Virus record (IMG/VR): IMGVR_UViG_3300048004_000231
Span: 1-62,928 of that record
Length of the DNA stretch: 62,928 nt
Direction: 5' to 3' (one strand)
Source of the DNA: an uncultured virus (IMG/VR IMGVR_UViG_3300048004_000231)
Lineage: Duplodnaviria; Heunggongvirae; Uroviricota; Caudoviricetes; Crassvirales
A program made the position numbers and the translations under genes. The notes beneath the pieces are model-generated. The model saw only the letters and a program-made list of their open reading frames with translations. It was not told the DNA's origin and did no database searches. Shown here one piece after another: positions 1-62,928 of the stretch. Numbering within the stretch: the stretch's first letter is position 1; every line of letters starts with the position of its first letter.

Positions 1-127
1 CGCCATATGCACTATCGATACAATGCTCAATGTTGACACCAGCCAAAGTGGAAAGATTGGTAAGTACCACAACGGCATCACCAATAGCGTCAATAATGTC
101 CTCTTTATTGTTTTTGAGTATGGCGTC
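1..127. repeat. Terminal direct repeat (127 bp), copy 1; circular-assembly overlap
   Basis: 1-127 identical to 62802-62928; the MazG-like ORF reads through the junction in frame. Confidence 0.95.
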
Positions 128-703
128 TGCAAGCTCACCAACCTCTTCAAGTAACTTAATATATTGTGTTTTAACATCTCCATTTTGTGTTATGCCACGA
201 ACATCTGCCCATGAGCGAATTAAATCAAATGTATTATTACCAAGTGCCGGCTCCGCTATAAACGCTTCATGATAAGCTTTATTATATATGTAGCATCGAC
301 CATCGTTATACATAGAAGGCTTTGCATTAGCTACTATCCAGGGTATTGTTTCACTTGATATTTTAAATTTACCAAGCCAGGTGTCCCATTCGGTACCTTG
401 GTTATCCATTAGTGCACCTTTTAGTTTATTAACAGGTACTGGGAATGTTGTTGTTTGGTCTGTCGGGTTTATTTTCATTTTATTTAATTTATTAAAGTAT
501 AAATTTTTATACTTTTTGTTATCTACTCTATAGCCATAAGACTTTTGAAGTTCTATTTCGCGGTCTGATATATAATCTATATCGTCTGACTGCTCAAGAA
601 CTTCATATTCGTTAGGCTTATAGCCCTGCTGTTTAGTAACGCGAATAAAAAGATTACGTGTAACACCTATCTTCTTACCTGGTATGTGATATAAATAATA
701 CAT
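1..703 (-). CDS. mazG: MazG-like NTP pyrophosphohydrolase with N-terminal GIY-YIG-like extension (5' part; continues across the origin to 62743)
   Basis: Manual translation from ATG 703: MYYLYHIPGKKIGVTRNL...FDLIRSWADVRGI...KLLEEVGELADAILK...DAIGDAVVVL (EExxE...D pattern); missed by the ORF track because it spans the origin. Confidence 0.8.
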   Translation of the reverse strand, partial: MYYLYHIPGKKIGVTRNLFIRVTKQQGYKPNEYEVLEQSDDIDYISDREIELQKSYGYRVDNKKYKNLYFNKLNKMKINPTDQTTTFPVPVNKLKGALMDNQGTEWDTWLGKFKISSETIPWIVANAKPSMYNDGRCYIYNKAYHEAFIAEPALGNNTFDLIRSWADVRGITQNGDVKTQYIKLLEEVGELADAILKNNKEDIIDAIGDAVVVLTNLSTLAGVNIEHCIDSAYG

Positions 704-706
704 AAT

Positions 707-1486
707 TTATATTGCTACAGGTGCTGGTATATGGGGACCGTGTTGATAATCAACTAGTCGCACACCTTTGTTAGTACAAAATCTATATGCTGGTAAATTA
801 TGCATTGGTTGCTCTAAATATTTCTTTACTGCTTCAATTTGGTTTAAATATACATGAGCATCAATAATATTTACTGCAAGTTTACCTATTTGATAGCCTG
901 TTTTATGTGCTACATAATTTATAATTAAAGTAAATAATGCAACATCATAAGGCACTCCTAAATACATATCTCCAGATCTTTGTACTACAAACATATTAAT
1001 TTTTCCGTTCTCAACAAAGAATTGAAAGTATAAATAACAAGGAGGTAATGCCATCTTTTCTTGCTCAGCTGGATTCCACAGCGATATAACATGGCGACGG
1101 CTATCTGGTTCGTGGCACAGGCTCCATATAACGTCCTTCATCTGATCAAAACCTTGACTATTAAAGTTTCTAAGCTGATGGCCATAAACAGGCCCTAAAT
1201 CGCCGTTTTCATCTGCCCAAGCATCCCATATTTTAACACCTGCTTTTTTAAATCTTTCAATGTTTGTTTCACCATTTAAAAACCATTTCATTTCAGTATT
1301 AAAAACTTTAGGAAACATCTTACGCCCAGTTAATATAGGAAAGCGATTGCTAACATCAAACTCCATACTTTGATTAAATATAGAGTAGCACCCAACACGC
1401 GTTCGGTCTTCTCTATAAACGGAATTATCACTTAAGCATCGCCGGAGTATATCCCTATATTGTAATTCATAATCCGTACTTTTCAT
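707..1486 (-). CDS. thyA: Thymidylate synthase
   Basis: EDRT, WDAWADENGDLGPVYGHQLR, MALPPC, QRSGDMYLGVPYD, DAHVY motifs; likely start MKSTDY at 1486. Confidence 0.95.
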   Translation of the reverse strand: MKSTDYELQYRDILRRCLSDNSVYREDRTRVGCYSIFNQSMEFDVSNRFPILTGRKMFPKVFNTEMKWFLNGETNIERFKKAGVKIWDAWADENGDLGPVYGHQLRNFNSQGFDQMKDVIWSLCHEPDSRRHVISLWNPAEQEKMALPPCYLYFQFFVENGKINMFVVQRSGDMYLGVPYDVALFTLIINYVAHKTGYQIGKLAVNIIDAHVYLNQIEAVKKYLEQPMHNLPAYRFCTNKGVRLVDYQHGPHIPAPVAI

Positions 1487-1742
1487 AATAGAATACATAT
1501 AATTCAAATATTTTAGGCCATATCTGATGCTCATCGTACTGATATGGACTACGTTTAACTTTATTTTTTGCTTTAACATCTACCCACCATTTACGAGGCT
1601 CGCTACCGGCTACCGCAAAGGGCGAAATTGCTATGTTGTTTCGTACACACCAAAGATAAGCATTATTTTCCAAATCGCTGCGGTTGTAAGGCAACATTGG
1701 TTTAAAAAATCCTTTCTTTTTTTTACTTAAACCGCTTCCCAT
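1467..1742 (-). CDS. Hypothetical protein
   Basis: 91-aa ORF tightly packed between primase-helicase and thyA. Confidence 0.7.
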   Translation of the reverse strand: MGSGLSKKKKGFFKPMLPYNRSDLENNAYLWCVRNNIAISPFAVAGSEPRKWWVDVKAKNKVKRSPYQYDEHQIWPKIFELYVFYYEKYGL

Positions 1743-3451
1743 GGTAGGGGATCATCATTAATAGTTATATCTTGATGAGGTATAAAGCAGCCTGACTTTG
1801 GTTCCCACTTGAAATGAGCTTCAGCGCCGTTTTCACCGAGGTTTTGGAACTTAACTTTCAACACTTTAGCTTTAACAGTTTTAGCTTCATAGTTTCTGTG
1901 AACTAAAATACCATGATAACTTGCATCATACCATTCACCACCACCTTTAATGTTATACATAGTTGGTTCTTCTATTTGACCATCTGAACCTTTATACATT
2001 TTAGTTGGGTGTGCTACAATAAATACTAATACATCATACTTCTTAGCAAAGATTTCAATCTTAGTTAAGTATTCCATTGTGTAACGGTTAACGTCTTCTG
2101 TTTTACAATCAACGTCTCTAACTTTATTGAATGGATCAATAACAAGGCACTTAATACCTTTACGCTTAACTAGCTCAGCGCCTTTACGCAGCACTGACTC
2201 AAGCGTGTAACGCTCCATATCTATAAAGAAAAAGTTGTCGTTCACATGCTCAGCAACTTGATTCCATTTATCACCACCAATATCTGTTTTACGTGGCATA
2301 TCCTGCCACACTTTACGCATTAGTTTGTGTGCATGGAGATAAGTCGGAGCATTTTCAGGCGAAGCGAAAGCTGTTTTCCATCCATAGTTCGCATTATAGC
2401 CGACACACATTTGATCGACAAAATCTGATTTACCCGAACTAGGTATACCAGTGACTGTAATAAATTGACCAGTGTAAGTTGAAAATATGTCATCGAAATT
2501 TTGTAAACCAATTTGATACCCGGGTTTGAAACCATTCGTAACAAAGTCGGTAACTTCGCCTTCAATATCTTTGAACGTTGTGACGTTTTCAAGCGGTACA
2601 GGTCGTGCTTTGGTAATACGCTTTGCCAGTTCTTCTTTTCCATATTCTAATAAATATTCATTTGCATCTTTGCAACCATTAAAATCAGCGAGGTAACAAA
2701 CTTCAGCGCCTAGTCTTCTAACTAGTTCACGCTGCAACGCTTGGCCTGCTTCGTCTGCATCTACTGCAATAATTATTTTTTCTTTGTCTTCAAAATAGTC
2801 TATACAACTATCTAAGTAATCTAAGTTATTAGTATTAAGCGTAGCACCATTTGGTACGGACACTACATTTTCAATACCCGCTTCATATAACGAAAGGGCA
2901 TCCATCTCGCCTTCTACAATAATACAATATTCATATCCTACGATACTATTTATATTATAGAAAACCTTTTCGGCACCCTTATATAACTTAAAGTTTTTAC
3001 GACCATCTCTGTATTTAACATTTATAAGCTGGTCTCCCATATAGTAATTAAACTGTATGGTATTCTCGGTCTTACCGGTTTGTGGCATAAACTCAGAGCC
3101 CTCGGTTACTTTGAGAGCTTTGAGTGTCTGCTTTGATATACCGCGTGATTCAAACCACTTTTCAACGTTAGTACTAACTTCGTGTATAGCATCTGGCGTT
3201 TCAGGCCGGACATATACTTTTTCGCTAGCGCCTTTGCGCTGATAAGTATGCATTTGAAATGTGCGATCACAATTATGGCAAGTTCCGAGACCCCGTTCCC
3301 AATCATAAGAAGCACACTTTGCTTTCTTATTTTCAGGTTTCCTATCTTCAGAACACATAGGGCAAGTACCCTGTGACGCTCCTACTTTTAGGTCGTATTG
3401 ATTAAACTGGTCAATCAAATATCCATTGATCTCCGAATTGTTAACTTGCAT
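1727..3451 (-). CDS. DNA primase-helicase (T7 gp4/Twinkle-like)
   Basis: N-terminal Zn finger CPMC...CHNC, TOPRIM IVEGEMDALS/DADEAG, Walker A GIPSSGKS, VIDP, IVAHPTK. Confidence 0.93.
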   Translation of the reverse strand: MQVNNSEINGYLIDQFNQYDLKVGASQGTCPMCSEDRKPENKKAKCASYDWERGLGTCHNCDRTFQMHTYQRKGASEKVYVRPETPDAIHEVSTNVEKWFESRGISKQTLKALKVTEGSEFMPQTGKTENTIQFNYYMGDQLINVKYRDGRKNFKLYKGAEKVFYNINSIVGYEYCIIVEGEMDALSLYEAGIENVVSVPNGATLNTNNLDYLDSCIDYFEDKEKIIIAVDADEAGQALQRELVRRLGAEVCYLADFNGCKDANEYLLEYGKEELAKRITKARPVPLENVTTFKDIEGEVTDFVTNGFKPGYQIGLQNFDDIFSTYTGQFITVTGIPSSGKSDFVDQMCVGYNANYGWKTAFASPENAPTYLHAHKLMRKVWQDMPRKTDIGGDKWNQVAEHVNDNFFFIDMERYTLESVLRKGAELVKRKGIKCLVIDPFNKVRDVDCKTEDVNRYTMEYLTKIEIFAKKYDVLVFIVAHPTKMYKGSDGQIEEPTMYNIKGGGEWYDASYHGILVHRNYEAKTVKAKVLKVKFQNLGENGAEAHFKWEPKSGCFIPHQDITINDDPLPWEAV

Positions 3452-3466
3452 TTAATTTAATTTATT

Positions 3467-3562
3467 TTACCATTCTTCATTATCTCTACAATCAGGGCAT
3501 ATATCGCAAAAGTCATATTCCTCCTGCGATATTTCCTGATCACAAAATTCACACGTTGGCAT
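3467..3562 (-). CDS. 31-aa Cys-rich (zinc-finger) microprotein
   Basis: Manual translation MPTCEFCDQEISQEEYDFCDICPDCRDNEEW; ATG overlaps the SSB stop (TAATG). Confidence 0.65.
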   Translation of the reverse strand: MPTCEFCDQEISQEEYDFCDICPDCRDNEEW

Positions 3563-3870
3563 TAGAACGGCAAATCTTCTTCAACTGCAGCCGGTTTAGC
3601 AGGTGCACTTGGCGCACCGTCTCTTGGAGCAGCAGCTACATTATCACCATTAGTCCATACAACTTGTACATTCCCAAGGTAAACTTTATCCTCTTGCGCC
3701 TCACGCTCTTCTTTAGATTGCGAAATAATAACAGGACCTTGATTATTAAATTGATCAAGTTCGTCGTTTATAGTTATTGTGATAGGTAAATACTTACCTT
3801 TCTTGCCATCGATAATTTTAGTTTTATCGATCTTTGTCAAGTCTATACTTGTTTTAATTATTGAAGCCAT
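3562..3870 (-). CDS. Putative single-stranded DNA-binding protein
   Basis: Beta-rich 102-aa protein with flexible linker and acidic tail EEDLPF, in replication module. Confidence 0.7.
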   Translation of the reverse strand: MASIIKTSIDLTKIDKTKIIDGKKGKYLPITITINDELDQFNNQGPVIISQSKEEREAQEDKVYLGNVQVVWTNGDNVAAAPRDGAPSAPAKPAAVEEDLPF

Positions 3871-4033
3871 ACTCGTTCAAGTTGTTGAAGGTTCTACGTA
3901 AAGCATCTAGTGATACACCATTGTTGCGGCGTAAGTTGTCTACTGCTTTTACATGGTTTTGGTTATTATAAAAATTATTCTCACTGGTTTTAATTCCAGT
4001 TACATTACACACTTTCATTTTTCTTCGTGCCAT
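3854..4033 (-). CDS. Small hypothetical protein (59 aa)
   Basis: Manual translation MARRKMKVCNVTGIKT...; fills gap between exonuclease and SSB. Confidence 0.55.
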   Translation of the reverse strand: MARRKMKVCNVTGIKTSENNFYNNQNHVKAVDNLRRNNGVSLDALRRTFNNLNEYGFNN

Positions 4034-4044
4034 AATATTTGGTT

Positions 4045-4776
4045 TTAAAGGGTTTTATTAATAAAATAATTAGTAGGATCGAAATCCTCGTTGTTGTAAA
4101 ATAGATCGTATGCAGCACTTGCATCTTCTACTTTGCGTTTACCTGCTTCATAAAAATCAGGCGAACAGTCAAAGATACCAATAATATGCGAATTTTTGTC
4201 TATTGCAATGAATAAAAATTCATAACCAAATAGCTTACTATAAATATAAGCCTGGCTATCGTAGTTCCACTTGCGTGCACTTGAACGAAAACCATTTACG
4301 TTACTTGTTGTTTTCAAATCAATAATAAGCTTCTCATCGTGATTAACAATATCAGCTTTACCTTTCCACATATTATTCTCCAGCTCAATTATGCCGGGTA
4401 CTTCATACTCTACATTATCACCTTGAATTAAACTCTTTGCAGTATCATTAGCTAAAAGTATTTCTCGCATCTTCTGTACATTATCAACTTCTTGTTGAAG
4501 CATACACATCTCTCCGCCAGATAACTCTTTATACTTTTTCGTATTCCTTGTACTTGCCTCAATAATTTTAAAGCGTTCTAATTTATCCGGTTCAAGTATA
4601 GCCGTGTGAAAGTAACTACCAATAATTAAATTGGGTGATGCTTTCGTCGGCTGCCCATACTGCAAAGGGTCATTCAGTAATGTTCCTATATCAGAATTGC
4701 TTAAATATTGTTTACCGAACGCACCGTAGTAATGTTCGTCATCTTTAAGCTTTTCTAAAATCTCAGGCTTGTTCAT
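4045..4776 (-). CDS. RecE/exonuclease VIII-like PD-(D/E)XK nuclease
   Basis: LSNSDI, GSYFHTAILEP, KGKADIV, IIDLKTT, YDSQAYIY motifs; adjacent to ERF. Confidence 0.85.
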   Translation of the reverse strand: MNKPEILEKLKDDEHYYGAFGKQYLSNSDIGTLLNDPLQYGQPTKASPNLIIGSYFHTAILEPDKLERFKIIEASTRNTKKYKELSGGEMCMLQQEVDNVQKMREILLANDTAKSLIQGDNVEYEVPGIIELENNMWKGKADIVNHDEKLIIDLKTTSNVNGFRSSARKWNYDSQAYIYSKLFGYEFLFIAIDKNSHIIGIFDCSPDFYEAGKRKVEDASAAYDLFYNNEDFDPTNYFINKTL

Positions 4777-5311
4777 ACTTTTTAAGTTCTGCTTTAGCAG
4801 CGGTGTCTACCTTATACTTTGCATTGATTGCAGGAATTGATCCGCCAGATTTAATATACTGAATTGCTTTATCAAACGCATCAGTGCCAGATTTTAATAC
4901 TGGCTTTTCTTTCTTTTGGTCACGGCCTCCAGTGTTAGTAGCATCAGCATCTGCGGTGTCATCAATAAGCAGTAGATTACCTAGCGCATATTTCTTACCA
5001 TAACTTGAGGCTGACCCAAACTGTTGAGGTACTTGCATACCTTTTTGGTTTAAATCTACACCTACAATGGCTTTAGCTGCTACTTCCATACCACCTTCTG
5101 CATCTACTGCAACGGCAACACTTTCAATAACACCTTCACCTAAATAGGTTTCGTCTACTTTAAAGTACACATTGTACTTTTCATTAAACGGTTTTAGCGC
5201 TTCAAGTATATCTTCAGCAGATCGGAAATTGTACTTTCCGAATGAATTAAAGCGACTCTTCTTTGCTTTAAATTCTTGTTGAATTTTACTTAATTTCTCG
5301 TGAATTGTCAT
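4763..5311 (-). CDS. erf: ERF-family ssDNA annealing protein
   Basis: FNSFGKYNFRSAEDILEALKP and QQFGSASSYGKKYAL...DDTADAD signature. Confidence 0.88.
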   Translation of the reverse strand: MTIHEKLSKIQQEFKAKKSRFNSFGKYNFRSAEDILEALKPFNEKYNVYFKVDETYLGEGVIESVAVAVDAEGGMEVAAKAIVGVDLNQKGMQVPQQFGSASSYGKKYALGNLLLIDDTADADATNTGGRDQKKEKPVLKSGTDAFDKAIQYIKSGGSIPAINAKYKVDTAAKAELKKYEQA

Positions 5312-5352
5312 ATATATATTATTACGTATTATACACTTTTGTTAGCCCTAAC

Positions 5353-6114
5353 TTACAGGTAATCAATTACTTGCTCGCTTGGAACGTTGTCTACTAGCTT
5401 ATCAATTGCTTCCTTTTTTATTTGCGAAACTCGCACATAACTTGCGATGCCATTAATTTCCAGTTTGTCTGCTATATCTTTAGCTGACATCTTATCACAG
5501 TCTAATCCATAACTTAATCGTATTACTTCATACTCTTTATCTGTTAGGTGTTCTTTCATTATACCTAATAGATACGCGTTAAGTAATGCAATATTGTACG
5601 GCTCAGAATTATCTGGTATTTGAAACATAGAATTTTCATCATCTACATTTGGATTGTTATCAATACTTAAAAATATCTGATTAAAGAACGTTTCAACTAT
5701 TAATCTATCCTTGCCAGAATTTTTTCTAATCTCATTTAATTTATGCTCTGGTATACGCATATCACCGCGATTAATATCTATTGATCTTCTCACAGCCCCT
5801 CGTATACGTTTGCCTAAAAACGATTTTAGTGTTAATTCTTGATCGTCACTTTGCGCAAGTGATTCCCAATCTATTCTATCAATAGCTGCAATTAAACCTA
5901 TGCTTCCTTCTTGTATTAAATCATTAATAGTAAGAACCCCTGACGCTTGCTGCGACGTGGCAAATCTTCTACTAATATTTTCTACAAGCGGTAAGAACAC
6001 AGTAATTAATTCCTGCCTACTATAGTCTTTAAAAGCTTTGTCTGGTATAACACTTAAACAAAAGTCTAAGTCCTCTTTATACCGAATGTAGTTTGTTACA
6101 TTATACTTTTTCAT
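5353..6114 (-). CDS. RNA polymerase sigma-70-family factor
   Basis: Region 2 LPLVENISRRF...DLIQEGSIGLIAAIDR; region 4 LTDKEYEVIRLSYGL...AKDIADKL...RVSQIKKEAIDKL. Confidence 0.9.
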   Translation of the reverse strand: MKKYNVTNYIRYKEDLDFCLSVIPDKAFKDYSRQELITVFLPLVENISRRFATSQQASGVLTINDLIQEGSIGLIAAIDRIDWESLAQSDDQELTLKSFLGKRIRGAVRRSIDINRGDMRIPEHKLNEIRKNSGKDRLIVETFFNQIFLSIDNNPNVDDENSMFQIPDNSEPYNIALLNAYLLGIMKEHLTDKEYEVIRLSYGLDCDKMSAKDIADKLEINGIASYVRVSQIKKEAIDKLVDNVPSEQVIDYL

Positions 6115-6715
6115 TTAAAAGCTCTTTCTCTTTGGTTAACTCATGCGTCATATTCCTGTACACCGTACGGGTTGAAACACTGAGAACTTTAGCTATTGCT
6201 GCAACGGTAATTTTTTTATCATCATCGTGCAGTAATAACATTGTTTCATATATATCCTCTGGAGTTGCCTTGCTCCCTCTTCCTATGAGCTTTCCTACTA
6301 TAGATAATTTTTCACTTTTTGTCAACCCTGTATTATCTTTAAAAATAACTTTTCTTAGTTTATTTTTAGGCGGTTGATCTAAATCCATCATACTGATTTC
6401 ATAAATCATTGTCTTGAGTAGTAGCTCAGGCATGGTAAAGGTAGCAAATCCATTTGACTTTTCTGCAATAAACCATGCTAATTCTTCAAACTTATCTGGA
6501 TTTAGCTGAGGATTAAGGTACCAAAGAACAAGTAAATGCCACTTTAACGACTTATATGTTGTTATCTGCGCTTTACTTCTAAACAATGTATAGCATTCAT
6601 ACGTCCCGTGCTCATAGAAATAACCCCACTCATAAACTTCTGTGGGTTTATCACTGATCGGATCACGTCGATAGACTATATTATTATTATTTAAGTAAAA
6701 CATTTTGCGTGACAT
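6101..6715 (-). CDS. HTH DNA-binding protein (regulator or replication initiator-like)
   Basis: C-terminal HTH ITVAAIAKVLSVSTRTVYRNM. Confidence 0.7.
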   Translation of the reverse strand: MSRKMFYLNNNNIVYRRDPISDKPTEVYEWGYFYEHGTYECYTLFRSKAQITTYKSLKWHLLVLWYLNPQLNPDKFEELAWFIAEKSNGFATFTMPELLLKTMIYEISMMDLDQPPKNKLRKVIFKDNTGLTKSEKLSIVGKLIGRGSKATPEDIYETMLLLHDDDKKITVAAIAKVLSVSTRTVYRNMTHELTKEKELLNEKV

Positions 6716-6759
6716 TAGCCTGTTACTTTATATACTTAATTAGCTAGCGTCACACTTTT
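6707..6759. promoter_or_regulatory. Palindromic operator-like element, copy 1
   Basis: GCGTGAC-N35-GTCACAC with inner TAG/CTA symmetry; overlaps ATG of HTH gene; similar to 13096-13149 and 15158-15206. Confidence 0.65.
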
Positions 6760-6813
6760 GACGTACTAATTTTAATTTTCTGTTTATACCATTCATTATT
6801 TGCTATTGCAAAT

Positions 6814-7305
6814 TTATACTTTTTCTGCGAATGGTCGTACAATTTTCTGCTCATTTTTATTTGCTATCTTATATTTGTCTCCCTCGTAGTAATTCCAGTA
6901 AGCCGAAATACTATCACCTTCAACCTTATATTCATCTGGCATACACTGTGGTGGCTCGCACCAATCGTCGCCTTGTGTATATCTAGGATATTGAGAAAGA
7001 AAATCTCTACATTTGATTATAGTTAAATGTTCTTTATCATATCTTTTTGTATATTCTCTGCCCAATGCCATCATATATTCATACGCCCAAAAATATGTAG
7101 TGCGTGATTTCCTAACCCATATTGTGGAGGGGTGATTTAAATGTGCTTGCTTATAAGGTATAAGATCTTTTAGTTCTTCATCGCCATAACAATGATGCGC
7201 TGTACAAAGCATTTGCGCAGCTTCTAAGACCATCTTAACCTTATGCTTATCATAATGATAGCTAGCGGCTGTTACAGGGTCTCTATCGAGATAAAATAAA
7301 TTCAT
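6814..7305 (-). CDS. Pyrimidine-dimer DNA glycosylase (DenV/Pyr_excise-like)
   Basis: MNLFYLD..P...A.YHYDKH.VKMVLEAAQML, HLNHPSTIW, EYTKRY, PPQCMPDEYK family pattern. Confidence 0.75.
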   Translation of the reverse strand: MNLFYLDRDPVTAASYHYDKHKVKMVLEAAQMLCTAHHCYGDEELKDLIPYKQAHLNHPSTIWVRKSRTTYFWAYEYMMALGREYTKRYDKEHLTIIKCRDFLSQYPRYTQGDDWCEPPQCMPDEYKVEGDSISAYWNYYEGDKYKIANKNEQKIVRPFAEKV

Positions 7306-7526
7306 TACAGTTCTTCGTATTTGAATACATCAAACACTTTATTGTGTAATGCTCTACCGGTTGAGTTTGCATTACGCACATCTTCAAATGTACCTTCGTC
7401 AACGTTTTTATATACGTACACTCTGCCGTTTTTAAAGTTAACAATAAGCTTTTTACTGTCATTGTAGTAGCTTGCTGTGTCTACCATTGATGAATCTACT
7501 AATATGTGTGTTACTTTTGTGCTCAT
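7305..7526 (-). CDS. KTSC-domain protein
   Basis: VDSSMV...YYNDSKKLIVNFKNGRVYVYKNV...ANSTGR pattern. Confidence 0.8.
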   Translation of the reverse strand: MSTKVTHILVDSSMVDTASYYNDSKKLIVNFKNGRVYVYKNVDEGTFEDVRNANSTGRALHNKVFDVFKYEEL

Positions 7527-7837
7527 AAATTTCTAATTTTAGTTTCTATTCTATCTATTTTATTCTTAATTATTGCCGCCTTCTCGTATTGCTCCTTATC
7601 TTCATAAGCTTGGAGCAGCGTCATTAACCGGGCTAGCTCAGCTAATAACACTTCTTCATCAGATGCATTACCTTGATTACCAAACACATCTTGTTGTAAG
7701 GTTATTTCAATGTCTTGCCCTGACGCTTTTACTTGTTCAATGAATTGTTGGTCAAGATCTGCCTGTCTATCCATTATTAGTTTAAATACTTTTTCTGCTA
7801 ACAAGTCTGAAAACTTGTCCATTTCTTCTTCAGTCAT
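7523..7837 (-). CDS. Hypothetical protein with C-terminal UVR-like motif
   Basis: EQYEKAAIIKNKI resembles the UvrB/C coiled-coil motif. Confidence 0.6.
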   Translation of the reverse strand: MTEEEMDKFSDLLAEKVFKLIMDRQADLDQQFIEQVKASGQDIEITLQQDVFGNQGNASDEEVLLAELARLMTLLQAYEDKEQYEKAAIIKNKIDRIETKIRNL

Positions 7838-8039
7838 ATAATTTAGTTAGTATGTAACGTGTAACTTCTACTCTTCGTTTTGCATATGCAATATTGTTTT
7901 GTTTAACTTCTTGCCAATCTTCAACGCCAGCCCAACCGCGGCCGTCCCAGCGCTCTGCATCTTTAAGTTCATTTGTTGCGGCACCGAGCTTAGCCATCAT
8001 ATAGTTTTCTGCTCGTTCGTGTATATCTAGTTTGCTCAT
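7830..8039 (-). CDS. Hypothetical protein
   Basis: ORF overlapping neighbours in operon-like packing. Confidence 0.65.
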   Translation of the reverse strand: MSKLDIHERAENYMMAKLGAATNELKDAERWDGRGWAGVEDWQEVKQNNIAYAKRRVEVTRYILTKLYD

Positions 8040-8248
8040 AATCCTGATTTTTGTAAGAAGTAATTATATACTTCTGGTATATGTTTTTTATAGTAAGGTT
8101 GTTCTGATGCAACCCATTTCTTTAAATTAGCTTTATTACCCCAATGCTTTTTACCATATTGCTTTAAAGTCCAATCAAAGATTTGTTCTATATCGTCAAT
8201 GAAGTCACCGACGGTCCAACCTTCCCATATGTGTTTATCTCTATTCAT
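8036..8248 (-). CDS. Hypothetical protein
   Basis: ORF with overlapping start/stop packing (HIWEGWTVGDFI). Confidence 0.7.
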   Translation of the reverse strand: MNRDKHIWEGWTVGDFIDDIEQIFDWTLKQYGKKHWGNKANLKKWVASEQPYYKKHIPEVYNYFLQKSGL

Positions 8249-8856
8249 TAGTGAAATATTAATCCTACTTTTTTGTTTTTACTAAACCATTTTGTTGCAA
8301 ATAAATCTACTTTGCTTGCATTTACAAACCCAGCGCGGTCTAGCTCTTGCTCTGATTTGAATATTTTAGTAAATCTATCCTGCTCATAATCAATCATATG
8401 CACTTGTTTACCTGCATTACTGAATATAATATCGTAGTTGCTAGGCAGATCGGTTTTGTGTACTAGATCAACCATATTAGTGTACGAATAAAACTTGACG
8501 TCGGGGTTGTGTATAGCAACCGTTATCCACTTTTTTAGATATGCGCCGGAATAATAATCACCGCTATCATGGACACGTACGTAATCGGGTTTCTTACGTT
8601 TTATTTCAGCATTCATTGCATCTACAAATCTGTCTGTTTTGCTTAGCTCATAGCGCTTTTCAAAAGCAGGTTTCACATTGCTCCAGATATATGCGCCTTT
8701 CTTAGCATAACAAAACTTTACACAGTCTTTAGCCATTGGGCATGTAAGTTTACCGCTGGCTGATTTGTATGCAGGTATACCGAAATTGAATACCCGTACG
8801 CCAAGTTGTTTACTCGTATTTTTTAGTTTACTGTTTTGCGTTAATAAATTCATCAC
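8248..8856 (-). CDS. GP88-like protein (Cys-triad, radical-SAM-like fold)
   Basis: NSKL...TCPMAKDCVKFCYA, RVHDSGDYY, FYSYT motifs. Confidence 0.7.
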   Translation of the reverse strand: MMNLLTQNSKLKNTSKQLGVRVFNFGIPAYKSASGKLTCPMAKDCVKFCYAKKGAYIWSNVKPAFEKRYELSKTDRFVDAMNAEIKRKKPDYVRVHDSGDYYSGAYLKKWITVAIHNPDVKFYSYTNMVDLVHKTDLPSNYDIIFSNAGKQVHMIDYEQDRFTKIFKSEQELDRAGFVNASKVDLFATKWFSKNKKVGLIFH

Positions 8857-9223
8857 TTAGTAATTGTTTTTTAAGTGCGTATAACTTATGTATTTCAGTG
8901 TGCATAAACTTTATTTGTTCGTCCACTGCTACAACGTCATTGCATCGCGTTTCTTTCATACATATTATCGTAAGCTGGTCGTATTTAGCTTGTAAATCTT
9001 TATCCCAAGCGCATTCATTTTCAAACTGTTTTAGTCCGTAAATTACTGTTGCATGGTTACGACCAACTATTTCACCGATCAGTCTCAGTGAATATTGGGT
9101 GTGTTCTTTAGCAAGTTTGTAATATAACCACCGGTTAATTACTATCTCGTGGTCACGGGACGAGGATAATATATTTACCCCCGTACCCATAACTATATCT
9201 TTAATGGTATGCAGATCTTTCAT
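8828..9223 (-). CDS. DnaA C-terminal (domain IV)-like HTH protein
   Basis: SLRLIGEIVGRNHATVIYGLK matches the SLxxIGxxFGxDHxTVxxA pattern. Confidence 0.7.
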   Translation of the reverse strand: MKDLHTIKDIVMGTGVNILSSSRDHEIVINRWLYYKLAKEHTQYSLRLIGEIVGRNHATVIYGLKQFENECAWDKDLQAKYDQLTIICMKETRCNDVVAVDEQIKFMHTEIHKLYALKKQLLSDEFINAKQ

Positions 9224-9492
9224 CAGTCTAGTAATACCATATAAGCTTCAGGGTTAGCACGGCGGAACCAATCTAAACCCCTACGCATTTGACTTATTAG
9301 TTTAGTGTTAGCACTAAAGCCACTCATAACAAACTCAGCTCCTTTAATAAAGTCATACATACTTAGTTCTTCCGCTGTTAACTTCATTGATTGATCAGTA
9401 TAGGGATTAGTTACTTCGCCTCCCTCATTATATATTTGTCCATCAAACCACTTAGGCAGTGGCTTCTGTGATAGTGTCGGTTTCGCGTTCAT
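9223..9492 (-). CDS. Hypothetical protein
   Basis: 89-aa ORF in packed early operon. Confidence 0.7.
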   Translation of the reverse strand: MNAKPTLSQKPLPKWFDGQIYNEGGEVTNPYTDQSMKLTAEELSMYDFIKGAEFVMSGFSANTKLISQMRRGLDWFRRANPEAYMVLLD

Positions 9493-9913
9493 ATCCTTTG
9501 TTTATTAGTTCTTCTTCTATTTCTTCTTTTATATCGTCTACCATACTGCCATATGATTCTTCAACAGCGTCCATAAACGGGTGCCAGTCTAGGTCGTCAA
9601 TATACATATTATAACCTTCCTGTATTGCTTCTGCAATTTCATCTGACAAATCATTTTCGTAGTAATGTACATCTTCGCTTATACATACGCTATCAGGATT
9701 GTTAGTAGCGATGAACACCTCGTAACCGTCTGAAGTGGTTTCGGAGTAGCAATAAAAATCAAAACTTTTATTTGTCCACTGATCTGATACTTCGCATTCG
9801 TAGTGTTTTTCAAGTAAATTCCACGCTTTTGTTTCGTCCATATCGTGGTATTCTAAATAGCCACGCTTTTCTAACTCACTGGTTATCAGCTCGTCGGTAA
9901 TTATTTTTTTCAT
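9452..9913 (-). CDS. Highly acidic hypothetical protein
   Basis: 153 aa, D/E-rich. Confidence 0.7.
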   Translation of the reverse strand: MKKIITDELITSELEKRGYLEYHDMDETKAWNLLEKHYECEVSDQWTNKSFDFYCYSETTSDGYEVFIATNNPDSVCISEDVHYYENDLSDEIAEAIQEGYNMYIDDLDWHPFMDAVEESYGSMVDDIKEEIEEELINKGYERETDTITEATA

Positions 9914-10137
9914 TATCTATCTTCGTTAAAAATTAAATATATACTATCCCAGCTTTTTACTTCACACATATCGCAGATATAACCGAGCTGGCCTATGGTT
10001 AAGTCTACTACAAATTTATTTTCATTAAGTGCTTCCTCAGCGATTTGTGCTAAGTATGGCCACTTGTCTTTATTTTCAATTAGCTTTACTCTGTACTCAT
10101 CTTTGAGCCGCTGGTAAAGAGTTTTATATTCTTTCAT
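9913..10137 (-). CDS. Hypothetical protein
   Basis: ORF immediately downstream of promoter copy at 10144-10176. Confidence 0.65.
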   Translation of the reverse strand: MKEYKTLYQRLKDEYRVKLIENKDKWPYLAQIAEEALNENKFVVDLTIGQLGYICDMCEVKSWDSIYLIFNEDR

Positions 10138-10143
10138 CAGTTA

Positions 10144-10176
10144 TATTATCTATGTTTGTCCGTGTTTAGTTTGTAA
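10144..10176 (-). promoter_or_regulatory. Early promoter repeat 1
   Basis: TTACAAACTAAACACG-N10-GATAATA on minus strand. Confidence 0.75.
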
Positions 10177-10394
10177 ATTAGTTCTCGCACACCGATCTCA
10201 ATCATTGCGTACGCTTTATCACCTGTATCTTGTATTACACCCGCGTCCAACATTTGGTTCTCAAGTATCTGCCATATATGTTCTTTAACGTACTCTTCAA
10301 CGCCGTTAACTGTTGCAGTAATACCGTCTTGATCTTCGCCGGTAATGTTGTGTTCGTGTATAGCACGTAAGGTGCTCGCCATAGCTTTATCCAT
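10146..10394 (-). CDS. Hypothetical protein
   Basis: 82-aa ORF; its C-terminus YKLNT is encoded by the promoter repeat. Confidence 0.65.
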   Translation of the reverse strand: MDKAMASTLRAIHEHNITGEDQDGITATVNGVEEYVKEHIWQILENQMLDAGVIQDTGDKAYAMIEIGVRELIYKLNTDKHR

Positions 10395-10548
10395 CGTATT
10401 TAAATTTTAGTTTTACTGAATTAGTGTGGAATGCTTTATTATATTCCATTTGCAGTGTTCCCGCTTCTTTAGCATTGTCTGCCTCATCTATTACTTCTCC
10501 TTTGTATATCAATTGATACACACCTGTTTTATTATACTTTACTCTCAT
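10387..10548 (-). CDS. Small hypothetical protein
   Basis: Likely start MRVKYNK at 10548. Confidence 0.5.
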   Translation of the reverse strand: MRVKYNKTGVYQLIYKGEVIDEADNAKEAGTLQMEYNKAFHTNSVKLKFKYDG

Positions 10549-10858
10549 ATATATATTCTTTAAAAGCAAACAATAGTGCGGCGCTGTTTGCATTACCGCC
10601 AATAGACCACGTGTCTAATTCATATTCAGTGTACTCAGCATCATATGTTTTCCAGTCATATATGGTGAATATTTCACCTTCAAACTCCATAATCCACTCG
10701 TATTGTACTTTATCATCACCCGACCCAATTACGGTCGGCTTACCTAGTTTAGTTACTAAGTCTCGGTAGTATATACCGTCTAGGCTACCTATCTTAAAGG
10801 TACCGTTTGCTACGTCGGTGTCGTTTTCAAACACCTGGAACTGCTCTTTTGTTGTCAT
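10532..10858 (-). CDS. Hypothetical protein
   Basis: 108 aa; GDDKVQYEW...FTIYDWK...WSIGG pattern typical of phage early proteins. Confidence 0.7.
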   Translation of the reverse strand: MTTKEQFQVFENDTDVANGTFKIGSLDGIYYRDLVTKLGKPTVIGSGDDKVQYEWIMEFEGEIFTIYDWKTYDAEYTEYELDTWSIGGNANSAALLFAFKEYIYESKV

Positions 10859-10873
10859 AATTTATAATTTTAG

Positions 10874-10997
10874 TGGACGTGGCAGGAATCGAACCCGCGT
10901 TAATGTGTCAAACATCCTTTCTGCTGCTTGCCGATTAGCAAGTTTCAACTATTCGTCATAGTCTTAGTGGGAAACACATTCTAACCATTTCACGCCC
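10874..10997 (-). ncRNA. Mini tmRNA-like RNA (tRNA-Ala-like domain, 124 nt)
   Basis: Acceptor GGGCGTG/CACGTCC-A with G3-U70 and A73, T-arm GCGGG-TTCGATT-CCTGC, stemless D-loop, helix AATGTGT/ACACATT enclosing ~65 nt with two hairpins; followed by CTA rather than CCA. Confidence 0.7.
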
Positions 10998-11046
10998 AGT
11001 TTAGACCTGCCGTGTCATCTCCTCCCTGAGTACACACGGCGACAGT

Positions 11047-11235
11047 CTATTTACGTCGCCAAGATCGGTGCACTGCTGCACTTGTGGCTTGACTGACGAT
11101 TTGAATTGTGTTACCGGTCTTGTGTGCGATAATGGGTACGTAGCTGTACTGCTCAACGTCGGAGCAAGTTATGCATTTTTTATACCCGAGGTTTACTCGC
11201 CCGGCCGGTATTATATTGTTACAAGAGCACCGCAT
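11047..11235 (-). CDS. DksA/TraR-type C4 zinc-finger-like protein
   Basis: CSC...IPAGR..LGY..CITC pattern. Confidence 0.6.
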   Translation of the reverse strand: MRCSCNNIIPAGRVNLGYKKCITCSDVEQYSYVPIIAHKTGNTIQIVSQATSAAVHRSWRRK

Positions 11236-11432
11236 TACTTAGCAATTGAATCGGTTAAGTCGAACTCACTTATCCAAGTATAACCTTTGGCATTGAACCA
11301 AGTGGTAATGGGCTCACGTTTGTTGTGTATAGCAAAGTTTGGTGGCATTTCGCCTACTCGGAAACCGATGAAGCGTGTGTGGTTAAACTTTACTCGTGGT
11401 CGTTTACTGAACTTTGTTACTTTTATAGTCAT
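11235..11432 (-). CDS. Hypothetical protein
   Basis: First ORF after promoter repeat 2. Confidence 0.65.
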   Translation of the reverse strand: MTIKVTKFSKRPRVKFNHTRFIGFRVGEMPPNFAIHNKREPITTWFNAKGYTWISEFDLTDSIAK

Positions 11433-11458
11433 AATTAAGTTTTTAAATGTTACAAATA

Positions 11459-11491
11459 TATTATCGACACTCGTTCGTGTTTAGTTTGTAA
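11459..11491 (-). promoter_or_regulatory. Early promoter repeat 2
   Basis: TTACAAACTAAACACG-N10-GATAATA. Confidence 0.8.
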
Positions 11492-11704
11492 TTATCCTTT
11501 CTCTGTACCCATAAAACCCGGTAACTTTTCTAAAGGATTTTCACTAATTATTTCACTGTCTTTGTGCACCATCCATTCTATATTGCTTAGCTCATAGCCT
11601 TCGCGGTCTAGAAAAGCTTCGTAATCTTCACTGGCATGCTCGTGTGCCCCAACATTGTGCTGGTATACTCTACCATCTTCAAAATTTAATACTGTTATAT
11701 ACAT
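11492..11704 (-). CDS. Hypothetical protein
   Basis: 70-aa ORF. Confidence 0.6.
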   Translation of the reverse strand: MYITVLNFEDGRVYQHNVGAHEHASEDYEAFLDREGYELSNIEWMVHKDSEIISENPLEKLPGFMGTEKG

Positions 11705-12123
11705 TACTCTTCTTTTTTAATTATCTCTAATATCTCTTCGTAGGTTAACTGACCTATCTCGGCTTGTGTGTATCCATAGTCTAGTAAACGATTACTCAAC
11801 TGATACATCTGTTCTGCGTAATACTGATTCATTTGTTTAAATTTATTAGTACTTGTCTTTCTCTCATTGCTTTGTACGTGTCACTGATAAGCTCACTTCG
11901 CTGTTCACTTGTAAGACCGGCAATGTAGCTAGTGTTGTACCTTTCTTTTGCTAGCTTATGTAGGTGGTCATAATAGTTTATACGTTTCATAATTACCTAA
12001 ATTTATCCGCTAGTTTTTTTATCTCTACTTTATCTTCGCTATCTAAGCCTTCGGTGAGGGCAGCATAGCGTTGTAATACGTGGTGTACAAATGTACAATC
12101 ACCTTCCGTTAGTTTAATTTTTT

Positions 12124-12324
12124 TCATAACTCGTTATTTTCAATTATGTTCTCAATCTTATCTTCCATATCTATAATATCCCTAGCTAGTTCTAGTATAG
12201 TTTCAAGACCGCGCCGCTCACGGGCACTAAGGTCTACATCAACATCGCAATCGAATAGTGTATCGACTACATCTTGCATATCGTTTGAGGTATTCTCATA
12301 CCTGCAATAACTCATATTTGGCAT
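12124..12324 (-). CDS. Hypothetical protein (NMSYCRxENT type)
   Basis: MPNMSYCRYENT start; first ORF after promoter repeat 3. Confidence 0.7.
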   Translation of the reverse strand: MPNMSYCRYENTSNDMQDVVDTLFDCDVDVDLSARERRGLETILELARDIIDMEDKIENIIENNEL

Positions 12325-12352
12325 AGTATTGTGTTTTAAATTGTTACATTAT

Positions 12353-12385
12353 TATTATCGTTCGGTGTTCGTGTTTAGCTTGTAA
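12353..12385 (-). promoter_or_regulatory. Early promoter repeat 3
   Basis: TTACAAGCTAAACACG-N10-GATAATA. Confidence 0.8.
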
Positions 12386-12387
12386 AG

Positions 12388-12495
12388 TTATTCTTCACTT
12401 ATGTCGTCAAACTCCGCCCATTCTAAACAAACCGCACATAACTCGGGGCTTATATAGCTCGGTGATGCACCGCAGCAATTACTTACTAATTCCAT
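12388..12495 (-). CDS. 35-aa Cys-rich microprotein
   Basis: Manual translation MELVSNCCGASPSYISPELCAVCLEWAEFDDISEE. Confidence 0.6.
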   Translation of the reverse strand: MELVSNCCGASPSYISPELCAVCLEWAEFDDISEE

Positions 12496-12511
12496 ATCTT
12501 TACTTATTTAA

Positions 12512-12760
12512 TTATTTTACATTTCTTTTTACCCACTCTACACAATATTGGTATCGATCAGCGGGGTTAGGTATTAACACTCTAGTATAGTACTTGTACT
12601 TACTATTAGGTGGGGTATAACTAGTTTTCTTATTGATTTGGTATAGTCGATCACCACCGTAGTCTATTCTTACATAACCCGAGGTGTAGTTTAATAAAAA
12701 CCTACCATCACTTAACGCAAACTTTAACGTACCCTTCTTACTTATATCTATTAGCTTCAT
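12512..12760 (-). CDS. Hypothetical protein
   Basis: 82-aa ORF. Confidence 0.6.
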   Translation of the reverse strand: MKLIDISKKGTLKFALSDGRFLLNYTSGYVRIDYGGDRLYQINKKTSYTPPNSKYKYYTRVLIPNPADRYQYCVEWVKRNVK

Positions 12761-12764
12761 AACT

Positions 12765-12962
12765 CTACTTATTTATTTTATCCTCTACTTGTGTTAACAA
12801 ATCTAAGTATAGTGCTCGCATATCACTTTCACCGTCCCAATCACACTCGTCTGCTACATACTCATATATTCTCATTGCCGTACTAGCCCAACCACTTGAC
12901 TCTTTAAAATCCGCATAGTAATCAACGGTATAGGGGTCGAAATAAAACTTATATTCACTCAT
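12765..12962 (-). CDS. Hypothetical protein
   Basis: Likely start MSEYKF at 12962, downstream of promoter repeat 4. Confidence 0.6.
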   Translation of the reverse strand: MSEYKFYFDPYTVDYYADFKESSGWASTAMRIYEYVADECDWDGESDMRALYLDLLTQVEDKINK

Positions 12963-12986
12963 CTTAGTTGTTTTTAAATTCATATA

Positions 12987-13019
12987 TATTATCTTCACCG
13001 AGTCGTATTTAGTTTGTAA
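12987..13019 (-). promoter_or_regulatory. Early promoter repeat 4
   Basis: TTACAAACTAAATACG-N10-GATAATA. Confidence 0.8.
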
Positions 13020-13095
13020 TAAAAGTAGGTACAGTGTTTAGTAGAAAAAAAGTAGGGATAGGTATAACACCACACCTCTGAGTGTAGGAAAGTTA

Positions 13096-13149
13096 AAAAG
13101 TGTGACATTAGGTAGCTAATATATTAAATATAACAGGCTAGTGTCGCAC
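13096..13149. promoter_or_regulatory. Palindromic operator-like element, copy 2
   Basis: GTGTGAC ATTAG...CTAGT GTCGCAC (36-nt spacer); aligns with reverse complement of copy 1. Confidence 0.65.
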
Positions 13150-13266
13150 TATACGCTACTAATCTCTTGCTTACCGATCTGTTCTTTGCGTTACTTTACC
13201 GCACTTTGCTATACATATGCTATACACACTCGCGGTGAGTGCGTTACTCCGGTAAGGTGTGAAATC

Positions 13267-13518
13267 TTATTTTACTAAGACCTCATCACCTAACTCTCTT
13301 ACAAACTTAGGTAGTGCAAAAGTTTGAGAGTAGTACTTGTACTTTTGAAAACACTTCATGTTGTCAAACCTTTCTTTACATAACTCATATACTTTGTCAT
13401 GTGAATACTTATGTACTTTACCGTCATAGTCGGTGAATGTTACTACTATTCCTTTACCTATTAGTGTTTTTCTAATGATAAATCTTTTACTTACTAATGT
13501 GTTTACTTTTGTTTTCAT
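13267..13518 (-). CDS. Early protein, paralog A
   Basis: Near-identical to 14089-14340; likely start MKTKVN. Confidence 0.8.
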   Translation of the reverse strand: MKTKVNTLVSKRFIIRKTLIGKGIVVTFTDYDGKVHKYSHDKVYELCKERFDNMKCFQKYKYYSQTFALPKFVRELGDEVLVK

Positions 13519-13542
13519 ATTATTAGATTTTAAATTCATATA

Positions 13543-13575
13543 TATTATCTTCTTTACTTCGTATTTAGTTTGTAT
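13543..13575 (-). promoter_or_regulatory. Early promoter repeat 5
   Basis: ATACAAACTAAATACG-N10-GATAATA. Confidence 0.8.
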
Positions 13576-13850
13576 TTTTCAATTTCTATATCTACTAAAT
13601 CACTTATTTGATCTTGTGTGAGGTGACTATACTCTTGTATAAAGTCAGTGTAAATTTCCTCTCTTAATTCTTGTAAGTCCATATTGTTAGTTATTGTATT
13701 TTGTTATTAGTTTCAAGTATAGAATCAATTTCTTGTTGAGTTAGGTTAAGTACTTTTTCATTTTCAAGATAGTAGAAGAAAGCTTTTGTAATATTAGTGT
13801 AGTCAGATTGTGTTAATGTGATTGTTTTCATATTATTTGTTTTACATTTA

Positions 13851-13883
13851 TATTATCTAAGTAAGGTCGTGTTTAGTTTGTAA
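13851..13883 (-). promoter_or_regulatory. Early promoter repeat 6
   Basis: TTACAAACTAAACACG-N10-GATAATA. Confidence 0.8.
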
Positions 13884-14088
13884 AAGATCTTACAAGTAGA
13901 GTACGGTGAAAATGCTATACGCGTTGCTATACACGCCTCCGGCGTTATGCCTTCGGCTTTGTATCAGACCCTGAAGTTAGGATCCGTGATCAAGCTTACG
14001 ATAGCGAACACTATCCCTGAACCCGCCAGGGCCAGATAAGCACCGATGACTGCACCAGTGATTATCTGCTTGTGACTGAAGCGACGCA

Positions 14089-14340
14089 TTAGATTACGTC
14101 TGCTTTATCCATTTCACGTACGAACTTAGGTAGCGCGAATGTTTGTGAATAATACTTGTACTTCTTGAAGCAGTTCATATTATCGAAGCGCTCTTTGTGG
14201 TACTCATACACTTTATCGTGATTGTACTTGTGTACTTTGCCATCGTAGTCCGTGAAGCTTACGATTACTCCCTTACCGATTAAGGTCTTGCGGATGATGA
14301 ATCTTTTACTAATTAACGTGTTTACTTTATTCTTACTCAT
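14089..14340 (-). CDS. Early protein, paralog B
   Basis: SKRFIIRKTLIGKG...YSQTFALPKFVRE shared with paralog A. Confidence 0.8.
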   Translation of the reverse strand: MSKNKVNTLISKRFIIRKTLIGKGVIVSFTDYDGKVHKYNHDKVYEYHKERFDNMNCFKKYKYYSQTFALPKFVREMDKADVI

Positions 14341-14369
14341 AATTGTTATATTTAATTGTTTTACATTTA

Positions 14370-14402
14370 TATTATCTACTATACTTCGTGTTAGGCTTGT
14401 AA
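14370..14402 (-). promoter_or_regulatory. Early promoter repeat 7
   Basis: TTACAAGCCTAACACG-N10-GATAATA. Confidence 0.75.
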
Positions 14403-14870
14403 TACTTCGTGGCCGATGATCTTGCTCTCAAGCTGATGATGCGACATGAAGCGGAGGTAGTTGTCCAGGTGTGACTGACTCTGGAAGAGCTGCACGCGGC
14501 TGCTGTAGTTACCCAGCCAATTCTTTTTATCGATGCGCACTAACATCTGTTCCACATTATTCCGTTATACATTGACCCGACCAGGTTGTTGTACATATCT
14601 TCCAGCTCACTGGTATCCCAGGCACTTAGGTCGATTGGGTTCCCTAGCTCTGATTCGATTTCTGTGATTAGCCACTCGCGGCTTGGTGATTCGTAACTCA
14701 TATTAATTAAATTTATATCTGATTATATTAGACTGCAAATCTGATAACGCTTGCACTGCTGCTTCGTTAGTTACGTTGCCGAGCAGATACTGGTTTAGCT
14801 CGTCGATCGTTGCGGTTATTTCCGCTTTTAAATTTATATCGTACATAGTATTAATTTTTATATTCGTATA

Positions 14871-14903
14871 TATTATCTAGAATAGTACGTATTAGATTTG
14901 TAA
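14871..14903 (-). promoter_or_regulatory. Early promoter repeat 8
   Basis: TTACAAATCTAATACG-N10-GATAATA. Confidence 0.75.
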
Positions 14904-15157
14904 ATGCTATACGCGCTACGCTGCGCTGCGCTCTGCTATGCTGCCCAGGGAAAAGCCTAAATCCCGCAGCAGGTTTCGCTACGCGGTCCGCGATAGTTTA
15001 CAGTACGGCACGCTGGTTCCTGGTAACCCAAGCCGCAAATCCTGGATCGGCACGGGGGCTGGCAAAAAGATTTAGCTTTAGTTTAACGCCGTTGTCGTGT
15101 AAAATGTATATGCAACCCATTACCTCTATTCATCTCAAGGGTGTAAAAGGTTCCCCT

Positions 15158-15206
15158 GTGCGACGATAGGGTGTTAAGTATATTTAGTAAGAGGCTAGTG
15201 TCGTAT
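15158..15206. promoter_or_regulatory. Palindromic operator-like element, copy 3
   Basis: GTGCGAC-N35-GTCGTAT, core TTAAGTATAT..AGTAA.AGGCTAGTGTC; just upstream of first plus-strand gene. Confidence 0.55.
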
Positions 15207-15241
15207 TGTAAGAAAATACAACTATCTGTAATATAATATGT

Positions 15242-15478
15242 ATGGCAAAACAGAAACTATCAGCTGAAGCCCGAAGACGCAAAGCGGTTCGAGATTTAAA
15301 GTATGCAAATAGCGCTAGAAGAAGGCGTATGCGTGCAGAGAATCAAAGATTAAGAAGAGCTGCTATAAAAGCAGGTGTAAGTATTGCTGGTAAAGATTAC
15401 GATCACAAAGATAAAAAATTTAAATCGGTTAAGCGTAACAGAGGAAACGATGGTAGCGGAACTAAAAGAGAAGGATAA
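15242..15478 (+). CDS. Small basic protein, possibly minimal HNH-like
   Basis: R/K-rich; GKDYDH...S..RNRG pattern. Confidence 0.6.
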   Translation: MAKQKLSAEARRRKAVRDLKYANSARRRRMRAENQRLRRAAIKAGVSIAGKDYDHKDKKFKSVKRNRGNDGSGTKREG

Positions 15479-16596
15479 TGGCAAGAATAGAAACATATGT
15501 ATTAGATACGGTTTTAAACGCGTCTGATAAGCTAATAGGTACAGATGCAGCGCAGGGTGCAAACAATGCTACTAAAAATTTTACCGTTGGTACATTAAAA
15601 GAATTTATAAATACAGGAGTGCCAGATCCCACAGATCCAACCGATACAGTTAACCAAGGCTACGTTGCAGATAATGTTGTAAACGGTGGCTCTATTTCAG
15701 GTGGCAATTTAACATTAACAAGAACGGGGGAACTAGATGATGTTGCAATTGATGGGTTATTTAGTGGAAACGGTACAGAGACTCAAATAGCTATATTTAG
15801 CGCTACATCAACAATAACTTCTACACAAGCCGTAGCTGTAAATAGTTCTAGCCAAATAATAATGGAGGTATTGCGTAGTAGTAATTCTTACGCAGACGAC
15901 ACGGCCGCTTTAGCTGGGGGCGTTCCATACGGTGGGTTATATAGAACAGGTAGTACTGTTAAAATAAACTTGCTCGAAAGTGCTCCCGTATCAGAGTCTA
16001 GTGCTGATGTGTGTGGTATAGAGTTTACTACAGTTAATACATCAATAACAGCTGTTACATCTGGGCCGGATATAGTTATTGCTACAGACGCTAGTGATTG
16101 GGATTCAAAAATTAGCCAAAGTATTCCTGCCGCGGCTTATTATAATTACGATATTGCTAACGCAGAAAGAGGTTTATATTATAATATATACGCATTTGCG
16201 GTTATCCAACCCCCAACAGGGTTTAGGAAACCTGATGTATATGACATTACAACTCTTATAAACAGCCCGTGTTCTGATACTTCTTTAAGCCCTGCAAACC
16301 GCAACAGTCTTGCGACATCAGTTGGGACAGGCGGTTGGAATGAAAGTCTTTTTACTAATACGACTAATAGAGGAAACAGCGGGCTAGACCTTAGGGGTTA
16401 CGGATATTATGGCAATAATGGAACTTTTGATGAAAATCAAAGTCAGGGTGCGTTTTTTTATTCCGGGAATAGCGTGTCTCAGGCTGCTGTAATAGGGGAT
16501 ACTGATAGTAATGCTTATATGACGTCCTTTTCTTACCAGCTACCGGCAGACTCTAACATGGGCTTTAATATAAGGTTTTGTAAAGACACACCTTAA
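15478..16596 (+). CDS. Putative virion protein with C-terminal Fib_succ_major-like domain
   Basis: N-terminal MARI.TY..D...DKLIGTD...TKNF; C-terminal GLYYN.YA...PPTGFRKP...GFNIRFCKD. Confidence 0.65.
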   Translation: MARIETYVLDTVLNASDKLIGTDAAQGANNATKNFTVGTLKEFINTGVPDPTDPTDTVNQGYVADNVVNGGSISGGNLTLTRTGELDDVAIDGLFSGNGTETQIAIFSATSTITSTQAVAVNSSSQIIMEVLRSSNSYADDTAALAGGVPYGGLYRTGSTVKINLLESAPVSESSADVCGIEFTTVNTSITAVTSGPDIVIATDASDWDSKISQSIPAAAYYNYDIANAERGLYYNIYAFAVIQPPTGFRKPDVYDITTLINSPCSDTSLSPANRNSLATSVGTGGWNESLFTNTTNRGNSGLDLRGYGYYGNNGTFDENQSQGAFFYSGNSVSQAAVIGDTDSNAYMTSFSYQLPADSNMGFNIRFCKDTP

Positions 16597-16697
16597 TAGC
16601 TAAAATCGTAAATTATAATTAATTTAAGTGAGTATATAAAATATACCCGGCCCGGGTAGGGCGACCAATTAATAACTAACATAAAAACCAAAACCAA

Positions 16698-16979
16698 ATG
16701 ACATACTATTATTACCAAAGTACGACTACCTCAGATGGTAGCGTATCCGAAGAAACCAGAAAACTTTGGGAGCATATCTCCGATAAGTCTAACTGGCGCA
16801 TAGTTCAGCTACCGAATGGGTATTACCAAGCTGAATACAACAAAGAAGGTGAGTGGGTTGATACCACCCGCCGTGAAACAGAGCAAGGAGCAGAAACCGC
16901 AATTGATGCATCGATTGAGCATTATAAAAAGCGATTAGCGTTTGCCAACGGCCCTGTAGTTGTAAAAACATTCGAATAG
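16698..16979 (+). CDS. Hypothetical protein
   Basis: 93-aa ORF upstream of groEL. Confidence 0.75.
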   Translation: MTYYYYQSTTTSDGSVSEETRKLWEHISDKSNWRIVQLPNGYYQAEYNKEGEWVDTTRRETEQGAETAIDASIEHYKKRLAFANGPVVVKTFE

Positions 16980-17002
16980 TATAATAATATCAATTTAATT
17001 AA

Positions 17003-18571
17003 ATGGAATTTAATAACCCAAGCCAGATAGTAAAAGATTTGTCGTTCGGCGACGCTGGCAAAGCAAAAGTAATGCATGGTGTAGAACAATTAACCAATGC
17101 AGTAAAATCAACATTAGGCGCTTCAGGTAAATGTGTTATCTATGAAGATGCTCTTGGAAAACCGGTGATAACAAAAGATGGTGTAACCGTTGCGGAAAGC
17201 GTAGTCTTACTTGACCCGGTTGAAAATATAGGAGCAACACTTATTAAAGAAGCGGCTAAAAACACAGTGAAAGAAGCAGGCGACGGTACCACCACGGCGA
17301 CCGTCCTTGCTCATTCGCTATTGTTAAAAGCAAACAAAGCTTTACAGGACAAAGATAATACAATAAGAGATATTAAGAATGGAATTCAATCAGCAAGTGA
17401 AAAAGTTATTCAATATCTTTCTAAACACGCCAAAACAGTACATAGCGATATGCTTGGCCAAGTTGCAACAATTAGCTGCAACAATGAAAAAGAATTAGGC
17501 GCAAAAATCGGTGCTGCTTTTTCAAAAGTTGGTAAAGATGGTGTAGTGCTGATGGAAGAGTCTGATACAAATGAAACTTACGTAGATTTTGTAGAAGGCG
17601 TACAATTAGAGACCGGGCTTATATCTAACTATCTTATTACAGACAAAGATAAACAGAGAGCTGTTTTAGACAACCCTTATGTGCTTATTATATCTTCGCC
17701 TATATCAAATATAAGGAAAATACAAGGTGTCTTAGAACACGTTATTAAGAAGAATAGGGCGTTGCTTATTGTATCCGATGTGGAACAGCAACCTAAAGCT
17801 GCATTAATTACAAATAAAGTAAAAGGCAATATTAAGGTAAATATAATCGACCCTCCGGGATTTGGTCCAACTAAGCAAGATACTATTGAAGATTTAGCTT
17901 TTTTAACTGGAGCAAAGATTATAAATGAAGAATTAGGTGATGATCTTGATATGATACAGCCTGATTGTTTAGGGGAAGCTATAAAGGCAATAACAGATGA
18001 TAAAACAACCGTATTGCAAATAGGCGATCTAGGCGATGCTTTTGACGAAAGAGTTAAAGGAATACAACTAAAGATTCAGAATGAATCTAACCCGTACTTT
18101 AAAAGACGACTAGAGCAACGGTTAGCTATGCTAAACGGCGCAGTCGGAATTGTAAAAGTCGGCGCGGATTCTAAGGTAGAGCTAAAAGAAAAGAAAGACC
18201 GTATTGAAGACGCTATTTATGCGACAAAAGCCGCTTATAAAGAGGGTATAGTCCCAGGCGGTGGTGTAGCACTATTAAATGCCTCTACGCTTATTACACC
18301 TAAAAATAAGGGCGAAGAGATATTGCTAGAAGCTATTAGAGCACCTTACGAAACTATTTTAGATAACGCGGGGCTTGACATAGTGTATCCTAACAAAAAG
18401 GGATGGGGTATTGATGTAGTTACAGGTAAAAATGTAAATATGACCAGGAGCGGCGTTATAGACCCTGTGCTTGTAACAAAGACTGCTTTAAAAAATGCCG
18501 TAAGTGTTGTTAACACTATTATTTCAGCTGATTGTATAATTAATAATATTCGAGCAAATGAAGGCAATTAA
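17003..18571 (+). CDS. groL: Chaperonin GroEL
   Basis: [37 protein letters not shown] motifs. Confidence 0.97.
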
Positions 18572-18815
18572 TTATTATCTAATAGTTGAAAAAGTAAAAG
18601 AGGGCCCTCGTATGGTTGGTGGCTTAGAATTAACAGACAGAGTTGACGATAGCGTTAGATATTTAAAAGCTAAAGTAATATCTGCTGGTAATTTAGTTGA
18701 AGGTGTAAAAGACGATGATATTGTATATTATGACCGTCACGCTGGACACGGCGTACAGGTAGGGGAAACGCTATATCAAGTTATAAGAATACAGGATATA
18801 GTTCTTGCAGAATGA
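18558..18815 (+). other. groS: Co-chaperonin GroES-like
   Basis: 85 aa overlapping groEL end; GGLEL mobile loop, AKVISAG...VK.DD.V.Y...AG...DIVL. Confidence 0.8.
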
Positions 18816-19252
18816 AACTAGAATCAGCTTCGCTGCGAGAATTACAATTATTAAAGTATTACAGGCTCATTCGTAAGTGGGCCTGTAAAACTTATAACTT
18901 AAAAGACGCAGATCTTGAATTATTGATATATCTAGATTGCAAAAAACGTTTTACACGTAATGATTTCATAGACGGCCAATACACATATTCTTGGGATAAA
19001 GATAGGTGGGAGCGGCTAAGGCGAGAAGGCTGGATAGAGGTTTGGCGGCATCGCAATCGTACTACAATTAAATATTCTATATTTCATACCTCTTTAAAAT
19101 GCAAGCAACTTATAATGCGCATATATAGGATTATGCTAGGCGAGGAAGACCTTCCTACTAGTTCTAAAAGCATATTTTACAAAAACAAAACGTATACAGA
19201 TAAAGTCTATAATAAGGCTATAGATGATATGATAAAAGATTCTGAAAGATGA
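18812..19252 (+). CDS. Hypothetical protein, possibly winged-helix
   Basis: LKDADLELLIYL...RLRREGWIEV pattern. Confidence 0.6.
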   Translation: MKLESASLRELQLLKYYRLIRKWACKTYNLKDADLELLIYLDCKKRFTRNDFIDGQYTYSWDKDRWERLRREGWIEVWRHRNRTTIKYSIFHTSLKCKQLIMRIYRIMLGEEDLPTSSKSIFYKNKTYTDKVYNKAIDDMIKDSER

Positions 19253-19383
19253 AAGCAATACCAATTACTAAAAAACTTTGTACAGCAGGCGGCGGATACG
19301 CATCACCAGCTAAGTTAGACCCAGCGGAGGAAGAAGAAAACAAACAAACTGCTTCTGAAAAAAAGCTATTTATAAATGAGTAG
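19249..19383 (+). CDS. Small PIT/SPxK-motif protein (44 aa)
   Basis: Manual translation MKAIPITKKLCTAGGGYASPAKLDP... Confidence 0.65.
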   Translation: MKAIPITKKLCTAGGGYASPAKLDPAEEEENKQTASEKKLFINE

Positions 19384-19384
19384 C

Positions 19385-19726
19385 ATGGGGTTTAAATTAA
19401 GAAGTAATATTAATAAACTTCTCGGTATAAACGAAGAGCTCTCATCATACACACATCCTGTATTTGAAAAAAATTTAGAAGATGGTGTTATTGCAGAAGC
19501 AAATAGAGACGGCACTACTTTTGTAAATAAAAAAGCTAGTAAGCAAAAAAAGAAAGAAGCTATTGAGCATGAAAATGTTCACCACGAGCAAATGCGCCGT
19601 GGTGATTTAAATTATGATGAAAATAATGTTTATTGGAAAGGAAAAACTTTTCCACGTGGCCCGCAGATGAACGAAGGGGCTAAAGGATTGCCCTGGGAGG
19701 CCGAGGCTTATAAAAGAACAAAATAA
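19385..19726 (+). CDS. Small zincin-like metallopeptidase
   Basis: HENVH (HExxH) plus LPWEAEAY downstream Glu; likely start MGFKLR. Confidence 0.75.
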   Translation: MGFKLRSNINKLLGINEELSSYTHPVFEKNLEDGVIAEANRDGTTFVNKKASKQKKKEAIEHENVHHEQMRRGDLNYDENNVYWKGKTFPRGPQMNEGAKGLPWEAEAYKRTK

Positions 19727-19727
19727 T

Positions 19728-19904
19728 ATGAAAGCAACACCAATTACACAAAAATGCAAATCTCCTCTAAGATTAGATGAAACAACTTTAGCTGCGGGGG
19801 CACAAGGCTACTCAAAGTTTGAAGACAGCGCTGCGGGAAAAGTAGCAAAGGCTGGTAAAGTAGTAGGAGATTCTTTTGAAAAACTTGCCAAGGCGGCACA
19901 ATAA
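19728..19904 (+). CDS. Small PIT/SPxK-motif protein (58 aa)
   Basis: Manual translation MKATPITQKCKSPLRLDE... Confidence 0.7.
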   Translation: MKATPITQKCKSPLRLDETTLAAGAQGYSKFEDSAAGKVAKAGKVVGDSFEKLAKAAQ

Positions 19905-19917
19905 TAAATAAAGAATT

Positions 19918-20880
19918 ATGAGAGCAACCCCAATTACAAGTGCATTAAAGCGCAAATATAGTCCTTTTAAAAAAGAAGAGAGCAAAGCGCAAAAAGAAAG
20001 CAAACAAATGCTTGCTGACCAAACTGGCGTATATGTACAAACTAAAATAAAAACACCTGGAACAGAAGGAACTCCAGCAACGCCAAAGAAAACGTTAAGA
20101 CAAGCGTATGATGATGCACTAGCATTAGGGTATAGAACAGAAGATGAAAGCTTTGAAGATTATGCTAAAAGAGCAAAAGCGGACCCGCAATATGGCACCA
20201 GTGGATCTGAGGGCGCAGAAGGCACAGAAGGCTCTGAACAAACTTCTGAGGTTAAACTAAAAACTAAAGTTGAGGGCACGGCTCAAACACCCGAAACATA
20301 TAGAAGGCAGGTAAGGTCGGGTAAATTTGCTGCAGGTGTTGAAAAAAGAGCGGCCGTTGATAAAGCAAGGGCCGAAGCAAAAGAACAAAAGCTTAAGGGA
20401 AAAGAAAAAAGAGATTATATAAAAAGTGCTAGGCTAAAAGCTAAAAAAATTCAAAAAGAAAAAATAGGCAAGCTAGCCGGAGAGGTATCAACAAATGTGC
20501 AAAAAACAGCTGAAGCTGGTAAAGGGGTTAAAGACGGCACTTATACAAAAGGCGAGCGTGATAAAATGCAGTCTGAGGTTACTGATCAATCTACTTTAGG
20601 AGCACGCACTTCGGGGCCCGGTGCAGCAGAAAAGTTTTTTGGTAGCTTGCCAAAAGATATTTCTTCTGATATTCAAATGAAATTCAGCCCAGCAAAGTTT
20701 AAATCATATGGTAAAAATTCACCTATGAAAAAGCTAACTGATATTTCCGGTGATGGCAAAGTTACTAAAAAAGATGTGCTTATAGGCAGAGGTGTTATTG
20801 GTAAAGACGGTTCACCTGCAAAATATGGCAATAAAAAATCGCCGTACAAAATGAAGGGTTACGGAAATAAAACTTATTAA
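19918..20880 (+). CDS. Basic protein with five SP-hydrophobic-K motifs
   Basis: MRATPITS...SPFKK, SPAK, SPMK, SPAK, SPYK; EF-hand/dockerin-like DISGDGKVTKKD. Confidence 0.8.
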   Translation: MRATPITSALKRKYSPFKKEESKAQKESKQMLADQTGVYVQTKIKTPGTEGTPATPKKTLRQAYDDALALGYRTEDESFEDYAKRAKADPQYGTSGSEGAEGTEGSEQTSEVKLKTKVEGTAQTPETYRRQVRSGKFAAGVEKRAAVDKARAEAKEQKLKGKEKRDYIKSARLKAKKIQKEKIGKLAGEVSTNVQKTAEAGKGVKDGTYTKGERDKMQSEVTDQSTLGARTSGPGAAEKFFGSLPKDISSDIQMKFSPAKFKSYGKNSPMKKLTDISGDGKVTKKDVLIGRGVIGKDGSPAKYGNKKSPYKMKGYGNKTY

Positions 20881-20882
20881 TA

Positions 20883-21167
20883 ATGTATATTCAAACAAAC
20901 TCTCCGTTTAAAAAACTTCGCAAAACCACGAAAGGAAAGGGGCGTCATTTTCTTACAGCTAAAGAAGGTGCTGGTATGACAGAAGCCGGGCGTAAAGCGT
21001 ATAATAAAGAAACTGGAGGTAAGCTTAAAGCACCGCAACCAGGCGGTGGCAGCCGAAGAACTTCATATTGCGCAAGATCACTTGGGCAAATGAAAATGCA
21101 TAATATTAATTGTAAGAAAACACCTAAAAAAAGAATCTGTGCGGCAAGGCGTAGATGGAATTGTTAA
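20883..21167 (+). CDS. Small basic protein
   Basis: NSPFKK start; RRTSYCARS...ARRRWNC. Confidence 0.8.
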   Translation: MYIQTNSPFKKLRKTTKGKGRHFLTAKEGAGMTEAGRKAYNKETGGKLKAPQPGGGSRRTSYCARSLGQMKMHNINCKKTPKKRICAARRRWNC

Positions 21168-21169
21168 TT

Positions 21170-21334
21170 ATGTTTAAAGAAGATAAAGGATTAGGCGATA
21201 CAGTAGAAAGATTTACAAAAGCTACAGGTATTAAAAATGTTGTTGATCGTGTGTCAAATGGATTAAATATACCATGTGGATGTGAAGGACGCAAAGAAGC
21301 GCTTAATAAAGTATTTCAGTATAAAAAAAGATAA
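21170..21334 (+). CDS. Small hypothetical protein (GLGDT...CGC type)
   Basis: Manual translation MFKEDKGLGDTVERFTKATGIK...PCGCEGRKEALNK. Confidence 0.75.
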   Translation: MFKEDKGLGDTVERFTKATGIKNVVDRVSNGLNIPCGCEGRKEALNKVFQYKKR

Positions 21335-21335
21335 A

Positions 21336-22082
21336 ATGAAAAAACAAGTAGGGCCAATCCCGATTACAGCTAAATTAAAAAGAACAACAAAAGGTGGTAT
21401 TGTACAGCCTCAAATTAAAACACTGCAGTCACCAGCTCAAAAAGCTTTAGTGGGTAAACAACATAATTTACCAAATCATTTAAAAGCTAAAATTGAAGCA
21501 GCACCAGAGTCACCGGCTAAACAAACTGGGAGGAATAGAGTTCAGCGAACAGATAAATTAGACGTAAAGCCAAGCAGAAGAGGCAGCGGCGACAGGGCAA
21601 GAGCTAGATCAACAGGTAGACAAATACAACAACAAAATGTTAAAAACGATCCTCATTATGGTATTAGCCCTTCTACCCGAACTTCACAGCCTGTACCAGA
21701 TTTATTAAAGGGCCCATCAAAACCACGCAAGCAAACAAAAACTGTAACAACTATTAAAAGCAAGCCTGTTGCTCAAACTACAAAACCTACTGCGTCTAAA
21801 GATATTAAACCAAAAGTAAAAACTAAAGCTGAAACAAGCATTAAAGCAAGCAAGCTAAGAGCTAAAGGCGAAAAAGCATTAGCAGAAGGTAAAACAGGTA
21901 AAGCGCAAAGACTTGCAAAACGTTATACTCGTAAAACTAAACGTGACGAAAATAAAGCTGCACGCCAAGAAAAAAGAGCAAATAAAAAAGGTTTGCGTAA
22001 AACCAAAAGATCTCTTATAAAACAAGAAGTAGCTAAACTTAGAGCTGCTAAAAAAGAAATAAGATCTTATAAAGATTATTAA
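21336..22082 (+). CDS. Very basic protein with PIT/SPxK motifs
   Basis: Likely start MKKQVGPIPITAK; K/R-rich. Confidence 0.75.
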   Translation: MKKQVGPIPITAKLKRTTKGGIVQPQIKTLQSPAQKALVGKQHNLPNHLKAKIEAAPESPAKQTGRNRVQRTDKLDVKPSRRGSGDRARARSTGRQIQQQNVKNDPHYGISPSTRTSQPVPDLLKGPSKPRKQTKTVTTIKSKPVAQTTKPTASKDIKPKVKTKAETSIKASKLRAKGEKALAEGKTGKAQRLAKRYTRKTKRDENKAARQEKRANKKGLRKTKRSLIKQEVAKLRAAKKEIRSYKDY

Positions 22083-22085
22083 TAA

Positions 22086-22544
22086 ATGCCAAAGAAAAAA
22101 TTTGCTGAAACAAATGTCGGCAAGCTTTTACTAGGTGCTGCTTCGGTAATAAATCCTGCATTAGGCAATGTATTATCGGGAGTTATGTCGCCCAAAGAAG
22201 CTATTGCAGAAATTACAAAAGCTGATATACCTGCGGAAGAAAAAATTAAATTACAACAATTAATTTTTGATCAACAGAATAAAGAAATAGAAGCTATAAG
22301 CACACGCTGGAAAGCAGATGCGGCTTCAGATTCGTGGCTTTCAAAAAACGTACGCCCACTAGTTTTAGTGTGGTGTATTGTTGTATTTAGCTTTGCGGGT
22401 ATATTAGACAGTGTAGATTCTATAGCTTTTAACATAGGAGTAACGTGGAATGATACATTTGAAAAAGTAATGATGGCAGTTGTATTAGCGTATTTTGGCG
22501 GCAGAACAACTGAAAAAGCAACAAATATATTTAAAAGCAAATAA
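22086..22544 (+). CDS. Holin-like membrane protein (GTA 3TM type)
   Basis: RWKADAASDSWLSKNVRP, two hydrophobic segments, YFGGRT.EK. Confidence 0.7.
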   Translation: MPKKKFAETNVGKLLLGAASVINPALGNVLSGVMSPKEAIAEITKADIPAEEKIKLQQLIFDQQNKEIEAISTRWKADAASDSWLSKNVRPLVLVWCIVVFSFAGILDSVDSIAFNIGVTWNDTFEKVMMAVVLAYFGGRTTEKATNIFKSK

Positions 22545-23218
22545 TGGCTAGAATTAGTATATATCAAAAGGATACTGACATAACTAGTCAAGACAAAGTA
22601 ATAGGAACAGATTTTAACGGATCGGTTACTAAAAACTTTCCGCTTGGTGGATTAAGCAATTTTTTTAGCCGTACTATAACAGTTGGCGGACAAGTTGCTT
22701 ATCAATTTGTAGATATAAAAAAAAATGCAAGTTTAACAGAGCCAGCAGACGATACCGCTTTTTCAGCGCTTACCACTTTTAAGCTAAGTGAAATTGACAG
22801 CGCGGGACATAACGTAGAAAATTTTTTACTTGAATATGCCGGCAAAAGAATTATTATAACACAAGTTGACAATAAAAACAATTATGGCTTTTATGATGTT
22901 ACTTCGGTTATAGAAGACGAAAATAATTTAAATTACTATGACTTTATACTTAAATATGTATCTGGCCATGGTAATTTAATTTTAAATAAGTATTATACTA
23001 TAATGCTCGCCGGGGGCGAAAAAGACAAGCATTATACACACAACCAGGGCATAGCAAGTGCAACTTGGAATGTATCTCATAATTTAAATAAATTCCCATC
23101 AGTAACAGTAGTATTATCTACAGGGCAAAAAGGCTATGCTGATGTTTCTTATACAGACACAAACAACTTAACAATAACATTTACCGGTGCTGAAACTGGT
23201 AAAGCATACATGAACTAA
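22544..23218 (+). CDS. Putative virion/tail protein
   Basis: N-terminus paralogous to 15478 protein; C-terminal WNVSHNLNKFPSVTV beta module. Confidence 0.65.
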   Translation: MARISIYQKDTDITSQDKVIGTDFNGSVTKNFPLGGLSNFFSRTITVGGQVAYQFVDIKKNASLTEPADDTAFSALTTFKLSEIDSAGHNVENFLLEYAGKRIIITQVDNKNNYGFYDVTSVIEDENNLNYYDFILKYVSGHGNLILNKYYTIMLAGGEKDKHYTHNQGIASATWNVSHNLNKFPSVTVVLSTGQKGYADVSYTDTNNLTITFTGAETGKAYMN

Positions 23219-23220
23219 TT

Positions 23221-24480
23221 ATGGCAATACCTTTTTTACATAATATAAATCTTAGCGGCAACGAAATACAAAACGTAAAGCTTCATAATACTTCTTCCGT
23301 CCCTGTGGCGGCAGCGGTTGGGAACCAAGGCCAATTATATTTTAACACTACGGCAAGTACAGGAGTGGATGGAACTGGTAAAAAAGTTTATATATCTACT
23401 GATGTAACTACTGCAAACACCTATGCTTATGAAGCTCTTGCTTTTGAAAGCTGGGTAAGTGATAATTTTAATAATTATTTATTACCTCTTGCGGCCAACG
23501 GAACACGAGGCGGCATACAAATAGGTTATACTGAAAACGCAAAAAACTACCCGGTTGAGTTAGATTCTGAAAAGGCGTATGTAAATGTACCTTGGACGGA
23601 TACGGTATATACACACCCAGATCACACAGGGCATGTAACCTCCGCGGCCGATGGTGCAACCACTTTAACGGTTGCTGCTATTACAGGGCAAACAGAGCTT
23701 GCTTCTGGATTAGCCAGTATAGATGAATTTGTAATTAGCGACGATGGCGTTATAAAAAGAATGGATGTAAGTGTTTTGCAAACATTTATGCAAAATAATC
23801 TTACTTTTACAACTGACACCAATACAGATACACTACAAGGTATATCTGCAGACAGTACTGACAATGATAGGTTTATCACAACAGTTGCTAACGCGTCAGG
23901 AGCACAGGAAGGCTTATCTCATTCTACTTTAAAATATAATCCAAGCTCAGAAACATTAAAAGTTACTAATTTAGTTATATCAGGCACTCAAACTACAATT
24001 AATACTGAAACAATTAATCTTGCTGATAATATTATTACTTTAAATAGTAATTTTACTGGAGACCCAGATACAGTAGTAGAAGACGCCGGTATTGAAGTTG
24101 AAAGAGGCACAGGGGCTAATGTTAAGTTGTTTTGGGATGAAAGTGAAGACGCTTGGACTGTAACTAATACCACAGGTGATTTTCAAATATTACAAGCTGT
24201 TGGCGCAGCTGCTGGTAAAATAAAAGTGCCTTTAACAGTAGATGCTTCGCCAGCTGCTGCTAATGTAACATCTGTAACTAAAACAAATAATAAATATACA
24301 ATTAATCACAGCCTTGCAACGCAAGATTTAATCATACAAATTGTTGATATTTCAGACGGAACACCTACTTATGAAACTGTATTTGCAGATATTGAAAGGC
24401 CAACTACTGGTACAATAACTATTGATTTTGCAAATGCTGTTACAGACGGCGATTATAAGCTATTAGCAACTCAAATATAA
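23221..24480 (+). CDS. Tail fibre-associated protein
   Basis: T/A/D-rich; DNIITLN...AGIEVERG...FWDESED module typical of phage fibres. Confidence 0.65.
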   Translation: MAIPFLHNINLSGNEIQNVKLHNTSSVPVAAAVGNQGQLYFNTTASTGVDGTGKKVYISTDVTTANTYAYEALAFESWVSDNFNNYLLPLAANGTRGGIQIGYTENAKNYPVELDSEKAYVNVPWTDTVYTHPDHTGHVTSAADGATTLTVAAITGQTELASGLASIDEFVISDDGVIKRMDVSVLQTFMQNNLTFTTDTNTDTLQGISADSTDNDRFITTVANASGAQEGLSHSTLKYNPSSETLKVTNLVISGTQTTINTETINLADNIITLNSNFTGDPDTVVEDAGIEVERGTGANVKLFWDESEDAWTVTNTTGDFQILQAVGAAAGKIKVPLTVDASPAAANVTSVTKTNNKYTINHSLATQDLIIQIVDISDGTPTYETVFADIERPTTGTITIDFANAVTDGDYKLLATQI

Positions 24481-24496
24481 TAATTAAATAAAATAA

Positions 24497-27400
24497 ATGG
24501 CAAATCGGTTTCTTAATAACATAAAGATAAACGATTCGTATACCCTGCCTACGGCAGACGGTGCAGCAGATCAGATAATAAAAACAGATGGCGAGGGCGA
24601 ATTAACCTTTATAAACCAAGGTGATGTTATTGCAGGTGAAGCCGATAAGGCTAAGTCTGTTATATTAAGGGTTAAAAACTCTACGTTATCTGCAATGACC
24701 AAAGGTCAAGTTATATGCGAAAATGTATCTATATCTCCACCAAGTGGCAACTTAATTGAAGTTGCTTTAGCTGACAATAACGTCGCAGGCAGAATGCCAG
24801 CTCTAGGTATACTAAACGAAGATTTAGATGCAGCTGGAGGTAATAAAGATGAGGGCAACGCTATTATGTTTGGTAAGGTATCGGGCATTGACACGTCTGC
24901 ATTTTCTGTAGGCGATGAAGTATTTGTAAGCGATACCCTAGGGGGGCTTACAACTACAAAACCAACTGGCGTAAAATATATTCAAAAAGTAGGCGTTGTA
25001 ATTAGAGATGACGAAGACAACGGTACAATAGAAGTATTCGGAGCAGGCCGTGTAAATGACGTACCAACTCCATTATATGTAGACCACGCTAATCAGCGTT
25101 TAGGTGTTGGAATTACAAGTCCGCAAACCACTCTTCATATGGGTGTGCAAGCCGCAAACCCGGCTAGGACCGAAGAGTTTAGATTAGAAAGTAGAACCGG
25201 TTCTGGTTTTGGAGGGAATTCTGTTGTAAATCTATACACAGGCCAATATGGAACTTCTGGAGTATATTTTGGGAATGATAGCACTTATACAAGTCAAAAA
25301 GCTAAAGTTGAGTATGTCGACTTTGATAACGCTATATATTATAGTGTTTTAGGCAATAGCATTAATTATCACTATTGGCAAAACGGTGGGTCAACAAAAA
25401 TGACCCTTAAAAATAGCTTTCTTGGTATCGGGACTACGAACCCTGGGCAAAAACTAGATGTTTCTGGAAATATTAAAATGACCGAAACCGCAGCTGCATC
25501 AGACACAGATAAGTTTGTTGTTTCTGACAGCGGAGTTCTCAAATACAGAACTGGCGCTCAGGTACTAAGTGATATTGGAGCGGCAGCGAGTTCACACAAC
25601 CACGACGATAGATATTACACCGAAACAGAGTCTGATGATAGGTTTTTAAGGCAAGATGGTTCAGGTAAAGAATTTGTTTTTGAAGTAAATGACGAAGAAA
25701 ATTTATCAGGGAATAAGTGGTATAAAATAGCCAGTGTAAATCAGGGCAATGGTGGGTTGCATATAAGAGGGTTTATAGCTAACCATGTTGAAAGTTTTAC
25801 GTCTCAAAAAATAAATCTTGCAATAAATGGCCGTGAATCGAATGACGGCTCTAATATAGAGGTGATTGGTACAGTTGACGTTCTCCATAACAATGAAACA
25901 GGTACGGACAAAGCTGGTATTAGAATTATAAAAGCAACAGATAGTACGTATGACCGTTATGACGTATATGTTAGAACTTCTAGGTATAATATGTTAAGGT
26001 TACACCTTACAAAATCTGGTAATACATCATTTTATACTTCACCAACACCAGCTACAACAGAACCTCAACCTGTTTCAGGCGGTAATGTTGAAATAGATAC
26101 CTCTAGTTTTTTACCAGGTATACATACAGTTACTGATAGTGCAGTTAGACAAGTAATTAAAGAAGGCGGCAACGTCGGGATTGGGACGACCAATCCTAGT
26201 AGACAACTAGAAGTTTCCAACACAGGGGATTCAATAATAAGAATAGCAGGGGATAGCGACAATGACACAGGAGAATTAGGAGATGCCGTACTTGAAATGA
26301 CTACTGATGGAGGAGGTCAAGGGTGGACAATAAGAAGTGCTAATGTAGGTGGAGGAACAGGTGATTTCAAAGTAAACACTTTTATAGGCGGTACTGAGTC
26401 AAATAAACTACTAATTGACAGGGACGGCAACGTCGGGATCGGAACGACAAGTCCTCAACAGAAACTTGATGTTAATGGGGATATTGCCATTAAAACTGCT
26501 ACCCAGCTTAGTTTTAATACCACCACTGGCACTCTTAGTGTTGGCGGTGACGCGGGGCAGCTCAATTTATTAAGTAGCAGTATTTTTATTAATTATACCG
26601 GCGACGTCGGGATCGGGGCTACGAACCCTGGGCAAAAACTAGATGTTTCTGGAAATATTAAAATGACCGAAACCGCTGCTACGGAAGATACTGATAAGTT
26701 TGTTGTGCTAGATTCCGGTGTTTTAAAATATAGAACCGGTGCTGACGTTATATCTGACCTCCCAACAGATAGTAGATATGTAGCAACTACTGGCGATACT
26801 ATGACTGGTGGCTTAACTATGAATAACAGCCAAATACAAATAACAGATAGTGGTGCGCAAGCTAGAATGTCGATAAATAACACCGGAACTGGCGATCCCC
26901 AAATTAATTTTCAATTATCTGCAAGCAGCAAATTTGCTATAGGCGTAGATAATAGCGATAATGATAAGTTTAAAATATCAGGAAGTTCAGCCTTAGGATC
27001 CAACGATAGAATAGTTGTAGATTCCTCAGGCAACGTCGGGATTGGGACTACCACGCCAACAGCTCCTTTGCATATACAAGGAGGAGCTACTAGTGAGGTT
27101 TTAAAAATAGAAGCAGACGCAAACCCTTATGCTAGATGGGTTGTAAATGGCACTAATGTAGGGTTTTTGCAGTTTTCTTCAACTAACGCTTATCTGTCAA
27201 ATATGTCAAACGGTTCTCTTTTATTTAGAACTAATAACACTGACAAAATGACTATCACTGGCGGAGGCAACGTCGGGATTGGAACGACTAATCCACAAAA
27301 CATATTACACCTTAAAAGCCCTAATCCTTATTTAATACTAGAGGACACTTCAAATGCGAATAAAAATAGAATTGCCAATGTAGATGGGAATATGCACTAC

Positions 27401-29431
27401 CACGCGGACTACAATAACCAAATGGGTAACTCTAGACATATTTTTTATATAGATAACTCTGAAAAATTAAGAATAAATACCAACGGCAACATAGGTATTG
27501 GGACGACTAGTCCAGACGGTAAATTACATATAGGTGGTATTTCAGATAGCGTTAGTGGTTTAGTTTTAGAAGCGTCAAACAATGGAGACAATAGATCTAT
27601 TGATTTTCAAAATACAGCAGGAGCTTTAAGACTTGGTTTAGAATATGACAACGCTAATATAAACTTAGATATTGTTGATAGAAATAGATCTAAGCTTGTT
27701 ACATTTAGAGAAGGTGGCAACGTAGGGATTGGGACTACTAGTCCAGGGCACGAATTAGTTGTGCAAGGCACATCAAGCCCTAATATAGAACTTAAAAACA
27801 GCAATTATTCTAACGGTGGTTTTATTTTAAATAGAACCAATTATGGGCATCAATGGAAGTGGTGGGCGGAGTCCAATGTCATGTATTTTGGTTTTTCTAC
27901 AGATGAATCTACATACTCAACCAAATTAGCTATTGAAAGTAGTGGCGATGTTGGGATTGGGACGTCTAACCCTGGCGCTAAACTCCACGTATTAGGCTCT
28001 CAACAATTTATATTAATTGAATCTACAGCTAATTCTGACGCTACATATAGGTCAAAAACACCATTAGGGTATTACGGTAGTGGAACAGGTATTGGCTCGG
28101 CAACAAATTGTTGGAACGTATATGATTTTAATGCGGGAGCTGAAAGAATGCGCATTTCTTCCTCCGGCAACGTTGGGATTAACACAACAAACCCAAACCA
28201 AAAATTAACTATAAAAGGTAATGACAATTACGTTGCAACAGAACAGACAAATTATGTTTGGGGAGGCACAAACACCATAGGCGTAAGAATGGGTACTAGT
28301 ACTGCAGGCGTGTTAGATTTCAGGCGCTGGGACGGTGGTGTTACTCACGGCACAGCCGCTATAACACAAGTTACTTCAGACGGCGGCTGGGGTCTTGATT
28401 TTAGAGTAGACAATAAATCAACAAATACGTCTGCTACCACTAGCAGAATGTTTTTAAGTACATCTGGAGAAGTCGGGATTGGGACGACTAATCCAGCTGC
28501 AAAGTTAGACGTAAACCAAGACGCTGCGACTGTTGCTTTTAATGTAACTGGAGGTAATGGAGGAGCATCTTTGGCCACATTCACACGTGATGTAGGTGCA
28601 ACTGGATCTTCGGTAAGCATAAACGCTCAAAGTAATTTTCCTCAAATACAGTTCGCAAATACAGGTAACACTTTTTCAATAGGTGGAGACACCTCTGGTA
28701 ATTTCAAAATATCAGATAATACGGCTATTGGAACAAATGATAGGATTACAATAGATAATACTGGCAACGTTGGGATCGGGGCGACTAATCCAAGTGAAAA
28801 ACTTCACGTGTATAATGGTAGCGCTTATATAACACCTATAGCATACGCCGCAAACCAAAATGATTGGGTAATTAGAACAGGCGCTTATAACAATACAGCA
28901 TTTGACCAAGGCTTAAAAATAAAATCTACTAGCGGTGGCGCAAGCTATATGGCGTTTGAAACAGCGCATAGCGGTGGCGAAACTATGGTTTTACGAAGTG
29001 GTAAAGTAGGTATTGGGCTGGATAATCCTGCATACCAATTACAGTTATCTACCAATTCAGCTGCAAAACCAACCTCAAGTGCCTGGACTGTAGTATCTGA
29101 CGAAAGAGTAAAAACTAATATACGACCTTACGAAACAGGTCTTCAAGAGTTATTACAAATAGAGCCCAAAGTTTTTGACTATAATGGTAAAGCAGGATTT
29201 GATGCTAAAATTAAAAATAATATTGGCATTATAGCGCAAGAAGTTAAAGACATAATCCCAGAAACGGTTAAAACATACGAAGCTAAGCTAAATGAAAATG
29301 ACGAAGAAAATACAGAATTGTATAATTTTGATGGCCATGCGTTAACTTTTGCCTTAATAAACTCTGTAAAAGAACTAAGTGCTAAAATAGAAAGCTTAGA
29401 AACAAAAATACAAACTTTAGAAAACCAATAA
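24497..29431 (+). CDS. Long modular tail fibre with C-terminal S74 intramolecular chaperone
   Basis: ~14 GNVGIGTTxP repeats; SDERVKTNI...GIIAQEV...coiled-coil end. Confidence 0.88.
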   Translation: MANRFLNNIKINDSYTLPTADGAADQIIKTDGEGELTFINQGDVIAGEADKAKSVILRVKNSTLSAMTKGQVICENVSISPPSGNLIEVALADNNVAGRMPALGILNEDLDAAGGNKDEGNAIMFGKVSGIDTSAFSVGDEVFVSDTLGGLTTTKPTGVKYIQKVGVVIRDDEDNGTIEVFGAGRVNDVPTPLYVDHANQRLGVGITSPQTTLHMGVQAANPARTEEFRLESRTGSGFGGNSVVNLYTGQYGTSGVYFGNDSTYTSQKAKVEYVDFDNAIYYSVLGNSINYHYWQNGGSTKMTLKNSFLGIGTTNPGQKLDVSGNIKMTETAAASDTDKFVVSDSGVLKYRTGAQVLSDIGAAASSHNHDDRYYTETESDDRFLRQDGSGKEFVFEVNDEENLSGNKWYKIASVNQGNGGLHIRGFIANHVESFTSQKINLAINGRESNDGSNIEVIGTVDVLHNNETGTDKAGIRIIKATDSTYDRYDVYVRTSRYNMLRLHLTKSGNTSFYTSPTPATTEPQPVSGGNVEIDTSSFLPGIHTVTDSAVRQVIKEGGNVGIGTTNPSRQLEVSNTGDSIIRIAGDSDNDTGELGDAVLEMTTDGGGQGWTIRSANVGGGTGDFKVNTFIGGTESNKLLIDRDGNVGIGTTSPQQKLDVNGDIAIKTATQLSFNTTTGTLSVGGDAGQLNLLSSSIFINYTGDVGIGATNPGQKLDVSGNIKMTETAATEDTDKFVVLDSGVLKYRTGADVISDLPTDSRYVATTGDTMTGGLTMNNSQIQITDSGAQARMSINNTGTGDPQINFQLSASSKFAIGVDNSDNDKFKISGSSALGSNDRIVVDSSGNVGIGTTTPTAPLHIQGGATSEVLKIEADANPYARWVVNGTNVGFLQFSSTNAYLSNMSNGSLLFRTNNTDKMTITGGGNVGIGTTNPQNILHLKSPNPYLILEDTSNANKNRIANVDGNMHYHADYNNQMGNSRHIFYIDNSEKLRINTNGNIGIGTTSPDGKLHIGGISDSVSGLVLEASNNGDNRSIDFQNTAGALRLGLEYDNANINLDIVDRNRSKLVTFREGGNVGIGTTSPGHELVVQGTSSPNIELKNSNYSNGGFILNRTNYGHQWKWWAESNVMYFGFSTDESTYSTKLAIESSGDVGIGTSNPGAKLHVLGSQQFILIESTANSDATYRSKTPLGYYGSGTGIGSATNCWNVYDFNAGAERMRISSSGNVGINTTNPNQKLTIKGNDNYVATEQTNYVWGGTNTIGVRMGTSTAGVLDFRRWDGGVTHGTAAITQVTSDGGWGLDFRVDNKSTNTSATTSRMFLSTSGEVGIGTTNPAAKLDVNQDAATVAFNVTGGNGGASLATFTRDVGATGSSVSINAQSNFPQIQFANTGNTFSIGGDTSGNFKISDNTAIGTNDRITIDNTGNVGIGATNPSEKLHVYNGSAYITPIAYAANQNDWVIRTGAYNNTAFDQGLKIKSTSGGASYMAFETAHSGGETMVLRSGKVGIGLDNPAYQLQLSTNSAAKPTSSAWTVVSDERVKTNIRPYETGLQELLQIEPKVFDYNGKAGFDAKIKNNIGIIAQEVKDIIPETVKTYEAKLNENDEENTELYNFDGHALTFALINSVKELSAKIESLETKIQTLENQ

Positions 29432-29464
29432 AATAAGTAATTAATAAATATAAACTAAACAAAA

Positions 29465-29806
29465 ATGGCAAATACATATTCTTGGACAATTAATGCTTTA
29501 GACACATATCCTACTCAGGATTCTTTAGCAGATGTTGTTTACAATATTCATTGGGGATTAACAGCTGAGTCGGATCAAACAGACGCTGAAGGTAATGTTT
29601 ATACAGCAAGCTCTATCGGCACACAAACTGTTGCCGCGGCTGACGCTGATAATTATACAGCTTTTGAAGATCTTACACAAGATGTTGTAGAAGCGTGGCT
29701 AGAAGCAAGCGATTTAGATGTTGAGGCAATTAAAGGAGGCCTTGACGCACAAATCGAAGAAAAAATTACACCTACAAGTGTAACAAAGCAGTTACCAACT
29801 GCATAA
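29465..29806 (+). CDS. Tail-fibre-associated hypothetical protein
   Basis: Acidic 113-aa ORF following the fibre (YSWTI...VVYNIHW...FEDLT). Confidence 0.65.
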   Translation: MANTYSWTINALDTYPTQDSLADVVYNIHWGLTAESDQTDAEGNVYTASSIGTQTVAAADADNYTAFEDLTQDVVEAWLEASDLDVEAIKGGLDAQIEEKITPTSVTKQLPTA

Positions 29807-29836
29807 TTATTATTAACAATTAAATACAATTAAATT

Positions 29837-30097
29837 ATGTCTAACGACGCAAAACTAACCGAAGAGCAGTTGCAAAAACTACAAGGATTTGTACAGGCTC
29901 TAAACCAAGCACAAATGCAATTAGGACAACTAGAAGTTGAAAAACATGGCCTATTGCACCAAACCGCAGAAACACAATCACAATTACAAGCGTTCCAAAA
30001 AGAGCTTGAAGATGAATACGGCAAGGTATCTGTAAATATTCAAGACGGAACTTATGTAGCAATCCCAGAAGAAGATGAAGCTAATAAGAAAAATTAG
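29837..30097 (+). CDS. Coiled-coil protein
   Basis: Q/L-rich heptads, ends YGKVSVNIQDG. Confidence 0.7.
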   Translation: MSNDAKLTEEQLQKLQGFVQALNQAQMQLGQLEVEKHGLLHQTAETQSQLQAFQKELEDEYGKVSVNIQDGTYVAIPEEDEANKKN

Positions 30098-30293
30098 TAT
30101 TGGGAAAGACTATAAAAATGAAGCTATGCATTACTCCGTAGGCCAAGAGGTTTACGGGGGGCATACTATTTGCGATATAGTTGAGGAAGATAAAAAATAT
30201 AGTATTTATATTAAAAAAAATGACGAGGTATTGCCTTGGAAAGATTTTAATAAAAATATGGCAGTAGCGGTTGAATATAACTTAGAGTATTAA
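30075..30293 (+). CDS. Hypothetical protein
   Basis: 72-aa ORF packed upstream of second GroES-like gene. Confidence 0.75.
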   Translation: MKLIRKISIGKDYKNEAMHYSVGQEVYGGHTICDIVEEDKKYSIYIKKNDEVLPWKDFNKNMAVAVEYNLEY

Positions 30294-30898
30294 TGCGCAG
30301 TTTATTTCATTTTATAGTACAGCCAAAAAATGGCCGTAATAATAATAAAATAAATATTAATGATAAAGAGTTAATTGTTAATACAGAACTTCAAAACCAT
30401 GAGTATGTAAACCGTTTAGGGGTTGTTATAAATACACCTAAAAACGAAAAAACAGATATTAAAAAAGGAGATGAAGCTATTTTACATCATAATGTATTTA
30501 GAAGATTTTATGATGTTCGCGGAAAAGAAAAAAACAGCAAAAGCTATTTTAACGAAAAAACATATTTTGTAGATAGTACCCAAATATTTTTATATAAAAG
30601 AAATAAAAAATGGTACGCTCCTAAAAATTATTGTTTTATTAAGCCTATTAAATCAAATAATATTTTTAGTTCTAATAAAGAAAAACCTTTAATGGGTATT
30701 ATAAAATACTCAAATAAAATGTTAATTAAAAACGGCATTAAAGAAGGTTCTTTAGTGGGCTTTACGCCTAGAAGCGAGTATGAATTTTTGATTGAAGGTG
30801 AAAGATTATATAGAATAACAACAGATTCAATTGCAATTAAATATGAATACGAAGGAAACGAAGAGGAATATAATCCGAGCTGGGGAAAAAGCAGTTAA
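30293..30898 (+). CDS. GroES-like protein (apparently two tandem domains)
   Basis: FIVQP...GVVI..P...IKKGDEAI and FIKPI...GIIKY...IKEGSLVGF...EFLIEGERLYRI. Confidence 0.6.
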   Translation: MRSLFHFIVQPKNGRNNNKININDKELIVNTELQNHEYVNRLGVVINTPKNEKTDIKKGDEAILHHNVFRRFYDVRGKEKNSKSYFNEKTYFVDSTQIFLYKRNKKWYAPKNYCFIKPIKSNNIFSSNKEKPLMGIIKYSNKMLIKNGIKEGSLVGFTPRSEYEFLIEGERLYRITTDSIAIKYEYEGNEEEYNPSWGKSS

Positions 30899-31118
30899 AG
30901 AACTTATAAAAGTTGCAGAAGAAAAAATCATTACAAATACAGAAGATGATGTTTCTGCCGATAGACTTAAAAACGCGGCTGCTACAAAAAAGCTTGCAAT
31001 CTTTGATGCGTTTGAAATTCTTACTAGAATTGAAGTAGAGAAGGCGTTATTAGAAAACAAACCTCTAGTTGAAGAAAAAAAAGCGTTTAAAGGATTTGCT
31101 GAAAAAAGAAGTAAGTAA
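30843..31118 (+). CDS. Putative terminase small subunit
   Basis: Helical ~91-aa ORF directly upstream of terL (positional). Confidence 0.5.
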   Translation: MNTKETKRNIIRAGEKAVKELIKVAEEKIITNTEDDVSADRLKNAAATKKLAIFDAFEILTRIEVEKALLENKPLVEEKKAFKGFAEKRSK

Positions 31119-33325
31119 TGTATCAGCAAACATTATATAAGGTTATAGAGCCTATTAAAATAAACAAGCTAAAGCGATTTAACAAAGCTAAGCGATGGAA
31201 GTACGGTTATGACAAAGAAGAAGATATTGTTGTTATAAGTAAAACCGGCCAAATTGGAGATGTGTATAGCATACAAAATTTAAAAATAGCATTACCTCCA
31301 CCACCAAACAAATTAGATAAGAGCAGTAATAAATGGATCAAAGCGGAATATCCTAAAGAGCTTAATAAAATAAAAACTATATTTGATTGGAAAAATTACC
31401 CGCACGAATTTCAAGAAAAATGGGAACCATATATAGATGAAGAGTTTAAAAGACGGGAAGAGGGTTATTGGTTTTATAATAAAAATAAACCTACTTATAT
31501 TACTGGTACTCACTACATGTACTTGCAGTGGAGTAAGATTGATGTTGGGGCAGCAGACTTTAGGGAGTCAAATAGATTATTCTACATTTTCTGGGAAGCC
31601 TGTAAAGCAGACACAAGATCCTACGGTATGTGCTATCTTAAGAACAGACGATCAGGATTTTCATTCATGGCATCGGGCGAAACTGTTAACTTGGCAACAA
31701 TCAGTTCAGATTCAAGATTCGGTATCTTATCAAAATCGGGGAGTGATGCTAAAAAAATGTTTACCGACAAAGTAGTACCAATATCAATTAACTACCCTTT
31801 CTTTTTTAAACCGATACAAGACGGTATGGATCGTCCAAAAACAGAGCTAGCTTACAGAGTGCCAGCTTCAAAGCTAACACGTAAATCAATACAATCTGAG
31901 CAGCGAAGAGAAGAGCTTGAAGGACTTGATACAACTATAGACTGGAAAAATACAGGTGATAACAGTTATGACGGTGAAAAACTAAAGCTGTTAGTGCATG
32001 ATGAAAGCGGAAAATGGGAAAGACCTGACAACATATTAAATAACTGGAGAGTTACAAAAACCACATTAAGGCTAGGTAGTAGAGTTATCGGTAAATGTAT
32101 GATGGGCTCAACAAGTAATGCACTAGACAAAGGCGGTGAAAATTTTAAAAAATTATATGATGGATCAGACGTCACAAAGCGAAACCGCAATGGTCAGACT
32201 AAGTCAGGATTATATTCTTTGTTCATACCTATGGAATGGAATTACGAAGGATTCATTGATTCTTATGGACACCCTGTCTTTAATACGCCTACAGAACCTA
32301 CCGAGGGACCACACAGAGACATTATAGACGTCGGTGTAATTGAACACTGGGATAATGAGGTTGACGGATTAAAAGGCGACCAGGATAGCCTAAACGAATA
32401 TTACAGACAGTTCCCGCGCACAGAGGAACATGCGTTTCGCGACGAAGCAAAAAACAGTATATTTAATCTTGCAAGGATATATGAGCAAATTGATTATAAT
32501 GAAGAAGTCGCAACTAATGTAGTAACTAAAGGAAATTTTCAATGGGAGCGTGGCATTAAAGACTCTAAAGTTATTTTTTTACCGGATAATAATGGTAGAT
32601 TTAATATAAGCTGGGTACCGCCAATAGCTTTGCAAAATAGGTGCATAATAAAAAACGGAGTGCGCTATCCAGGTAATGAGCATATGGGCGCATTTGGGTG
32701 TGATAGTTACGATATATCAGGAACAACTGATGGGCAAGGTTCTAAAGGTGCTTTACACGGATTAACAAAGTTTAGTATGGAAGAGGCACCGGCTAATACA
32801 TTTTTTTTAGAATATGTTGCCCGACCGCAAACAGCAGAAACATTTTTTGAAGACGTTTTAATGTCATTAGTGTTTTATGGGATGCCATTACTTGCTGAAA
32901 ATAATAAGCCTAGATTACTATATTATTTAAAAAGAAGAGGTTATAGAGGTTACTCAATGAATAGGCCTGATAAAGTTTGGAATAAACTATCTATATCAGA
33001 AAAAGAAGTAGGAGGTATACCAAACTCATCCGAAGATATAAAGCAAGCTCACGCGGCGGCAATTGAAACTTATATTCAATCTTATGTAGGTAATAATCAA
33101 AATGGTATAAGCAATAATATATATTTTAACAGAACTTTGAATGATTGGGCAAAGTTTGATATAAATAAACGAACAAAGTTTGATGCGGCAATAAGCTCAG
33201 GTTTAGCAATAATGGCATGCAACAGACATTTGTATTCCCCAGTTGGAAAGAAAAACAAGGCTAAACTTAATTTAAGTTTTGCAAAATATAAAAACAGCGG
33301 TTTAAGATCGCAAATAATAGATTAA
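31118..33325 (+). CDS. terL: Terminase large subunit
   Basis: KNRRSGFS Walker A-like, LLVHDESGK Walker B, GSTSN, nuclease GCDSYD...FDAAISSG. Confidence 0.85.
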   Translation: MYQQTLYKVIEPIKINKLKRFNKAKRWKYGYDKEEDIVVISKTGQIGDVYSIQNLKIALPPPPNKLDKSSNKWIKAEYPKELNKIKTIFDWKNYPHEFQEKWEPYIDEEFKRREEGYWFYNKNKPTYITGTHYMYLQWSKIDVGAADFRESNRLFYIFWEACKADTRSYGMCYLKNRRSGFSFMASGETVNLATISSDSRFGILSKSGSDAKKMFTDKVVPISINYPFFFKPIQDGMDRPKTELAYRVPASKLTRKSIQSEQRREELEGLDTTIDWKNTGDNSYDGEKLKLLVHDESGKWERPDNILNNWRVTKTTLRLGSRVIGKCMMGSTSNALDKGGENFKKLYDGSDVTKRNRNGQTKSGLYSLFIPMEWNYEGFIDSYGHPVFNTPTEPTEGPHRDIIDVGVIEHWDNEVDGLKGDQDSLNEYYRQFPRTEEHAFRDEAKNSIFNLARIYEQIDYNEEVATNVVTKGNFQWERGIKDSKVIFLPDNNGRFNISWVPPIALQNRCIIKNGVRYPGNEHMGAFGCDSYDISGTTDGQGSKGALHGLTKFSMEEAPANTFFLEYVARPQTAETFFEDVLMSLVFYGMPLLAENNKPRLLYYLKRRGYRGYSMNRPDKVWNKLSISEKEVGGIPNSSEDIKQAHAAAIETYIQSYVGNNQNGISNNIYFNRTLNDWAKFDINKRTKFDAAISSGLAIMACNRHLYSPVGKKNKAKLNLSFAKYKNSGLRSQIID

Positions 33326-33326
33326 T

Positions 33327-35750
33327 ATGGCTGAGTCAGTTGTAAAAAGTTATTTTCCAAGTCAAGTCGCAAGCGATTTAGAAAAAATAAGCCCTGAGTA
33401 TGGGCTTAAGGTCGCTAAAGCTATTGAGCATGAATGGTTTAAAAGAGACTCGGGCACTACTCGTTTTTATAATAACCAAAATCAATATCATAAATTAAGA
33501 TTATATGCTAGAGGCGAGCAGCCTGTACAAAAATATAAAGATGAGTTATCAATAAACGGTGATTTATCATATCTTAATTTAGATTGGAAACCTGTACCTA
33601 TCATACCTAAGTTTGTAGATATTGTTGTTAATGGAATAGCAGAAAGAACTTATGATATAAAAGCTTATTCACAGGATCCTTACGGCGTAGAAAAAAGAAC
33701 AAAATATATGGAGTCAATTTTGCGAGATATGAAAACGCAAGATTTAAATACTTTTGTTCAAGAAAAGTTTGATATAAACTTATTTGAAAACGACCCGTCC
33801 ACTTTGCCAACATCGGAAGAAGAGCTATCTGTGCATATGCAGCTAACATATAAACAATCTATTGAACTTGCGGAAGAGCAAGCAATTAACACAGTTCTAG
33901 AGCAAAATAAATACGAATTAATTAAAAAACAGTTTTATTATGATTTAGCTGTTTTAGGTATTGGCGCAACAAAGACTACGTTTAATACGGCTGAAGGTGT
34001 TAAAATTGAATACGTTGACCCTGCAGATATTGTTTATTCATATACTGACTCGCCTTATTTTGATGACATATATTATATAGGTGAAATTAAAACAATACCT
34101 ATTAATGAATTAAAAAGACAATTTCCTAATCTTACTAATGAAGACTTAGAAGAAATTACAAAGCAAGGTGTGCAAAATACGGATTTTTATCATCGTACAT
34201 TAAATGAAACAAATAATGTAGATGCTAACTCAGTGCAGATTTTGTATTTTAATTATAAGACTTATATGAACGAAGTCTACAAAATTAAAAGCACTGCTAC
34301 AGGAGCTGAGAAAGCTTTATTAAAAAATGATCAATTTAATCCACCTAAAGACGATAGAACTAGGTTTGAAAAAGTATCAAGGTCATTAGAAGTATTATAT
34401 GAGGGTGCTTTAATATTAGGTACTAATAAACTTCTTAAATGGGAAATGGCACAAAATATGATGCGTCCTAAAAGCGATGTTACTAAAGTTAAAATGAATT
34501 ACGCTTTAGTAGCACCTAGAATGTATAAAGGAAAAGTTGAATCATTAGTAGGCCGTATTACTGGATTTGCTGATATGATTCAATTAACGCATTTAAAGCT
34601 ACAGCAAGTAATGTCTCGTATGGTGCCAGATGGAGTATATCTTGACGCCGATGGTATTGCGGAAATAGATTTAGGCAACGGAACTAATTACAATCCACAA
34701 GAAGCACTAAATATGTTTTTTCAAACAGGATCTGTTATTGGTCGATCGTTTACATCGGAAGGTGATATGAACCCCGGTAAAGTGCCTATACAAGAAATCA
34801 CAAGCGGTAGCGGTGGAAATAAATTAGGTGTATTAATTAATACATATAATTATTACTTGCAAATGATTCGTGATGTGACCGGATTAAATGAAGCAAGAGA
34901 TGGTAGCATGCCTGACAAAAATGCTTTAGTAGGTGTACAAAAATTAGCGGCTGCAAATTCAAACACTGCAACAAGGCATATATTACAAAGCGGATTATTT
35001 TTAACCGCTGAAACCGCCGAGGCTATTTCGATGCGTATCTCTGATATACTCGAGTACTCGCCAACAGCGGAAGCATTTATACAAAGTATTGGCGCTCATA
35101 ATGTAGCGACACTAAGTGAAGTTTCGCAATTACACTTGCGTGATTTTGGAATATTTTTAGAATTAACCCCTGACGAAGAAGAAAAGCAGTTGCTTGAAAA
35201 CAATATTCAGACGGCGTTATCAGCAGGGCTTATAGATTTAGACGATGCTATCGATATTAGAGAAATACGTAATATTAAGTTAGCAAATCAGCTTTTAAAA
35301 ATAAGACGCCAAAAGAAGCAAGAACGCGACCAGCAAATCCAACAGCAAAATATCCAAGCGCAAGCGCAGGCGAATGCACAAGCACAGCAAGTTGCGGCAC
35401 AGGCTGAAGTACAGAAAAGCCAGGCGCTAACAGCACAAAAAGCGGAGCTTGAACAAATTAAAGCTCAAATAGATAGTAATAAGCTAATGCAAGAAGCGCA
35501 GCTTAAAAAAGAATTAATGCAGCTAGAGTTCGAAATGAATATGCAACTTAAAGGAATTGAAGTTGACGGACAAAAACAAGCAATTAAAGAAAAGGAAGAT
35601 CGCAAAGATGATCGTACTAAATTACAAGCAACTCAACAAAGCGAGTTAATTAATCAAAGAAAAAATAATTTACCGCCTAAAGTATTCGAATCCTCGGGTA
35701 ATGATATACTTAGCGGTGATTTTGACTTAGGTTCCTTTGAACCCAAGTAA
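33327..35750 (+). CDS. Portal protein
   Basis: 807 aa after terL; PIIPKFVDIVVNG, IRDVTGLNEARDG, Q/A-rich barrel-like C-terminus. Confidence 0.8.
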   Translation: MAESVVKSYFPSQVASDLEKISPEYGLKVAKAIEHEWFKRDSGTTRFYNNQNQYHKLRLYARGEQPVQKYKDELSINGDLSYLNLDWKPVPIIPKFVDIVVNGIAERTYDIKAYSQDPYGVEKRTKYMESILRDMKTQDLNTFVQEKFDINLFENDPSTLPTSEEELSVHMQLTYKQSIELAEEQAINTVLEQNKYELIKKQFYYDLAVLGIGATKTTFNTAEGVKIEYVDPADIVYSYTDSPYFDDIYYIGEIKTIPINELKRQFPNLTNEDLEEITKQGVQNTDFYHRTLNETNNVDANSVQILYFNYKTYMNEVYKIKSTATGAEKALLKNDQFNPPKDDRTRFEKVSRSLEVLYEGALILGTNKLLKWEMAQNMMRPKSDVTKVKMNYALVAPRMYKGKVESLVGRITGFADMIQLTHLKLQQVMSRMVPDGVYLDADGIAEIDLGNGTNYNPQEALNMFFQTGSVIGRSFTSEGDMNPGKVPIQEITSGSGGNKLGVLINTYNYYLQMIRDVTGLNEARDGSMPDKNALVGVQKLAAANSNTATRHILQSGLFLTAETAEAISMRISDILEYSPTAEAFIQSIGAHNVATLSEVSQLHLRDFGIFLELTPDEEEKQLLENNIQTALSAGLIDLDDAIDIREIRNIKLANQLLKIRRQKKQERDQQIQQQNIQAQAQANAQAQQVAAQAEVQKSQALTAQKAELEQIKAQIDSNKLMQEAQLKKELMQLEFEMNMQLKGIEVDGQKQAIKEKEDRKDDRTKLQATQQSELINQRKNNLPPKVFESSGNDILSGDFDLGSFEPK

Positions 35751-35783
35751 TTTATAGTGTATATAATTATATAATATTTTATC

Positions 35784-37010
35784 ATGGAAAACCAAGAAGA
35801 ACAAAATATTGCTCAGGAACAAGAAAATGTTTCTCAAGAGCAAACAGCTGATCCAATAGTAGAGGCTAAAATAGTTGAGCCCACAATAGAAGAGGATCCA
35901 AATGTAGTAAAAGTTGATTTAAGAAAAATAAACGAAGATGCCGTTCAAGAACAAAGCACAGATGCAGGCGATGATACTGTCGAACAACCCGAAAACGCGG
36001 AAAGTAGCGAAGAAGTGGTTGAAGAAGTACGGGAGTCCGAACAAAGCGATGAGCCCTCTGCAAATGATGGGGCTGAAGAAACGGTATTAGAAGAAATTAC
36101 AGAAGAAGAAATTGTAGAAGAAGCGCAAGAATTAGCTGAAAATGTTGAAGAGGCTATTCAAGAGCAACAAGATTCTGGCATTGAACTTCCTGAAAATATT
36201 CAAAAAGTTGTGGACTTCATGAACGAAACCGGAGGCACACTTGAAGATTATGTAGCATTAAATAGAGACTACGCAAATGTGGACGACATGGCACTGCTAC
36301 GCGACTATTACCAAAAAAACAAACCGCATTTAACCGCGGATGAAATTGATTTTTTAATTGAAGATAATTTTTCATACGACGAAACTCTTGATGAAGAGCG
36401 GGATATTAAGCGTAAAAAATTAAATTTTAAAGAAGAGGTTGCACAAGCAAGGCAATCTTTAGAAGGATTAAAAAATGAATATTATAAAGAAATTAAAGCG
36501 GGCTCTAGATTAAACCCTGAGCAACAAAAAGCTGTAGAGTTTTTTAACCGCTATAATAAAGAGAATGAAGAAATCACAAAAGTTTCTGATCAACAAAAAT
36601 CTATATTTCAAAAGAAGACTAATGAAGTTTTCTCTGACTCATTCAAAGGTTTTGAATATAATGTTGGTGATAAAAAATATAGATTTAATGTAAAGCAGCC
36701 AAATGAAGTTAAAAATACTCAGTCTGATATTAATAATTTTGTTCAAAAGTTTTTGGACGAAAACAATAGTATGAAAGACGCTAAAGGTTATCATAAAGCT
36801 TTATTTACTGCAATGAATACAGACAAAATTGCTCAGCACTTTTATGAACAGGGTCGTGCAGATGCTTTAAAACAAAGTATTTCTAATGCTAAGAATGTAA
36901 AAATGAACCCAAGAGGGGTTCACGAAAAAGTTACATCTTCGTCTGGACTTACAGTAAAAGCTATATCTGGCGACAGCTCTTCAAGATTAAGAGTAAAACT
37001 AAGAAAATAA
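35784..37010 (+). CDS. Capsid scaffolding protein
   Basis: Very acidic N-half, between portal and capsid genes. Confidence 0.65.
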   Translation: MENQEEQNIAQEQENVSQEQTADPIVEAKIVEPTIEEDPNVVKVDLRKINEDAVQEQSTDAGDDTVEQPENAESSEEVVEEVRESEQSDEPSANDGAEETVLEEITEEEIVEEAQELAENVEEAIQEQQDSGIELPENIQKVVDFMNETGGTLEDYVALNRDYANVDDMALLRDYYQKNKPHLTADEIDFLIEDNFSYDETLDEERDIKRKKLNFKEEVAQARQSLEGLKNEYYKEIKAGSRLNPEQQKAVEFFNRYNKENEEITKVSDQQKSIFQKKTNEVFSDSFKGFEYNVGDKKYRFNVKQPNEVKNTQSDINNFVQKFLDENNSMKDAKGYHKALFTAMNTDKIAQHFYEQGRADALKQSISNAKNVKMNPRGVHEKVTSSSGLTVKAISGDSSSRLRVKLRK

Positions 37011-37028
37011 CAAACTAAAATATAAAAA

Positions 37029-38471
37029 ATGAGTTTTCAAACAGGAGGAGCGTTCCCAGCGGGACTAACTCCATCACCAACAAAAACGTTGTTTGATAAG
37101 AATTATCTTTCTATCGGAGACAACGACTTTAACTTTACTAAGCAGTTTTTGCCAGAGGTATATGAAAAAGAAGTAGAGCGTTACGGAAATCGTTCTATCT
37201 CTTCTTTCTTGCGTATGGTAGGGGCTGAAATGCCTATGGCTTCTGACGAGGTTGTATGGACAGAGCAAGGGCGTTTGCATATTGCATATGACAATGCAGC
37301 ACTAGCTAGCACAACAGACGATACTGAAAAAACAATTAATATTACTGGGCACTCAATTCGTGCTAACCAAACAATTGTTGTTTCAAAAGGTACTGATTCT
37401 GTAAAAGCTTTTGTACAATCTGTATCAACAGACAGCATTGAAGCGTACCCTTTAACTTCTGCTACATGGCCTGCAAGCTTTGTTGCTGACCCGGCGCCAG
37501 CACTTAAAGTGTTTGTTTATGGTTCAGAATTTGGCAAAGGCTCAGCGGGAATGGCTGGATCAGTTGACGCTGGTTTCCAAAGATTCTCAAATAGCCCTAT
37601 TATCCTAAAAGATAAGTATTCTATTAATGGTTCTGATACTGCTCAAATTGGGTGGGTAGAAGTAACTACTGAAATGGGTACATCTGGATACTTATGGTAT
37701 TTAAAATCTGAGCACGAAACACGTTTGCGTTTTGAAGATTATCTTGAAATGTCAATGGTTGAAGCTGAAAAAGCAACTGAAACTATTAATATTCTTGATA
37801 ACTCTGGTGCAGATTCTGGCGCTAATGTAAGAGGTACCGAAGGTCTTTTCTCGGCTATTGAAAGCAGAGGTCTTGTATTCCAAGATCACGACTTTGATAA
37901 TACCAGCGGACTTTCAGGTTTAGGAGAATTTGATGAAATTCTTAAAGAGCTTGATAAGCAAGGTGCTATTGAAGAAAATATGCTTTTTGTAGGTCGTGGT
38001 ACATCTTTAGCTTTAGATAATATGCTAGCACGCGCTAATTCTTACGGAAGCGGCGGTACATCTTATGGCGTATTTGAAAACAGCGAAGATATGGCGCTTA
38101 ACTTAGGATTTTCAGGATTCCGTAGAGGTTCTTACGATTTCTACAAAACTGACTGGAAATATCTAAACGATGCCGCTACTCGTGGCCTTACTGATGACAT
38201 TGACGGTGTACTTGTACCTGCTGGTGTATCAACAGTATATGATCAAACACTAGGTAAAAATATCCAACGTCCATTCTTACACGTTCGCTACAGAGCTTCT
38301 GAAGCTGATGATCGTAGAATGAAATCTTGGATTACTGGATCTGTAGGAGGAAACTTCACGTCTGATATTGACGAAATGAATGTTCACTTCCTATCTGAAA
38401 GAGCGCTATGTGTACAAGGGGCAAACAACTTTATCTTATTTGAAGATACGGCTGCTGCTGGTGGAGCATAG
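37029..38471 (+). CDS. Major capsid protein
   Basis: 480 aa after scaffold, high-expression codon usage, followed by strong terminator. Confidence 0.78.
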   Translation: MSFQTGGAFPAGLTPSPTKTLFDKNYLSIGDNDFNFTKQFLPEVYEKEVERYGNRSISSFLRMVGAEMPMASDEVVWTEQGRLHIAYDNAALASTTDDTEKTINITGHSIRANQTIVVSKGTDSVKAFVQSVSTDSIEAYPLTSATWPASFVADPAPALKVFVYGSEFGKGSAGMAGSVDAGFQRFSNSPIILKDKYSINGSDTAQIGWVEVTTEMGTSGYLWYLKSEHETRLRFEDYLEMSMVEAEKATETINILDNSGADSGANVRGTEGLFSAIESRGLVFQDHDFDNTSGLSGLGEFDEILKELDKQGAIEENMLFVGRGTSLALDNMLARANSYGSGGTSYGVFENSEDMALNLGFSGFRRGSYDFYKTDWKYLNDAATRGLTDDIDGVLVPAGVSTVYDQTLGKNIQRPFLHVRYRASEADDRRMKSWITGSVGGNFTSDIDEMNVHFLSERALCVQGANNFILFEDTAAAGGA

Positions 38472-38482
38472 TAACCATATTT

Positions 38483-38527
38483 AAACTTAGGGTCGTATCT
38501 TCGGCCCTAGGTTTATTTTTATTTTTT
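38483..38527 (+). terminator. Rho-independent terminator
   Basis: AAACTTAGGGTCG-TATCTT-CGGCCCTAGGTTT followed by T-rich tract. Confidence 0.8.
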
Positions 38528-38542
38528 TAATTATATTATATC

Positions 38543-39307
38543 ATGAAAACAAAAGAAATTAGTAAACCCAAAAACTGGGAAATTAAAGACCGTGTATATT
38601 ATTTAAACGGCAATAAACAACCTATTATAAAGTCAATAGCATCAAAGCATACAGCTAAAAGAAGTTTGTTGTGGTTTGACGAAGAAAAAGGTTATCAAAG
38701 AGAATTGCGTTATGCCACTAATCAACCGTCAGTATTTGTTGATGAGCAAGACGGACCAGTTACTCTTGAACAAATAGTATTTAGAGACGGATCATTATTT
38801 GTTCCTAAATCAAAACAAAATTTACAGCTATTACTTTCTGTATATCATCCTTTAAAAAATTCTGTATATTCTGAACTAGACGAAGTTAAAAATGCAGAAC
38901 AGGATTTAGACTATTTAGAAGTTGAAATTGAAGCTTTAAATTTAGCTACTAAATTAGAGGTAGATATGCTAGAGGCTATTTTGCGTGTTGAAGTTGGTAA
39001 TAAAGTAAATCAAATGACTAGCAAAGAAGTTAAGCGTGATGTTTTATTATTTGCTCGTAGAAATCCAAGCTTATTTTTAGAATTAGCAAATGATGAAAAT
39101 GTACAAGTACGTAATTTTGGCATTAAAGCAGTTGAAGCAGGACTAATTAAATTAAGCCCCGACCAACGCTCTTTTCAATGGGCAACAAATGGCCGTAAGC
39201 TTATGGCTGTTCCATTTGATGAAAACCCTTATTCAGCTTTAGCTGCGTGGTTTAAAACAGATGATGGTATTGAAGTATACCAAAATTTAGAAAAAAGACT
39301 TAAATAA
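38543..39307 (+). CDS. Hypothetical protein of the head module
   Basis: 254-aa ORF. Confidence 0.75.
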   Translation: MKTKEISKPKNWEIKDRVYYLNGNKQPIIKSIASKHTAKRSLLWFDEEKGYQRELRYATNQPSVFVDEQDGPVTLEQIVFRDGSLFVPKSKQNLQLLLSVYHPLKNSVYSELDEVKNAEQDLDYLEVEIEALNLATKLEVDMLEAILRVEVGNKVNQMTSKEVKRDVLLFARRNPSLFLELANDENVQVRNFGIKAVEAGLIKLSPDQRSFQWATNGRKLMAVPFDENPYSALAAWFKTDDGIEVYQNLEKRLK

Positions 39308-39320
39308 GTCGCTTATAACG

Positions 39321-39347
39321 GTTAGGCCGTTGTAATTGCGGCCTAAC
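39321..39347 (+). terminator. Stem-loop (terminator or processing site)
   Basis: GTTAGGCCGT-TGTAATT-GCGGCCTAAC, weak U tail. Confidence 0.5.
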
Positions 39348-39365
39348 TATTATAAAAACAAAAAT

Positions 39366-40067
39366 ATGGCAGTAAGCATAGATACAGTATACCAAAGAGT
39401 GCTAGCAATATTAAATAAAGAACAAAGAGGGTATATTACTCCTCAAGAGTTTAATTTATTCGCTAACCAGGCTCAGCTTGATATATTTGAACAATACTTT
39501 TATGATTTAAATCAATTTATGCGTTTGCCTGGCAATGATAGCACATATGGAGATGTGGTTGATTTGTTAAATGAAAAAATTGATATATTTGAAAAATTTA
39601 GGCAAGACGTTACTATAGCCTCAGGCGGTATTGGCACATTACCTAATTATTATAGAATGGGGCAATTGTCTTATTTAAACAATACAGAATATATAGAGAT
39701 TGAAAAAATCAATCAAAATGAATTAAATCATTATATGAATTCAAAGCTTACACAACCCACAGTAAGCTCCCCAATATACGTGCAGACATCTTCTTCTGCA
39801 ATACAAGTTTATCCTACTACTATAACTTCAGGAGTTACGTGTAATTATATAAGTAAACCAGCAAAAGTTGAATGGCAATATCAAATGGTATTTGGCGAAG
39901 CTTTATACAATGCAACTAACTCAGTTGATTTTGAGCTACATGCATCTGACGAAACAGAGCTTGTAATGAAAATATTAGAAATGGCGGGTCTTGTTATTAA
40001 AGATCCCTCCGTATATCAAGTGGCTAATGCTGAAGAAATAGAACAATTACAACAAGAAAAATCTTAA
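39366..40067 (+). CDS. Head-tail adaptor/ring-like protein
   Basis: Likely start MAVSIDTVYQ; GYITPQEFNLFANQAQ; position. Confidence 0.6.
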   Translation: MAVSIDTVYQRVLAILNKEQRGYITPQEFNLFANQAQLDIFEQYFYDLNQFMRLPGNDSTYGDVVDLLNEKIDIFEKFRQDVTIASGGIGTLPNYYRMGQLSYLNNTEYIEIEKINQNELNHYMNSKLTQPTVSSPIYVQTSSSAIQVYPTTITSGVTCNYISKPAKVEWQYQMVFGEALYNATNSVDFELHASDETELVMKILEMAGLVIKDPSVYQVANAEEIEQLQQEKS

Positions 40068-40070
40068 TAA

Positions 40071-40979
40071 ATGGCTTTATTTACAGGAACTCAAAAAGAA
40101 TACTATTATGGTCCCGATAATTTATGGGGAAGCAATGATGAGAGCTATGGTAATTACCAATTTATTAATTTAAAAGATTTAATAAATAATTTTATTATTA
40201 ACTACGTAGGCGAGGATAAAATTATCAGTAAAATGAAACGCACGGATATTTCTTTTCATATGCAACGTGCTATTCAAGAATTTTCTTATGATATTTTTAA
40301 ATCAGAAAAATCGCAAGAAATTGAAATACCGCCATCGCTAATGATGTTGCTTCCGCACGATTATGTTAACTACGTTAAAATAAGCTGGCTAGACGACTCG
40401 GGCATAGAAAGACTTTTATACCCTGCTAGAAAAACCAGCAATCCTCTACCAATATTACAAGATAATCAATATGAGTATTTATTTGATCAGCAGACTGAAG
40501 AAATACTTACAGCGAACGAATCTGAAACTTGGAAAAAGTTTAAAGGAAGACAAGAAAATGCGCAAAACGATAGTAGAAATGCTAGCGACCAATTTGAATT
40601 TTCCGAGTCTTACGGAGGGCGTATCGGTATTGATCCAGAAATGGCACAATCAAATGGTACTTTTTTTATAGACCCGCTTAAGGGTAAAATATTTTTTGAT
40701 TCTAACATGGTTAATAAAGTTGTTACTTTAAAATATATAAGTGACGGCGTTGCTACAGAAGATGAAAAAATAGTACATAAATTTGCTGAGGATGCGGTGT
40801 ACAAGCATGTTGCGCACGCTGTATTATCCGCGCGACAAAACGTGCCTGAATACCAGGTAGCAAGATTTAAAAAAGAAAAGTTTGCAGCAACGCGGAAGGC
40901 TAAACTTAGATTATCTAATCTTAAGATAGAAGAGCTTACGCAAATAATGAGAAACAAAGGTAAACAAATAAAGCACTAG
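40071..40979 (+). CDS. Tail ring/connector-like protein
   Basis: LPHDYVNYVKIS motif; position. Confidence 0.6.
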   Translation: MALFTGTQKEYYYGPDNLWGSNDESYGNYQFINLKDLINNFIINYVGEDKIISKMKRTDISFHMQRAIQEFSYDIFKSEKSQEIEIPPSLMMLLPHDYVNYVKISWLDDSGIERLLYPARKTSNPLPILQDNQYEYLFDQQTEEILTANESETWKKFKGRQENAQNDSRNASDQFEFSESYGGRIGIDPEMAQSNGTFFIDPLKGKIFFDSNMVNKVVTLKYISDGVATEDEKIVHKFAEDAVYKHVAHAVLSARQNVPEYQVARFKKEKFAATRKAKLRLSNLKIEELTQIMRNKGKQIKH

Positions 40980-40982
40980 AAT

Positions 40983-43900
40983 ATGCCAGAAATGCAAAGG
41001 GTATTTGCTAAAGGTCGCATGAACAAAGACCTAGATGAGCGAATGGTACCAAATGGCGAGTATAGAGATGCGTTAAATTTAGATTTATCCGTATCTGAAG
41101 GCTCAGACGTTGGCGCTTTTGAAAATATCAAAGGTAACAAAGAAATTGTTCATAAAGCTTATAATAGTAGTACACTTTTGTTTACTAACTGGAATAGTGA
41201 TTATATTTCAAATTTAACGGATGCATCGTGCGTAGGTGTTATTAAAGATGAAGAAACCGAAAAAATATATTGGCTTATCGCTTCCAGCGAAGTTAATGCT
41301 ATTGCTCAATATGATCAGTTTTTAGATGTAGTTATTCCTTTGCTTGTTGAAAACAAAACAATATCTAACTTTTTAAATTTTACTGCCGATAATATTATTA
41401 CTGGTATTAATATTTTAAAAGGTATTTTATTTTGGACTGATAATAAAACAGAGCCCAAAAAAATTGTTATAGCCGACTGGCAAAATTCTACAAGTACGTT
41501 CTTAAATCACTCACAAATATACGGTAGAGATTTTATTGAGCAAGATATTACTGTAATTAAAAAGTACCCTTTAACAGCCCCATCGCTATCTTTAAGCATT
41601 AGCGAAAGACAAGGAAATATAAACGCAACAATATCATACCAATTTGCGACTCTTTCTTCTGAAGGGGAATATAATAGCCTAAATAGCGAATCTCCTGAAC
41701 AAACTTTTAATTTTCCAACAAAAATGGATTATAAAGAAGGGGACACGTTAATTTTTAATTTATTAAATGATAATCAAGAATACCAAGACGACGCTGCAGT
41801 TCGAGTTGTAATAACAGAAGTTGTTAACGTTTATAAAATAAAAGCAGAAATACTTTCCATATCTGACGAAGTACCCACTGAGTTTGCCCCTTGGGAGGTG
41901 TCTTTGATTTTAGAAGACCCTATATTTGAATTTAAATTTCCTAGATTTGCTTATAGGTATAAATATAAAGACAATCAATATTCAGCCTTTTCTCCATTTT
42001 CAAAAGTTGCTTTTTTACCAAAAGAAGAATTTGAATATGACAGCAAATTAGGCTACAATACAGCGATGGTTAATTCTGTGCGTATTATTAAAATACAAAA
42101 TTTTGTGCCAAGCGCTGGCGTTTTACCTAAAGATGTTATATCTATAGATATATTATATAAAGAAACAGGTAACAATGCGGTATACAAAGTAGAAACAATA
42201 GAAAAAGATTCAAAAAAATGGTTAGATAATGAGTATCAAATAGAAAGCGAAATTATTAGTTCAATATTAGAAGCTAATCAAATTTTAAGACCTTTTGATA
42301 ATGTTCCTAAAAAAGCTTTATCGCAAGAAATTGTTGCTAATAGACTAATATACGGAAACTATACTCAGGGCTATAATATGTTAACCTCGCAAAATGAAAA
42401 ATTTAATTCTAGTTTTTCTTTTGTAATAAATCAAAACAACACATATTTTCCTTCTCCATCTATTAAATCTCAACGGACATATCAATTAGGCGTTGTTTGT
42501 GTAGATGAATATGGGCGCCAATCGCCAGTTTTTTCGTCTGAATCGGCTACAAAAATTTTAAATAAATCTTTTGCGCCGTTATCCGTTTCTATTAAAAATA
42601 AAATGGTTGGAGCCCCTCCTTTTTGGGCTAAATATTTCAAGTATTTTATAAAAGAAAATTCAAGTGAGTATTACAACCTTGCAATGGATAGATGGTATAA
42701 TGCTGAAGATGGAAATATTTGGATTTCTTTTCCGTCATCAGATAGAGATAAAATTACGCAAGAATCATTTTTAGAATTAAAAAAACAACACGCAAGTTCT
42801 ATTCCTGTAATAGAAAACGCAAAATATAAAGCTGTATCTATTTCCAATACAGTGCCGCTTTTTGTAAAAACTACACAAAAAAATAAAGGTCAAGGCTCCA
42901 TTAGCTGGAATCAAAATATTACTTCTTTAAAAGAAGGCTTTCCTTTAAAAGGCAGATTGTTTTTTTATATTAAAAACGGAGATTACCAAAAACTTTTCGG
43001 AGGTGCTGAAAACAGCAACAATAGACTAACTGTACAATTTTCTTTAACATCTAATTCTTCAGATAAATTTGAAATAGCCAATATTAATTTTTTAGGGGAT
43101 GTTGGGGTCAATGACAGCTTAGTGCAAGTAAATTTAGCATTACCGATGGACGACACTATAGATTGGACCTCCACGGATGGTGATTTTGATTCTAGAATAT
43201 CTGATGAATTGACTGTTATAATACGGGAGGACGTAGTAGAAAATAAACCTGAATTTGAAGGCAGATTTTTCGTAAAAATATATAAAGATTCTACATTAAC
43301 TAATAAAATTATAAGTCAATCAGGCGATCCTAATTACGCAATAATTCAGTCAAAAGAGCTATACAGAGTTAAGGATGCTAGCGAGGGTGCTCCGCATTGG
43401 TGGTATTTTGACGAAACCAACCCGCATGATATAGAAGGAAAAAGCGCAGACAATGAATACCATTATGAAAACGCAGGAGATGTATTTGAAAAACACCGAG
43501 TTGGATGGGGGCTTCAAGAGGGTTTTGACAAACTTGATATTACTTGGCACGGTTTTGGGCCTAAGGCAAGTAATGCGTTTTGCGATGGCAATTGGGATAT
43601 TTGGAAAAATTGGGACGAAAATAACGCAAACGAGCGTCCTCAAAAAAAATTTAGCGATGCTTTAAAAACTATTGGTACTAAATTTCAATTTAAGGGAGAT
43701 CCAACTGGCACGGTTTATGAAATTAAAAAAATGTTCCGAACATATTACACCAACGCTAACAGAAATAAAATATGGTGTAATGGAGCGGGCAAGGAGTGGA
43801 AAAGAAGATCTATAAGATACAGCATAAAATTAGATCAGCCTTTAAAATGGGTGCCTAATATAACATTAAATAATACTAATTCATCAGGGTTTATAGAAAT

Positions 43901-45332
43901 ACTGCGCGACCTTAATATATCACAAGAAGGAGATTTTTCAACGTCAAACCCCGCTATATGGGAAACAGAGCCTAAAGAATCTGTAGATTTAGATTTATAT
44001 TATGCGGCAAGTGATTTATATCCTATAGACGAATGGAATAATTTAAAAACGCTAGATTGGTATAATTGTTGGAGTTTTGGGAATGGCGTTGAATCTAATA
44101 GAATTAGAGATGATTTTGCGCAAACATACCTAGACAATAACCCTATAGTTTCAACCGTACTTGAAGAACCTTACCAAGAAGAGCACAGAAGTACAGGGCT
44201 TATATTTTCACAAATATTTAATAGCCAATCGGGTGTAAATAATCTTAATCAGTTTATACTAGCTGAGGCAATTACTAAAGATTTAAACCCGCGTCATGGC
44301 AGTATTCAAAAGCTACATGCTAGAGATACTGACATGGTGGCATTGTGTGAAGATAAATGCTTTAGTATACCAGCCCAAAAAGATTTACTTTTTAATGCTG
44401 ATGGTTCTGCAAATGTAACATCTAATACAAATGTTTTAGGTACAGCGCGCCCATATGCGGGTAATTTTGGAATAAGTAGAAACCCTGAAAGCTTTGCTGA
44501 TTATGGTAATAAAATGTATTTTACCGATAAAAACAGAGGTGTTGTTATACGTCTTTCTGGAGGTTTAGGAGGAGGCGACGGCATTACGCTTATATCTGCT
44601 AAAGGAATGGCGGATTATTTCGAAGATAATTTACAGCTAAATACTAGGATTATAGGCAGCTATGACACAACATCAGGCTCTTATAATTTATTGCTTAATA
44701 ATACAAATAGCACTTTATCGTATCAAGAAGCCGTTGATGGCTGGGTTGGTAGATTTTCATTTTTAAAGGAACAAGGCGTAAGTATAAATAATAAATACTA
44801 CACTTTTAAAGAAGGTAGAATTTGGGAGCATAAAGCGAGCACATTGTTTAATAATTTTTACGGCATACAATACGATAGTCAATTTACTGTTTTATTAAAT
44901 GACGCTCCTTACAGCGTTAAGAACTTTAAAACATTAAATTACACAGGCTCAGAAGCGCGTAATTATAAATACGAAACCGGTAATGGTATAAAATACTCAT
45001 TAGCAGAGATACAGGCTAAGAATTTAACCCCCTCGTCTCAGGCTGTTAGCCCAGGGTGGTGGGTTGAAAGTATTAATACAGATTTACAACAGGGACAATT
45101 AAAAACATTTTTAGATAAAGAAGGTAAGTATTTTAATTATATTAAAGGCACTTCTACAACATTATCTAATGTTGATTCAAAAGAATTTTCAGTACAAGGA
45201 ATAGGTACAGCTACAGTTACTGGGGCTGACCAGTCAGAGTATAACGTGCATGTGTATGTGAATGACGCATGCTTTGCCGGTAATTACACCGTACACGTTT
45301 ATGTAAACGACACTTGTTTTACAAATAATTAA
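40983..45332 (+). CDS. Large tail nozzle/stabilisation-like protein
   Basis: GRMNKDLDER.VPNGEYRDALN start, beta-rich, GISRNPESFA; 1449 aa. Confidence 0.65.
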   Translation: MPEMQRVFAKGRMNKDLDERMVPNGEYRDALNLDLSVSEGSDVGAFENIKGNKEIVHKAYNSSTLLFTNWNSDYISNLTDASCVGVIKDEETEKIYWLIASSEVNAIAQYDQFLDVVIPLLVENKTISNFLNFTADNIITGINILKGILFWTDNKTEPKKIVIADWQNSTSTFLNHSQIYGRDFIEQDITVIKKYPLTAPSLSLSISERQGNINATISYQFATLSSEGEYNSLNSESPEQTFNFPTKMDYKEGDTLIFNLLNDNQEYQDDAAVRVVITEVVNVYKIKAEILSISDEVPTEFAPWEVSLILEDPIFEFKFPRFAYRYKYKDNQYSAFSPFSKVAFLPKEEFEYDSKLGYNTAMVNSVRIIKIQNFVPSAGVLPKDVISIDILYKETGNNAVYKVETIEKDSKKWLDNEYQIESEIISSILEANQILRPFDNVPKKALSQEIVANRLIYGNYTQGYNMLTSQNEKFNSSFSFVINQNNTYFPSPSIKSQRTYQLGVVCVDEYGRQSPVFSSESATKILNKSFAPLSVSIKNKMVGAPPFWAKYFKYFIKENSSEYYNLAMDRWYNAEDGNIWISFPSSDRDKITQESFLELKKQHASSIPVIENAKYKAVSISNTVPLFVKTTQKNKGQGSISWNQNITSLKEGFPLKGRLFFYIKNGDYQKLFGGAENSNNRLTVQFSLTSNSSDKFEIANINFLGDVGVNDSLVQVNLALPMDDTIDWTSTDGDFDSRISDELTVIIREDVVENKPEFEGRFFVKIYKDSTLTNKIISQSGDPNYAIIQSKELYRVKDASEGAPHWWYFDETNPHDIEGKSADNEYHYENAGDVFEKHRVGWGLQEGFDKLDITWHGFGPKASNAFCDGNWDIWKNWDENNANERPQKKFSDALKTIGTKFQFKGDPTGTVYEIKKMFRTYYTNANRNKIWCNGAGKEWKRRSIRYSIKLDQPLKWVPNITLNNTNSSGFIEILRDLNISQEGDFSTSNPAIWETEPKESVDLDLYYAASDLYPIDEWNNLKTLDWYNCWSFGNGVESNRIRDDFAQTYLDNNPIVSTVLEEPYQEEHRSTGLIFSQIFNSQSGVNNLNQFILAEAITKDLNPRHGSIQKLHARDTDMVALCEDKCFSIPAQKDLLFNADGSANVTSNTNVLGTARPYAGNFGISRNPESFADYGNKMYFTDKNRGVVIRLSGGLGGGDGITLISAKGMADYFEDNLQLNTRIIGSYDTTSGSYNLLLNNTNSTLSYQEAVDGWVGRFSFLKEQGVSINNKYYTFKEGRIWEHKASTLFNNFYGIQYDSQFTVLLNDAPYSVKNFKTLNYTGSEARNYKYETGNGIKYSLAEIQAKNLTPSSQAVSPGWWVESINTDLQQGQLKTFLDKEGKYFNYIKGTSTTLSNVDSKEFSVQGIGTATVTGADQSEYNVHVYVNDACFAGNYTVHVYVNDTCFTNN

Positions 45333-45333
45333 T

Positions 45334-48162
45334 ATGGCACATACTACTAAAATAGGTAATTTTTCGGTTGCATCAGTTGAATTTGGTGTTACGCAGGGAA
45401 CTAACATAGCTGACACACAGTCAACTGCTGTTTTAACATTAATACCAGATGAAGGCTTTACTTTAACTGCGGCGGATTTTAGCTATACTTCAGGACCTGC
45501 AGAAGTTCAAAGTGTTTCTTTTTCACAATCAGGCAATAATGTTTTAGCGACTGTTACTTTTGCGACTGGCGCTTCAATGCCAGCTTCTGATTTAGATATA
45601 CCTATTTGTATTGCCGGTGAGTCAGGATTAGTCCAATATACTTTGTCAGGCGTTGTGGAGACAATAGCAAGTTCTAATGTTACACCAGCGAGTGGCAACA
45701 CAAGTTTTTCTATAACCGGGAATGCAGGCGATGAGGTTCAAGCTTTTTCCCATACAGTAACGGCAGGATCGGGTTATTATTTCCCTACGTCTCCCAGCGG
45801 CAACCTTACTACAGGTAATACTGATAATTATTCTTTTACAACTTCAGAGGCTACTAATGATGAATTACAAATTACAGGAAAAACATTTACAGGTGTTTAT
45901 ACTTTCCCCGCGGCCAATATTGCTAACAATGTTTTTACCGTTGTTGCAGAGGCTGTTGAAATACCTATTATTATACGTGAAATAACAAGCTACACTATTA
46001 ATAAAGCAAATGTTGATGAAGGTGGTGAAACAAGACAAATGGTTATATTTGGCAATGAAGGTGCTGAATTTAGTTTAACTGTATTAAATGAGGACGGGAC
46101 ATCTATTTTAACATCGCCGCTTTCTAATGTAACTATACCGGCTATCGGCTCCTATACATTTAATATAACATTTCCAACTGTTACTGACACAGACGATTAT
46201 GATTTTGTTTTAACAGGGGATTTAGCATCTACTTTTGACACCCCTCAAGGCCAAGAATCTACGTTTACTATAAACCAATATTTAGATATTAATTTAACTT
46301 TCCAGTTAATAACTAATAACTCAGATCTTACGCCTGGAGCAAACTTTACACTTGTATATAAACCAAATAAAGATTTAGAAGCAGGCGATAGTAATTATAG
46401 TTTCCAAGGCGAACTAACAGTTATTTCAACTACGCCAATAATTGAGAATACCCCTCCTTTAGTTAATAGTTTTACAAATTTATTAGCAGCAGCCAATGGC
46501 GGAACAGACACTACTATAGAATCTGTTAGTTCAGCTTTATCAAATTCTGACTTAACATATACTATTTCTTTTGAAGGTATTACAGAGCAAACAGGCACAT
46601 TAAATGTATTAAGCCAGCTTGATTTAGATTTTCTTATTTCAACAAATACAACTCCAGTTGCTAATGAAAATTATTATACGACTGATGAAGATACCGGTAT
46701 ACTTTTAAGTGTTTCAGCTACAGATGCGGATGGCGACTCATTAATCTATAGTATAATGACAGGCCCTTCAAATGGTACGTTTTATGCATATGAGGGTGGC
46801 CCTGAAATTACATCCTATCCGTATGATTTACCTGCACAAACAGCAACAGTATGGTATGAACCGGATTTAAATTATAATGGCGGTGATAGCTTTACACTAC
46901 AGGTTAGCGACGGCACAGCGGATAGTAATATTGCCCCAAATGTTATTACGGTATTGCCTGTAAACGACGACCCAATTATAAGCCACACCCCTTGGACAGA
47001 GGGCACGTATAATACATTTAATGAGCCTGTTAATTCTTATGTGTTTGAAGAAGGAGATGCGTTTTCAGCAACAGCTACTGCCACGGATGTTGAAGATCCC
47101 GCTACGGATTTAACATGGGATATAATAAGTGAATTTGAAGCTACAGGGGAAGGGGAAACCACAACTCCTTCGTGGATTACCGGAACAACTAATGGAGATG
47201 GTTCTTTTACAATAACCGCTGATGGCTTAGGCATACGAGCCGGAAGTGTTACATTTTATATAAAAGTAGAAGACACAGGCGGAGGCTTTGACACTCAAAT
47301 AGTTCAATTAGGCGGAATTGTGCCAACTGTTAATTCGTACTTTAAGTTTTTGTTTGACAGCTCTGGCTCTATGGACGAAACGCTAGGATATTTAAAAAGA
47401 GATTTTTTAGGTGTTGGAGGAACCTATACCGTCAATAATGCCTCTAGTTATAACGTAACAGCTTATAGCAACCCATATACTAATCCTGAATGTTTAAGAT
47501 ATTATTTACAAGATTTTTATGCTACAGGTCTAACTGAAGCGCAGGGAAACACAGATACAACTACTAATGGCGCGGACGAATTTGATTCAAAAGTTGAGGT
47601 TGCTGAATCGGGCATAGAGCGACCCCATCAAAATTTAGCTAATGGTCAAAATGGGGTATTTGGGTTTAGTACAGATGAAAATGGAGAGTTCCCAGGCGCA
47701 GAATCAGTTGTTATAGGCGTTTTTATGGATGAAGCAAGCCAGATTGGAATTGGGGATGGAAGCGGTGACCAATACCCCGCTGATGGCGTTGCAGATGCAA
47801 ATGGAATAAGCCACGTTACTAATTTAAAAGCAACTATAAACTCATTAAAAAATAATAAAGGAACAGGATTTTATAGGGGTTTATTTTATCCAGTTAAAGT
47901 TAACAGCCAAACTACCGCTGAATCTGCTTTAGAGCAATATTATAAAGCTTCTGTTAACAATACAGACCAATTTGATTCAACTTCAACTAATCCACCTTAT
48001 GCAGGCGTAGAAAATTTAAATGAGCACGGTTATTTAACTTCCGCATTTAATGTAGAATTATTAGATGATGGTAACACTACCCCTGGGTATTACACTAAAA
48101 GAGTAGTAGATGACTTAATAACATTAGGGTATGTAATTCCTCAATATGCTGGAACAAATTAA
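45334..48162 (+). CDS. Ig/cadherin-repeat virion protein with vWA-like C-terminus
   Basis: NTTPVA...TDED...ATDADGDSLIYSI...SFTLQVSDG...VNDDP; FDSSGSM (DxSxS). Confidence 0.7.
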   Translation: MAHTTKIGNFSVASVEFGVTQGTNIADTQSTAVLTLIPDEGFTLTAADFSYTSGPAEVQSVSFSQSGNNVLATVTFATGASMPASDLDIPICIAGESGLVQYTLSGVVETIASSNVTPASGNTSFSITGNAGDEVQAFSHTVTAGSGYYFPTSPSGNLTTGNTDNYSFTTSEATNDELQITGKTFTGVYTFPAANIANNVFTVVAEAVEIPIIIREITSYTINKANVDEGGETRQMVIFGNEGAEFSLTVLNEDGTSILTSPLSNVTIPAIGSYTFNITFPTVTDTDDYDFVLTGDLASTFDTPQGQESTFTINQYLDINLTFQLITNNSDLTPGANFTLVYKPNKDLEAGDSNYSFQGELTVISTTPIIENTPPLVNSFTNLLAAANGGTDTTIESVSSALSNSDLTYTISFEGITEQTGTLNVLSQLDLDFLISTNTTPVANENYYTTDEDTGILLSVSATDADGDSLIYSIMTGPSNGTFYAYEGGPEITSYPYDLPAQTATVWYEPDLNYNGGDSFTLQVSDGTADSNIAPNVITVLPVNDDPIISHTPWTEGTYNTFNEPVNSYVFEEGDAFSATATATDVEDPATDLTWDIISEFEATGEGETTTPSWITGTTNGDGSFTITADGLGIRAGSVTFYIKVEDTGGGFDTQIVQLGGIVPTVNSYFKFLFDSSGSMDETLGYLKRDFLGVGGTYTVNNASSYNVTAYSNPYTNPECLRYYLQDFYATGLTEAQGNTDTTTNGADEFDSKVEVAESGIERPHQNLANGQNGVFGFSTDENGEFPGAESVVIGVFMDEASQIGIGDGSGDQYPADGVADANGISHVTNLKATINSLKNNKGTGFYRGLFYPVKVNSQTTAESALEQYYKASVNNTDQFDSTSTNPPYAGVENLNEHGYLTSAFNVELLDDGNTTPGYYTKRVVDDLITLGYVIPQYAGTN

Positions 48163-48168
48163 GAAAAA

Positions 48169-48495
48169 ATGGATAGTATAACATTAACTTTCCCGAAGCC
48201 CCTAAACGTTTCTGTACAAATAGGCGATACAGCTTATTATACAAACGATTTAAATGGAGAAACAATTGTACAAATAGGTGAGGTTACTTCGGTAAGCACG
48301 TATAGCATAAATTGTAATATTGCGGCATCAACCCCTAGGCCGACCAATACAAGCTTTATATTGTTTAGCAAAACAAACGCAGCTAATATAAGCGGCCTTA
48401 CAGGATACTTCGCGGAAGCAGTATTTAAAAATAATTCAACAGAAAAAATAGAGCTATTTTCTATAGGTAGCGAAATATTTGAAAGTAGCAAGTAA
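48169..48495 (+). CDS. Hypothetical structural protein
   Basis: LNVSVQIGDTAYY...GYFAEAVFKN...ELFSIGSEIFESSK. Confidence 0.7.
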   Translation: MDSITLTFPKPLNVSVQIGDTAYYTNDLNGETIVQIGEVTSVSTYSINCNIAASTPRPTNTSFILFSKTNAANISGLTGYFAEAVFKNNSTEKIELFSIGSEIFESSK

Positions 48496-48512
48496 AACGT
48501 AATAAAATTAAT

Positions 48513-49226
48513 ATGGATTGGATAATTGAACTTTTAATCGGATCACTAGATTCAGGCATGCAATATGCATTTTTACCTGTTGCAGCAATTGGACAAGGTG
48601 TTAAAGCTCTGACCGGTATTGCGGGTGGTATTATTGGTAGTGGAAAAAGAAAAAGAGAGGAAGCGGCCGCACAAAGAGAATTTGATAGAGCTAAGGCGGC
48701 TTTAATGGATAGAGATATATCTGATCCTACAAAAAATCTTGAAAATCAATATGAAGATCTTACTGTTTCTACAAAAGCAGACGAAATGCGTGTAGCGGGG
48801 CAACAACAGGCTTTAGCTAATACGCTAGGTGCTATGAAAGGAGCGGCTGGGGGAAGCGGTATTGCAGCGTTGGCACAAAGTATAGCGGGCCAACAATCAC
48901 AAAATATATCTGCCGGGCTTGCAGATCTTCAAGGTAGAGAAGCTGCGCTCGCGGGCACAAAAGCAAGTGCCGCAGACGCTTTTCAACAAACAAAAATGCG
49001 CGGTGACTTAATGCAGAGAGAAATGCAGCAAGAGCTTGCAACTGACCAATTTCAAATGGCAGGGCAAAGATTAGGTGCTGCAAAAGCAGCAAGAGCATCG
49101 GCAACCCAATCACTTATGGGAGGCATTGGTACATTAGCAGGAGCTGGATTAGCTGGAGCATTAGGCGAAGGCGAAGGATCATTTATGGATAAAGCAGGTG
49201 ATTTTTTAAAATCCCAACCACAATAA
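48513..49226 (+). CDS. Putative DNA ejection (internal virion) protein
   Basis: G/A/Q-rich helical protein first in a three-gene set of rising size. Confidence 0.6.
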   Translation: MDWIIELLIGSLDSGMQYAFLPVAAIGQGVKALTGIAGGIIGSGKRKREEAAAQREFDRAKAALMDRDISDPTKNLENQYEDLTVSTKADEMRVAGQQQALANTLGAMKGAAGGSGIAALAQSIAGQQSQNISAGLADLQGREAALAGTKASAADAFQQTKMRGDLMQREMQQELATDQFQMAGQRLGAAKAARASATQSLMGGIGTLAGAGLAGALGEGEGSFMDKAGDFLKSQPQ

Positions 49227-49229
49227 ATT

Positions 49230-50543
49230 ATGGACAAAAGAACATTAGACTTAGCGGCTTACGCGGCATCAGGAATGAGCCCAGAAGAATATAGAGCCAC
49301 AGGAGGCTTTAGGAACGTTATAGGAGACTTTGGCGCTGATTTAAGTACTAAGCTTACTAATTACGCAAAAGCCAGTAAAATACTTCAAGAAAAGCAAAAT
49401 CAAAAGATAAGTAATTATATGAAAGGCTTAAACGCTGAGGTAGATATTACATCACTTGACTCAAGCCAACAACAAGCTGCCACTGATTTTTTAATAGCAC
49501 AAAAAAGAACCTACGCGGATGCCGCGATGGAAATAACAAATTATGATGCTACAGATGATCGCTATTTAGAATTGATTAGTATAATGAATGGCGTAAATAA
49601 TAAAGTTAAAAACTTTGCCGGGCAGGTAGATTCTTTAAATAATATGAAAATGCAATTCGTTCAAGATGTGGACTCAGGGCTAATATCTGACGGCAACGAC
49701 GTGGGGCAATTTGCAATTACAACAAACGCTTTAACTAATAATTCTAATTTTTTAGTTGACGAAAGTGGTAATATAGCTTTTTCAGATGAATTAGGGGAAA
49801 TTGATTTATTTAAGGATTTGCCTTCATACTTTAAAAAAGATTTTGACACAGCCAATAAATTAACTAAGTTAATGGACACTGTTTATTCAGCAGGGCAAAC
49901 TATAGATGGTAATAAAGAAAACATGCTTCGTATGCAGCTAAAGAATATGATTAGCCAAGGTGGCAGAGCAACATTGCTTTCCCTTGCTAACGACGATTTC
50001 TTTGTTGAAGGTGGTATGGGGTTACAAGACCCAAGGCTTTATGAAGAGGAAAATGAAGCTGAGCTAAAAGAAACTGTTATAAATGGCTATTTACAAGCTT
50101 TAAAAGACACAGCGGCTGAAGGCGCTAGAAAAGCTTCTAAAAATAATAAAGCTCAAAGAGTAACTACCCAGCAACGCCAGCTACAGCAAATGGAGAATTT
50201 ATTAGTTAATAGCGAAGAATCAATTGTTAACGGGATTAATACATTACTTCCTCAAATACAATCAGGCGAAGTTAACTTTAACAACTTATACGATTTAGGA
50301 ACTAATTTAGGGCTAGATGTTAATAAAGTAACTAATGATGATGACGACATAATAGGGTATAGATTTGAGCATCCTATGATTAAACAAAAAGTTGAAATAT
50401 CCGTAAACGGTATAAAAGATCCTTTTTTAATACAAAAAGCATTATATAGAGCTCTTGGCTCTGATTATTTAGGTTACAATATAACTAGGCCTGAACCAGA
50501 AAATACAGAAGAAACAGAATCTGATCTACCAATAATAGAATAA
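49230..50543 (+). CDS. Putative DNA ejection (internal virion) protein
   Basis: 437-aa helical protein preceding the giant protein. Confidence 0.55.
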   Translation: MDKRTLDLAAYAASGMSPEEYRATGGFRNVIGDFGADLSTKLTNYAKASKILQEKQNQKISNYMKGLNAEVDITSLDSSQQQAATDFLIAQKRTYADAAMEITNYDATDDRYLELISIMNGVNNKVKNFAGQVDSLNNMKMQFVQDVDSGLISDGNDVGQFAITTNALTNNSNFLVDESGNIAFSDELGEIDLFKDLPSYFKKDFDTANKLTKLMDTVYSAGQTIDGNKENMLRMQLKNMISQGGRATLLSLANDDFFVEGGMGLQDPRLYEEENEAELKETVINGYLQALKDTAAEGARKASKNNKAQRVTTQQRQLQQMENLLVNSEESIVNGINTLLPQIQSGEVNFNNLYDLGTNLGLDVNKVTNDDDDIIGYRFEHPMIKQKVEISVNGIKDPFLIQKALYRALGSDYLGYNITRPEPENTEETESDLPIIE

Positions 50544-50545
50544 TT

Positions 50546-53500
50546 ATGTTTGAATTAAACGGTAAGCAGTACTCTTTAACGCAAGTTGAAGCGGCTGCGG
50601 CAAAATCTAATAAAACATTGGATGAATATATCCAAGGAGCTGGCTTAATTACTTTAGAGCCGGGAAAGACAACTCCCACGGGTCAGGGTGCGCCTGTGGA
50701 GGAAACTGCAGCACCCGAAAACAATATGGTTTCCACTTCGGAAGCTGGTTCTTCGGTATCAGAAGAAATTGAGCTTACCAATATACAGTCTATAAAAAAT
50801 TCATTTTCAAATATGCTCGAGCAAACCGGGGATATTATAGAATTTTGGGGCGCTGACAAAGGGCAAGGTTCAGCTTTAGATATAGCCACTAATACAATCG
50901 CGGCAGGAATTTTCGGACAAAATAAAGTAGATGAATTTGCTGCGAATACATCAGATTACATGAGTGGAGGATTAGGTTCTGAAGAAACTATAAAAGCTAT
51001 TAAAGAATATGAAAAAGAATTAGCCCAAACAAAAAGAACCAAAGGTATTATTGAAAGCGCTAAAGAAGGTAATGTCGGAGGTATGGCGGCTGGGGTAATT
51101 AATGCAGTTACTAATGCATTAGGATCTGTAGCATATACGGTTGGAACTTTAGGCACTGGTAATATTTTGAATTATATAGCTAATAATTATGTAGAATTTA
51201 ATAAATTAAAAGCTAAAAATTTAGGAATATCATCAGAAGAACTTATTAAACAAGATAAAGCTGATGAAGCCGCACCCATTGCTATGGGATTTTTAAGCGG
51301 TTTATTAGAGAATATAGGTAGTAAAGCCATAGTACAAGGAGTAGTTAAAGGAACTACGGGCATGGCGACATTGGGCAAGCTTAATAAAAATCTTGCTCAA
51401 AAAATGTTTTATAATAAAACAGCAAGAAGAACCGCTAATATAATAGCCACTGGATCTTTGGAGGCTGTTACGGAAATATTACAGCATGCGTCCGATGCAG
51501 TTAATATAGAATTAGGTAGTGTAGCGGGTACTGATGAAAGCGCCGAGGTAATGTCTTCTTTCTTTGACGCTGTAACAAGCGAAGAAGGCTTAGAAGCGGG
51601 ATTACAAGGATTTTTAGGAGGCAGCGGTTTGTCAACAGGATCTTATTCTGCAAAAGCTTTAAATTCAGTAAGAGAAACCACCAACTTAAAAGAAATTGAT
51701 GGGCTTATACAAAAGTTATATAAGCTTAGAAAAAATTATACAGGCATTACAGACCCTACATCTAAAAAAGGGATAGAACAAAATATTAATACTGTAGAAC
51801 AAAAACTTTCAGATTTAATTGATAAAGGCAATTTAATATATGAATCTTTATCAGATGAGCAAATATCAAAAATAGAAAGCCTAAAAGACTTAGCCAATAC
51901 TGCTGCTAATGAAATAACTGAACTAAATAAAAAATTTAGGCTAGGCATTATTAGCAAAAACGAATATGCCGCTGCATTTGAAGGTTTTAAATTACAATAC
52001 GAACAATCCAGAAATGAGCTAGTAAATTTAAAGTTAGAAGAAAACATATCTACTGTTCAACAAGAAGCGTCACAGAGAGGCACAACAGTTGAAGCGTTTG
52101 AAACAGCCGAAGAATATGCCCAGGCATATAAAGCTTTAACGGGAAAAGATGTAGTAAACTCAAACGGTGTGTTTATTGGTAAAGGCAAAATACTTATTAA
52201 TAAACAATTGGCTAGAGAAACCTTTTCTGTAAATGTAGCAAAACACGAATTTTTACATAATATATTAAATGCTGTTGTTGGAAATCAGGGTAAACAACGT
52301 AATGCAGTTAAAAAAATGCAGCGCGCGATGACCACTACCCAAAGGCGCGAAGTGAATAAAGTTTTAAAAAGAAAACGTATAAAAGCTAATTCTTCTGAAT
52401 ATTATACAGAATATATGAATGTGTTTTCTGATTTATTAGCTACTGATAGAGTAGGTTTTGAAAAAACTGTTTTTGAAAAAATTGGTGGTGCAATAACCGG
52501 TATATTTAAACCATTAGGTTTTGATAATATGAATTTTGCAAATGGGCAAAGCGCATATAACTTTATTAAATCTTATAGCGCAGCAAAAGGTCCTGAATTT
52601 AGTAATATTGTTGAAACTGTAGTAGGCGATATTAATTTAGGTGAGGTTAAAGCTTTTGCAGGGTCTCAGTTTGATGCAAACTTACAAGGTCAAGTACAAA
52701 GGCTTGGACAAGTTGAGCTTAGCCCTGAAGATGTTGCGGGTATAAGTGAAGAACAAATTGCTCGTCTCAAAGATGAAAAATGGAAAAAAAGCGGCGCGGA
52801 TACTGCAATAGCAGAATTATATGCCAGTGGTTTATTAGCCAGATTAATTGGAAGTAAAATTACTTCTGAAGATAGAAAGCTTCCAAATTTTAATGAAGAC
52901 GATTTTATAATGGGTTCTATTGAGGAAATTATTCCTCATATACGGAACTTTAAGCCCGGCCAAAACGACAACTTATCTGGTTGGATAAATTCTCAATTAG
53001 CAAATAAGATTAAACAAGCTAAGAAAACAGGTAAAGTTGGTACTAAACAAAAATTTGAAGAAAGCCTATCTTCTATAACAGAAGAAGGCCAAGAAAGATT
53101 TCAGGTTGCTTCAGATTATTTAGATAGCCAATCTTTAATTGAAATACGTCAGGAAGAAGAAGCCTTACAAAAAGCAAAAATAAATCCTTTAAGCGCATTT
53201 TTTAATGAAGAGGAAGCTGCTGATTATTATTCTAGAACTGTTACGGCTATAAATGAAATGTCTGAAGAAGAGTTTAATAGCTTAACTTTTGCTAGCATGC
53301 CCGATATGGTGCCTGAAATTACAGCTAGGTTATTTGGCATGAAACTTAATGCTTATTTAGGCCTTAATAAAGAAGGCAAACCTACCTCCGCGAATTTTTC
53401 AGGAGATAAAACAAAAGCTCAAAAATTTATATATGCCAATGCTGATACCTTAATTAGACTGTTACCTAACGGGGCTATATTAGAAGGGGATACCGCTAAA

Positions 53501-56500
53501 GAAAGTTTAATAAATACAGGTCTTCAAATACCTAGAAAAATACAACAAGCTTTTTATGAAAAACAAGGCCGCGTAAGTTTAGGAGCAGGCTTAGCCCCCT
53601 TTCAATTAAAAGACAATATAACTAAAAAAGATTTTTTAGCTACATTTGGTATTTCTACTGATGGCAAATTTGCTGTATTAAAAAATGGTGAAGCAAGAGC
53701 AATATCAATGATCGCAATGGCTCGCCTTGTTGGCAGACTTTTAAGCAATACTTCGGTTAGGGCTGCTGTAGATTTAACGCTAGAGCAGGCTCAAGATATT
53801 AAAGCAGGTATTAGTGTTGGGCAATTTGATGCTATTGAGCAAGATGCTGTTAATGATTTAAGAGTTTTTGATGTTTCAATGAACTTAATTGAAAATTTTG
53901 ATCAGCTTTTAAATTCAAATAAAATTAAAAACTTATTAGAAGATCAAGGGGTAGACGTTTCTAAGCTTGATACTACAAATATATTGCTTGTTAATAAACC
54001 CAAAGGCAAAGGGCAAGAATTAGATTTAGACAAAGGTAAGAGCTTCTTTCAAAATATAAGAGAATTAACTAAAGGTTTAGATAGAGATATTGCAAAAAAC
54101 AAAACTTTATTACGCGCTATTTATGGTAATTGGCGTGATACTTTTTTAGGGTTCCCGTTAGATAAAAGTGATTATAAATACCTTATTAAAAATAATAAAA
54201 AATTATCTTTTGAAAATGCCGAAGATTTAAAATTAATTAATGATTTTTTAAATGAAGCATCTGCGGGAACAAGAGATCAGGTTTTTACAGAAGAGCAAGC
54301 TGTGTGGGTTAGCGACTATACTAAAGAACTTATAAAACAATATAAAAAATCTTTAGCAAAAAATAAGCCTAAAGGTAATAGTAATACTCCAAATTCCGCA
54401 AGTAAAATTAGAACGCGTAAAAACCGACTAATGGATAAAAACGTTGAGCAAGACGCCCAAAATGCGTGGAACGATTTATCCGAACATAATGAAACTAATA
54501 ATTTATTAGCTAAAGTACTAATAAGCACATATAAAGACTACTATCATAATGGGCCCGGTACAAAAACAGAAAAATTAAAGTCAATAATAATTAGCTTAGT
54601 TTCTAACCGAAACTCCGTAAACGGATTCAGGTCTTTATCAAATGTTGTTGGAGTTGTATGGAGCCCCGATAAAGTTGCTCAATACCATATGGAGCACACT
54701 GAGTCGATAGCATCTGTAGTTAAAGACATTTTATTACAAATTATTTTACCTATAGGCAGTGAAATTAAATTTAACTCCACATCTGTTTTAATACCTAAAG
54801 AATTAGCTAATTTAAGAGACGGCAATAAAGAAACTAAATTTAGTGCATCGGCATTTAAAAAAATATTGTCAAAATTTGTTAATGATTCCGATAATGATTA
54901 TGAATATTTAGGCGAAAATGGGCAATTTGACAAAGCAGAAGAATTAGGTGAAATGATTGGCCGGACATCTGATATTAGTAGTAAATCTGAAATATCAGAA
55001 AAGAAAGCTAATTTGTTAGGTAAAAACAAAGGTAAATGGAAATTCTTTATACCACCTTCCGCAGATGATCTTATGGGACTTATGTACTATATGGTTGGTA
55101 AAGGAAAACAAGGGGATAAAGATTTAGCTTGGATAAAGAAAAATATAAGCGACCCGTTTGCTAAGGGAATAAATCAATTTACCGCGCATAGACAAATGGT
55201 TATGTCACAGTTTAAAGATTTTAAAAAGCAATTGCGTAAACAAAATATTAAACTAAAAGAAGTAAACAGCACTGGTTTTACAAATGAAGTAGCTGTTAGG
55301 GTTTATATATGGACTAAGCGCGGCATGCAATTACCCGAAGGTGATTTAACGAAGTCAGAAGTTGCAGAACTTATAAAGGTAGTTAAAGAAAATAGCGGGT
55401 TAGAAGATTTTGCAAAACAAGTAATGAACTTAACTACTTTTGCTGAATTGCCGTCTATTGAAAAGAACTGGGATAAAGGATCTATTACAACTGATATTTT
55501 AGATTATTTAAATACATCTTCAAGAGATAAATTTTTAGAAGAGTACGCTGCCAATATAGAAGAAATATTTGGTAAGTTTGGTCAAGATGGTAAACTTTCC
55601 GGCCCAACAGCCAATAGACTGAGAGCAGCTTATGGCGATAATTATTTAGAAGCGTTAAGCGATGTTCTTTATAGAATGAAAACAGGTAGGGCAAGACCAG
55701 CAGGGTCAAATAGATTAACTAATCAATTTGTAAACTGGATTAATGACTCAGTAGGTGCCATTATGTTCTTTAACACAAGATCGGCATTATTACAGCAGCT
55801 TTCTTTTGTTAACTTTATTAACTTTAGTGACAACAATCCGTTAAAAGCTGGAGCAGCATTTGCAAATCAAAAACAATTTTGGAGCGACTATGCCATGCTA
55901 TTTAACTCTGACTTTTTAAAAGAAAGACGTTCAGGGCTGAAAACGGATGTTAACGCAGATGAAATTGCTAAAGCCGCAGAAGAAGGCAGAAATCCTATAC
56001 GGTCTGTTATTGCTTCAATACTTAAGAAAGGATTTTTACCAACACAAATGGCGGATTCACACGCAATAGCTATGGGCGGGGCTTCTTTTTATAGAAACCG
56101 TTTAAATAGATATTTAAGTGAAGGCATGGAGCAGCAACAAGCTGAACAGCAAGCATTTTTAGATTTTCAAGAAGCCGCGGAAGAATCTCAGCAGTCATCA
56201 AGACCTGATCGTATATCACAGCAGCAGGCAAGTCCATTAGGGCGCCTTATATTAGCTTTTGCCAACACGCCTATGCAATATGCTCGCTTAACTAAAAAGG
56301 CAGCTTTAGATTTAATTAACGGCCGAGGGGATTGGAAAACAAACCTTAGTAAATTAATGTATTACGGAGCTGTTCAAAATATAGTGTTCTCTGCTATGCA
56401 AACTGCTTTATTCGCAATGATGTTTGATGACGAGGAAGAGGATAAAGAAAGAGACAGATATTTTAGAATTGCAAATAGTTCAGCTGATGGTTTATTAAGA

Positions 56501-56968
56501 GGTTTAGGATTTGGTGGTGCCGCAGTAGCTACTATTAAAAATATGATACTTGAAGCTATTAATCAAACTAATAAAGCAAGGCCTAATTATGAAAGGGTAG
56601 CTATTAAAGCTTTAACGTTATCGCCGCCTATAGATTCTAAAATACGTAAATTAATGTCTGCTGGTAGAACATTTACTTATAGAAATACAAGAGAAAAAAT
56701 GGCTAAAGAGGGATTTAGTTTAGATAATCCAGCCTTTGAGGCATTAGGTCAGGTTGTATCAGCGACAACTAATTTACCTATGGATCGCGTAATTAGAAAA
56801 ATGGATAACTTGTCTACACCAATTAGACAAGATGTTGAGGCTTGGCAAGCTATATCATTAGCACTTGGTTATTCTAAATGGGATGTTGGTTTAATTGAAA
56901 CGCAAACGAAAAAATCTAAAGGTAAAGTTATATCGAAAAGCACTAAGAAAAAAACAATTAAAAAATAA
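50546..56968 (+). CDS. Giant multidomain (polyvalent) internal virion protein: zincin protease, sigma-70 region-2-like module, possible nuclease module, helical C-terminus
   Basis: HEFLH at aa 567-571; sigma r2-like aa 784-825; QFD at aa 708, 1093, 1460. Confidence 0.7.
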   Translation: MFELNGKQYSLTQVEAAAAKSNKTLDEYIQGAGLITLEPGKTTPTGQGAPVEETAAPENNMVSTSEAGSSVSEEIELTNIQSIKNSFSNMLEQTGDIIEFWGADKGQGSALDIATNTIAAGIFGQNKVDEFAANTSDYMSGGLGSEETIKAIKEYEKELAQTKRTKGIIESAKEGNVGGMAAGVINAVTNALGSVAYTVGTLGTGNILNYIANNYVEFNKLKAKNLGISSEELIKQDKADEAAPIAMGFLSGLLENIGSKAIVQGVVKGTTGMATLGKLNKNLAQKMFYNKTARRTANIIATGSLEAVTEILQHASDAVNIELGSVAGTDESAEVMSSFFDAVTSEEGLEAGLQGFLGGSGLSTGSYSAKALNSVRETTNLKEIDGLIQKLYKLRKNYTGITDPTSKKGIEQNINTVEQKLSDLIDKGNLIYESLSDEQISKIESLKDLANTAANEITELNKKFRLGIISKNEYAAAFEGFKLQYEQSRNELVNLKLEENISTVQQEASQRGTTVEAFETAEEYAQAYKALTGKDVVNSNGVFIGKGKILINKQLARETFSVNVAKHEFLHNILNAVVGNQGKQRNAVKKMQRAMTTTQRREVNKVLKRKRIKANSSEYYTEYMNVFSDLLATDRVGFEKTVFEKIGGAITGIFKPLGFDNMNFANGQSAYNFIKSYSAAKGPEFSNIVETVVGDINLGEVKAFAGSQFDANLQGQVQRLGQVELSPEDVAGISEEQIARLKDEKWKKSGADTAIAELYASGLLARLIGSKITSEDRKLPNFNEDDFIMGSIEEIIPHIRNFKPGQNDNLSGWINSQLANKIKQAKKTGKVGTKQKFEESLSSITEEGQERFQVASDYLDSQSLIEIRQEEEALQKAKINPLSAFFNEEEAADYYSRTVTAINEMSEEEFNSLTFASMPDMVPEITARLFGMKLNAYLGLNKEGKPTSANFSGDKTKAQKFIYANADTLIRLLPNGAILEGDTAKESLINTGLQIPRKIQQAFYEKQGRVSLGAGLAPFQLKDNITKKDFLATFGISTDGKFAVLKNGEARAISMIAMARLVGRLLSNTSVRAAVDLTLEQAQDIKAGISVGQFDAIEQDAVNDLRVFDVSMNLIENFDQLLNSNKIKNLLEDQGVDVSKLDTTNILLVNKPKGKGQELDLDKGKSFFQNIRELTKGLDRDIAKNKTLLRAIYGNWRDTFLGFPLDKSDYKYLIKNNKKLSFENAEDLKLINDFLNEASAGTRDQVFTEEQAVWVSDYTKELIKQYKKSLAKNKPKGNSNTPNSASKIRTRKNRLMDKNVEQDAQNAWNDLSEHNETNNLLAKVLISTYKDYYHNGPGTKTEKLKSIIISLVSNRNSVNGFRSLSNVVGVVWSPDKVAQYHMEHTESIASVVKDILLQIILPIGSEIKFNSTSVLIPKELANLRDGNKETKFSASAFKKILSKFVNDSDNDYEYLGENGQFDKAEELGEMIGRTSDISSKSEISEKKANLLGKNKGKWKFFIPPSADDLMGLMYYMVGKGKQGDKDLAWIKKNISDPFAKGINQFTAHRQMVMSQFKDFKKQLRKQNIKLKEVNSTGFTNEVAVRVYIWTKRGMQLPEGDLTKSEVAELIKVVKENSGLEDFAKQVMNLTTFAELPSIEKNWDKGSITTDILDYLNTSSRDKFLEEYAANIEEIFGKFGQDGKLSGPTANRLRAAYGDNYLEALSDVLYRMKTGRARPAGSNRLTNQFVNWINDSVGAIMFFNTRSALLQQLSFVNFINFSDNNPLKAGAAFANQKQFWSDYAMLFNSDFLKERRSGLKTDVNADEIAKAAEEGRNPIRSVIASILKKGFLPTQMADSHAIAMGGASFYRNRLNRYLSEGMEQQQAEQQAFLDFQEAAEESQQSSRPDRISQQQASPLGRLILAFANTPMQYARLTKKAALDLINGRGDWKTNLSKLMYYGAVQNIVFSAMQTALFAMMFDDEEEDKERDRYFRIANSSADGLLRGLGFGGAAVATIKNMILEAINQTNKARPNYERVAIKALTLSPPIDSKIRKLMSAGRTFTYRNTREKMAKEGFSLDNPAFEALGQVVSATTNLPMDRVIRKMDNLSTPIRQDVEAWQAISLALGYSKWDVGLIETQTKKSKGKVISKSTKKKTIKK
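50662..50716 (+). promoter_or_regulatory. -1 programmed ribosomal frameshift signal (slippery heptamer + H-type pseudoknot)
   Basis: In-phase G GGA AAG, 7-nt spacer, stem1 CCACGGGT/GCCTGTGG, stem2 GGGTGC/GCACCC. Confidence 0.72.
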
Positions 56969-56972
56969 TATT

Positions 56973-57332
56973 ATGCCAGTTAGAAAAGCAAAAAACCCAG
57001 CTACAAGACCTACAAATAAAGTTACCGAAAGCTATGACGAAAAGCGATCTAAGCGACGTGGCTCAGGGAATTATTTACCAAAAGTTAAAGAGCCGTTGCA
57101 GAATCGTGGTGTTCAATCTAATCCCGCTAAAGAAAGACAACGCCAAAGAGCAATTGAAAGAGAAAGCATTGAAAATAAACGCCGCGAAAATTCACCTTTG
57201 CAAAAAAAAGATGCTTGTTATGCTAAAGTAAAAGCAAGATATAAAAAATGGCCATCTGCGTATGCTAGTGGTGCGCTAGTTAAATGCCGTAAAGTTGGTG
57301 CTAAAAACTGGGGTAATAAAAGTAAAAAATAA
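56973..57332 (+). CDS. Basic protein with SPLQK motif
   Basis: Likely start MPVRKAK; C-terminal DACYAKVKARYKKWPSAYASGALVKCRK. Confidence 0.75.
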   Translation: MPVRKAKNPATRPTNKVTESYDEKRSKRRGSGNYLPKVKEPLQNRGVQSNPAKERQRQRAIERESIENKRRENSPLQKKDACYAKVKARYKKWPSAYASGALVKCRKVGAKNWGNKSKK

Positions 57333-57559
57333 TGGCATTTAAATTAAAACCATCTCCATTTAAAAATCTTAAACGTTGGTTTGAGGAAGAATGGGAAACC
57401 CCAAGCGGTGAAAAAGATTATAGCAAAGGCGAAAATACATTTAGACCTACAAAAAAAATTAATAGCAGTACACCAAAAACCTGGAGTGAAGTCACACCAG
57501 AATCAAAAAGAAAAGCTCAGCGCGAAAAGAATACTAAAGGCAGAGTAACTAAATATTAA
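57332..57559 (+). CDS. Small basic protein with SPFK motif
   Basis: MAFKLKPSPFKNLKRWFEEEW...RPTKKI...TPKT. Confidence 0.75.
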   Translation: MAFKLKPSPFKNLKRWFEEEWETPSGEKDYSKGENTFRPTKKINSSTPKTWSEVTPESKRKAQREKNTKGRVTKY

Positions 57560-57571
57560 AAACAAAAACTG

Positions 57572-57856
57572 ATGGCCCCTGAAATAAACGAAGGAACTAA
57601 AATTACACTGGATTTAAAAACAATAGCATTGGTTATTAGCGGTGCTGTTGCCTTGGCAGCAATGTATTTTACGCTAAAGGCAGATATAGAAATAGCCAAA
57701 GAGCTTCCTGAGCCTACTATTAGCAGAACAGAATATGATTTAAAAGATCAGCTTATTCGTGAAACTATAATGAACACACAATCTAAAGTAGAGGAAAATA
57801 GTGCGAAGCTTGATAAGATTGATGAAAAACTATATGAGATAATTGAAAACAAATAA
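57572..57856 (+). CDS. Membrane-anchored coiled-coil protein (lysis module candidate)
   Basis: One N-terminal TM segment then coiled coil. Confidence 0.6.
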   Translation: MAPEINEGTKITLDLKTIALVISGAVALAAMYFTLKADIEIAKELPEPTISRTEYDLKDQLIRETIMNTQSKVEENSAKLDKIDEKLYEIIENK

Positions 57857-57858
57857 AA

Positions 57859-58200
57859 ATGAAAACTTTAATCACTTCAATATTATTATTAATTTCTTTT
57901 TTATCTTATTGTCAAGACTATACTATTGTACAAATAAACGCTTCTTGGAACACGCGTAATGATGTTAAACTGCCTGACGAAATAAATGGCAGTAAAGTTA
58001 TTTATGGTATTTTAGAAGATCAGCCTTCGTCTATAAGAAAAAGTACTAAAGCTGTGCCTATTGTTCTAATATATAAAAACAATAAACCGCTTAGGCAATG
58101 GTCGGCAGATTTATCATTTAAATTAAATTTAACTAAAGAGGAAATAGCAAATGCAATTAGAGAAGATAAGCAAACATATAAGCGGGCGAGAAGCAACTGA
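57859..58200 (+). CDS. Secreted thioredoxin-fold-like protein lacking CxxC
   Basis: Signal peptide; VQINASWN...VPIVLIYKN pattern. Confidence 0.55.
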   Translation: MKTLITSILLLISFLSYCQDYTIVQINASWNTRNDVKLPDEINGSKVIYGILEDQPSSIRKSTKAVPIVLIYKNNKPLRQWSADLSFKLNLTKEEIANAIREDKQTYKRARSN

Positions 58201-58618
58201 ATCTTATACAGCTAAAAGAAAAGGTATAGAAAATATACCAAACGAATACCAACTCACTAATATGGTAGGCGTTGCAGAAAATGTATTTGAACCATTACGC
58301 AATTGGGTTGGTGCGCCTATAAAAATTAATTCTTTTTTTAGAAGCGTAGATCTTAATAAAGCAATAGGCGGAAGTTCTAAGTCGCAGCATTGTCAAGGTA
58401 GAGCAATTGATATTGACGACGTGTATGGCCATAAAACAAACGCTGAAATGTTTAACTACATTAAAAATAATTTAGATTTTGATCAGCTTATATGGGAATT
58501 TGGGACAGACGATAATCCTAATTGGGTGCATGTAAGTTATGTATCGGCTGATGAAAATCGTAGACGTTGTTTAAAAGCTGAAAAACAAAAAGGGCGAACA
58601 GTGTATAGCATAATATAA
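58151..58618 (+). CDS. Peptidase M15A-family endolysin
   Basis: INSFFRS..LNKAIGG...SQHCQGRAIDID...WVHVSY. Confidence 0.85.
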   Translation: MQLEKISKHISGREATESYTAKRKGIENIPNEYQLTNMVGVAENVFEPLRNWVGAPIKINSFFRSVDLNKAIGGSSKSQHCQGRAIDIDDVYGHKTNAEMFNYIKNNLDFDQLIWEFGTDDNPNWVHVSYVSADENRRRCLKAEKQKGRTVYSII

Positions 58619-58623
58619 AAATA

Positions 58624-58656
58624 AAGGGGACTCAATTACGAATCCCCTTTTTTATT
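58624..58656. terminator. Bidirectional terminator at convergence of both arms
   Basis: AAGGGGA...TCCCCTT hairpin flanked by A- and T-runs. Confidence 0.8.
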
Positions 58657-60422
58657 TACCCATCACAACTTAAACAATCTGGATCCATTGCTTTTGCCGC
58701 AATATCACCTCTGAGCACCGATTCGGTACGCATATAATATAAAGTCTTAACACCTTTTTTCCACGCATCTAAATGAACTTGATTAATCCACTTAGGCGAA
58801 GCTTCAGAAGGAAATGCTAAGTTAAGTGATACAGCTTGATCAACATATTGTTGTCTGATCCCAGCTTGATTAACCAGCTCTAATTGGTTTATTTCTTTAA
58901 AGGTTTTAAATACATCTTTGACTGTATCAAAGCCCGTTAAATCGAGCGATTCTTGCTCTGAAATACGCGTAAGCTTTTTATTTACATATCCCCAATCATC
59001 TAGCTCAGGTATATCCTGTACACTGCCACCATCAGCCATTATTTTATCCCACGTTTCATTAGTATTAATACCTGCTTTACGAAGCACTTTAGTTAGCTCT
59101 TTGTTCTTCCTAATGAACGTACCCTTCGCACTTTGTTCAGTGAAAACATTAGCGGCCCAAGGCTCAATACCAGGACTAACGTTACCGGCAAGCTTACTAT
59201 TAGACACAGTAGGAGCAATAGCCCTAAGATGAGTGTTACGAAACCCAGTACCGCGGCACCACAAAGGTTCACCATAAACTTCAGCAAGAGCCCTAGATGC
59301 TCTTTCGCTTTCAATTTTAATTTGTGAAAATATTCTTCGCGTTTCAAACTGCGCTTGTAACCCTTCAAACGGGATTCCATTTTGCTGGAGGTATGTGTGC
59401 CATCCAAGTACGCCAAGGCCGATAGCTCTGCCTTTTTCTGCAGATCTGACCGCATTTTCAAATCCTTTGAGCCCTTTTGCTTTTTGCAAATACTCTTCCA
59501 AGACGCCATCAAGAAACCATATAGCGTCATATATAAGGTTTGTATTCTTCCACTCTTCATATTTAGTTAAATTTACTGATGATAAACAACAAACAAAGCT
59601 ATGTGACTCATCTGTATGCAATGTAATTTCACTGCATATATTTGTCATGTGTACCTTTAATGCGTTTTCTTTATATGCTTTTGGATTTGCTTTGTTAACA
59701 TTTCCTTTAAACATGATATACGGCTCTCCAGTTGCTTTTCGTTTTCTAATAAGTTTACTCCATCGAGTCCGCGCTTCCGAATCTCCTTGTTCAAGGCGTC
59801 GCATAAACTTATCACCAACAACTGCGCATTGATGAAGGTTGAGTGACTGTCTGTTAACGTCGCCTTTTGGTTCTCTAATTTCAAGCCACTCTTCAAAATC
59901 GTCGTGTTCAATATTGATATTGACTGATGCTGCGCCTCTACGAACAGAGCCTTGATTAGTCGCGAGGATAGTTGAGTCGTAGATTTTGCAAAAAGGGACA
60001 ACTCCGTCTGATGTTCCATTACCTGTAATTGTTGCTCCGGCAGGACGTATCATATTTAATCCGATACCAACTCCCCCGCCGTGTTTAGCTAGTAACATCA
60101 TTTCTAAATTTTTACCTCCTATGTCGGCTATACTATCACCTACATCAATGCCAAAGCAAGAAATAGGTAACCCACGATCAGTACCTGTGTTACTAAGTAC
60201 AGGGCTAGCGAGGTTAAGCCAACCTTTCCAAATATAATCAAAAAACGTTTCACTCAGTTCCGGTTTGTACAATCGTCTTGCAACTGTTGTTGCGACTCTT
60301 TTGTATGCATCACGGGGCGACTCACCTTGCAGCAAATATCCCCCGGATATAGTTTTCTTGTATACGTCGGTATCTCCCCAGATTGGGTAATCAATACCTT
60401 TTTTCCATTCATTATTCCACAT
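58656..60422 (-). CDS. nrdA: Ribonucleotide reductase class I alpha subunit
   Basis: ISCF, GGGVG, TNICSEI, AIAPTVS, KTLYY, C-terminal CLSCDG. Confidence 0.95.
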   Translation of the reverse strand: MWNNEWKKGIDYPIWGDTDVYKKTISGGYLLQGESPRDAYKRVATTVARRLYKPELSETFFDYIWKGWLNLASPVLSNTGTDRGLPISCFGIDVGDSIADIGGKNLEMMLLAKHGGGVGIGLNMIRPAGATITGNGTSDGVVPFCKIYDSTILATNQGSVRRGAASVNINIEHDDFEEWLEIREPKGDVNRQSLNLHQCAVVGDKFMRRLEQGDSEARTRWSKLIRKRKATGEPYIMFKGNVNKANPKAYKENALKVHMTNICSEITLHTDESHSFVCCLSSVNLTKYEEWKNTNLIYDAIWFLDGVLEEYLQKAKGLKGFENAVRSAEKGRAIGLGVLGWHTYLQQNGIPFEGLQAQFETRRIFSQIKIESERASRALAEVYGEPLWCRGTGFRNTHLRAIAPTVSNSKLAGNVSPGIEPWAANVFTEQSAKGTFIRKNKELTKVLRKAGINTNETWDKIMADGGSVQDIPELDDWGYVNKKLTRISEQESLDLTGFDTVKDVFKTFKEINQLELVNQAGIRQQYVDQAVSLNLAFPSEASPKWINQVHLDAWKKGVKTLYYMRTESVLRGDIAAKAMDPDCLSCDG

Positions 60423-60679
60423 TATTTAAAAAATAAAATTGTGTAGGCTATAGCTACATTTAAATTAACTAATACTAAGTTCCATTGCTTTGCTACAAAT
60501 ACTTGAGGAATTGATATTACTCCTGCAATAATATATGTAACTATACCTGTTCTATCAGGTAATATATGTGGGGATAACATCATAAATGCCGTCCCCATAT
60601 ATCCTAATCTATTCGCGAGTCTTTCAATAGGCTTTAGCCTACGTTGTCTTACTAAAAATTTTAATACTTTCTTATTCAT
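60422..60679 (-). CDS. Small membrane protein
   Basis: Three hydrophobic segments, between nrdB and nrdA. Confidence 0.65.
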   Translation of the reverse strand: MNKKVLKFLVRQRRLKPIERLANRLGYMGTAFMMLSPHILPDRTGIVTYIIAGVISIPQVFVAKQWNLVLVNLNVAIAYTILFFK

Positions 60680-60717
60680 TGCTTAATTGTTCCCACATTT
60701 CGTATTCATCTAGCAGC

Positions 60718-61686
60718 TTACCAAATGTCTTCAAAGTCCTCGCCTTCACCAGCTTTCGAATAATCCGTCGGCCGAACCGCGAAAAAATCAGTATGAGTAT
60801 GCCCCCCGGTAAGATGGTAGAACCAATCAAGATTGCTTGCTGCGTTTTTGTCAAATGGGATATGCGACTTAAGATCCGCGTAACCGAGTTCAACGAGTTT
60901 TTCATTTGTTCTCTTTTTTATAAAGTGTTTTAAATCATTTGCTTTAATGCCTTCAATGTCACCCATCTCAAACATTTTATCTATATACTTACATTCAAGT
61001 TTTACCATTGTTTCGGCAGCGGTAATAATATCTTTCCGACATAAGTCTGCTAATTGATTGTTTTCACTGCACATATCGCGAAACAACTTACAACCCATTT
61101 TACTATGAAGTGATTCGTCGCGAACACTCCATTTCATTTGTTGTCCGATACCCTTAAGTAAATTGCGTAACTGGAAACTATATAAAACAGCAAAAGCTGA
61201 ATAGAGACTAACACCTTCGGCGAAAGCTGAAAAAATTGCCAAAGACTTTCCAATACCAACAGAACTTGAACCGCTGTAAGCAACCAAATTATCAAATCTT
61301 TCTGCCGTAGCAGGCTCGTGTAAGAATGCTTCATAATCTTCTAATCCTAATGTTTCATTTAAATAACTATATGCGACAGCGTGTATTGTTTCTTGCGATC
61401 CAAACATCATTGCCATTTGTTGTATTTCGTGTTTCGGAAACCAACCTACTACTTTCTGTGTCCAATAATCTGATACCGCACATTCTGTTTGCGCAAAACC
61501 TAATAGTATATTACCTACTAAGTTTTTTTCTTCGGCTGTTAGTTTTTCTTTCCAATCTTTAACATCACCTTGCATCGGTATTTCAGTGTGTAGCCAAAAT
61601 GCTTGTGCTTGTTTTAACCAACCTTCATTGTAATATTCAGGATATTCAAAAGGCTTATATGCTATACGCTCATCAAATAATCCCAT
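60718..61686 (-). CDS. nrdB: Ribonucleotide reductase beta subunit
   Basis: KPFEYP, FWLHTEI, ETIHAVAYS, EGVSLYSAF, RDESLH, DFFAVRPTDY. Confidence 0.95.
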   Translation of the reverse strand: MGLFDERIAYKPFEYPEYYNEGWLKQAQAFWLHTEIPMQGDVKDWKEKLTAEEKNLVGNILLGFAQTECAVSDYWTQKVVGWFPKHEIQQMAMMFGSQETIHAVAYSYLNETLGLEDYEAFLHEPATAERFDNLVAYSGSSSVGIGKSLAIFSAFAEGVSLYSAFAVLYSFQLRNLLKGIGQQMKWSVRDESLHSKMGCKLFRDMCSENNQLADLCRKDIITAAETMVKLECKYIDKMFEMGDIEGIKANDLKHFIKKRTNEKLVELGYADLKSHIPFDKNAASNLDWFYHLTGGHTHTDFFAVRPTDYSKAGEGEDFEDIW

Positions 61687-61856
61687 TAGTTTTCTATTTC
61701 AAGTGCAATATCAATAAATGGTAAATATATAACGTGCTGGTGATGTGTGTCCCCGTGATATGTTCGCATACCTACAACAATACCTGGGTATGTACCTAAA
61801 CTAATTGACCAATCTTTTCTTTTTTTAGCGTCCTTGCCCTTTGTATTTTTTGACAT
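61686..61856 (-). CDS. Small hypothetical protein (56 aa)
   Basis: Manual translation MSKNTKG...YPGIVVGMRTY...YLPFIDIALEIEN. Confidence 0.6.
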   Translation of the reverse strand: MSKNTKGKDAKKRKDWSISLGTYPGIVVGMRTYHGDTHHQHVIYLPFIDIALEIEN

Positions 61857-61959
61857 AATTTTTAGATTTTTTGTTATTACTTGTTTTTGATTTTGCGTGC
61901 ACGCCTGGCCTAGATATAGTAGGTCTTTCTAAATAATTCGATAAAGTTAACTTAGCCAT
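61825..61959 (-). CDS. Small basic protein ending KYKGQGR
   Basis: Manual translation MAKLTL...RPGVHAKSKT...KKYKGQGR. Confidence 0.65.
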   Translation of the reverse strand: MAKLTLSNYLERPTISRPGVHAKSKTSNNKKSKNYVKKYKGQGR

Positions 61960-62125
61960 ATACTTTTATATTATGTTCATCATGCAGCTTTACTACATCT
62001 TTATATTTTACATATCCTTTTTGATTGATAGACCACTTAATAAATTTATCAATCTGCCGCTCCTTATATTTTTGGCGGGCTACGTGTTTCGAGAGTTTAG
62101 GATTAACTCTATTGTTCTGTCGCAT
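61952..62125 (-). CDS. Small hypothetical protein (57 aa)
   Basis: Manual translation MRQNNRV...ERQIDKFIKW...KVYG. Confidence 0.5.
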   Translation of the reverse strand: MRQNNRVNPKLSKHVARQKYKERQIDKFIKWSINQKGYVKYKDVVKLHDEHNIKVYG

Positions 62126-62535
62126 TCAGCTTGATTTTGTGGTTTATATAATGTATAACTAGGAAACTGCTGTGACACTAGCAACTTAAATAGCTTCCAA
62201 CGGATTGGAAAAGATTCATTTGCTCTGCCTTTAGTTTCAATAATAAAGTCTTCACCTATAAAGTCAGGTGTATATTTTATTGGTAATATACGTTTACTGC
62301 CTCTATTTTGATAGCTGCCTTTACCATTAGCTTGTCTTTCAAAAGCTTCGTTTTCAAAATGAAAACCATTAATAAGTACAAAAGTTTCACCCTCATACTT
62401 AGCTTTAATTTTAGCTTTCTTCAATCCCATATACATATAGCGTTCAAGTCCCGAAGCAAAGTTAATACCATCGTATGTTATCTTCTTTGCTTGTACAGGG
62501 CCTCGCTTTTTTCTTTTAAATGTTTTTTTTCGCAT
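62080..62535 (-). CDS. T7 endonuclease I-like Holliday junction resolvase
   Basis: FASGLE, YEGE, YTPDF...IIETKG motifs. Confidence 0.8.
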   Translation of the reverse strand: MRKKTFKRKKRGPVQAKKITYDGINFASGLERYMYMGLKKAKIKAKYEGETFVLINGFHFENEAFERQANGKGSYQNRGSKRILPIKYTPDFIGEDFIIETKGRANESFPIRWKLFKLLVSQQFPSYTLYKPQNQAECDRTIELILNSRNT

Positions 62536-62746
62536 CTCTAATATAACATTCTTCTACTTCATTACGAAGTACCATTCGTGCTTTTTCTAAATAGTTAACA
62601 GCATCCATAAGTTCTTCTTGCAAATGTTGTAACCATCTATCAAGCGGTTGATCATCATCGGCAAGTGTAACACCGTATTTTTTATAGCCTACATCTGAGC
62701 GGCTTTGTATCTTATCAATTACTTGTTTAATTATTTGATCTCTCAT
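62516..62746 (-). CDS. All-alpha NTP pyrophosphatase-like small protein
   Basis: RSDVGYKKYG...WLQHLQEELMDAVNY. Confidence 0.6.
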   Translation of the reverse strand: MRDQIIKQVIDKIQSRSDVGYKKYGVTLADDDQPLDRWLQHLQEELMDAVNYLEKARMVLRNEVEECYIRDAKKNI

Positions 62747-62928
62747 ATCGTGTCTTTTACAAATGTTCCGTTTACCATAGATCCAGTTCGATTACTGATC
62801 TCGCCATATGCACTATCGATACAATGCTCAATGTTGACACCAGCCAAAGTGGAAAGATTGGTAAGTACCACAACGGCATCACCAATAGCGTCAATAATGT
62901 CCTCTTTATTGTTTTTGAGTATGGCGTC
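62743..62928 (-). CDS. mazG: MazG-like protein, 3' part (continuation across origin)
   Basis: ...CIDSAYGEISNRTGSMVNGTFVKDTI*, stop overlapping next ATG. Confidence 0.8.
   Translation of the reverse strand, partial: DAILKNNKEDIIDAIGDAVVVLTNLSTLAGVNIEHCIDSAYGEISNRTGSMVNGTFVKDTI
62802..62928. repeat. Terminal direct repeat (127 bp), copy 2
   Basis: Identical to 1-127. Confidence 0.95.

Follow-up and report, generated by a model that had tools for sequence, protein, structure and literature searches.

A candidate programmed −1 frameshift cassette at the start of a giant virion-protein gene in an uncultured marine crAss-like phage

Close to the 5′ end of a giant gene of a crAss-like phage, we identified what is probably a programmed −1 frameshift cassette, which would yield a 75-residue protein besides a 2140-residue virion protein (we put the probability of this reading at approximately 0.85). 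The window, i.e. the whole stretch of DNA that was analysed, comprises 62,928 nt (IMG/VR record IMGVR_UViG_3300048004_000231). Comparison with relatives establishes, at the level of sequence, a slip motif, a spacer, paired stems, two open frames and purifying selection on the −1-frame peptide. This lends comparative support to the original prediction, which had placed a programmed −1 frameshift at G GGA AAG, followed by a pseudoknot, and a truncated 75-residue product ending in a protein-like −1 peptide.

The locus and its slip site

The giant open reading frame starts at ATG 50546, and its codons 39–41 read CCG GGA AAG. The features of the locus are as follows.

50546..56968, + strand: giant 0-frame gene P0001 (2140 aa), last large gene of the crAss-like structural block
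50546..50668, + strand: N-terminal module, codons 1–41, common to the predicted short and long products
50662..50668, + strand: slippery heptamer G GGA AAG, in phase (X XXY YYZ), read directly from the sequence
50668..50769, + strand: 34 codons read in the −1 frame after the putative slip (DNSH...IRRN), without a start codon of their own
50669..50675, + strand: 7-nt spacer from slip site to stem 1, of invariant length in an alignment of 28 sequences
50676..50682, + strand: 5′ arm of stem 1, seven supported pairs, 100% paired in 27 distinct sequences
50684..50685, + strand: loop 1, CA
50686..50691, + strand: 5′ arm of stem 2, GGGTGC, within the loop of stem 1
50689..50709, + strand: Cys knuckle CxCGGNC in the −1 frame, from motif comparison with relatives
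50693..50699, + strand: 3′ arm of stem 1, from the alignment of relatives
50700..50710, + strand: loop 3, 11 nt
50711..50716, + strand: 3′ arm of stem 2, GCACCC, six pairs, 100% paired
50725..50757, + strand: tail YGFHFGSWFFG in the −1 frame (family motif [YF]GxxxGx[WYF]FxG), conserved more widely than any other part of the cassette
50770..50772, + strand: −1-frame TGA stop of the 75-residue product, read from the sequence

The in-phase GGGAAAG heptamer at 50662–50668, the 7-nt spacer, the H-type pseudoknot and the stop at 50770–50772 were all located where the original prediction had put them, and the GC-rich patch that it described in an AT-rich gene is present as well (GC of 0.54 at 50650–50749, against 0.26–0.46 in the flanks). 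Upstream, the −1 frame is closed by TGA at 50623–50625, with no ATG, GTG or TTG between this stop and the heptamer. Past the slip, its translation is DNSHGSGCACGGNCSTRKQYGFHFGSWFFGIRRN, giving a product of 41 + 34 = 75 residues. The −1 frame terminates after these 34 codons and the 0 frame continues for 2099 codons, in agreement with the proposal of a truncating logic of the dnaX or copA kind, not an extension as in lambda G-T. The claim that the 0-frame codons of the cassette are uncommon stood in part: they fall in the lowest 4–6% of 687 in-frame windows, but the codon usage of the −1-frame cassette is even more unusual, being less typical than that of all 687. The codon-usage argument gives no support to the −1 frame.

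In-phase slippery heptamers are common, with 171 found in the 17,762 codons scanned in the window. Within the same scan, GGGAAAG occurs in phase only once, and the 36-codon −1 run ranks in about the top 4%. The nested fold of 50669–50730 was unexceptional (z = +0.21; 112 of 200 shuffles folded as well or better) as judged by ViennaRNA, which leaves pseudoknots unscored. Rfam covariance models gave no significant match in the region; the best, RF01090, scored 15.2 bits (E 6.4), where the gathering score is 45. Taken alone, the window is weak evidence for a frameshift as opposed to chance; only once relatives are compared does the signal lie far beyond chance. Transcriptional slippage was rejected for the window, where the A-run of three is too short. 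It is possible in one relative (L114), which carries a run of ten A.

The predicted short product consists of the shared N-terminal module, the Cys knuckle CxCGGNC, a basic linker and a Gly/aromatic tail, and the −1-frame tryptic peptides expected from it are DNSHGSGCACGGNCSTR and QYGFHFGSWFFGIR. The same nucleotides read in the 0 frame give an acidic, Ser/Thr-rich and unconstrained linker. An AlphaFold model of the −1 peptide was of low confidence (pLDDT 51.6), with a possible hairpin. Metal binding by the Cys knuckle and a hydrophobic β-hairpin in the tail are guesses on our part.

Slip motif and stimulatory RNA in relatives

Relatives were collected with a search pattern from which the heptamer, the 5′ arm of stem 1 and the tail had been excluded, and family membership held for 30/30 stretches found with it. 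Together with the window and three earlier loci, on contigs shared with three of the 30, these made up 28 distinct sequences. Absence of the tail was never a cause for exclusion; the rejects were one unrelated match and two loci cut by contig ends. A 0-frame ATG is situated 123–207 nt upstream in 28/28 loci, and in each of the 28 the 0 frame meets no stop until the gene or contig ends, while the −1 frame terminates 75–99 nt past the stem-2 anchor.

Conservation of the heptamer had been proposed as a check, and bears the prediction out. Among 44 distinct loci, GGGAAAG was found in 33, GGATTTT in eight, and GGGAAAT, AGGAAAG and GGAAAAG in one each. The heptamer is canonical (X XXY YYZ) in 34/44 of these loci and non-canonical in the 8/44 with GGATTTT, while an in-phase A-site motif Z_ZZN (A_AAG, A_AAT or T_TTT) is present in 44/44. 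Passages of a review describe bacterial ribosomes as highly prone to shifting at G_GGA_AAG and A_AAG (PMC5009743). The AAG codon of the slip site encodes K41, which is at least 90% conserved in 19 giant proteins with identities of 31–76%.

Stem 1 was first drawn with 8 bp, including two G.U pairs, between CCACGGGT (50676–50683) and GCCTGTGG (50692–50699). Seven of these are supported, but the eighth, an optional G.U pair of 50683 with 50692, is kept in only 8/27 relatives. The covariation that had been suggested as a further check was found in stem 1, where two pairs show compensatory changes (GU/AU/GC/UA and CG/GC/UA/UG) among the 27 distinct sequences. Three pairs of stem 2 vary in the same sequences, on one side only (to G.U), with zero compensatory changes. 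Slid registers of the stems pair in at most 63% of cells. A nested arrangement of stem 2 with an inner 5-bp helix was paired equally well, and the 3′ arm of stem 1 may itself pair in a nested way. A putative stimulatory structure supported by covariation lies 7 nt downstream of the slip site, in the range of 5–9 nt expected of a frameshift stimulator.

Selection on the −1-frame peptide and its distribution

Pooled pN/pS values for the tail block were 0.37 in the −1 frame, 1.48 in the 0 frame and 2.47 in the +1 frame; for the block from the heptamer to STR, likewise pooled, they were 0.55 in the −1 frame versus 1.60 in the 0 frame. Variation in the tail block is concentrated at −1-frame third positions, and 0-frame residues change non-conservatively. 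The entropy at the three positions of the tail Gly codons is 0, 0 and about 1–1.5, and indels between core and tail are multiples of three. A scan that allowed only −1-synonymous change recovered 14 new members (and one cut and one near a contig end) among 31 new loci; with only 0-frame-synonymous change allowed, three members were recovered among 42 loci.

To obtain a sample unbiased towards the cassette, 80 loci were chosen by C-terminal motifs of the giant protein only, of which 74 were evaluable. Within the first 250 codons, the tail motif was found in the −1 frame in 43/74 loci by strict and 56/74 by relaxed definition. It was found in none of the 74 genes in the 0 frame, in none in the +1 frame, and in none of 429 later −1-frame blocks. 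Together with the pN/pS contrast of 0.37 to 1.48, the 56/74 loci carrying the motif answer the proposed check on conservation of the −1-frame tail in homologues in the affirmative. The cassette is missing from 18 of the 74 evaluable giant genes, three of the 18 having broken ORFs, so the giant family can do without it.

These data bear on a reading in which the −1 frame is not translated and the conservation belongs to an RNA or DNA element (a structure, a recombination hot spot or a regulatory site) combined with a 0-frame linker, PGKTTPT..GAxVEETAAP. The core of 27 nt is almost invariant at the nucleotide level and has mosaic flanks, as at a recombination junction; in addition, the RNA structure has support and the −1-frame codon usage is atypical. 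However, the tail block is free to vary at −1 third positions while −1 residues are kept and 0-frame pN/pS reaches 1.48, core-to-tail indels respect the triplet, the tail persists in clades with wholly different nucleotide cores, and the motif is absent from other frames and places (0/74; 0/429). We consider this reading extremely unlikely.

A profile of the −1 peptide matched only three proteins among 1.84 billion representatives. In all three, an N-terminal module is fused ahead of the tail in a single frame, and none had a match in Pfam or PHROGs at curated thresholds. The IMG/VR relatives of two of them all have the two-frame layout, and in one of the three the frame changes six codons past the heptamer. 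The single-frame proteins were dropped as support for the frameshift, since a natural variant and an assembly indel are indistinguishable here. A second, compensating shift that would place the −1 peptide inside the giant protein was also rejected, because neither the length nor the sequence of the −1 ORF's end is constant and no shift site is conserved there.

Translation of the −1 ORF by internal initiation or re-initiation would instead produce, without any frameshift, a peptide of roughly 36–48 residues lacking the N-terminal module. It would account for a −1 frame that is clearly coding and, in many loci, has a stop just 5′ of the heptamer, leaving a short self-contained ORF. Against it, an upstream −1-frame ATG, GTG or TTG was sought in the 28 loci and found in 0/28, and a −1-frame start codon is likewise absent from 42/43 strict-motif loci of the survey. 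Moreover, in 44/44 loci the conserved −1 peptide is bordered on its 5′ side by an in-phase slip motif, a structure follows 6–7 nt past this motif in the geometry of a frameshift stimulator, and the three tail-bearing database proteins all have a fused N-terminal module. Internal initiation is thus, in our view, very unlikely. A −1 ORF that is startless, kept open and under purifying selection points to entry by frameshifting.

Other clades retain the product with different RNA signals. Their slip sites include A GCA AAG, A GTA AAG, T TTT TTT and G GGA AAC. In a large second clade the P-site codons GCA and GTA are unable to re-pair after a slip, and any slipping there would depend only on the A site. 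In one clade, a 9-bp hairpin that is 100% paired in 21 sequences follows the slip site after a 6-nt spacer. The Cys knuckle is replaced in other clades by CxCGSxC, CCGDNCxC or HxCGC. Upstream of the cassette, relatives carry at least six unrelated types of N-terminal module, that of the window being one; the cassette is constant, and the N-terminal modules and gene bodies around it are mosaic.

A real frameshift could also act as a throttle only, in which early termination of a fixed share of ribosomes keeps the amount of the 2140-residue protein low and the −1 peptide is a functionless by-product. The shift comes very early in the gene, as that of an attenuator would, and the giant gene tightly follows translationally packed genes (a stop at 50541–50543 just precedes ATG 50546); by our own reasoning, few copies of this protein probably suffice for a virion. 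Such a by-product, however, requires just a close stop and not 34 conserved codons, the −1 peptide is under purifying selection (pN/pS 0.37), and the tail motif survives in clades that have acquired another slip site, another stimulatory RNA and another Cys motif. A throttle without a functional peptide is, in our judgement, quite unlikely.

The preferred reading, a frameshift made for its −1 product, can be tentatively widened, at somewhat short of even odds. The cassette might be a portable recoding device, spread over a very extensive family of giant virion genes in uncultured marine phages of Bacteroidota, with at least six unrelated N-terminal modules and many bodies, its product being an unrecognised family of small proteins (N-terminal module, Cys/His knuckle, YGxxxGxWFFG tail) encoded almost only in trans-frame form and serving as a required cofactor in assembly or genome ejection. 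Because lineages have swapped slip sites as well as stimulatory RNAs (pseudoknot, hairpin, T- or A-runs) and retained the peptide, selection would then maintain recoding itself and not any one signal. The host gene family comprises at least 4,615 protein clusters.

Proposed mechanism and comparison with known systems

In the mechanism that we propose, ribosomes would initiate at ATG 50546, translate the 41-codon N-terminal module and then, with the P site on GGA and the A site on AAG, meet a GC-rich H-type pseudoknot (7-bp stem 1, 6-bp stem 2) that lies 7 nt downstream. A fraction would slip one base back, re-pairing from GGA to GGG and from AAG to AAA, read 34 −1-frame codons and stop at TGA 50770, releasing the 75-residue protein; non-slipping ribosomes would read the linker and go on to complete the 2140-residue virion protein. 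The short protein would deliver the Cys/aromatic tail at a ratio fixed by the efficiency of slipping. Most likely, the N-terminal module lets it assemble together with the giant protein, or compete with the latter for a partner, because this module is always common to both products and its type is swapped between lineages. We infer that the short protein could assist virion assembly or genome ejection as an accessory or chaperone-like factor.

Gene callers are blind to the short product. Should the frameshift be real, a widespread group of marine phages gains a conserved small protein that had been hidden, and a clear case from a bacterial virus is provided of a pseudoknot-stimulated, truncating −1 frameshift with a functional −1 part. 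The family would also constitute a natural experiment, in which recoding signals were exchanged (pseudoknot, hairpin or homopolymer runs; canonical heptamer or A site only) and the product kept, and would give a first handle on a family of 2000-residue virion proteins without any annotation. No published description of the device was found in the literature; lists of recoded genes in paper supplements could still include it.

The giant gene is situated after muzzle and cargo-like genes in a crAss-like module. HExxH at residues 567–571 is invariant in the giant protein family, and the C-terminal third is very conserved and predicted, with low confidence, to be all-alpha; this position, the invariant HExxH and the all-alpha C-terminus are the only hints at the role of the protein, which the original prediction took to be an ejection protein. 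In Pfam and PHROGs searches that also covered its neighbours, the giant protein, including the HExxH region, matched no family at curated thresholds. Neither phmmer with P0001 against all PDB chains (0 matches at E ≤ 0.01) nor Foldseek against the PDB with an AlphaFold model of residues 1464–2140 (677 residues, pLDDT 56.9; 0 matches at E ≤ 0.001) identified a relative. The source is an uncultured marine phage known only from metagenomes; tblastn with the giant protein as query found no match among 50,697 isolate phage records, nor did blastn and tblastn with the cassette region match any isolate phage.

Among characterised crAss-like phages, phi14:2, which infects marine Flavobacteriia, has a virion RNA polymerase, gp66, a giant virion-associated protein of about 2100–2200 residues whose gene closes the structural block, after the genes for tail and muzzle. 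The giant protein described here is similar in size and occupies the same place after the muzzle gene. The above searches of the PDB, with P0001 by phmmer and with the low-confidence model (residues 1464–2140 only) by Foldseek, returned no match to a gp66-like RNA polymerase, and we found no frameshift reported in the literature for a gene of the phi14:2 gp66 type.

Lambda G/G-T has the same heptamer, G_GGA_AAG, in a phage structural block, and there, too, the N-terminal part is shared and the ratio of products matters for assembly; but, as passages of the above review describe it, the shift lies near the 3′ end of G and extends into T, the long form being rare, whereas here it truncates (PMC5009743). 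A tail assembly chaperone of this type, with a shift that extends a short ORF into the next one between the tail tube and tape measure genes, was considered and rejected: the shift at codon 41 of 2140 would truncate, and the gene, which is not a tail chaperone, comes after muzzle and cargo-like genes, in a crAss-like podovirus-type tail module with a muzzle protein. Lambda G-T is not known to have a strong downstream structure.

The device would rather be a truncating frameshift working in the way of dnaX and copA, a likeness in mode of action and not membership of a homology family. In dnaX, according to the same passages, a truncating −1 shift at the Lys-codon slip site A_AAA_AAG, with a stem-loop, sets the ratio of the short to the long product (gamma and tau; PMC5009743). 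The locus described here resembles it in the truncating shift, the Lys-codon slip site, the downstream RNA structure and the products sharing an N-terminus. The dnaX shift occurs about two thirds into the gene, its −1 stop is almost immediate, and gamma is not known to have a functional −1-encoded domain. Here, the shift would occur at codon 41 of 2140, the −1 part is conserved and functional-looking, and the putative stimulator is a pseudoknot with covariation.

The closest parallel in layout is copA/CopA(Z) of E. coli, for which passages of the review describe an early −1 shift in a long gene with prompt termination, as here, and a short product of about 70 residues that has an N-terminal domain in common with the long protein, for which it is proposed as a small partner or chaperone (PMC5009743). 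In our case the predicted products are 75 and 2140 residues long, and the genes are unrelated, without a Pfam match. Unlike in copA, the −1 frame would contribute 34 conserved residues with a Cys knuckle and an aromatic tail, and the shared N-terminal module is just 41 residues long and interchangeable between lineages.

Genomic setting and anatomy of the probable frameshift cassette

The window is a complete virus record of 62,928 bp with direct terminal repeats, and its structural block is crAss-like. The terminase is approximately 45% identical to the terminases of Flavobacterium ‘elemo’ podophages, and also matches Cellulophaga and Tenacibaculum phages.

Features of the structural block
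31118–33325, large terminase
33327–35750, portal
40983–45332, protein of 1449 residues with a match to a crassvirus virion-protein PHROG (and a sub-threshold one to the crassvirus muzzle C-terminal domain)
50546–56968 (+), giant ORF of 2140 residues, last gene of the block

The giant protein (P0001) had no Pfam, PHROG or PDB-sequence match, and no relatives were found among 50,697 isolate phage records. At least 4,615 metagenomic protein clusters are related to it; the 120 listed are all without functional name and Pfam domain. Across 19 aligned homologues (31–76% identical), H567, E568 and H571 of an HExxH motif (residues 567–571, window 52244–52258) and E622 (52409–52411) are invariant, K41 (AAG codon) is at least 90% conserved, and the C-terminal third is very conserved. 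The HExxH motif and E622 look like a zincin-type metallopeptidase signature; no Pfam family matched this region. The C-terminal third was predicted to be all-alpha with low confidence (pLDDT 56.9), and no fold match was found for that model. The label ‘ejection protein’, given in the original prediction, is plausible from the position of the gene. Identity as a virion RNA polymerase could not be established.

Near the start of this gene, codons 39–41 (CCG GGA AAG) contain the in-phase X XXY YYZ heptamer G GGA AAG (50662–68), followed by a 7-nt spacer, stem 1 (CCACGGGT pairing with GCCTGTGG) and stem 2 (GGGTGC pairing with GCACCC), the 5′ arm of which lies within the stem 1 loop, in an H-type pseudoknot geometry with a loop 1 of 2 nt and a loop 3 of 11 nt. 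After the slip, 34 codons in the −1 frame lead to a TGA at 50770–72. The GC content of the cassette is 0.54, against approximately 0.3–0.4 in its surroundings. Heptamer, spacer, pseudoknot, −1 stop and GC-rich patch can all be read from the sequence as originally described.

Taken alone, the window sequence is weak evidence for a frameshift. There are 171 in-phase slippery heptamers in the 17,762 codons scanned of this AT-rich genome, the 36-codon −1 run of the cassette is only in about the top 4%, the nested fold of the stimulator region (z = +0.21) was equalled or bettered in 112 of 200 shuffles, and an Rfam search of the cassette region returned nothing significant. The codon-usage argument of the original prediction held in one half: the 0 frame is unusual (lowest 4–6% of 687 in-frame windows), but the −1 frame is still more so, falling below all 687, and is thus not favoured.

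Related loci and the frame under selection

A first, protein-based scan gave three loci, one with an unrelated N-terminus upstream of the site and two with unrelated downstream sequence; the cassette of approximately 100 nt was retained in all three. IMG/VR was also scanned with a 27-nt mid-cassette pattern, which placed no constraint on the heptamer, on the stem 1 5′ arm or on any sequence 3′ of stem 2. All 30 stretches retrieved were family members and, together with the window, represent 28 distinct sequences. Every one of the 28 has a 0-frame ATG 123–207 nt upstream, a 0 frame open to the end of the giant gene or contig, and a −1-frame stop 75–99 nt past the stem-2 anchor; an upstream ATG, GTG or TTG in the −1 frame was found in none.

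Two degenerate patterns extended the set. The first, permitting only −1-synonymous variation of CxCGGNCS, retrieved 31 new loci (14 members with the tail, one member cut by the contig end, one too near an end and 15 unrelated), and the second, permitting only 0-frame-synonymous variation of A.VEET[AV]AP, retrieved 42 (three family members, one near an end and 38 unrelated). Drift of the core is therefore more often of a kind that preserves the −1 peptide than of a kind that preserves the 0-frame peptide; because the patterns lack perfect symmetry, this counts as support without settling the matter. The combined set comprised 44 distinct loci, and no core-bearing locus was dropped for missing the tail, the rejects being one unrelated match and two loci cut by contig ends.

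Ratios of non-synonymous to synonymous variation (pN/pS) by frame
Tail block (13 codons, beginning at the tail-motif Tyr/Phe): −1 frame, 0.37; 0 frame, 1.48; +1 frame, 2.47
Heptamer-to-STR block: −1 frame, 0.55; 0 frame, 1.60; +1 frame, 0.68

The tail values indicate purifying selection, in agreement with the proposal that the −1 frame is real protein sequence. Entropy peaks at third positions of the −1 frame; in the three Gly codons of the tail, positions 1 and 2 never vary and position 3 does, and every change there alters the 0-frame amino acid. The distance from the Cys motif to the tail differs between loci by whole codons. Since the 0 frame is nevertheless open in every locus, both frames appear to be read: in the −1 frame it is the sequence that matters, and the 0 frame supplies a tolerant linker.

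In a further survey, two invariant motifs at the C-terminus of the giant protein were the sole criterion for choosing loci (the best 80 of at least 524). Six were cut at the 5′ end, leaving 74 evaluable, three of these with a broken or short ORF. The tail motif was present in the −1 frame of the first 250 codons in 43 of the 74 by a strict pattern and in 56 by a relaxed one; the same patterns occurred in none of the 74 in the 0 or +1 frame, and in none of 429 later 250-codon blocks of the −1 frame. A −1-frame start codon was absent from 42 of the 43 strict-pattern loci. The 18 loci lacking the cassette are the three broken ORFs and mostly the most distant relatives (45–53% identity in the C-terminal region).

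Upstream of the cassette, N-terminal modules (35–63 residues) of six or more unrelated types were found, and the first part of the giant protein downstream also varies between loci. Whatever its type, the module is always common to the short and long products. Modules of the type ..IVQRMIDAGEPEENI.. also start smaller proteins (83–944 residues; L211–L219, L222 and L230, around position 3001 of each) on other, apparently unrelated phage contigs without cassette or −1 tail, and this type may serve phage proteins generally as an N-terminal handle. In locus L065, the module YxVGxDxYxIPExxxxxFLxxYPxA is repeated once more just past the cassette, so N-modules can occur as tandem copies flanking the frameshift site.

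RNA structure and more distant clades

Pairing was counted in the 28-sequence alignment (27 distinct rows). Seven base pairs of stem 1 are paired in 100% of cells, with compensatory changes at two positions (GU/AU/GC/UA and CG/GC/UA/UG), which provides the covariation sought in homologues; only 8 of 27 rows retain the eighth pair of the stem as first drawn. Stem 2 is likewise 100% paired; three of its pairs change on one side alone, to G.U, and none of these rows shows a compensatory change. These counts carry the caveat that much of stem 2 and the stem 1 3′ arm was set by the search pattern, in which the 5′ arm of stem 1 could vary, as could four positions in the 3′ arm of stem 2. Registers slid by 1–3 nt paired in 30–63% of cells. 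A nested alternative, in which stem 2 is combined with an inner 5-bp helix using the 3′ arm of stem 1, is fully paired but lacks compensatory changes, and RNAalifold, which cannot draw pseudoknots, returned stem 2 and a weak inner helix. From this alignment, the pseudoknot is the better-supported structure, though not proven.

Other clades retain the peptide but not the nucleotides, with −1 peptides such as SKDKRLCKCGSSCGVK..RYGIQIGKWFFGITK or GKASTCCGDNCTCSR..RYGIAVGKWFFGITK and slip sites that include A GCA AAG, A GTA AAG, G GAA AAG, A AAT TTT and G GAT TTT. One clade has a 9-bp hairpin 6 nt past the AAG, 100% paired in 21 distinct sequences. In clade L122–L173 (−1 peptide SKDKRLCKCGS..), GGATCC is found in the loop of the 9-bp hairpin and a second GGATCC or GGATTC approximately 25 nt downstream, within the tail codons, making a pseudoknot possible. 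In more distant loci a clear Cys-knuckle motif is missing and the tail follows T TTT TTT, G GGA AAC or a run of eight or ten A; L113–L118 (positions about 3900–4070) have YGITIGRWFFG behind such sites, mostly without the CxCxxxC knuckle, and the ten-A run in L114 could permit transcriptional slippage as well. In many loci (6 nt before the heptamer in L124, L126, L128, L134, L140 and others) a −1-frame stop, often TGA, lies one or two codons before the slip site, so that the −1 ORF begins almost at the heptamer itself.

Among 1.84 billion representatives, the only matches to the −1-peptide profile were three proteins of 65, 83 and 73 aa (P0002, P0003 and P0004), each with N-module and tail in a single frame. 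As the IMG/VR relatives of P0002 and P0003 all have the two-frame layout, these proteins may have arisen through assembly indels, or may be rare single-frame variants that occur naturally.

Proposed mechanism and known systems

At the level of sequence, the comparisons establish a slip motif, spacer, paired stems, two open frames, no independent start and purifying selection on the −1 peptide. G_GGA_AAG and A_AAG are reported as highly shift-prone on bacterial ribosomes, and Z_ZZN as the minimal −1 motif (PMC5009743). We consider it roughly 85% probable that a programmed −1 frameshift operates here and that the peptide it encodes in the −1 frame is functional. A fraction of ribosomes would slip at 50662–68 and produce a 75-residue protein. 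Because the N-module is common to both products, this protein probably uses it either to associate with the giant protein or to compete with it, bringing in the Cys/aromatic tail at a set ratio. In most clades the Cys knuckle has 3–4 Cys/His in a stretch of about 9 residues, which suggests that it binds metal, and the tail, a hydrophobic Gly/aromatic 11-mer with basic flanks, suggests a beta-hairpin inserting into a partner or membrane; the sole structural model of the −1 peptide is of low confidence (pLDDT 51.6).

Full-text searches on crAss-like and Cellulophaga phage frameshifts and on pseudoknot-stimulated recoding of phage virion proteins brought up no published description of this frameshift. 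Unexplained frameshifts are reported in RNA polymerase genes of Zeta group crAss-like phages, in a passage that names no recoding signal (PMC7886860). Mechanistically this is a classical frameshift; what is new is the gene family, along with the product and its modular spread. In its logic the closest analogue is copA/CopA(Z), as originally proposed, and not the tail-chaperone type: with lambda G-T, the heptamer is the only shared feature.

Follow-up and report, generated by a model that had tools for sequence, protein, structure and literature searches.

We propose that the largest gene in the 63-kb genome of an uncultured phage encodes a giant virion protein of the 'polyvalent' type in which three Gln-Phe-Asp (QFD) motifs are the cut sites of the protein's own zincin, a reading to which we assign a probability of about 45%. 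The window is the whole stretch of DNA analysed (62,928 nucleotides), and the gene (50546..56968, on the + strand, as are all features within it given below), delimited by ORF translation, specifies a modular protein of 2140 residues, P0001. This protein would be a chain of four units, namely an N-terminal module joined to the zincin, two lineage-variable cargo modules (A and B) and a strongly conserved C-terminal module of ~680 residues, and the linker motifs would be recognised and cleaved by the zincin of the same chain. Cutting of the intact 237-kDa chain at the three sites would yield pieces of about 76, 42, 42 and 76 kDa, and would take place either within the capsid or once the protein has been ejected into the host. 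We infer here the cleavage itself, the zincin acting in cis as its agent, the scissile bond and the timing.

Giant polyvalent proteins are encoded by genes that rank among the largest in tailed phages and among the least understood, and they are thought to bring several activities into the host along with the DNA. In this regard, the class itself and the prediction that a zincin (MPTase) divides such a chain into its functional units were known beforehand (Iyer 2017, PMC5512222); no cleavage motif is defined in the portion of that article drawn on here, relative to which the QFD form with its exact candidate sites is new. If our reading is true, QFD gives residue-exact candidate cut points for a 2017 prediction that has stood without defined sites, and a linker motif that marks borders, switches in concert and is lost together with the zincin makes the self-processing idea experimentally simple.

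Zincin-like domain and modular architecture

The P0001 gene is the last of a structural block in which TerL, portal, MCP and a muzzle-like 1449-aa protein lie upstream, the last of these with a weak PF25729 match below the Pfam cut-off. By this position, and by analogy with N4, crAss-like phages and phi24B gp47, P0001 is probably packaged into the virion. The proteome of the record comprises 55 ORFs (18,274 aa), and the phage has its own sigma-like factor gene. Several ORFs of the structural block have no family match, for instance a 408-aa ORF (35784-37010) between portal and MCP. P0001 has no Pfam match at E <= 1, and thus none to a peptidase, LPD or MPTase model, and a tblastn search over 50,697 phage records returned no match to it.

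The assignment of residues 490-680 (52013..52585) as a gluzincin-like peptidase domain with candidate metal ligands is supported by its AlphaFold model and by invariant residues. The HEFLH motif at aa 567-571 (52244..52258) and E622 (52409..52411) as candidate third zinc ligand, both put forward in the original prediction, are found exactly as described in the translation, and HEFLH is the sole HxxxH in P0001. The two histidines, the glutamate between them and E622 are invariant in 42 aligned sequences and also in a separate set of 17, and the HExxH residues are at least 90% conserved in a set of 38. In the domain model (mean pLDDT 86.2, pTM 0.74), three predicted beta strands (model residues 25-29, 52-56 and 59-63, pLDDT >90) precede the active-site helix (75-89) that bears HEFLH, and E622 is placed on a further helix (128-143), 51 residues past H571.

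Against these invariant residues and the predicted topology, which favour the zincin reading, stands the absence of any solved zincin or Pfam peptidase among significant matches. A Foldseek search of the domain model against the PDB gave no match at E <= 0.001; HExxH peptidases (PPEP-3, collagenase T, lethal factor) make up six of the ten top PDB rows, at non-significant values (E 0.39-1.0, TM 0.31-0.39). A PDB profile search returned only spurious coiled-coil rows. In BFVD, the best matches come from parts of other giant phage proteins (E 5.3e-05 and 1e-03), and a further one is a 'structural protein' of Flavobacterium phage elemo (E 2.2e-03). The ESM Atlas neighbours of the zincin part labelled LPD23, LPD1, ART-PolyVal and MuF_C, as well as other neighbours labelled LPD38/LPD39, are leads only.

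Around this domain, the coverage profile of BLASTP alignments to 120 homologues outlines the remaining modules. Between about one-third and one-half of the homologues retain the N-terminal module (aa 1-489, 50546..52012), which is composed of a small conserved N-terminal domain, a Gly-rich region and long helices. Modules A (aa 711-1092, 52676..53821) and B (aa 1096-1459, 53831..54922), defined by the BLASTP profile together with an AlphaFold model, are variable, and the middle of the protein (aa 720-1460) is common to only about 33-58 of the 120 homologues, versus 117 for the C-terminal module (aa 1463-2140, 54932..56965). The latter, which ends in a basic Lys-rich tail, is the best-conserved part of the family (40-66% identity). 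Relatives carry swapped modules, including a HAD-like one as well as Zeta_toxin/AAA_33 and LPD14 in one of 17 each; judging from these alignments, modules are clearly exchanged between relatives.

QFD motifs at module junctions

QFD had been noted in the 2140 residues only at positions 708, 1093 and 1460, and the translation bears this out; since HEFLH, E622, the QFD positions and their spacings all check out, the feature coordinates 52244-54931 are exact. The spacings are indeed 385 and 367 aa, but their description as regular does not extend to homologues, in which inter-motif distances range from 58 to several hundred residues, and the regular spacing is incidental. The first motif (FAGSQFDAN, Q708, nt 52667) lies at the end of a disordered linker (aa 680-710, 52583..52675) defined by pLDDT and alignment ends; the second (ISVGQFDAI, Q1093, 53822..53830) follows a conserved A-G-x-S in the homologue alignment; the third (GENGQFDKA, Q1460, 54923..54931) is homologous to the [QK]-F-S-K found across the family ahead of the C-terminal module.

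The claim that the motifs fall at domain junctions agrees with both the BLASTP module borders and the predicted linkers. The homologue alignments begin or end near aa 700-718, 1088-1094 and 1460-1467, and many end at aa 678-718, around the first motif. In the AlphaFold model used for motif placement, which spans aa 500-1500, Q708 is within a segment of pLDDT <50 (model residues 181-211), Q1093 in a coil between two helices (588-597) and Q1460 in a coil following the last strand of module B. A location inside folded domains, which had been named as a check on the idea, is thus not what the model predicts, all three motifs being in low-confidence linkers between domains. A second long stretch predicted to be disordered, at aa 831-875 of module A, has no motif, which counts against the cut-site reading.

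Could three QFD triplets arise by chance and without function in such a long protein? Composition predicts 0.23 copies, at least three are reached in 0.135% of 20,000 shuffles of P0001, and three [GS]QFD in none of them. On the other hand, 96 different tripeptides reach at least three copies in P0001 and the choice of QFD was post hoc, so that the count alone is weak and the case is carried by the comparative evidence. Among the 33 closest homologues, Q-x-[SD] is present at aligned sites 1, 2 and 3 in 28, 31 and 30, respectively. This conservation, together with the coincidence with module borders and linkers, contradicts a chance origin, whose probability we consider negligible; as far as alignments can tell, the QFD motifs are not a product of chance.

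The motif also varies in concert. Within a protein, the residues that follow Gln share a class (hydrophobic or polar) in 69 of 81 site pairs, and Ser versus Asp agrees in 79 of 81; neither value was reached in 5000 column shuffles, which ignore kinship. Aspartate occupies every site only in the clade P0001-P0010, where it replaces serine, and homologues with an extra ~85-aa insert at site 3 have an additional motif copy flanking the insert. Hence the proposed check, whether homologues have a repeated motif of their own at these junctions, came out in favour, with lineage variants that change together at all sites.

These same observations bear on a protease-independent self-cleavage between Phe and Ser through an N-O acyl shift of the serine, as occurs in Nup98 between the last two residues of an H-F-S site. 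The family consensus is F-S and serine is the best-conserved junction residue family-wide, as this mechanism would have it, but in the clade of P0001 serine is replaced at all sites by aspartate, which is unfit as nucleophile, and the predicted disordered linkers offer no fold to strain the bond; we regard it as very improbable.

At the DNA level, the three sites use differing codons and have dissimilar flanks with no common repeat. Consequently, they are not recombination scars, and the differing codons and flanks count for selection at the protein level.

Motif and zincin across the family

Giant phage proteins with this C-terminal module make up a very large family that has no name (2468 cluster representatives), in which the junction before the module reads ..QAK[VI][QK]FSK and the linker motif mostly takes the form [IVL]-[QK]-F-S-K, versus x-Q-F-D in P0001. 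The junction tripeptide recurs two to five times in many members, for instance IQFSK[TSN] in 4-5 copies versus about 0.3 expected. In 117 cluster representatives, no other frequent tripeptide upstream of the C-terminal module is as strongly over-represented as FSK (166 observed versus 56.7 expected, in 81 proteins). The degenerate [QK]F[SD] shows a modest excess, with a mean of 2.60 per protein versus 1.90 after shuffling in 234 proteins, and 2.68 versus 1.79 in 71 viral-contig ORFs. A position matrix built from the junctions of distant homologues misses the QFD sites of P0001 (scores of -0.2 or less, below chance hits), so that it is the aligned position, and not a resemblance between the motifs, that links QFD to the family motif. 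The family is abundant among uncultured phages of ~60-70 kb that are relatives of podophages of Flavobacterium and Cellulophaga, and because of this abundance an answer would apply widely; in addition, the junction motif offers a practical rule by which giant phage proteins that lack annotation, thousands in number, could be divided into modules.

Presence of the motif follows that of the zincin. Among 234 full-length members, [QK][FLYMW][SD] is found at the C-terminal junction in none of eight that are zincin-less, compared with 123 of 226 that are zincin-bearing (Fisher p=0.002, kinship ignored), the other 103 zincin-bearing members being without the strict motif at this place. There is likewise an association between junction type and zincin subtype (111:7 versus 11:10, p=7e-6, kinship again ignored). 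These associations may merely mirror shared ancestry. What is found, then, is a repeated linker motif at predicted domain borders that co-varies with the protease in sequence comparisons, as would be expected of a self-processing polyprotein. Somewhat more tentatively than for P0001 itself, this family of more than 2400 clusters could constitute a self-contained polyprotein system of dsDNA-phage virions, in which the in-gene zincin and a Gln/Lys-Phe-Ser code (here Gln-Phe-Asp) co-evolve, cargo is gained or lost as 'module plus site' units and separate effectors are released from the chain by cleavage, either once it has been packaged or as it enters the cell.

Alternatively, QFD could be cleaved by another protease, either a diverged phage head-maturation protease or a host enzyme such as the Prp protease that staphylococcal phage 80alpha reportedly uses for such cleavage. 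This is unlikely in our judgement, although several points speak for it. All five related complete phage records examined have one capsid protein family in common (55-72% identity), which would allow an enzyme associated with the head to co-evolve with the sites; unmatched ORFs of the structural block, such as the 408-aa one, exist; and the zincin may serve elsewhere, for instance in peptidoglycan digestion, as proposed by others for such domains. However, Pfam and PHROGs searches, which between them covered all 55 ORFs, detected no prohead-protease family, and besides the zincin-like domain the sole peptidase match among these ORFs is to the M15 cell-wall peptidase family; there is no second candidate maturation protease in this genome. 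A head protease usually trims portal- and MCP-type virion proteins too, but QFD is not enriched in other virion proteins: three of the four copies in the proteome are within P0001, one is in the remaining 16,134 aa, and portal, MCP and the 408-aa ORF have none. The loss of the motif in zincin-less members and its tracking of zincin subtype also argue against a separate enzyme.

A second possibility, which we hold to be rather unlikely but not negligible, is that the motifs are never cut and act as linear motifs for docking, as hinges or unfolding signals, or as joints for the exchange of 'module plus linker' units. Candidate roles would be docking at the portal or capsid interior for packaging, and a hinge or unfolding signal for tail passage. 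The C-terminal module is fused within one giant ORF in all 71 viral contigs having enough upstream sequence, and hence no natural split gene exists at the junction; the swapping of modules between relatives would suit such joints as well. Moreover, for the virion RNA polymerase of N4, a protein with an MPTase-type domain, the part of PMC5512222 consulted reports packaging in unprocessed form, and an uncut cargo protein of crAss001 spans tail and capsid in the excerpt used of PMC10172136. Conversely, the sites are not recombination scars, the motif is gone where the zincin is gone, and the concerted Ser-to-Asp switch points to a single co-evolving reader, possibly a non-catalytic binding partner. 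Self-processing by the zincin is the reading that we prefer.

Comparison with known giant proteins

P0001 resembles the polyvalent proteins, as portrayed in the part of the literature at hand, in being giant, multi-domain and encoded among late/virion genes, in its predicted HExxH-plus-Glu zincin with a three-stranded sheet, and in the unrelated, swappable modules of its relatives (HAD-like, Zeta/AAA_33 kinase, LPD14). It differs from them in that it has no Pfam LPD or MPTase match, LPD14 being matched by only one of 17 relatives, in its exact candidate cut sites and in the unnamed family of its C-terminal module.

The Stx phage protein phi24B gp47 (2811 aa), described in the accessible portion of bioRxiv 10.64898/2026.04.10.717836 as carrying LPD5, LPD1, LPD38 and a MuF-C metallopeptidase and as seen in virions by mass spectrometry, is likewise a giant last-block protein in which the HExxH domain is internal; its phage, too, is short-tailed, and, as we suggest for P0001, it is a proposed packaged ejection protein. 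In that portion, its authors propose peptidoglycan digestion, not self-processing. The HExxH regions of the two proteins give a weak profile match (hhalign E 0.014, probability 3%), and outside this region no similarity between them was detected.

N4 gp50, a giant ejected virion RNA polymerase, has a C1 domain with HExxH in the part of PMC13434306 consulted, and P0001 is similarly at the end of a portal-MCP-ejection protein block. Unlike gp50, P0001 has no RNA polymerase signature, the phage encoding a sigma-like factor instead, and hhalign of P0001 against gp50 aa 2100-3500 (C-terminal 1400 aa) yielded nothing (probability 0.2%). In the phi14:2 block, as far as the available section of preprint 10.1101/2020.03.07.982082 goes, a zincin (gp65), an RNAP (gp66) and gp67 are fused in some phages into a polyprotein that is 'likely cleaved'. 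This phage shares with such crAss-like blocks a zincin-bearing virion protein with other cargo and the weak muzzle-like protein upstream, but DFDxD is absent from its proteome, and P0001 has no PDB sequence match to gp66. A virion RNA polymerase of the N4 or crAss type was rejected as an identity for P0001: no ORF contains D[FY]DxD, no RNA polymerase Pfam family matches P0001 and similarity to N4 gp50 is lacking.

Picornavirus 3C and the coronavirus main protease are built-in proteases that read a short, Gln-containing site code. P0001 departs from these systems in that its predicted protease is of metallopeptidase type, not a chymotrypsin-like cysteine protease, and in that it is a virion protein of a dsDNA phage whose cleavage is predicted. 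Nevertheless, like RNA-virus polyproteins, it is one chain with an internal predicted protease and linker sites with an invariant Gln and lineage-specific neighbours.

QFD motifs and domain boundaries in the giant protein

The original prediction had paired a zincin HEFLH motif and a candidate third ligand, E622, with three QFD triplets, and all of these positions are exact in P0001, the 2140-aa giant modular protein whose gene (50546-56968, + strand) closes the structural block of the window. HEFLH, the sole HxxxH of P0001, occupies aa 567-571, a glutamate is present at aa 622, and QFD occurs at aa 708, 1093 and 1460 (sites 1, 2 and 3) and nowhere else in the protein. Composition alone would give 0.23 QFD triplets against the three observed; at least three were found in 0.135% of 20,000 shuffles of P0001, and three [GS]QFD in none of them. 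This count alone is insufficient, since 96 other tripeptides are also present three or more times in P0001. QFD appears once in the remaining 16,134 aa of the proteome. The codons differ among the three sites, whose DNA flanks are unlike one another, so that it is the peptide on which selection acts. The motifs are not chance occurrences, an explanation that we regard as scarcely credible.

The three sites coincide with the limits of the conserved and variable parts of the protein. For aa 500-1600, 187 metagenomic protein relatives were found, and comparisons were made on the best 120 of these 187. In a BLASTP module map of P0001 against those 120 homologues, the N-terminal part (aa 40-700) is conserved, its zincin region (aa 540-680) being common to about 100 of them; the middle (aa 720-1460) is variable and common to approximately 33-58; and the C-module (aa 1461-2120) is common to 117, at 40-66% identity. 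Alignment ends cluster at aa 678-718, 1088-1094 and 1460-1467, that is, at the three QFD sites.

The structure that AlphaFold predicts for aa 500-1500 from a 42-row alignment (mean pLDDT 75) is consistent with this arrangement. Q708 falls within a segment of pLDDT <50 (aa 680-710), Q1093 in coil between two helices and followed by residues of pLDDT <50, and Q1460 in coil past the last strand of module B (aa 1096-1459), within blocks of pLDDT 53-64. The motifs, proposed to fall at domain junctions, are thus predicted to lie in a low-confidence segment or in coils and not inside folded domains. Module A (aa 711-1092) contains a further 45 residues of pLDDT <50 at aa 831-875 (window 53036-53170) without a junction motif, and may, judging by the model, comprise two domains with an uncut linker between them.

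Foldseek found no PDB match at E <= 0.001 for the 1001-residue multi-domain model, because too many domains were combined in one query; weak rows to sigma-RNAP models were seen (e.g. 9a4r_A, probability 0.66). By eye, P0001 aa ~740-830 (window 52760-53035), with DDFI..IPHIRNF.P....LSGWINSQL, resembles sigma region 2. Sequence methods nevertheless did not confirm a sigma-like cargo in P0001: a six-frame search of the record with Sigma70_r2 matched only a separate ORF and left the giant gene without a match, and the family profile reached an hhalign probability of 0.1% against both the sigma-like ORF of the phage and E. coli RpoD.

A conserved junction signal in a large protein family

Searches with P0001 returned no Pfam family at E <= 1 beyond two chance rows, one marginal row in PHROGs and nothing real among PDB sequences (phmmer), and tblastn with the whole protein or its C-module found no match in 50,697 phage records. 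Among PDB sequences, the family profile retrieved coiled-coil rows of coronavirus spike proteins alone, which were judged spurious. The C-module, in turn, has 2468 cluster representatives as relatives at E <= 0.001 (1532 at E <= 1e-30), the matches being nearly all C-terminal in proteins of 2000-3400 aa and their alignments beginning no more than 20 residues past site 3. It is encoded on at least 590 viral contigs, and at all 71 loci having enough upstream sequence it lies within one giant ORF, with HExxH present in 65 of these; split genes marking the junctions were not found among the 71 loci. One homologue, P0159 (785 aa), was considered as a stand-alone C-module and discarded: its opening M-A-S-K-I-L-D recurs identically within homologue P0163, and its 90% cluster includes a 2730-aa member. 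A truncated gene call is the probable explanation, and P0159 was therefore not counted as a natural split.

When the 33 closest proteins were aligned with MAFFT, Q-x-[S/D] was present at the position of site 1 in 28 of them, of site 2 in 31 and of site 3 in 30, mostly within four columns, two site-2 cases being 23 columns off. Homologues were expected to carry their own repeated motif at the same junctions and indeed do so, lineage variants being alike at all sites: QFD in P0001-P0010, LQFS, LQLS and IQFS in a second clade, and Q-[K/E/R]-S in a third. Within a protein, the choice between S and D is the same in 79 of 81 site pairs and the class of the residue after Q in 69 of 81, values that were not reached in 5000 column shuffles, in which relatedness is ignored; the data therefore amount to about two independent concerted switches and not to 33 observations. 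Additionally, some relatives have an extra insert of ~85 aa at site 3, with a copy of the motif on either side.

Across the wider family, the C-module is preceded by a junction (C-junction) that reads ..DVKSKVQQAK[VI][QK]FSK. [IVL]QFSK[TSN] is present in two to five copies in many family proteins, as compared to ~0.3 expected, and in an unbiased count over 117 cluster representatives no frequent tripeptide upstream of the C-module is more strongly over-represented than FSK (166 observed vs 56.7 expected, in 81 proteins). The excess of a loose [QK]F[SD] is modest family-wide (2.60 vs 1.90 per protein), and the QFD sites of P0001 are missed by a position matrix trained on junctions in distant relatives. 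The strict C-junction motif is missing in 103 of 226 zincin-bearing members, many of which have variants such as L-A-S-K. The K/Q-F-S linker is confirmed for the P0001 family, to which QFD adds a variant with a concerted S-to-D switch. The QFD motifs belong to the conserved signals that mark junctions in this very large family of giant phage proteins.

Several other features were seen among the relatives. Members with an L/M-A-S-K junction (P0128, P0139, P0155, P0157, P0162 and others) have a different zincin subtype, HE[YGAV]xH, and many of them a second HE[KE]xH near the extreme C-terminus, past the C-module. In many relatives, including P0035-P0121, the alignment consensus has the junction ..DVKSKVQQAKxxFSK immediately preceded by a HAD-phosphatase-like module (DFDDTLA ... 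TARP ... FADD). Homologue P0104 has a Zeta_toxin/AAA_33 kinase, and one relative an LPD14 match.

The zincin-like domain and candidate cleavage

H567, E568, H571 and E622 do not vary in either of two alignments, of 42 and 17 sequences. The model of aa 490-700 (mean pLDDT 86.2, pTM 0.74) begins with a helix and three strands, followed by the HExxH helix and, further on, the helix that bears E622, the same layout as described for the zincin-like metallopeptidases (MPTases) of phage polyvalent proteins (Iyer et al., 2017; PMC5512222). In Foldseek, no PDB structure matched this model significantly; HExxH peptidases account for six of the top ten rows, at E values of 0.39-1.0. A search of predicted viral structures ranked segments of other giant phage proteins first (E 5.3e-05 and 1e-03), followed by a 'structural protein' of Flavobacterium phage elemo (E 2.2e-03), and lower rows bear the labels MuF C-terminal, lethal factor, polyvalent and crAss-like. 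The domain is thus zincin-like by its motif and predicted topology, homology not being proven.

Which protease would act at the junctions was approached through the proteome and the family. The 55 ORFs of at least 80 aa were all covered (48 by Pfam, 21 by PHROGs, 14 by both), and besides the zincin the only protease detected among them was of the M15 cell-wall peptidase family. Under loose definitions, zincin and junction motif initially showed no significant association in contingency testing (p=0.23 and 0.44). With definitions refined after that pass, [QK][FLYMW][SD] at the C-junction was found in none of 8 zincin-less and in 123 of 226 zincin-bearing members (234 full-length proteins; Fisher p=0.002, ancestry ignored), and junction type was associated with zincin subtype (111:7 against 11:10, p=7e-6, shared ancestry ignored). 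Given the post hoc refinement and the shared ancestry, both associations are suggestive; they point to the zincin of the protein itself more than to a separate protease, and cutting of the candidate sites by another enzyme appears rather unlikely.

The most likely reading, with a probability of about 0.45, is that the built-in zincin cuts P0001 at the QFD junctions. That QFD would instead be an uncut docking or hinge motif is a possibility to which we give clearly less weight. Self-cleavage driven by a serine at the junctions is very improbable, as the concerted S-to-D switch in the QFD variant speaks against a serine nucleophile. A complex prediction with aa 500-684, a 46-aa peptide around site 2 and zinc, run without controls, scored 0.01 against a mark of 0.32, too low for a verdict either way. 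The MPTase of polyvalent proteins has been predicted to process its own chain, in a study that is not known to define a cleavage motif (Iyer et al., 2017; PMC5512222). The candidate QFD sites make this long-standing prediction of self-processing testable at exact residues.

Genomic setting and comparison with known giant virion proteins

The record (62,928 bp) is complete, with direct terminal repeats. Upstream of the giant gene lie the large terminase (31118-33325), the portal (33327-35750), a major-capsid-like protein (37029-38471) and a 1449-aa protein with a weak crAss muzzle C-terminal match, under the Pfam cut-off; the capsid protein family is common to five complete related records. The nearest relative of the terminase is that of the uncultured podovirus MW202828.1 (62.5% identity), followed by Flavobacterium 'elemo' phages (45%) and then Cellulophaga, Tenacibaculum and Maribacter phages. 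At the same place, MW202828.1 has a 3859-aa gene (741-12320, - strand) annotated as 'reticulocyte binding/rhoptry protein', unrelated to P0001 by BLASTP, which makes the giant gene a swappable cassette. The product of the MW202828.1 gene has no obvious repeated junction tripeptide and contains two HEFGH motifs, so the zincin theme recurs there.

The architecture of P0001 fits the phage-type polyvalent proteins as described by Iyer et al. (2017; PMC5512222). Phage phi24B gp47, reported as detected in virions and carrying LPD and MuF-C domains (bioRxiv 10.64898/2026.04.10.717836), is an analogue, its HExxH region matching the family profile weakly (hhalign probability 3%). Gene order parallels that of phage N4, in which the virion RNA polymerase occupies the same end position as P0001. 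As described, N4 gp50 (PMC13434306) and the gp65-67 block of crAss-like phages (10.1101/2020.03.07.982082) are positional and conceptual analogues that differ from P0001 in their polymerase, which was not found in this phage; the family profile reaches an hhalign probability of 0.2% against N4 gp50 aa 2100-3500. The sole Sigma70_r2 match is a 253-aa ORF (5353-6114, - strand) with Sigma-70 regions 2 and 4, just above Pfam cut-offs, and the phage appears to redirect the host RNA polymerase instead of bringing its own.

The record also encodes a GroEL-like chaperonin (17003-18571, + strand; phrog_5725, E 1.7e-131) and a 201-aa GroES/Cpn10-like protein (30293-30898, + strand; phrog_13932, E 8.7e-25); a further Cpn10 Pfam match (E 3.1e-05) came from an ORF batch without 30293-30898. 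The phage chaperonin may aid the folding of very large virion proteins. Finally, ORF 8248-8856 (- strand) has a strong GP88 match (PF17338, E 1.3e-37), and the zincin model has a 'Gene product 88 domain-containing' giant protein as one of its weak structural neighbours.
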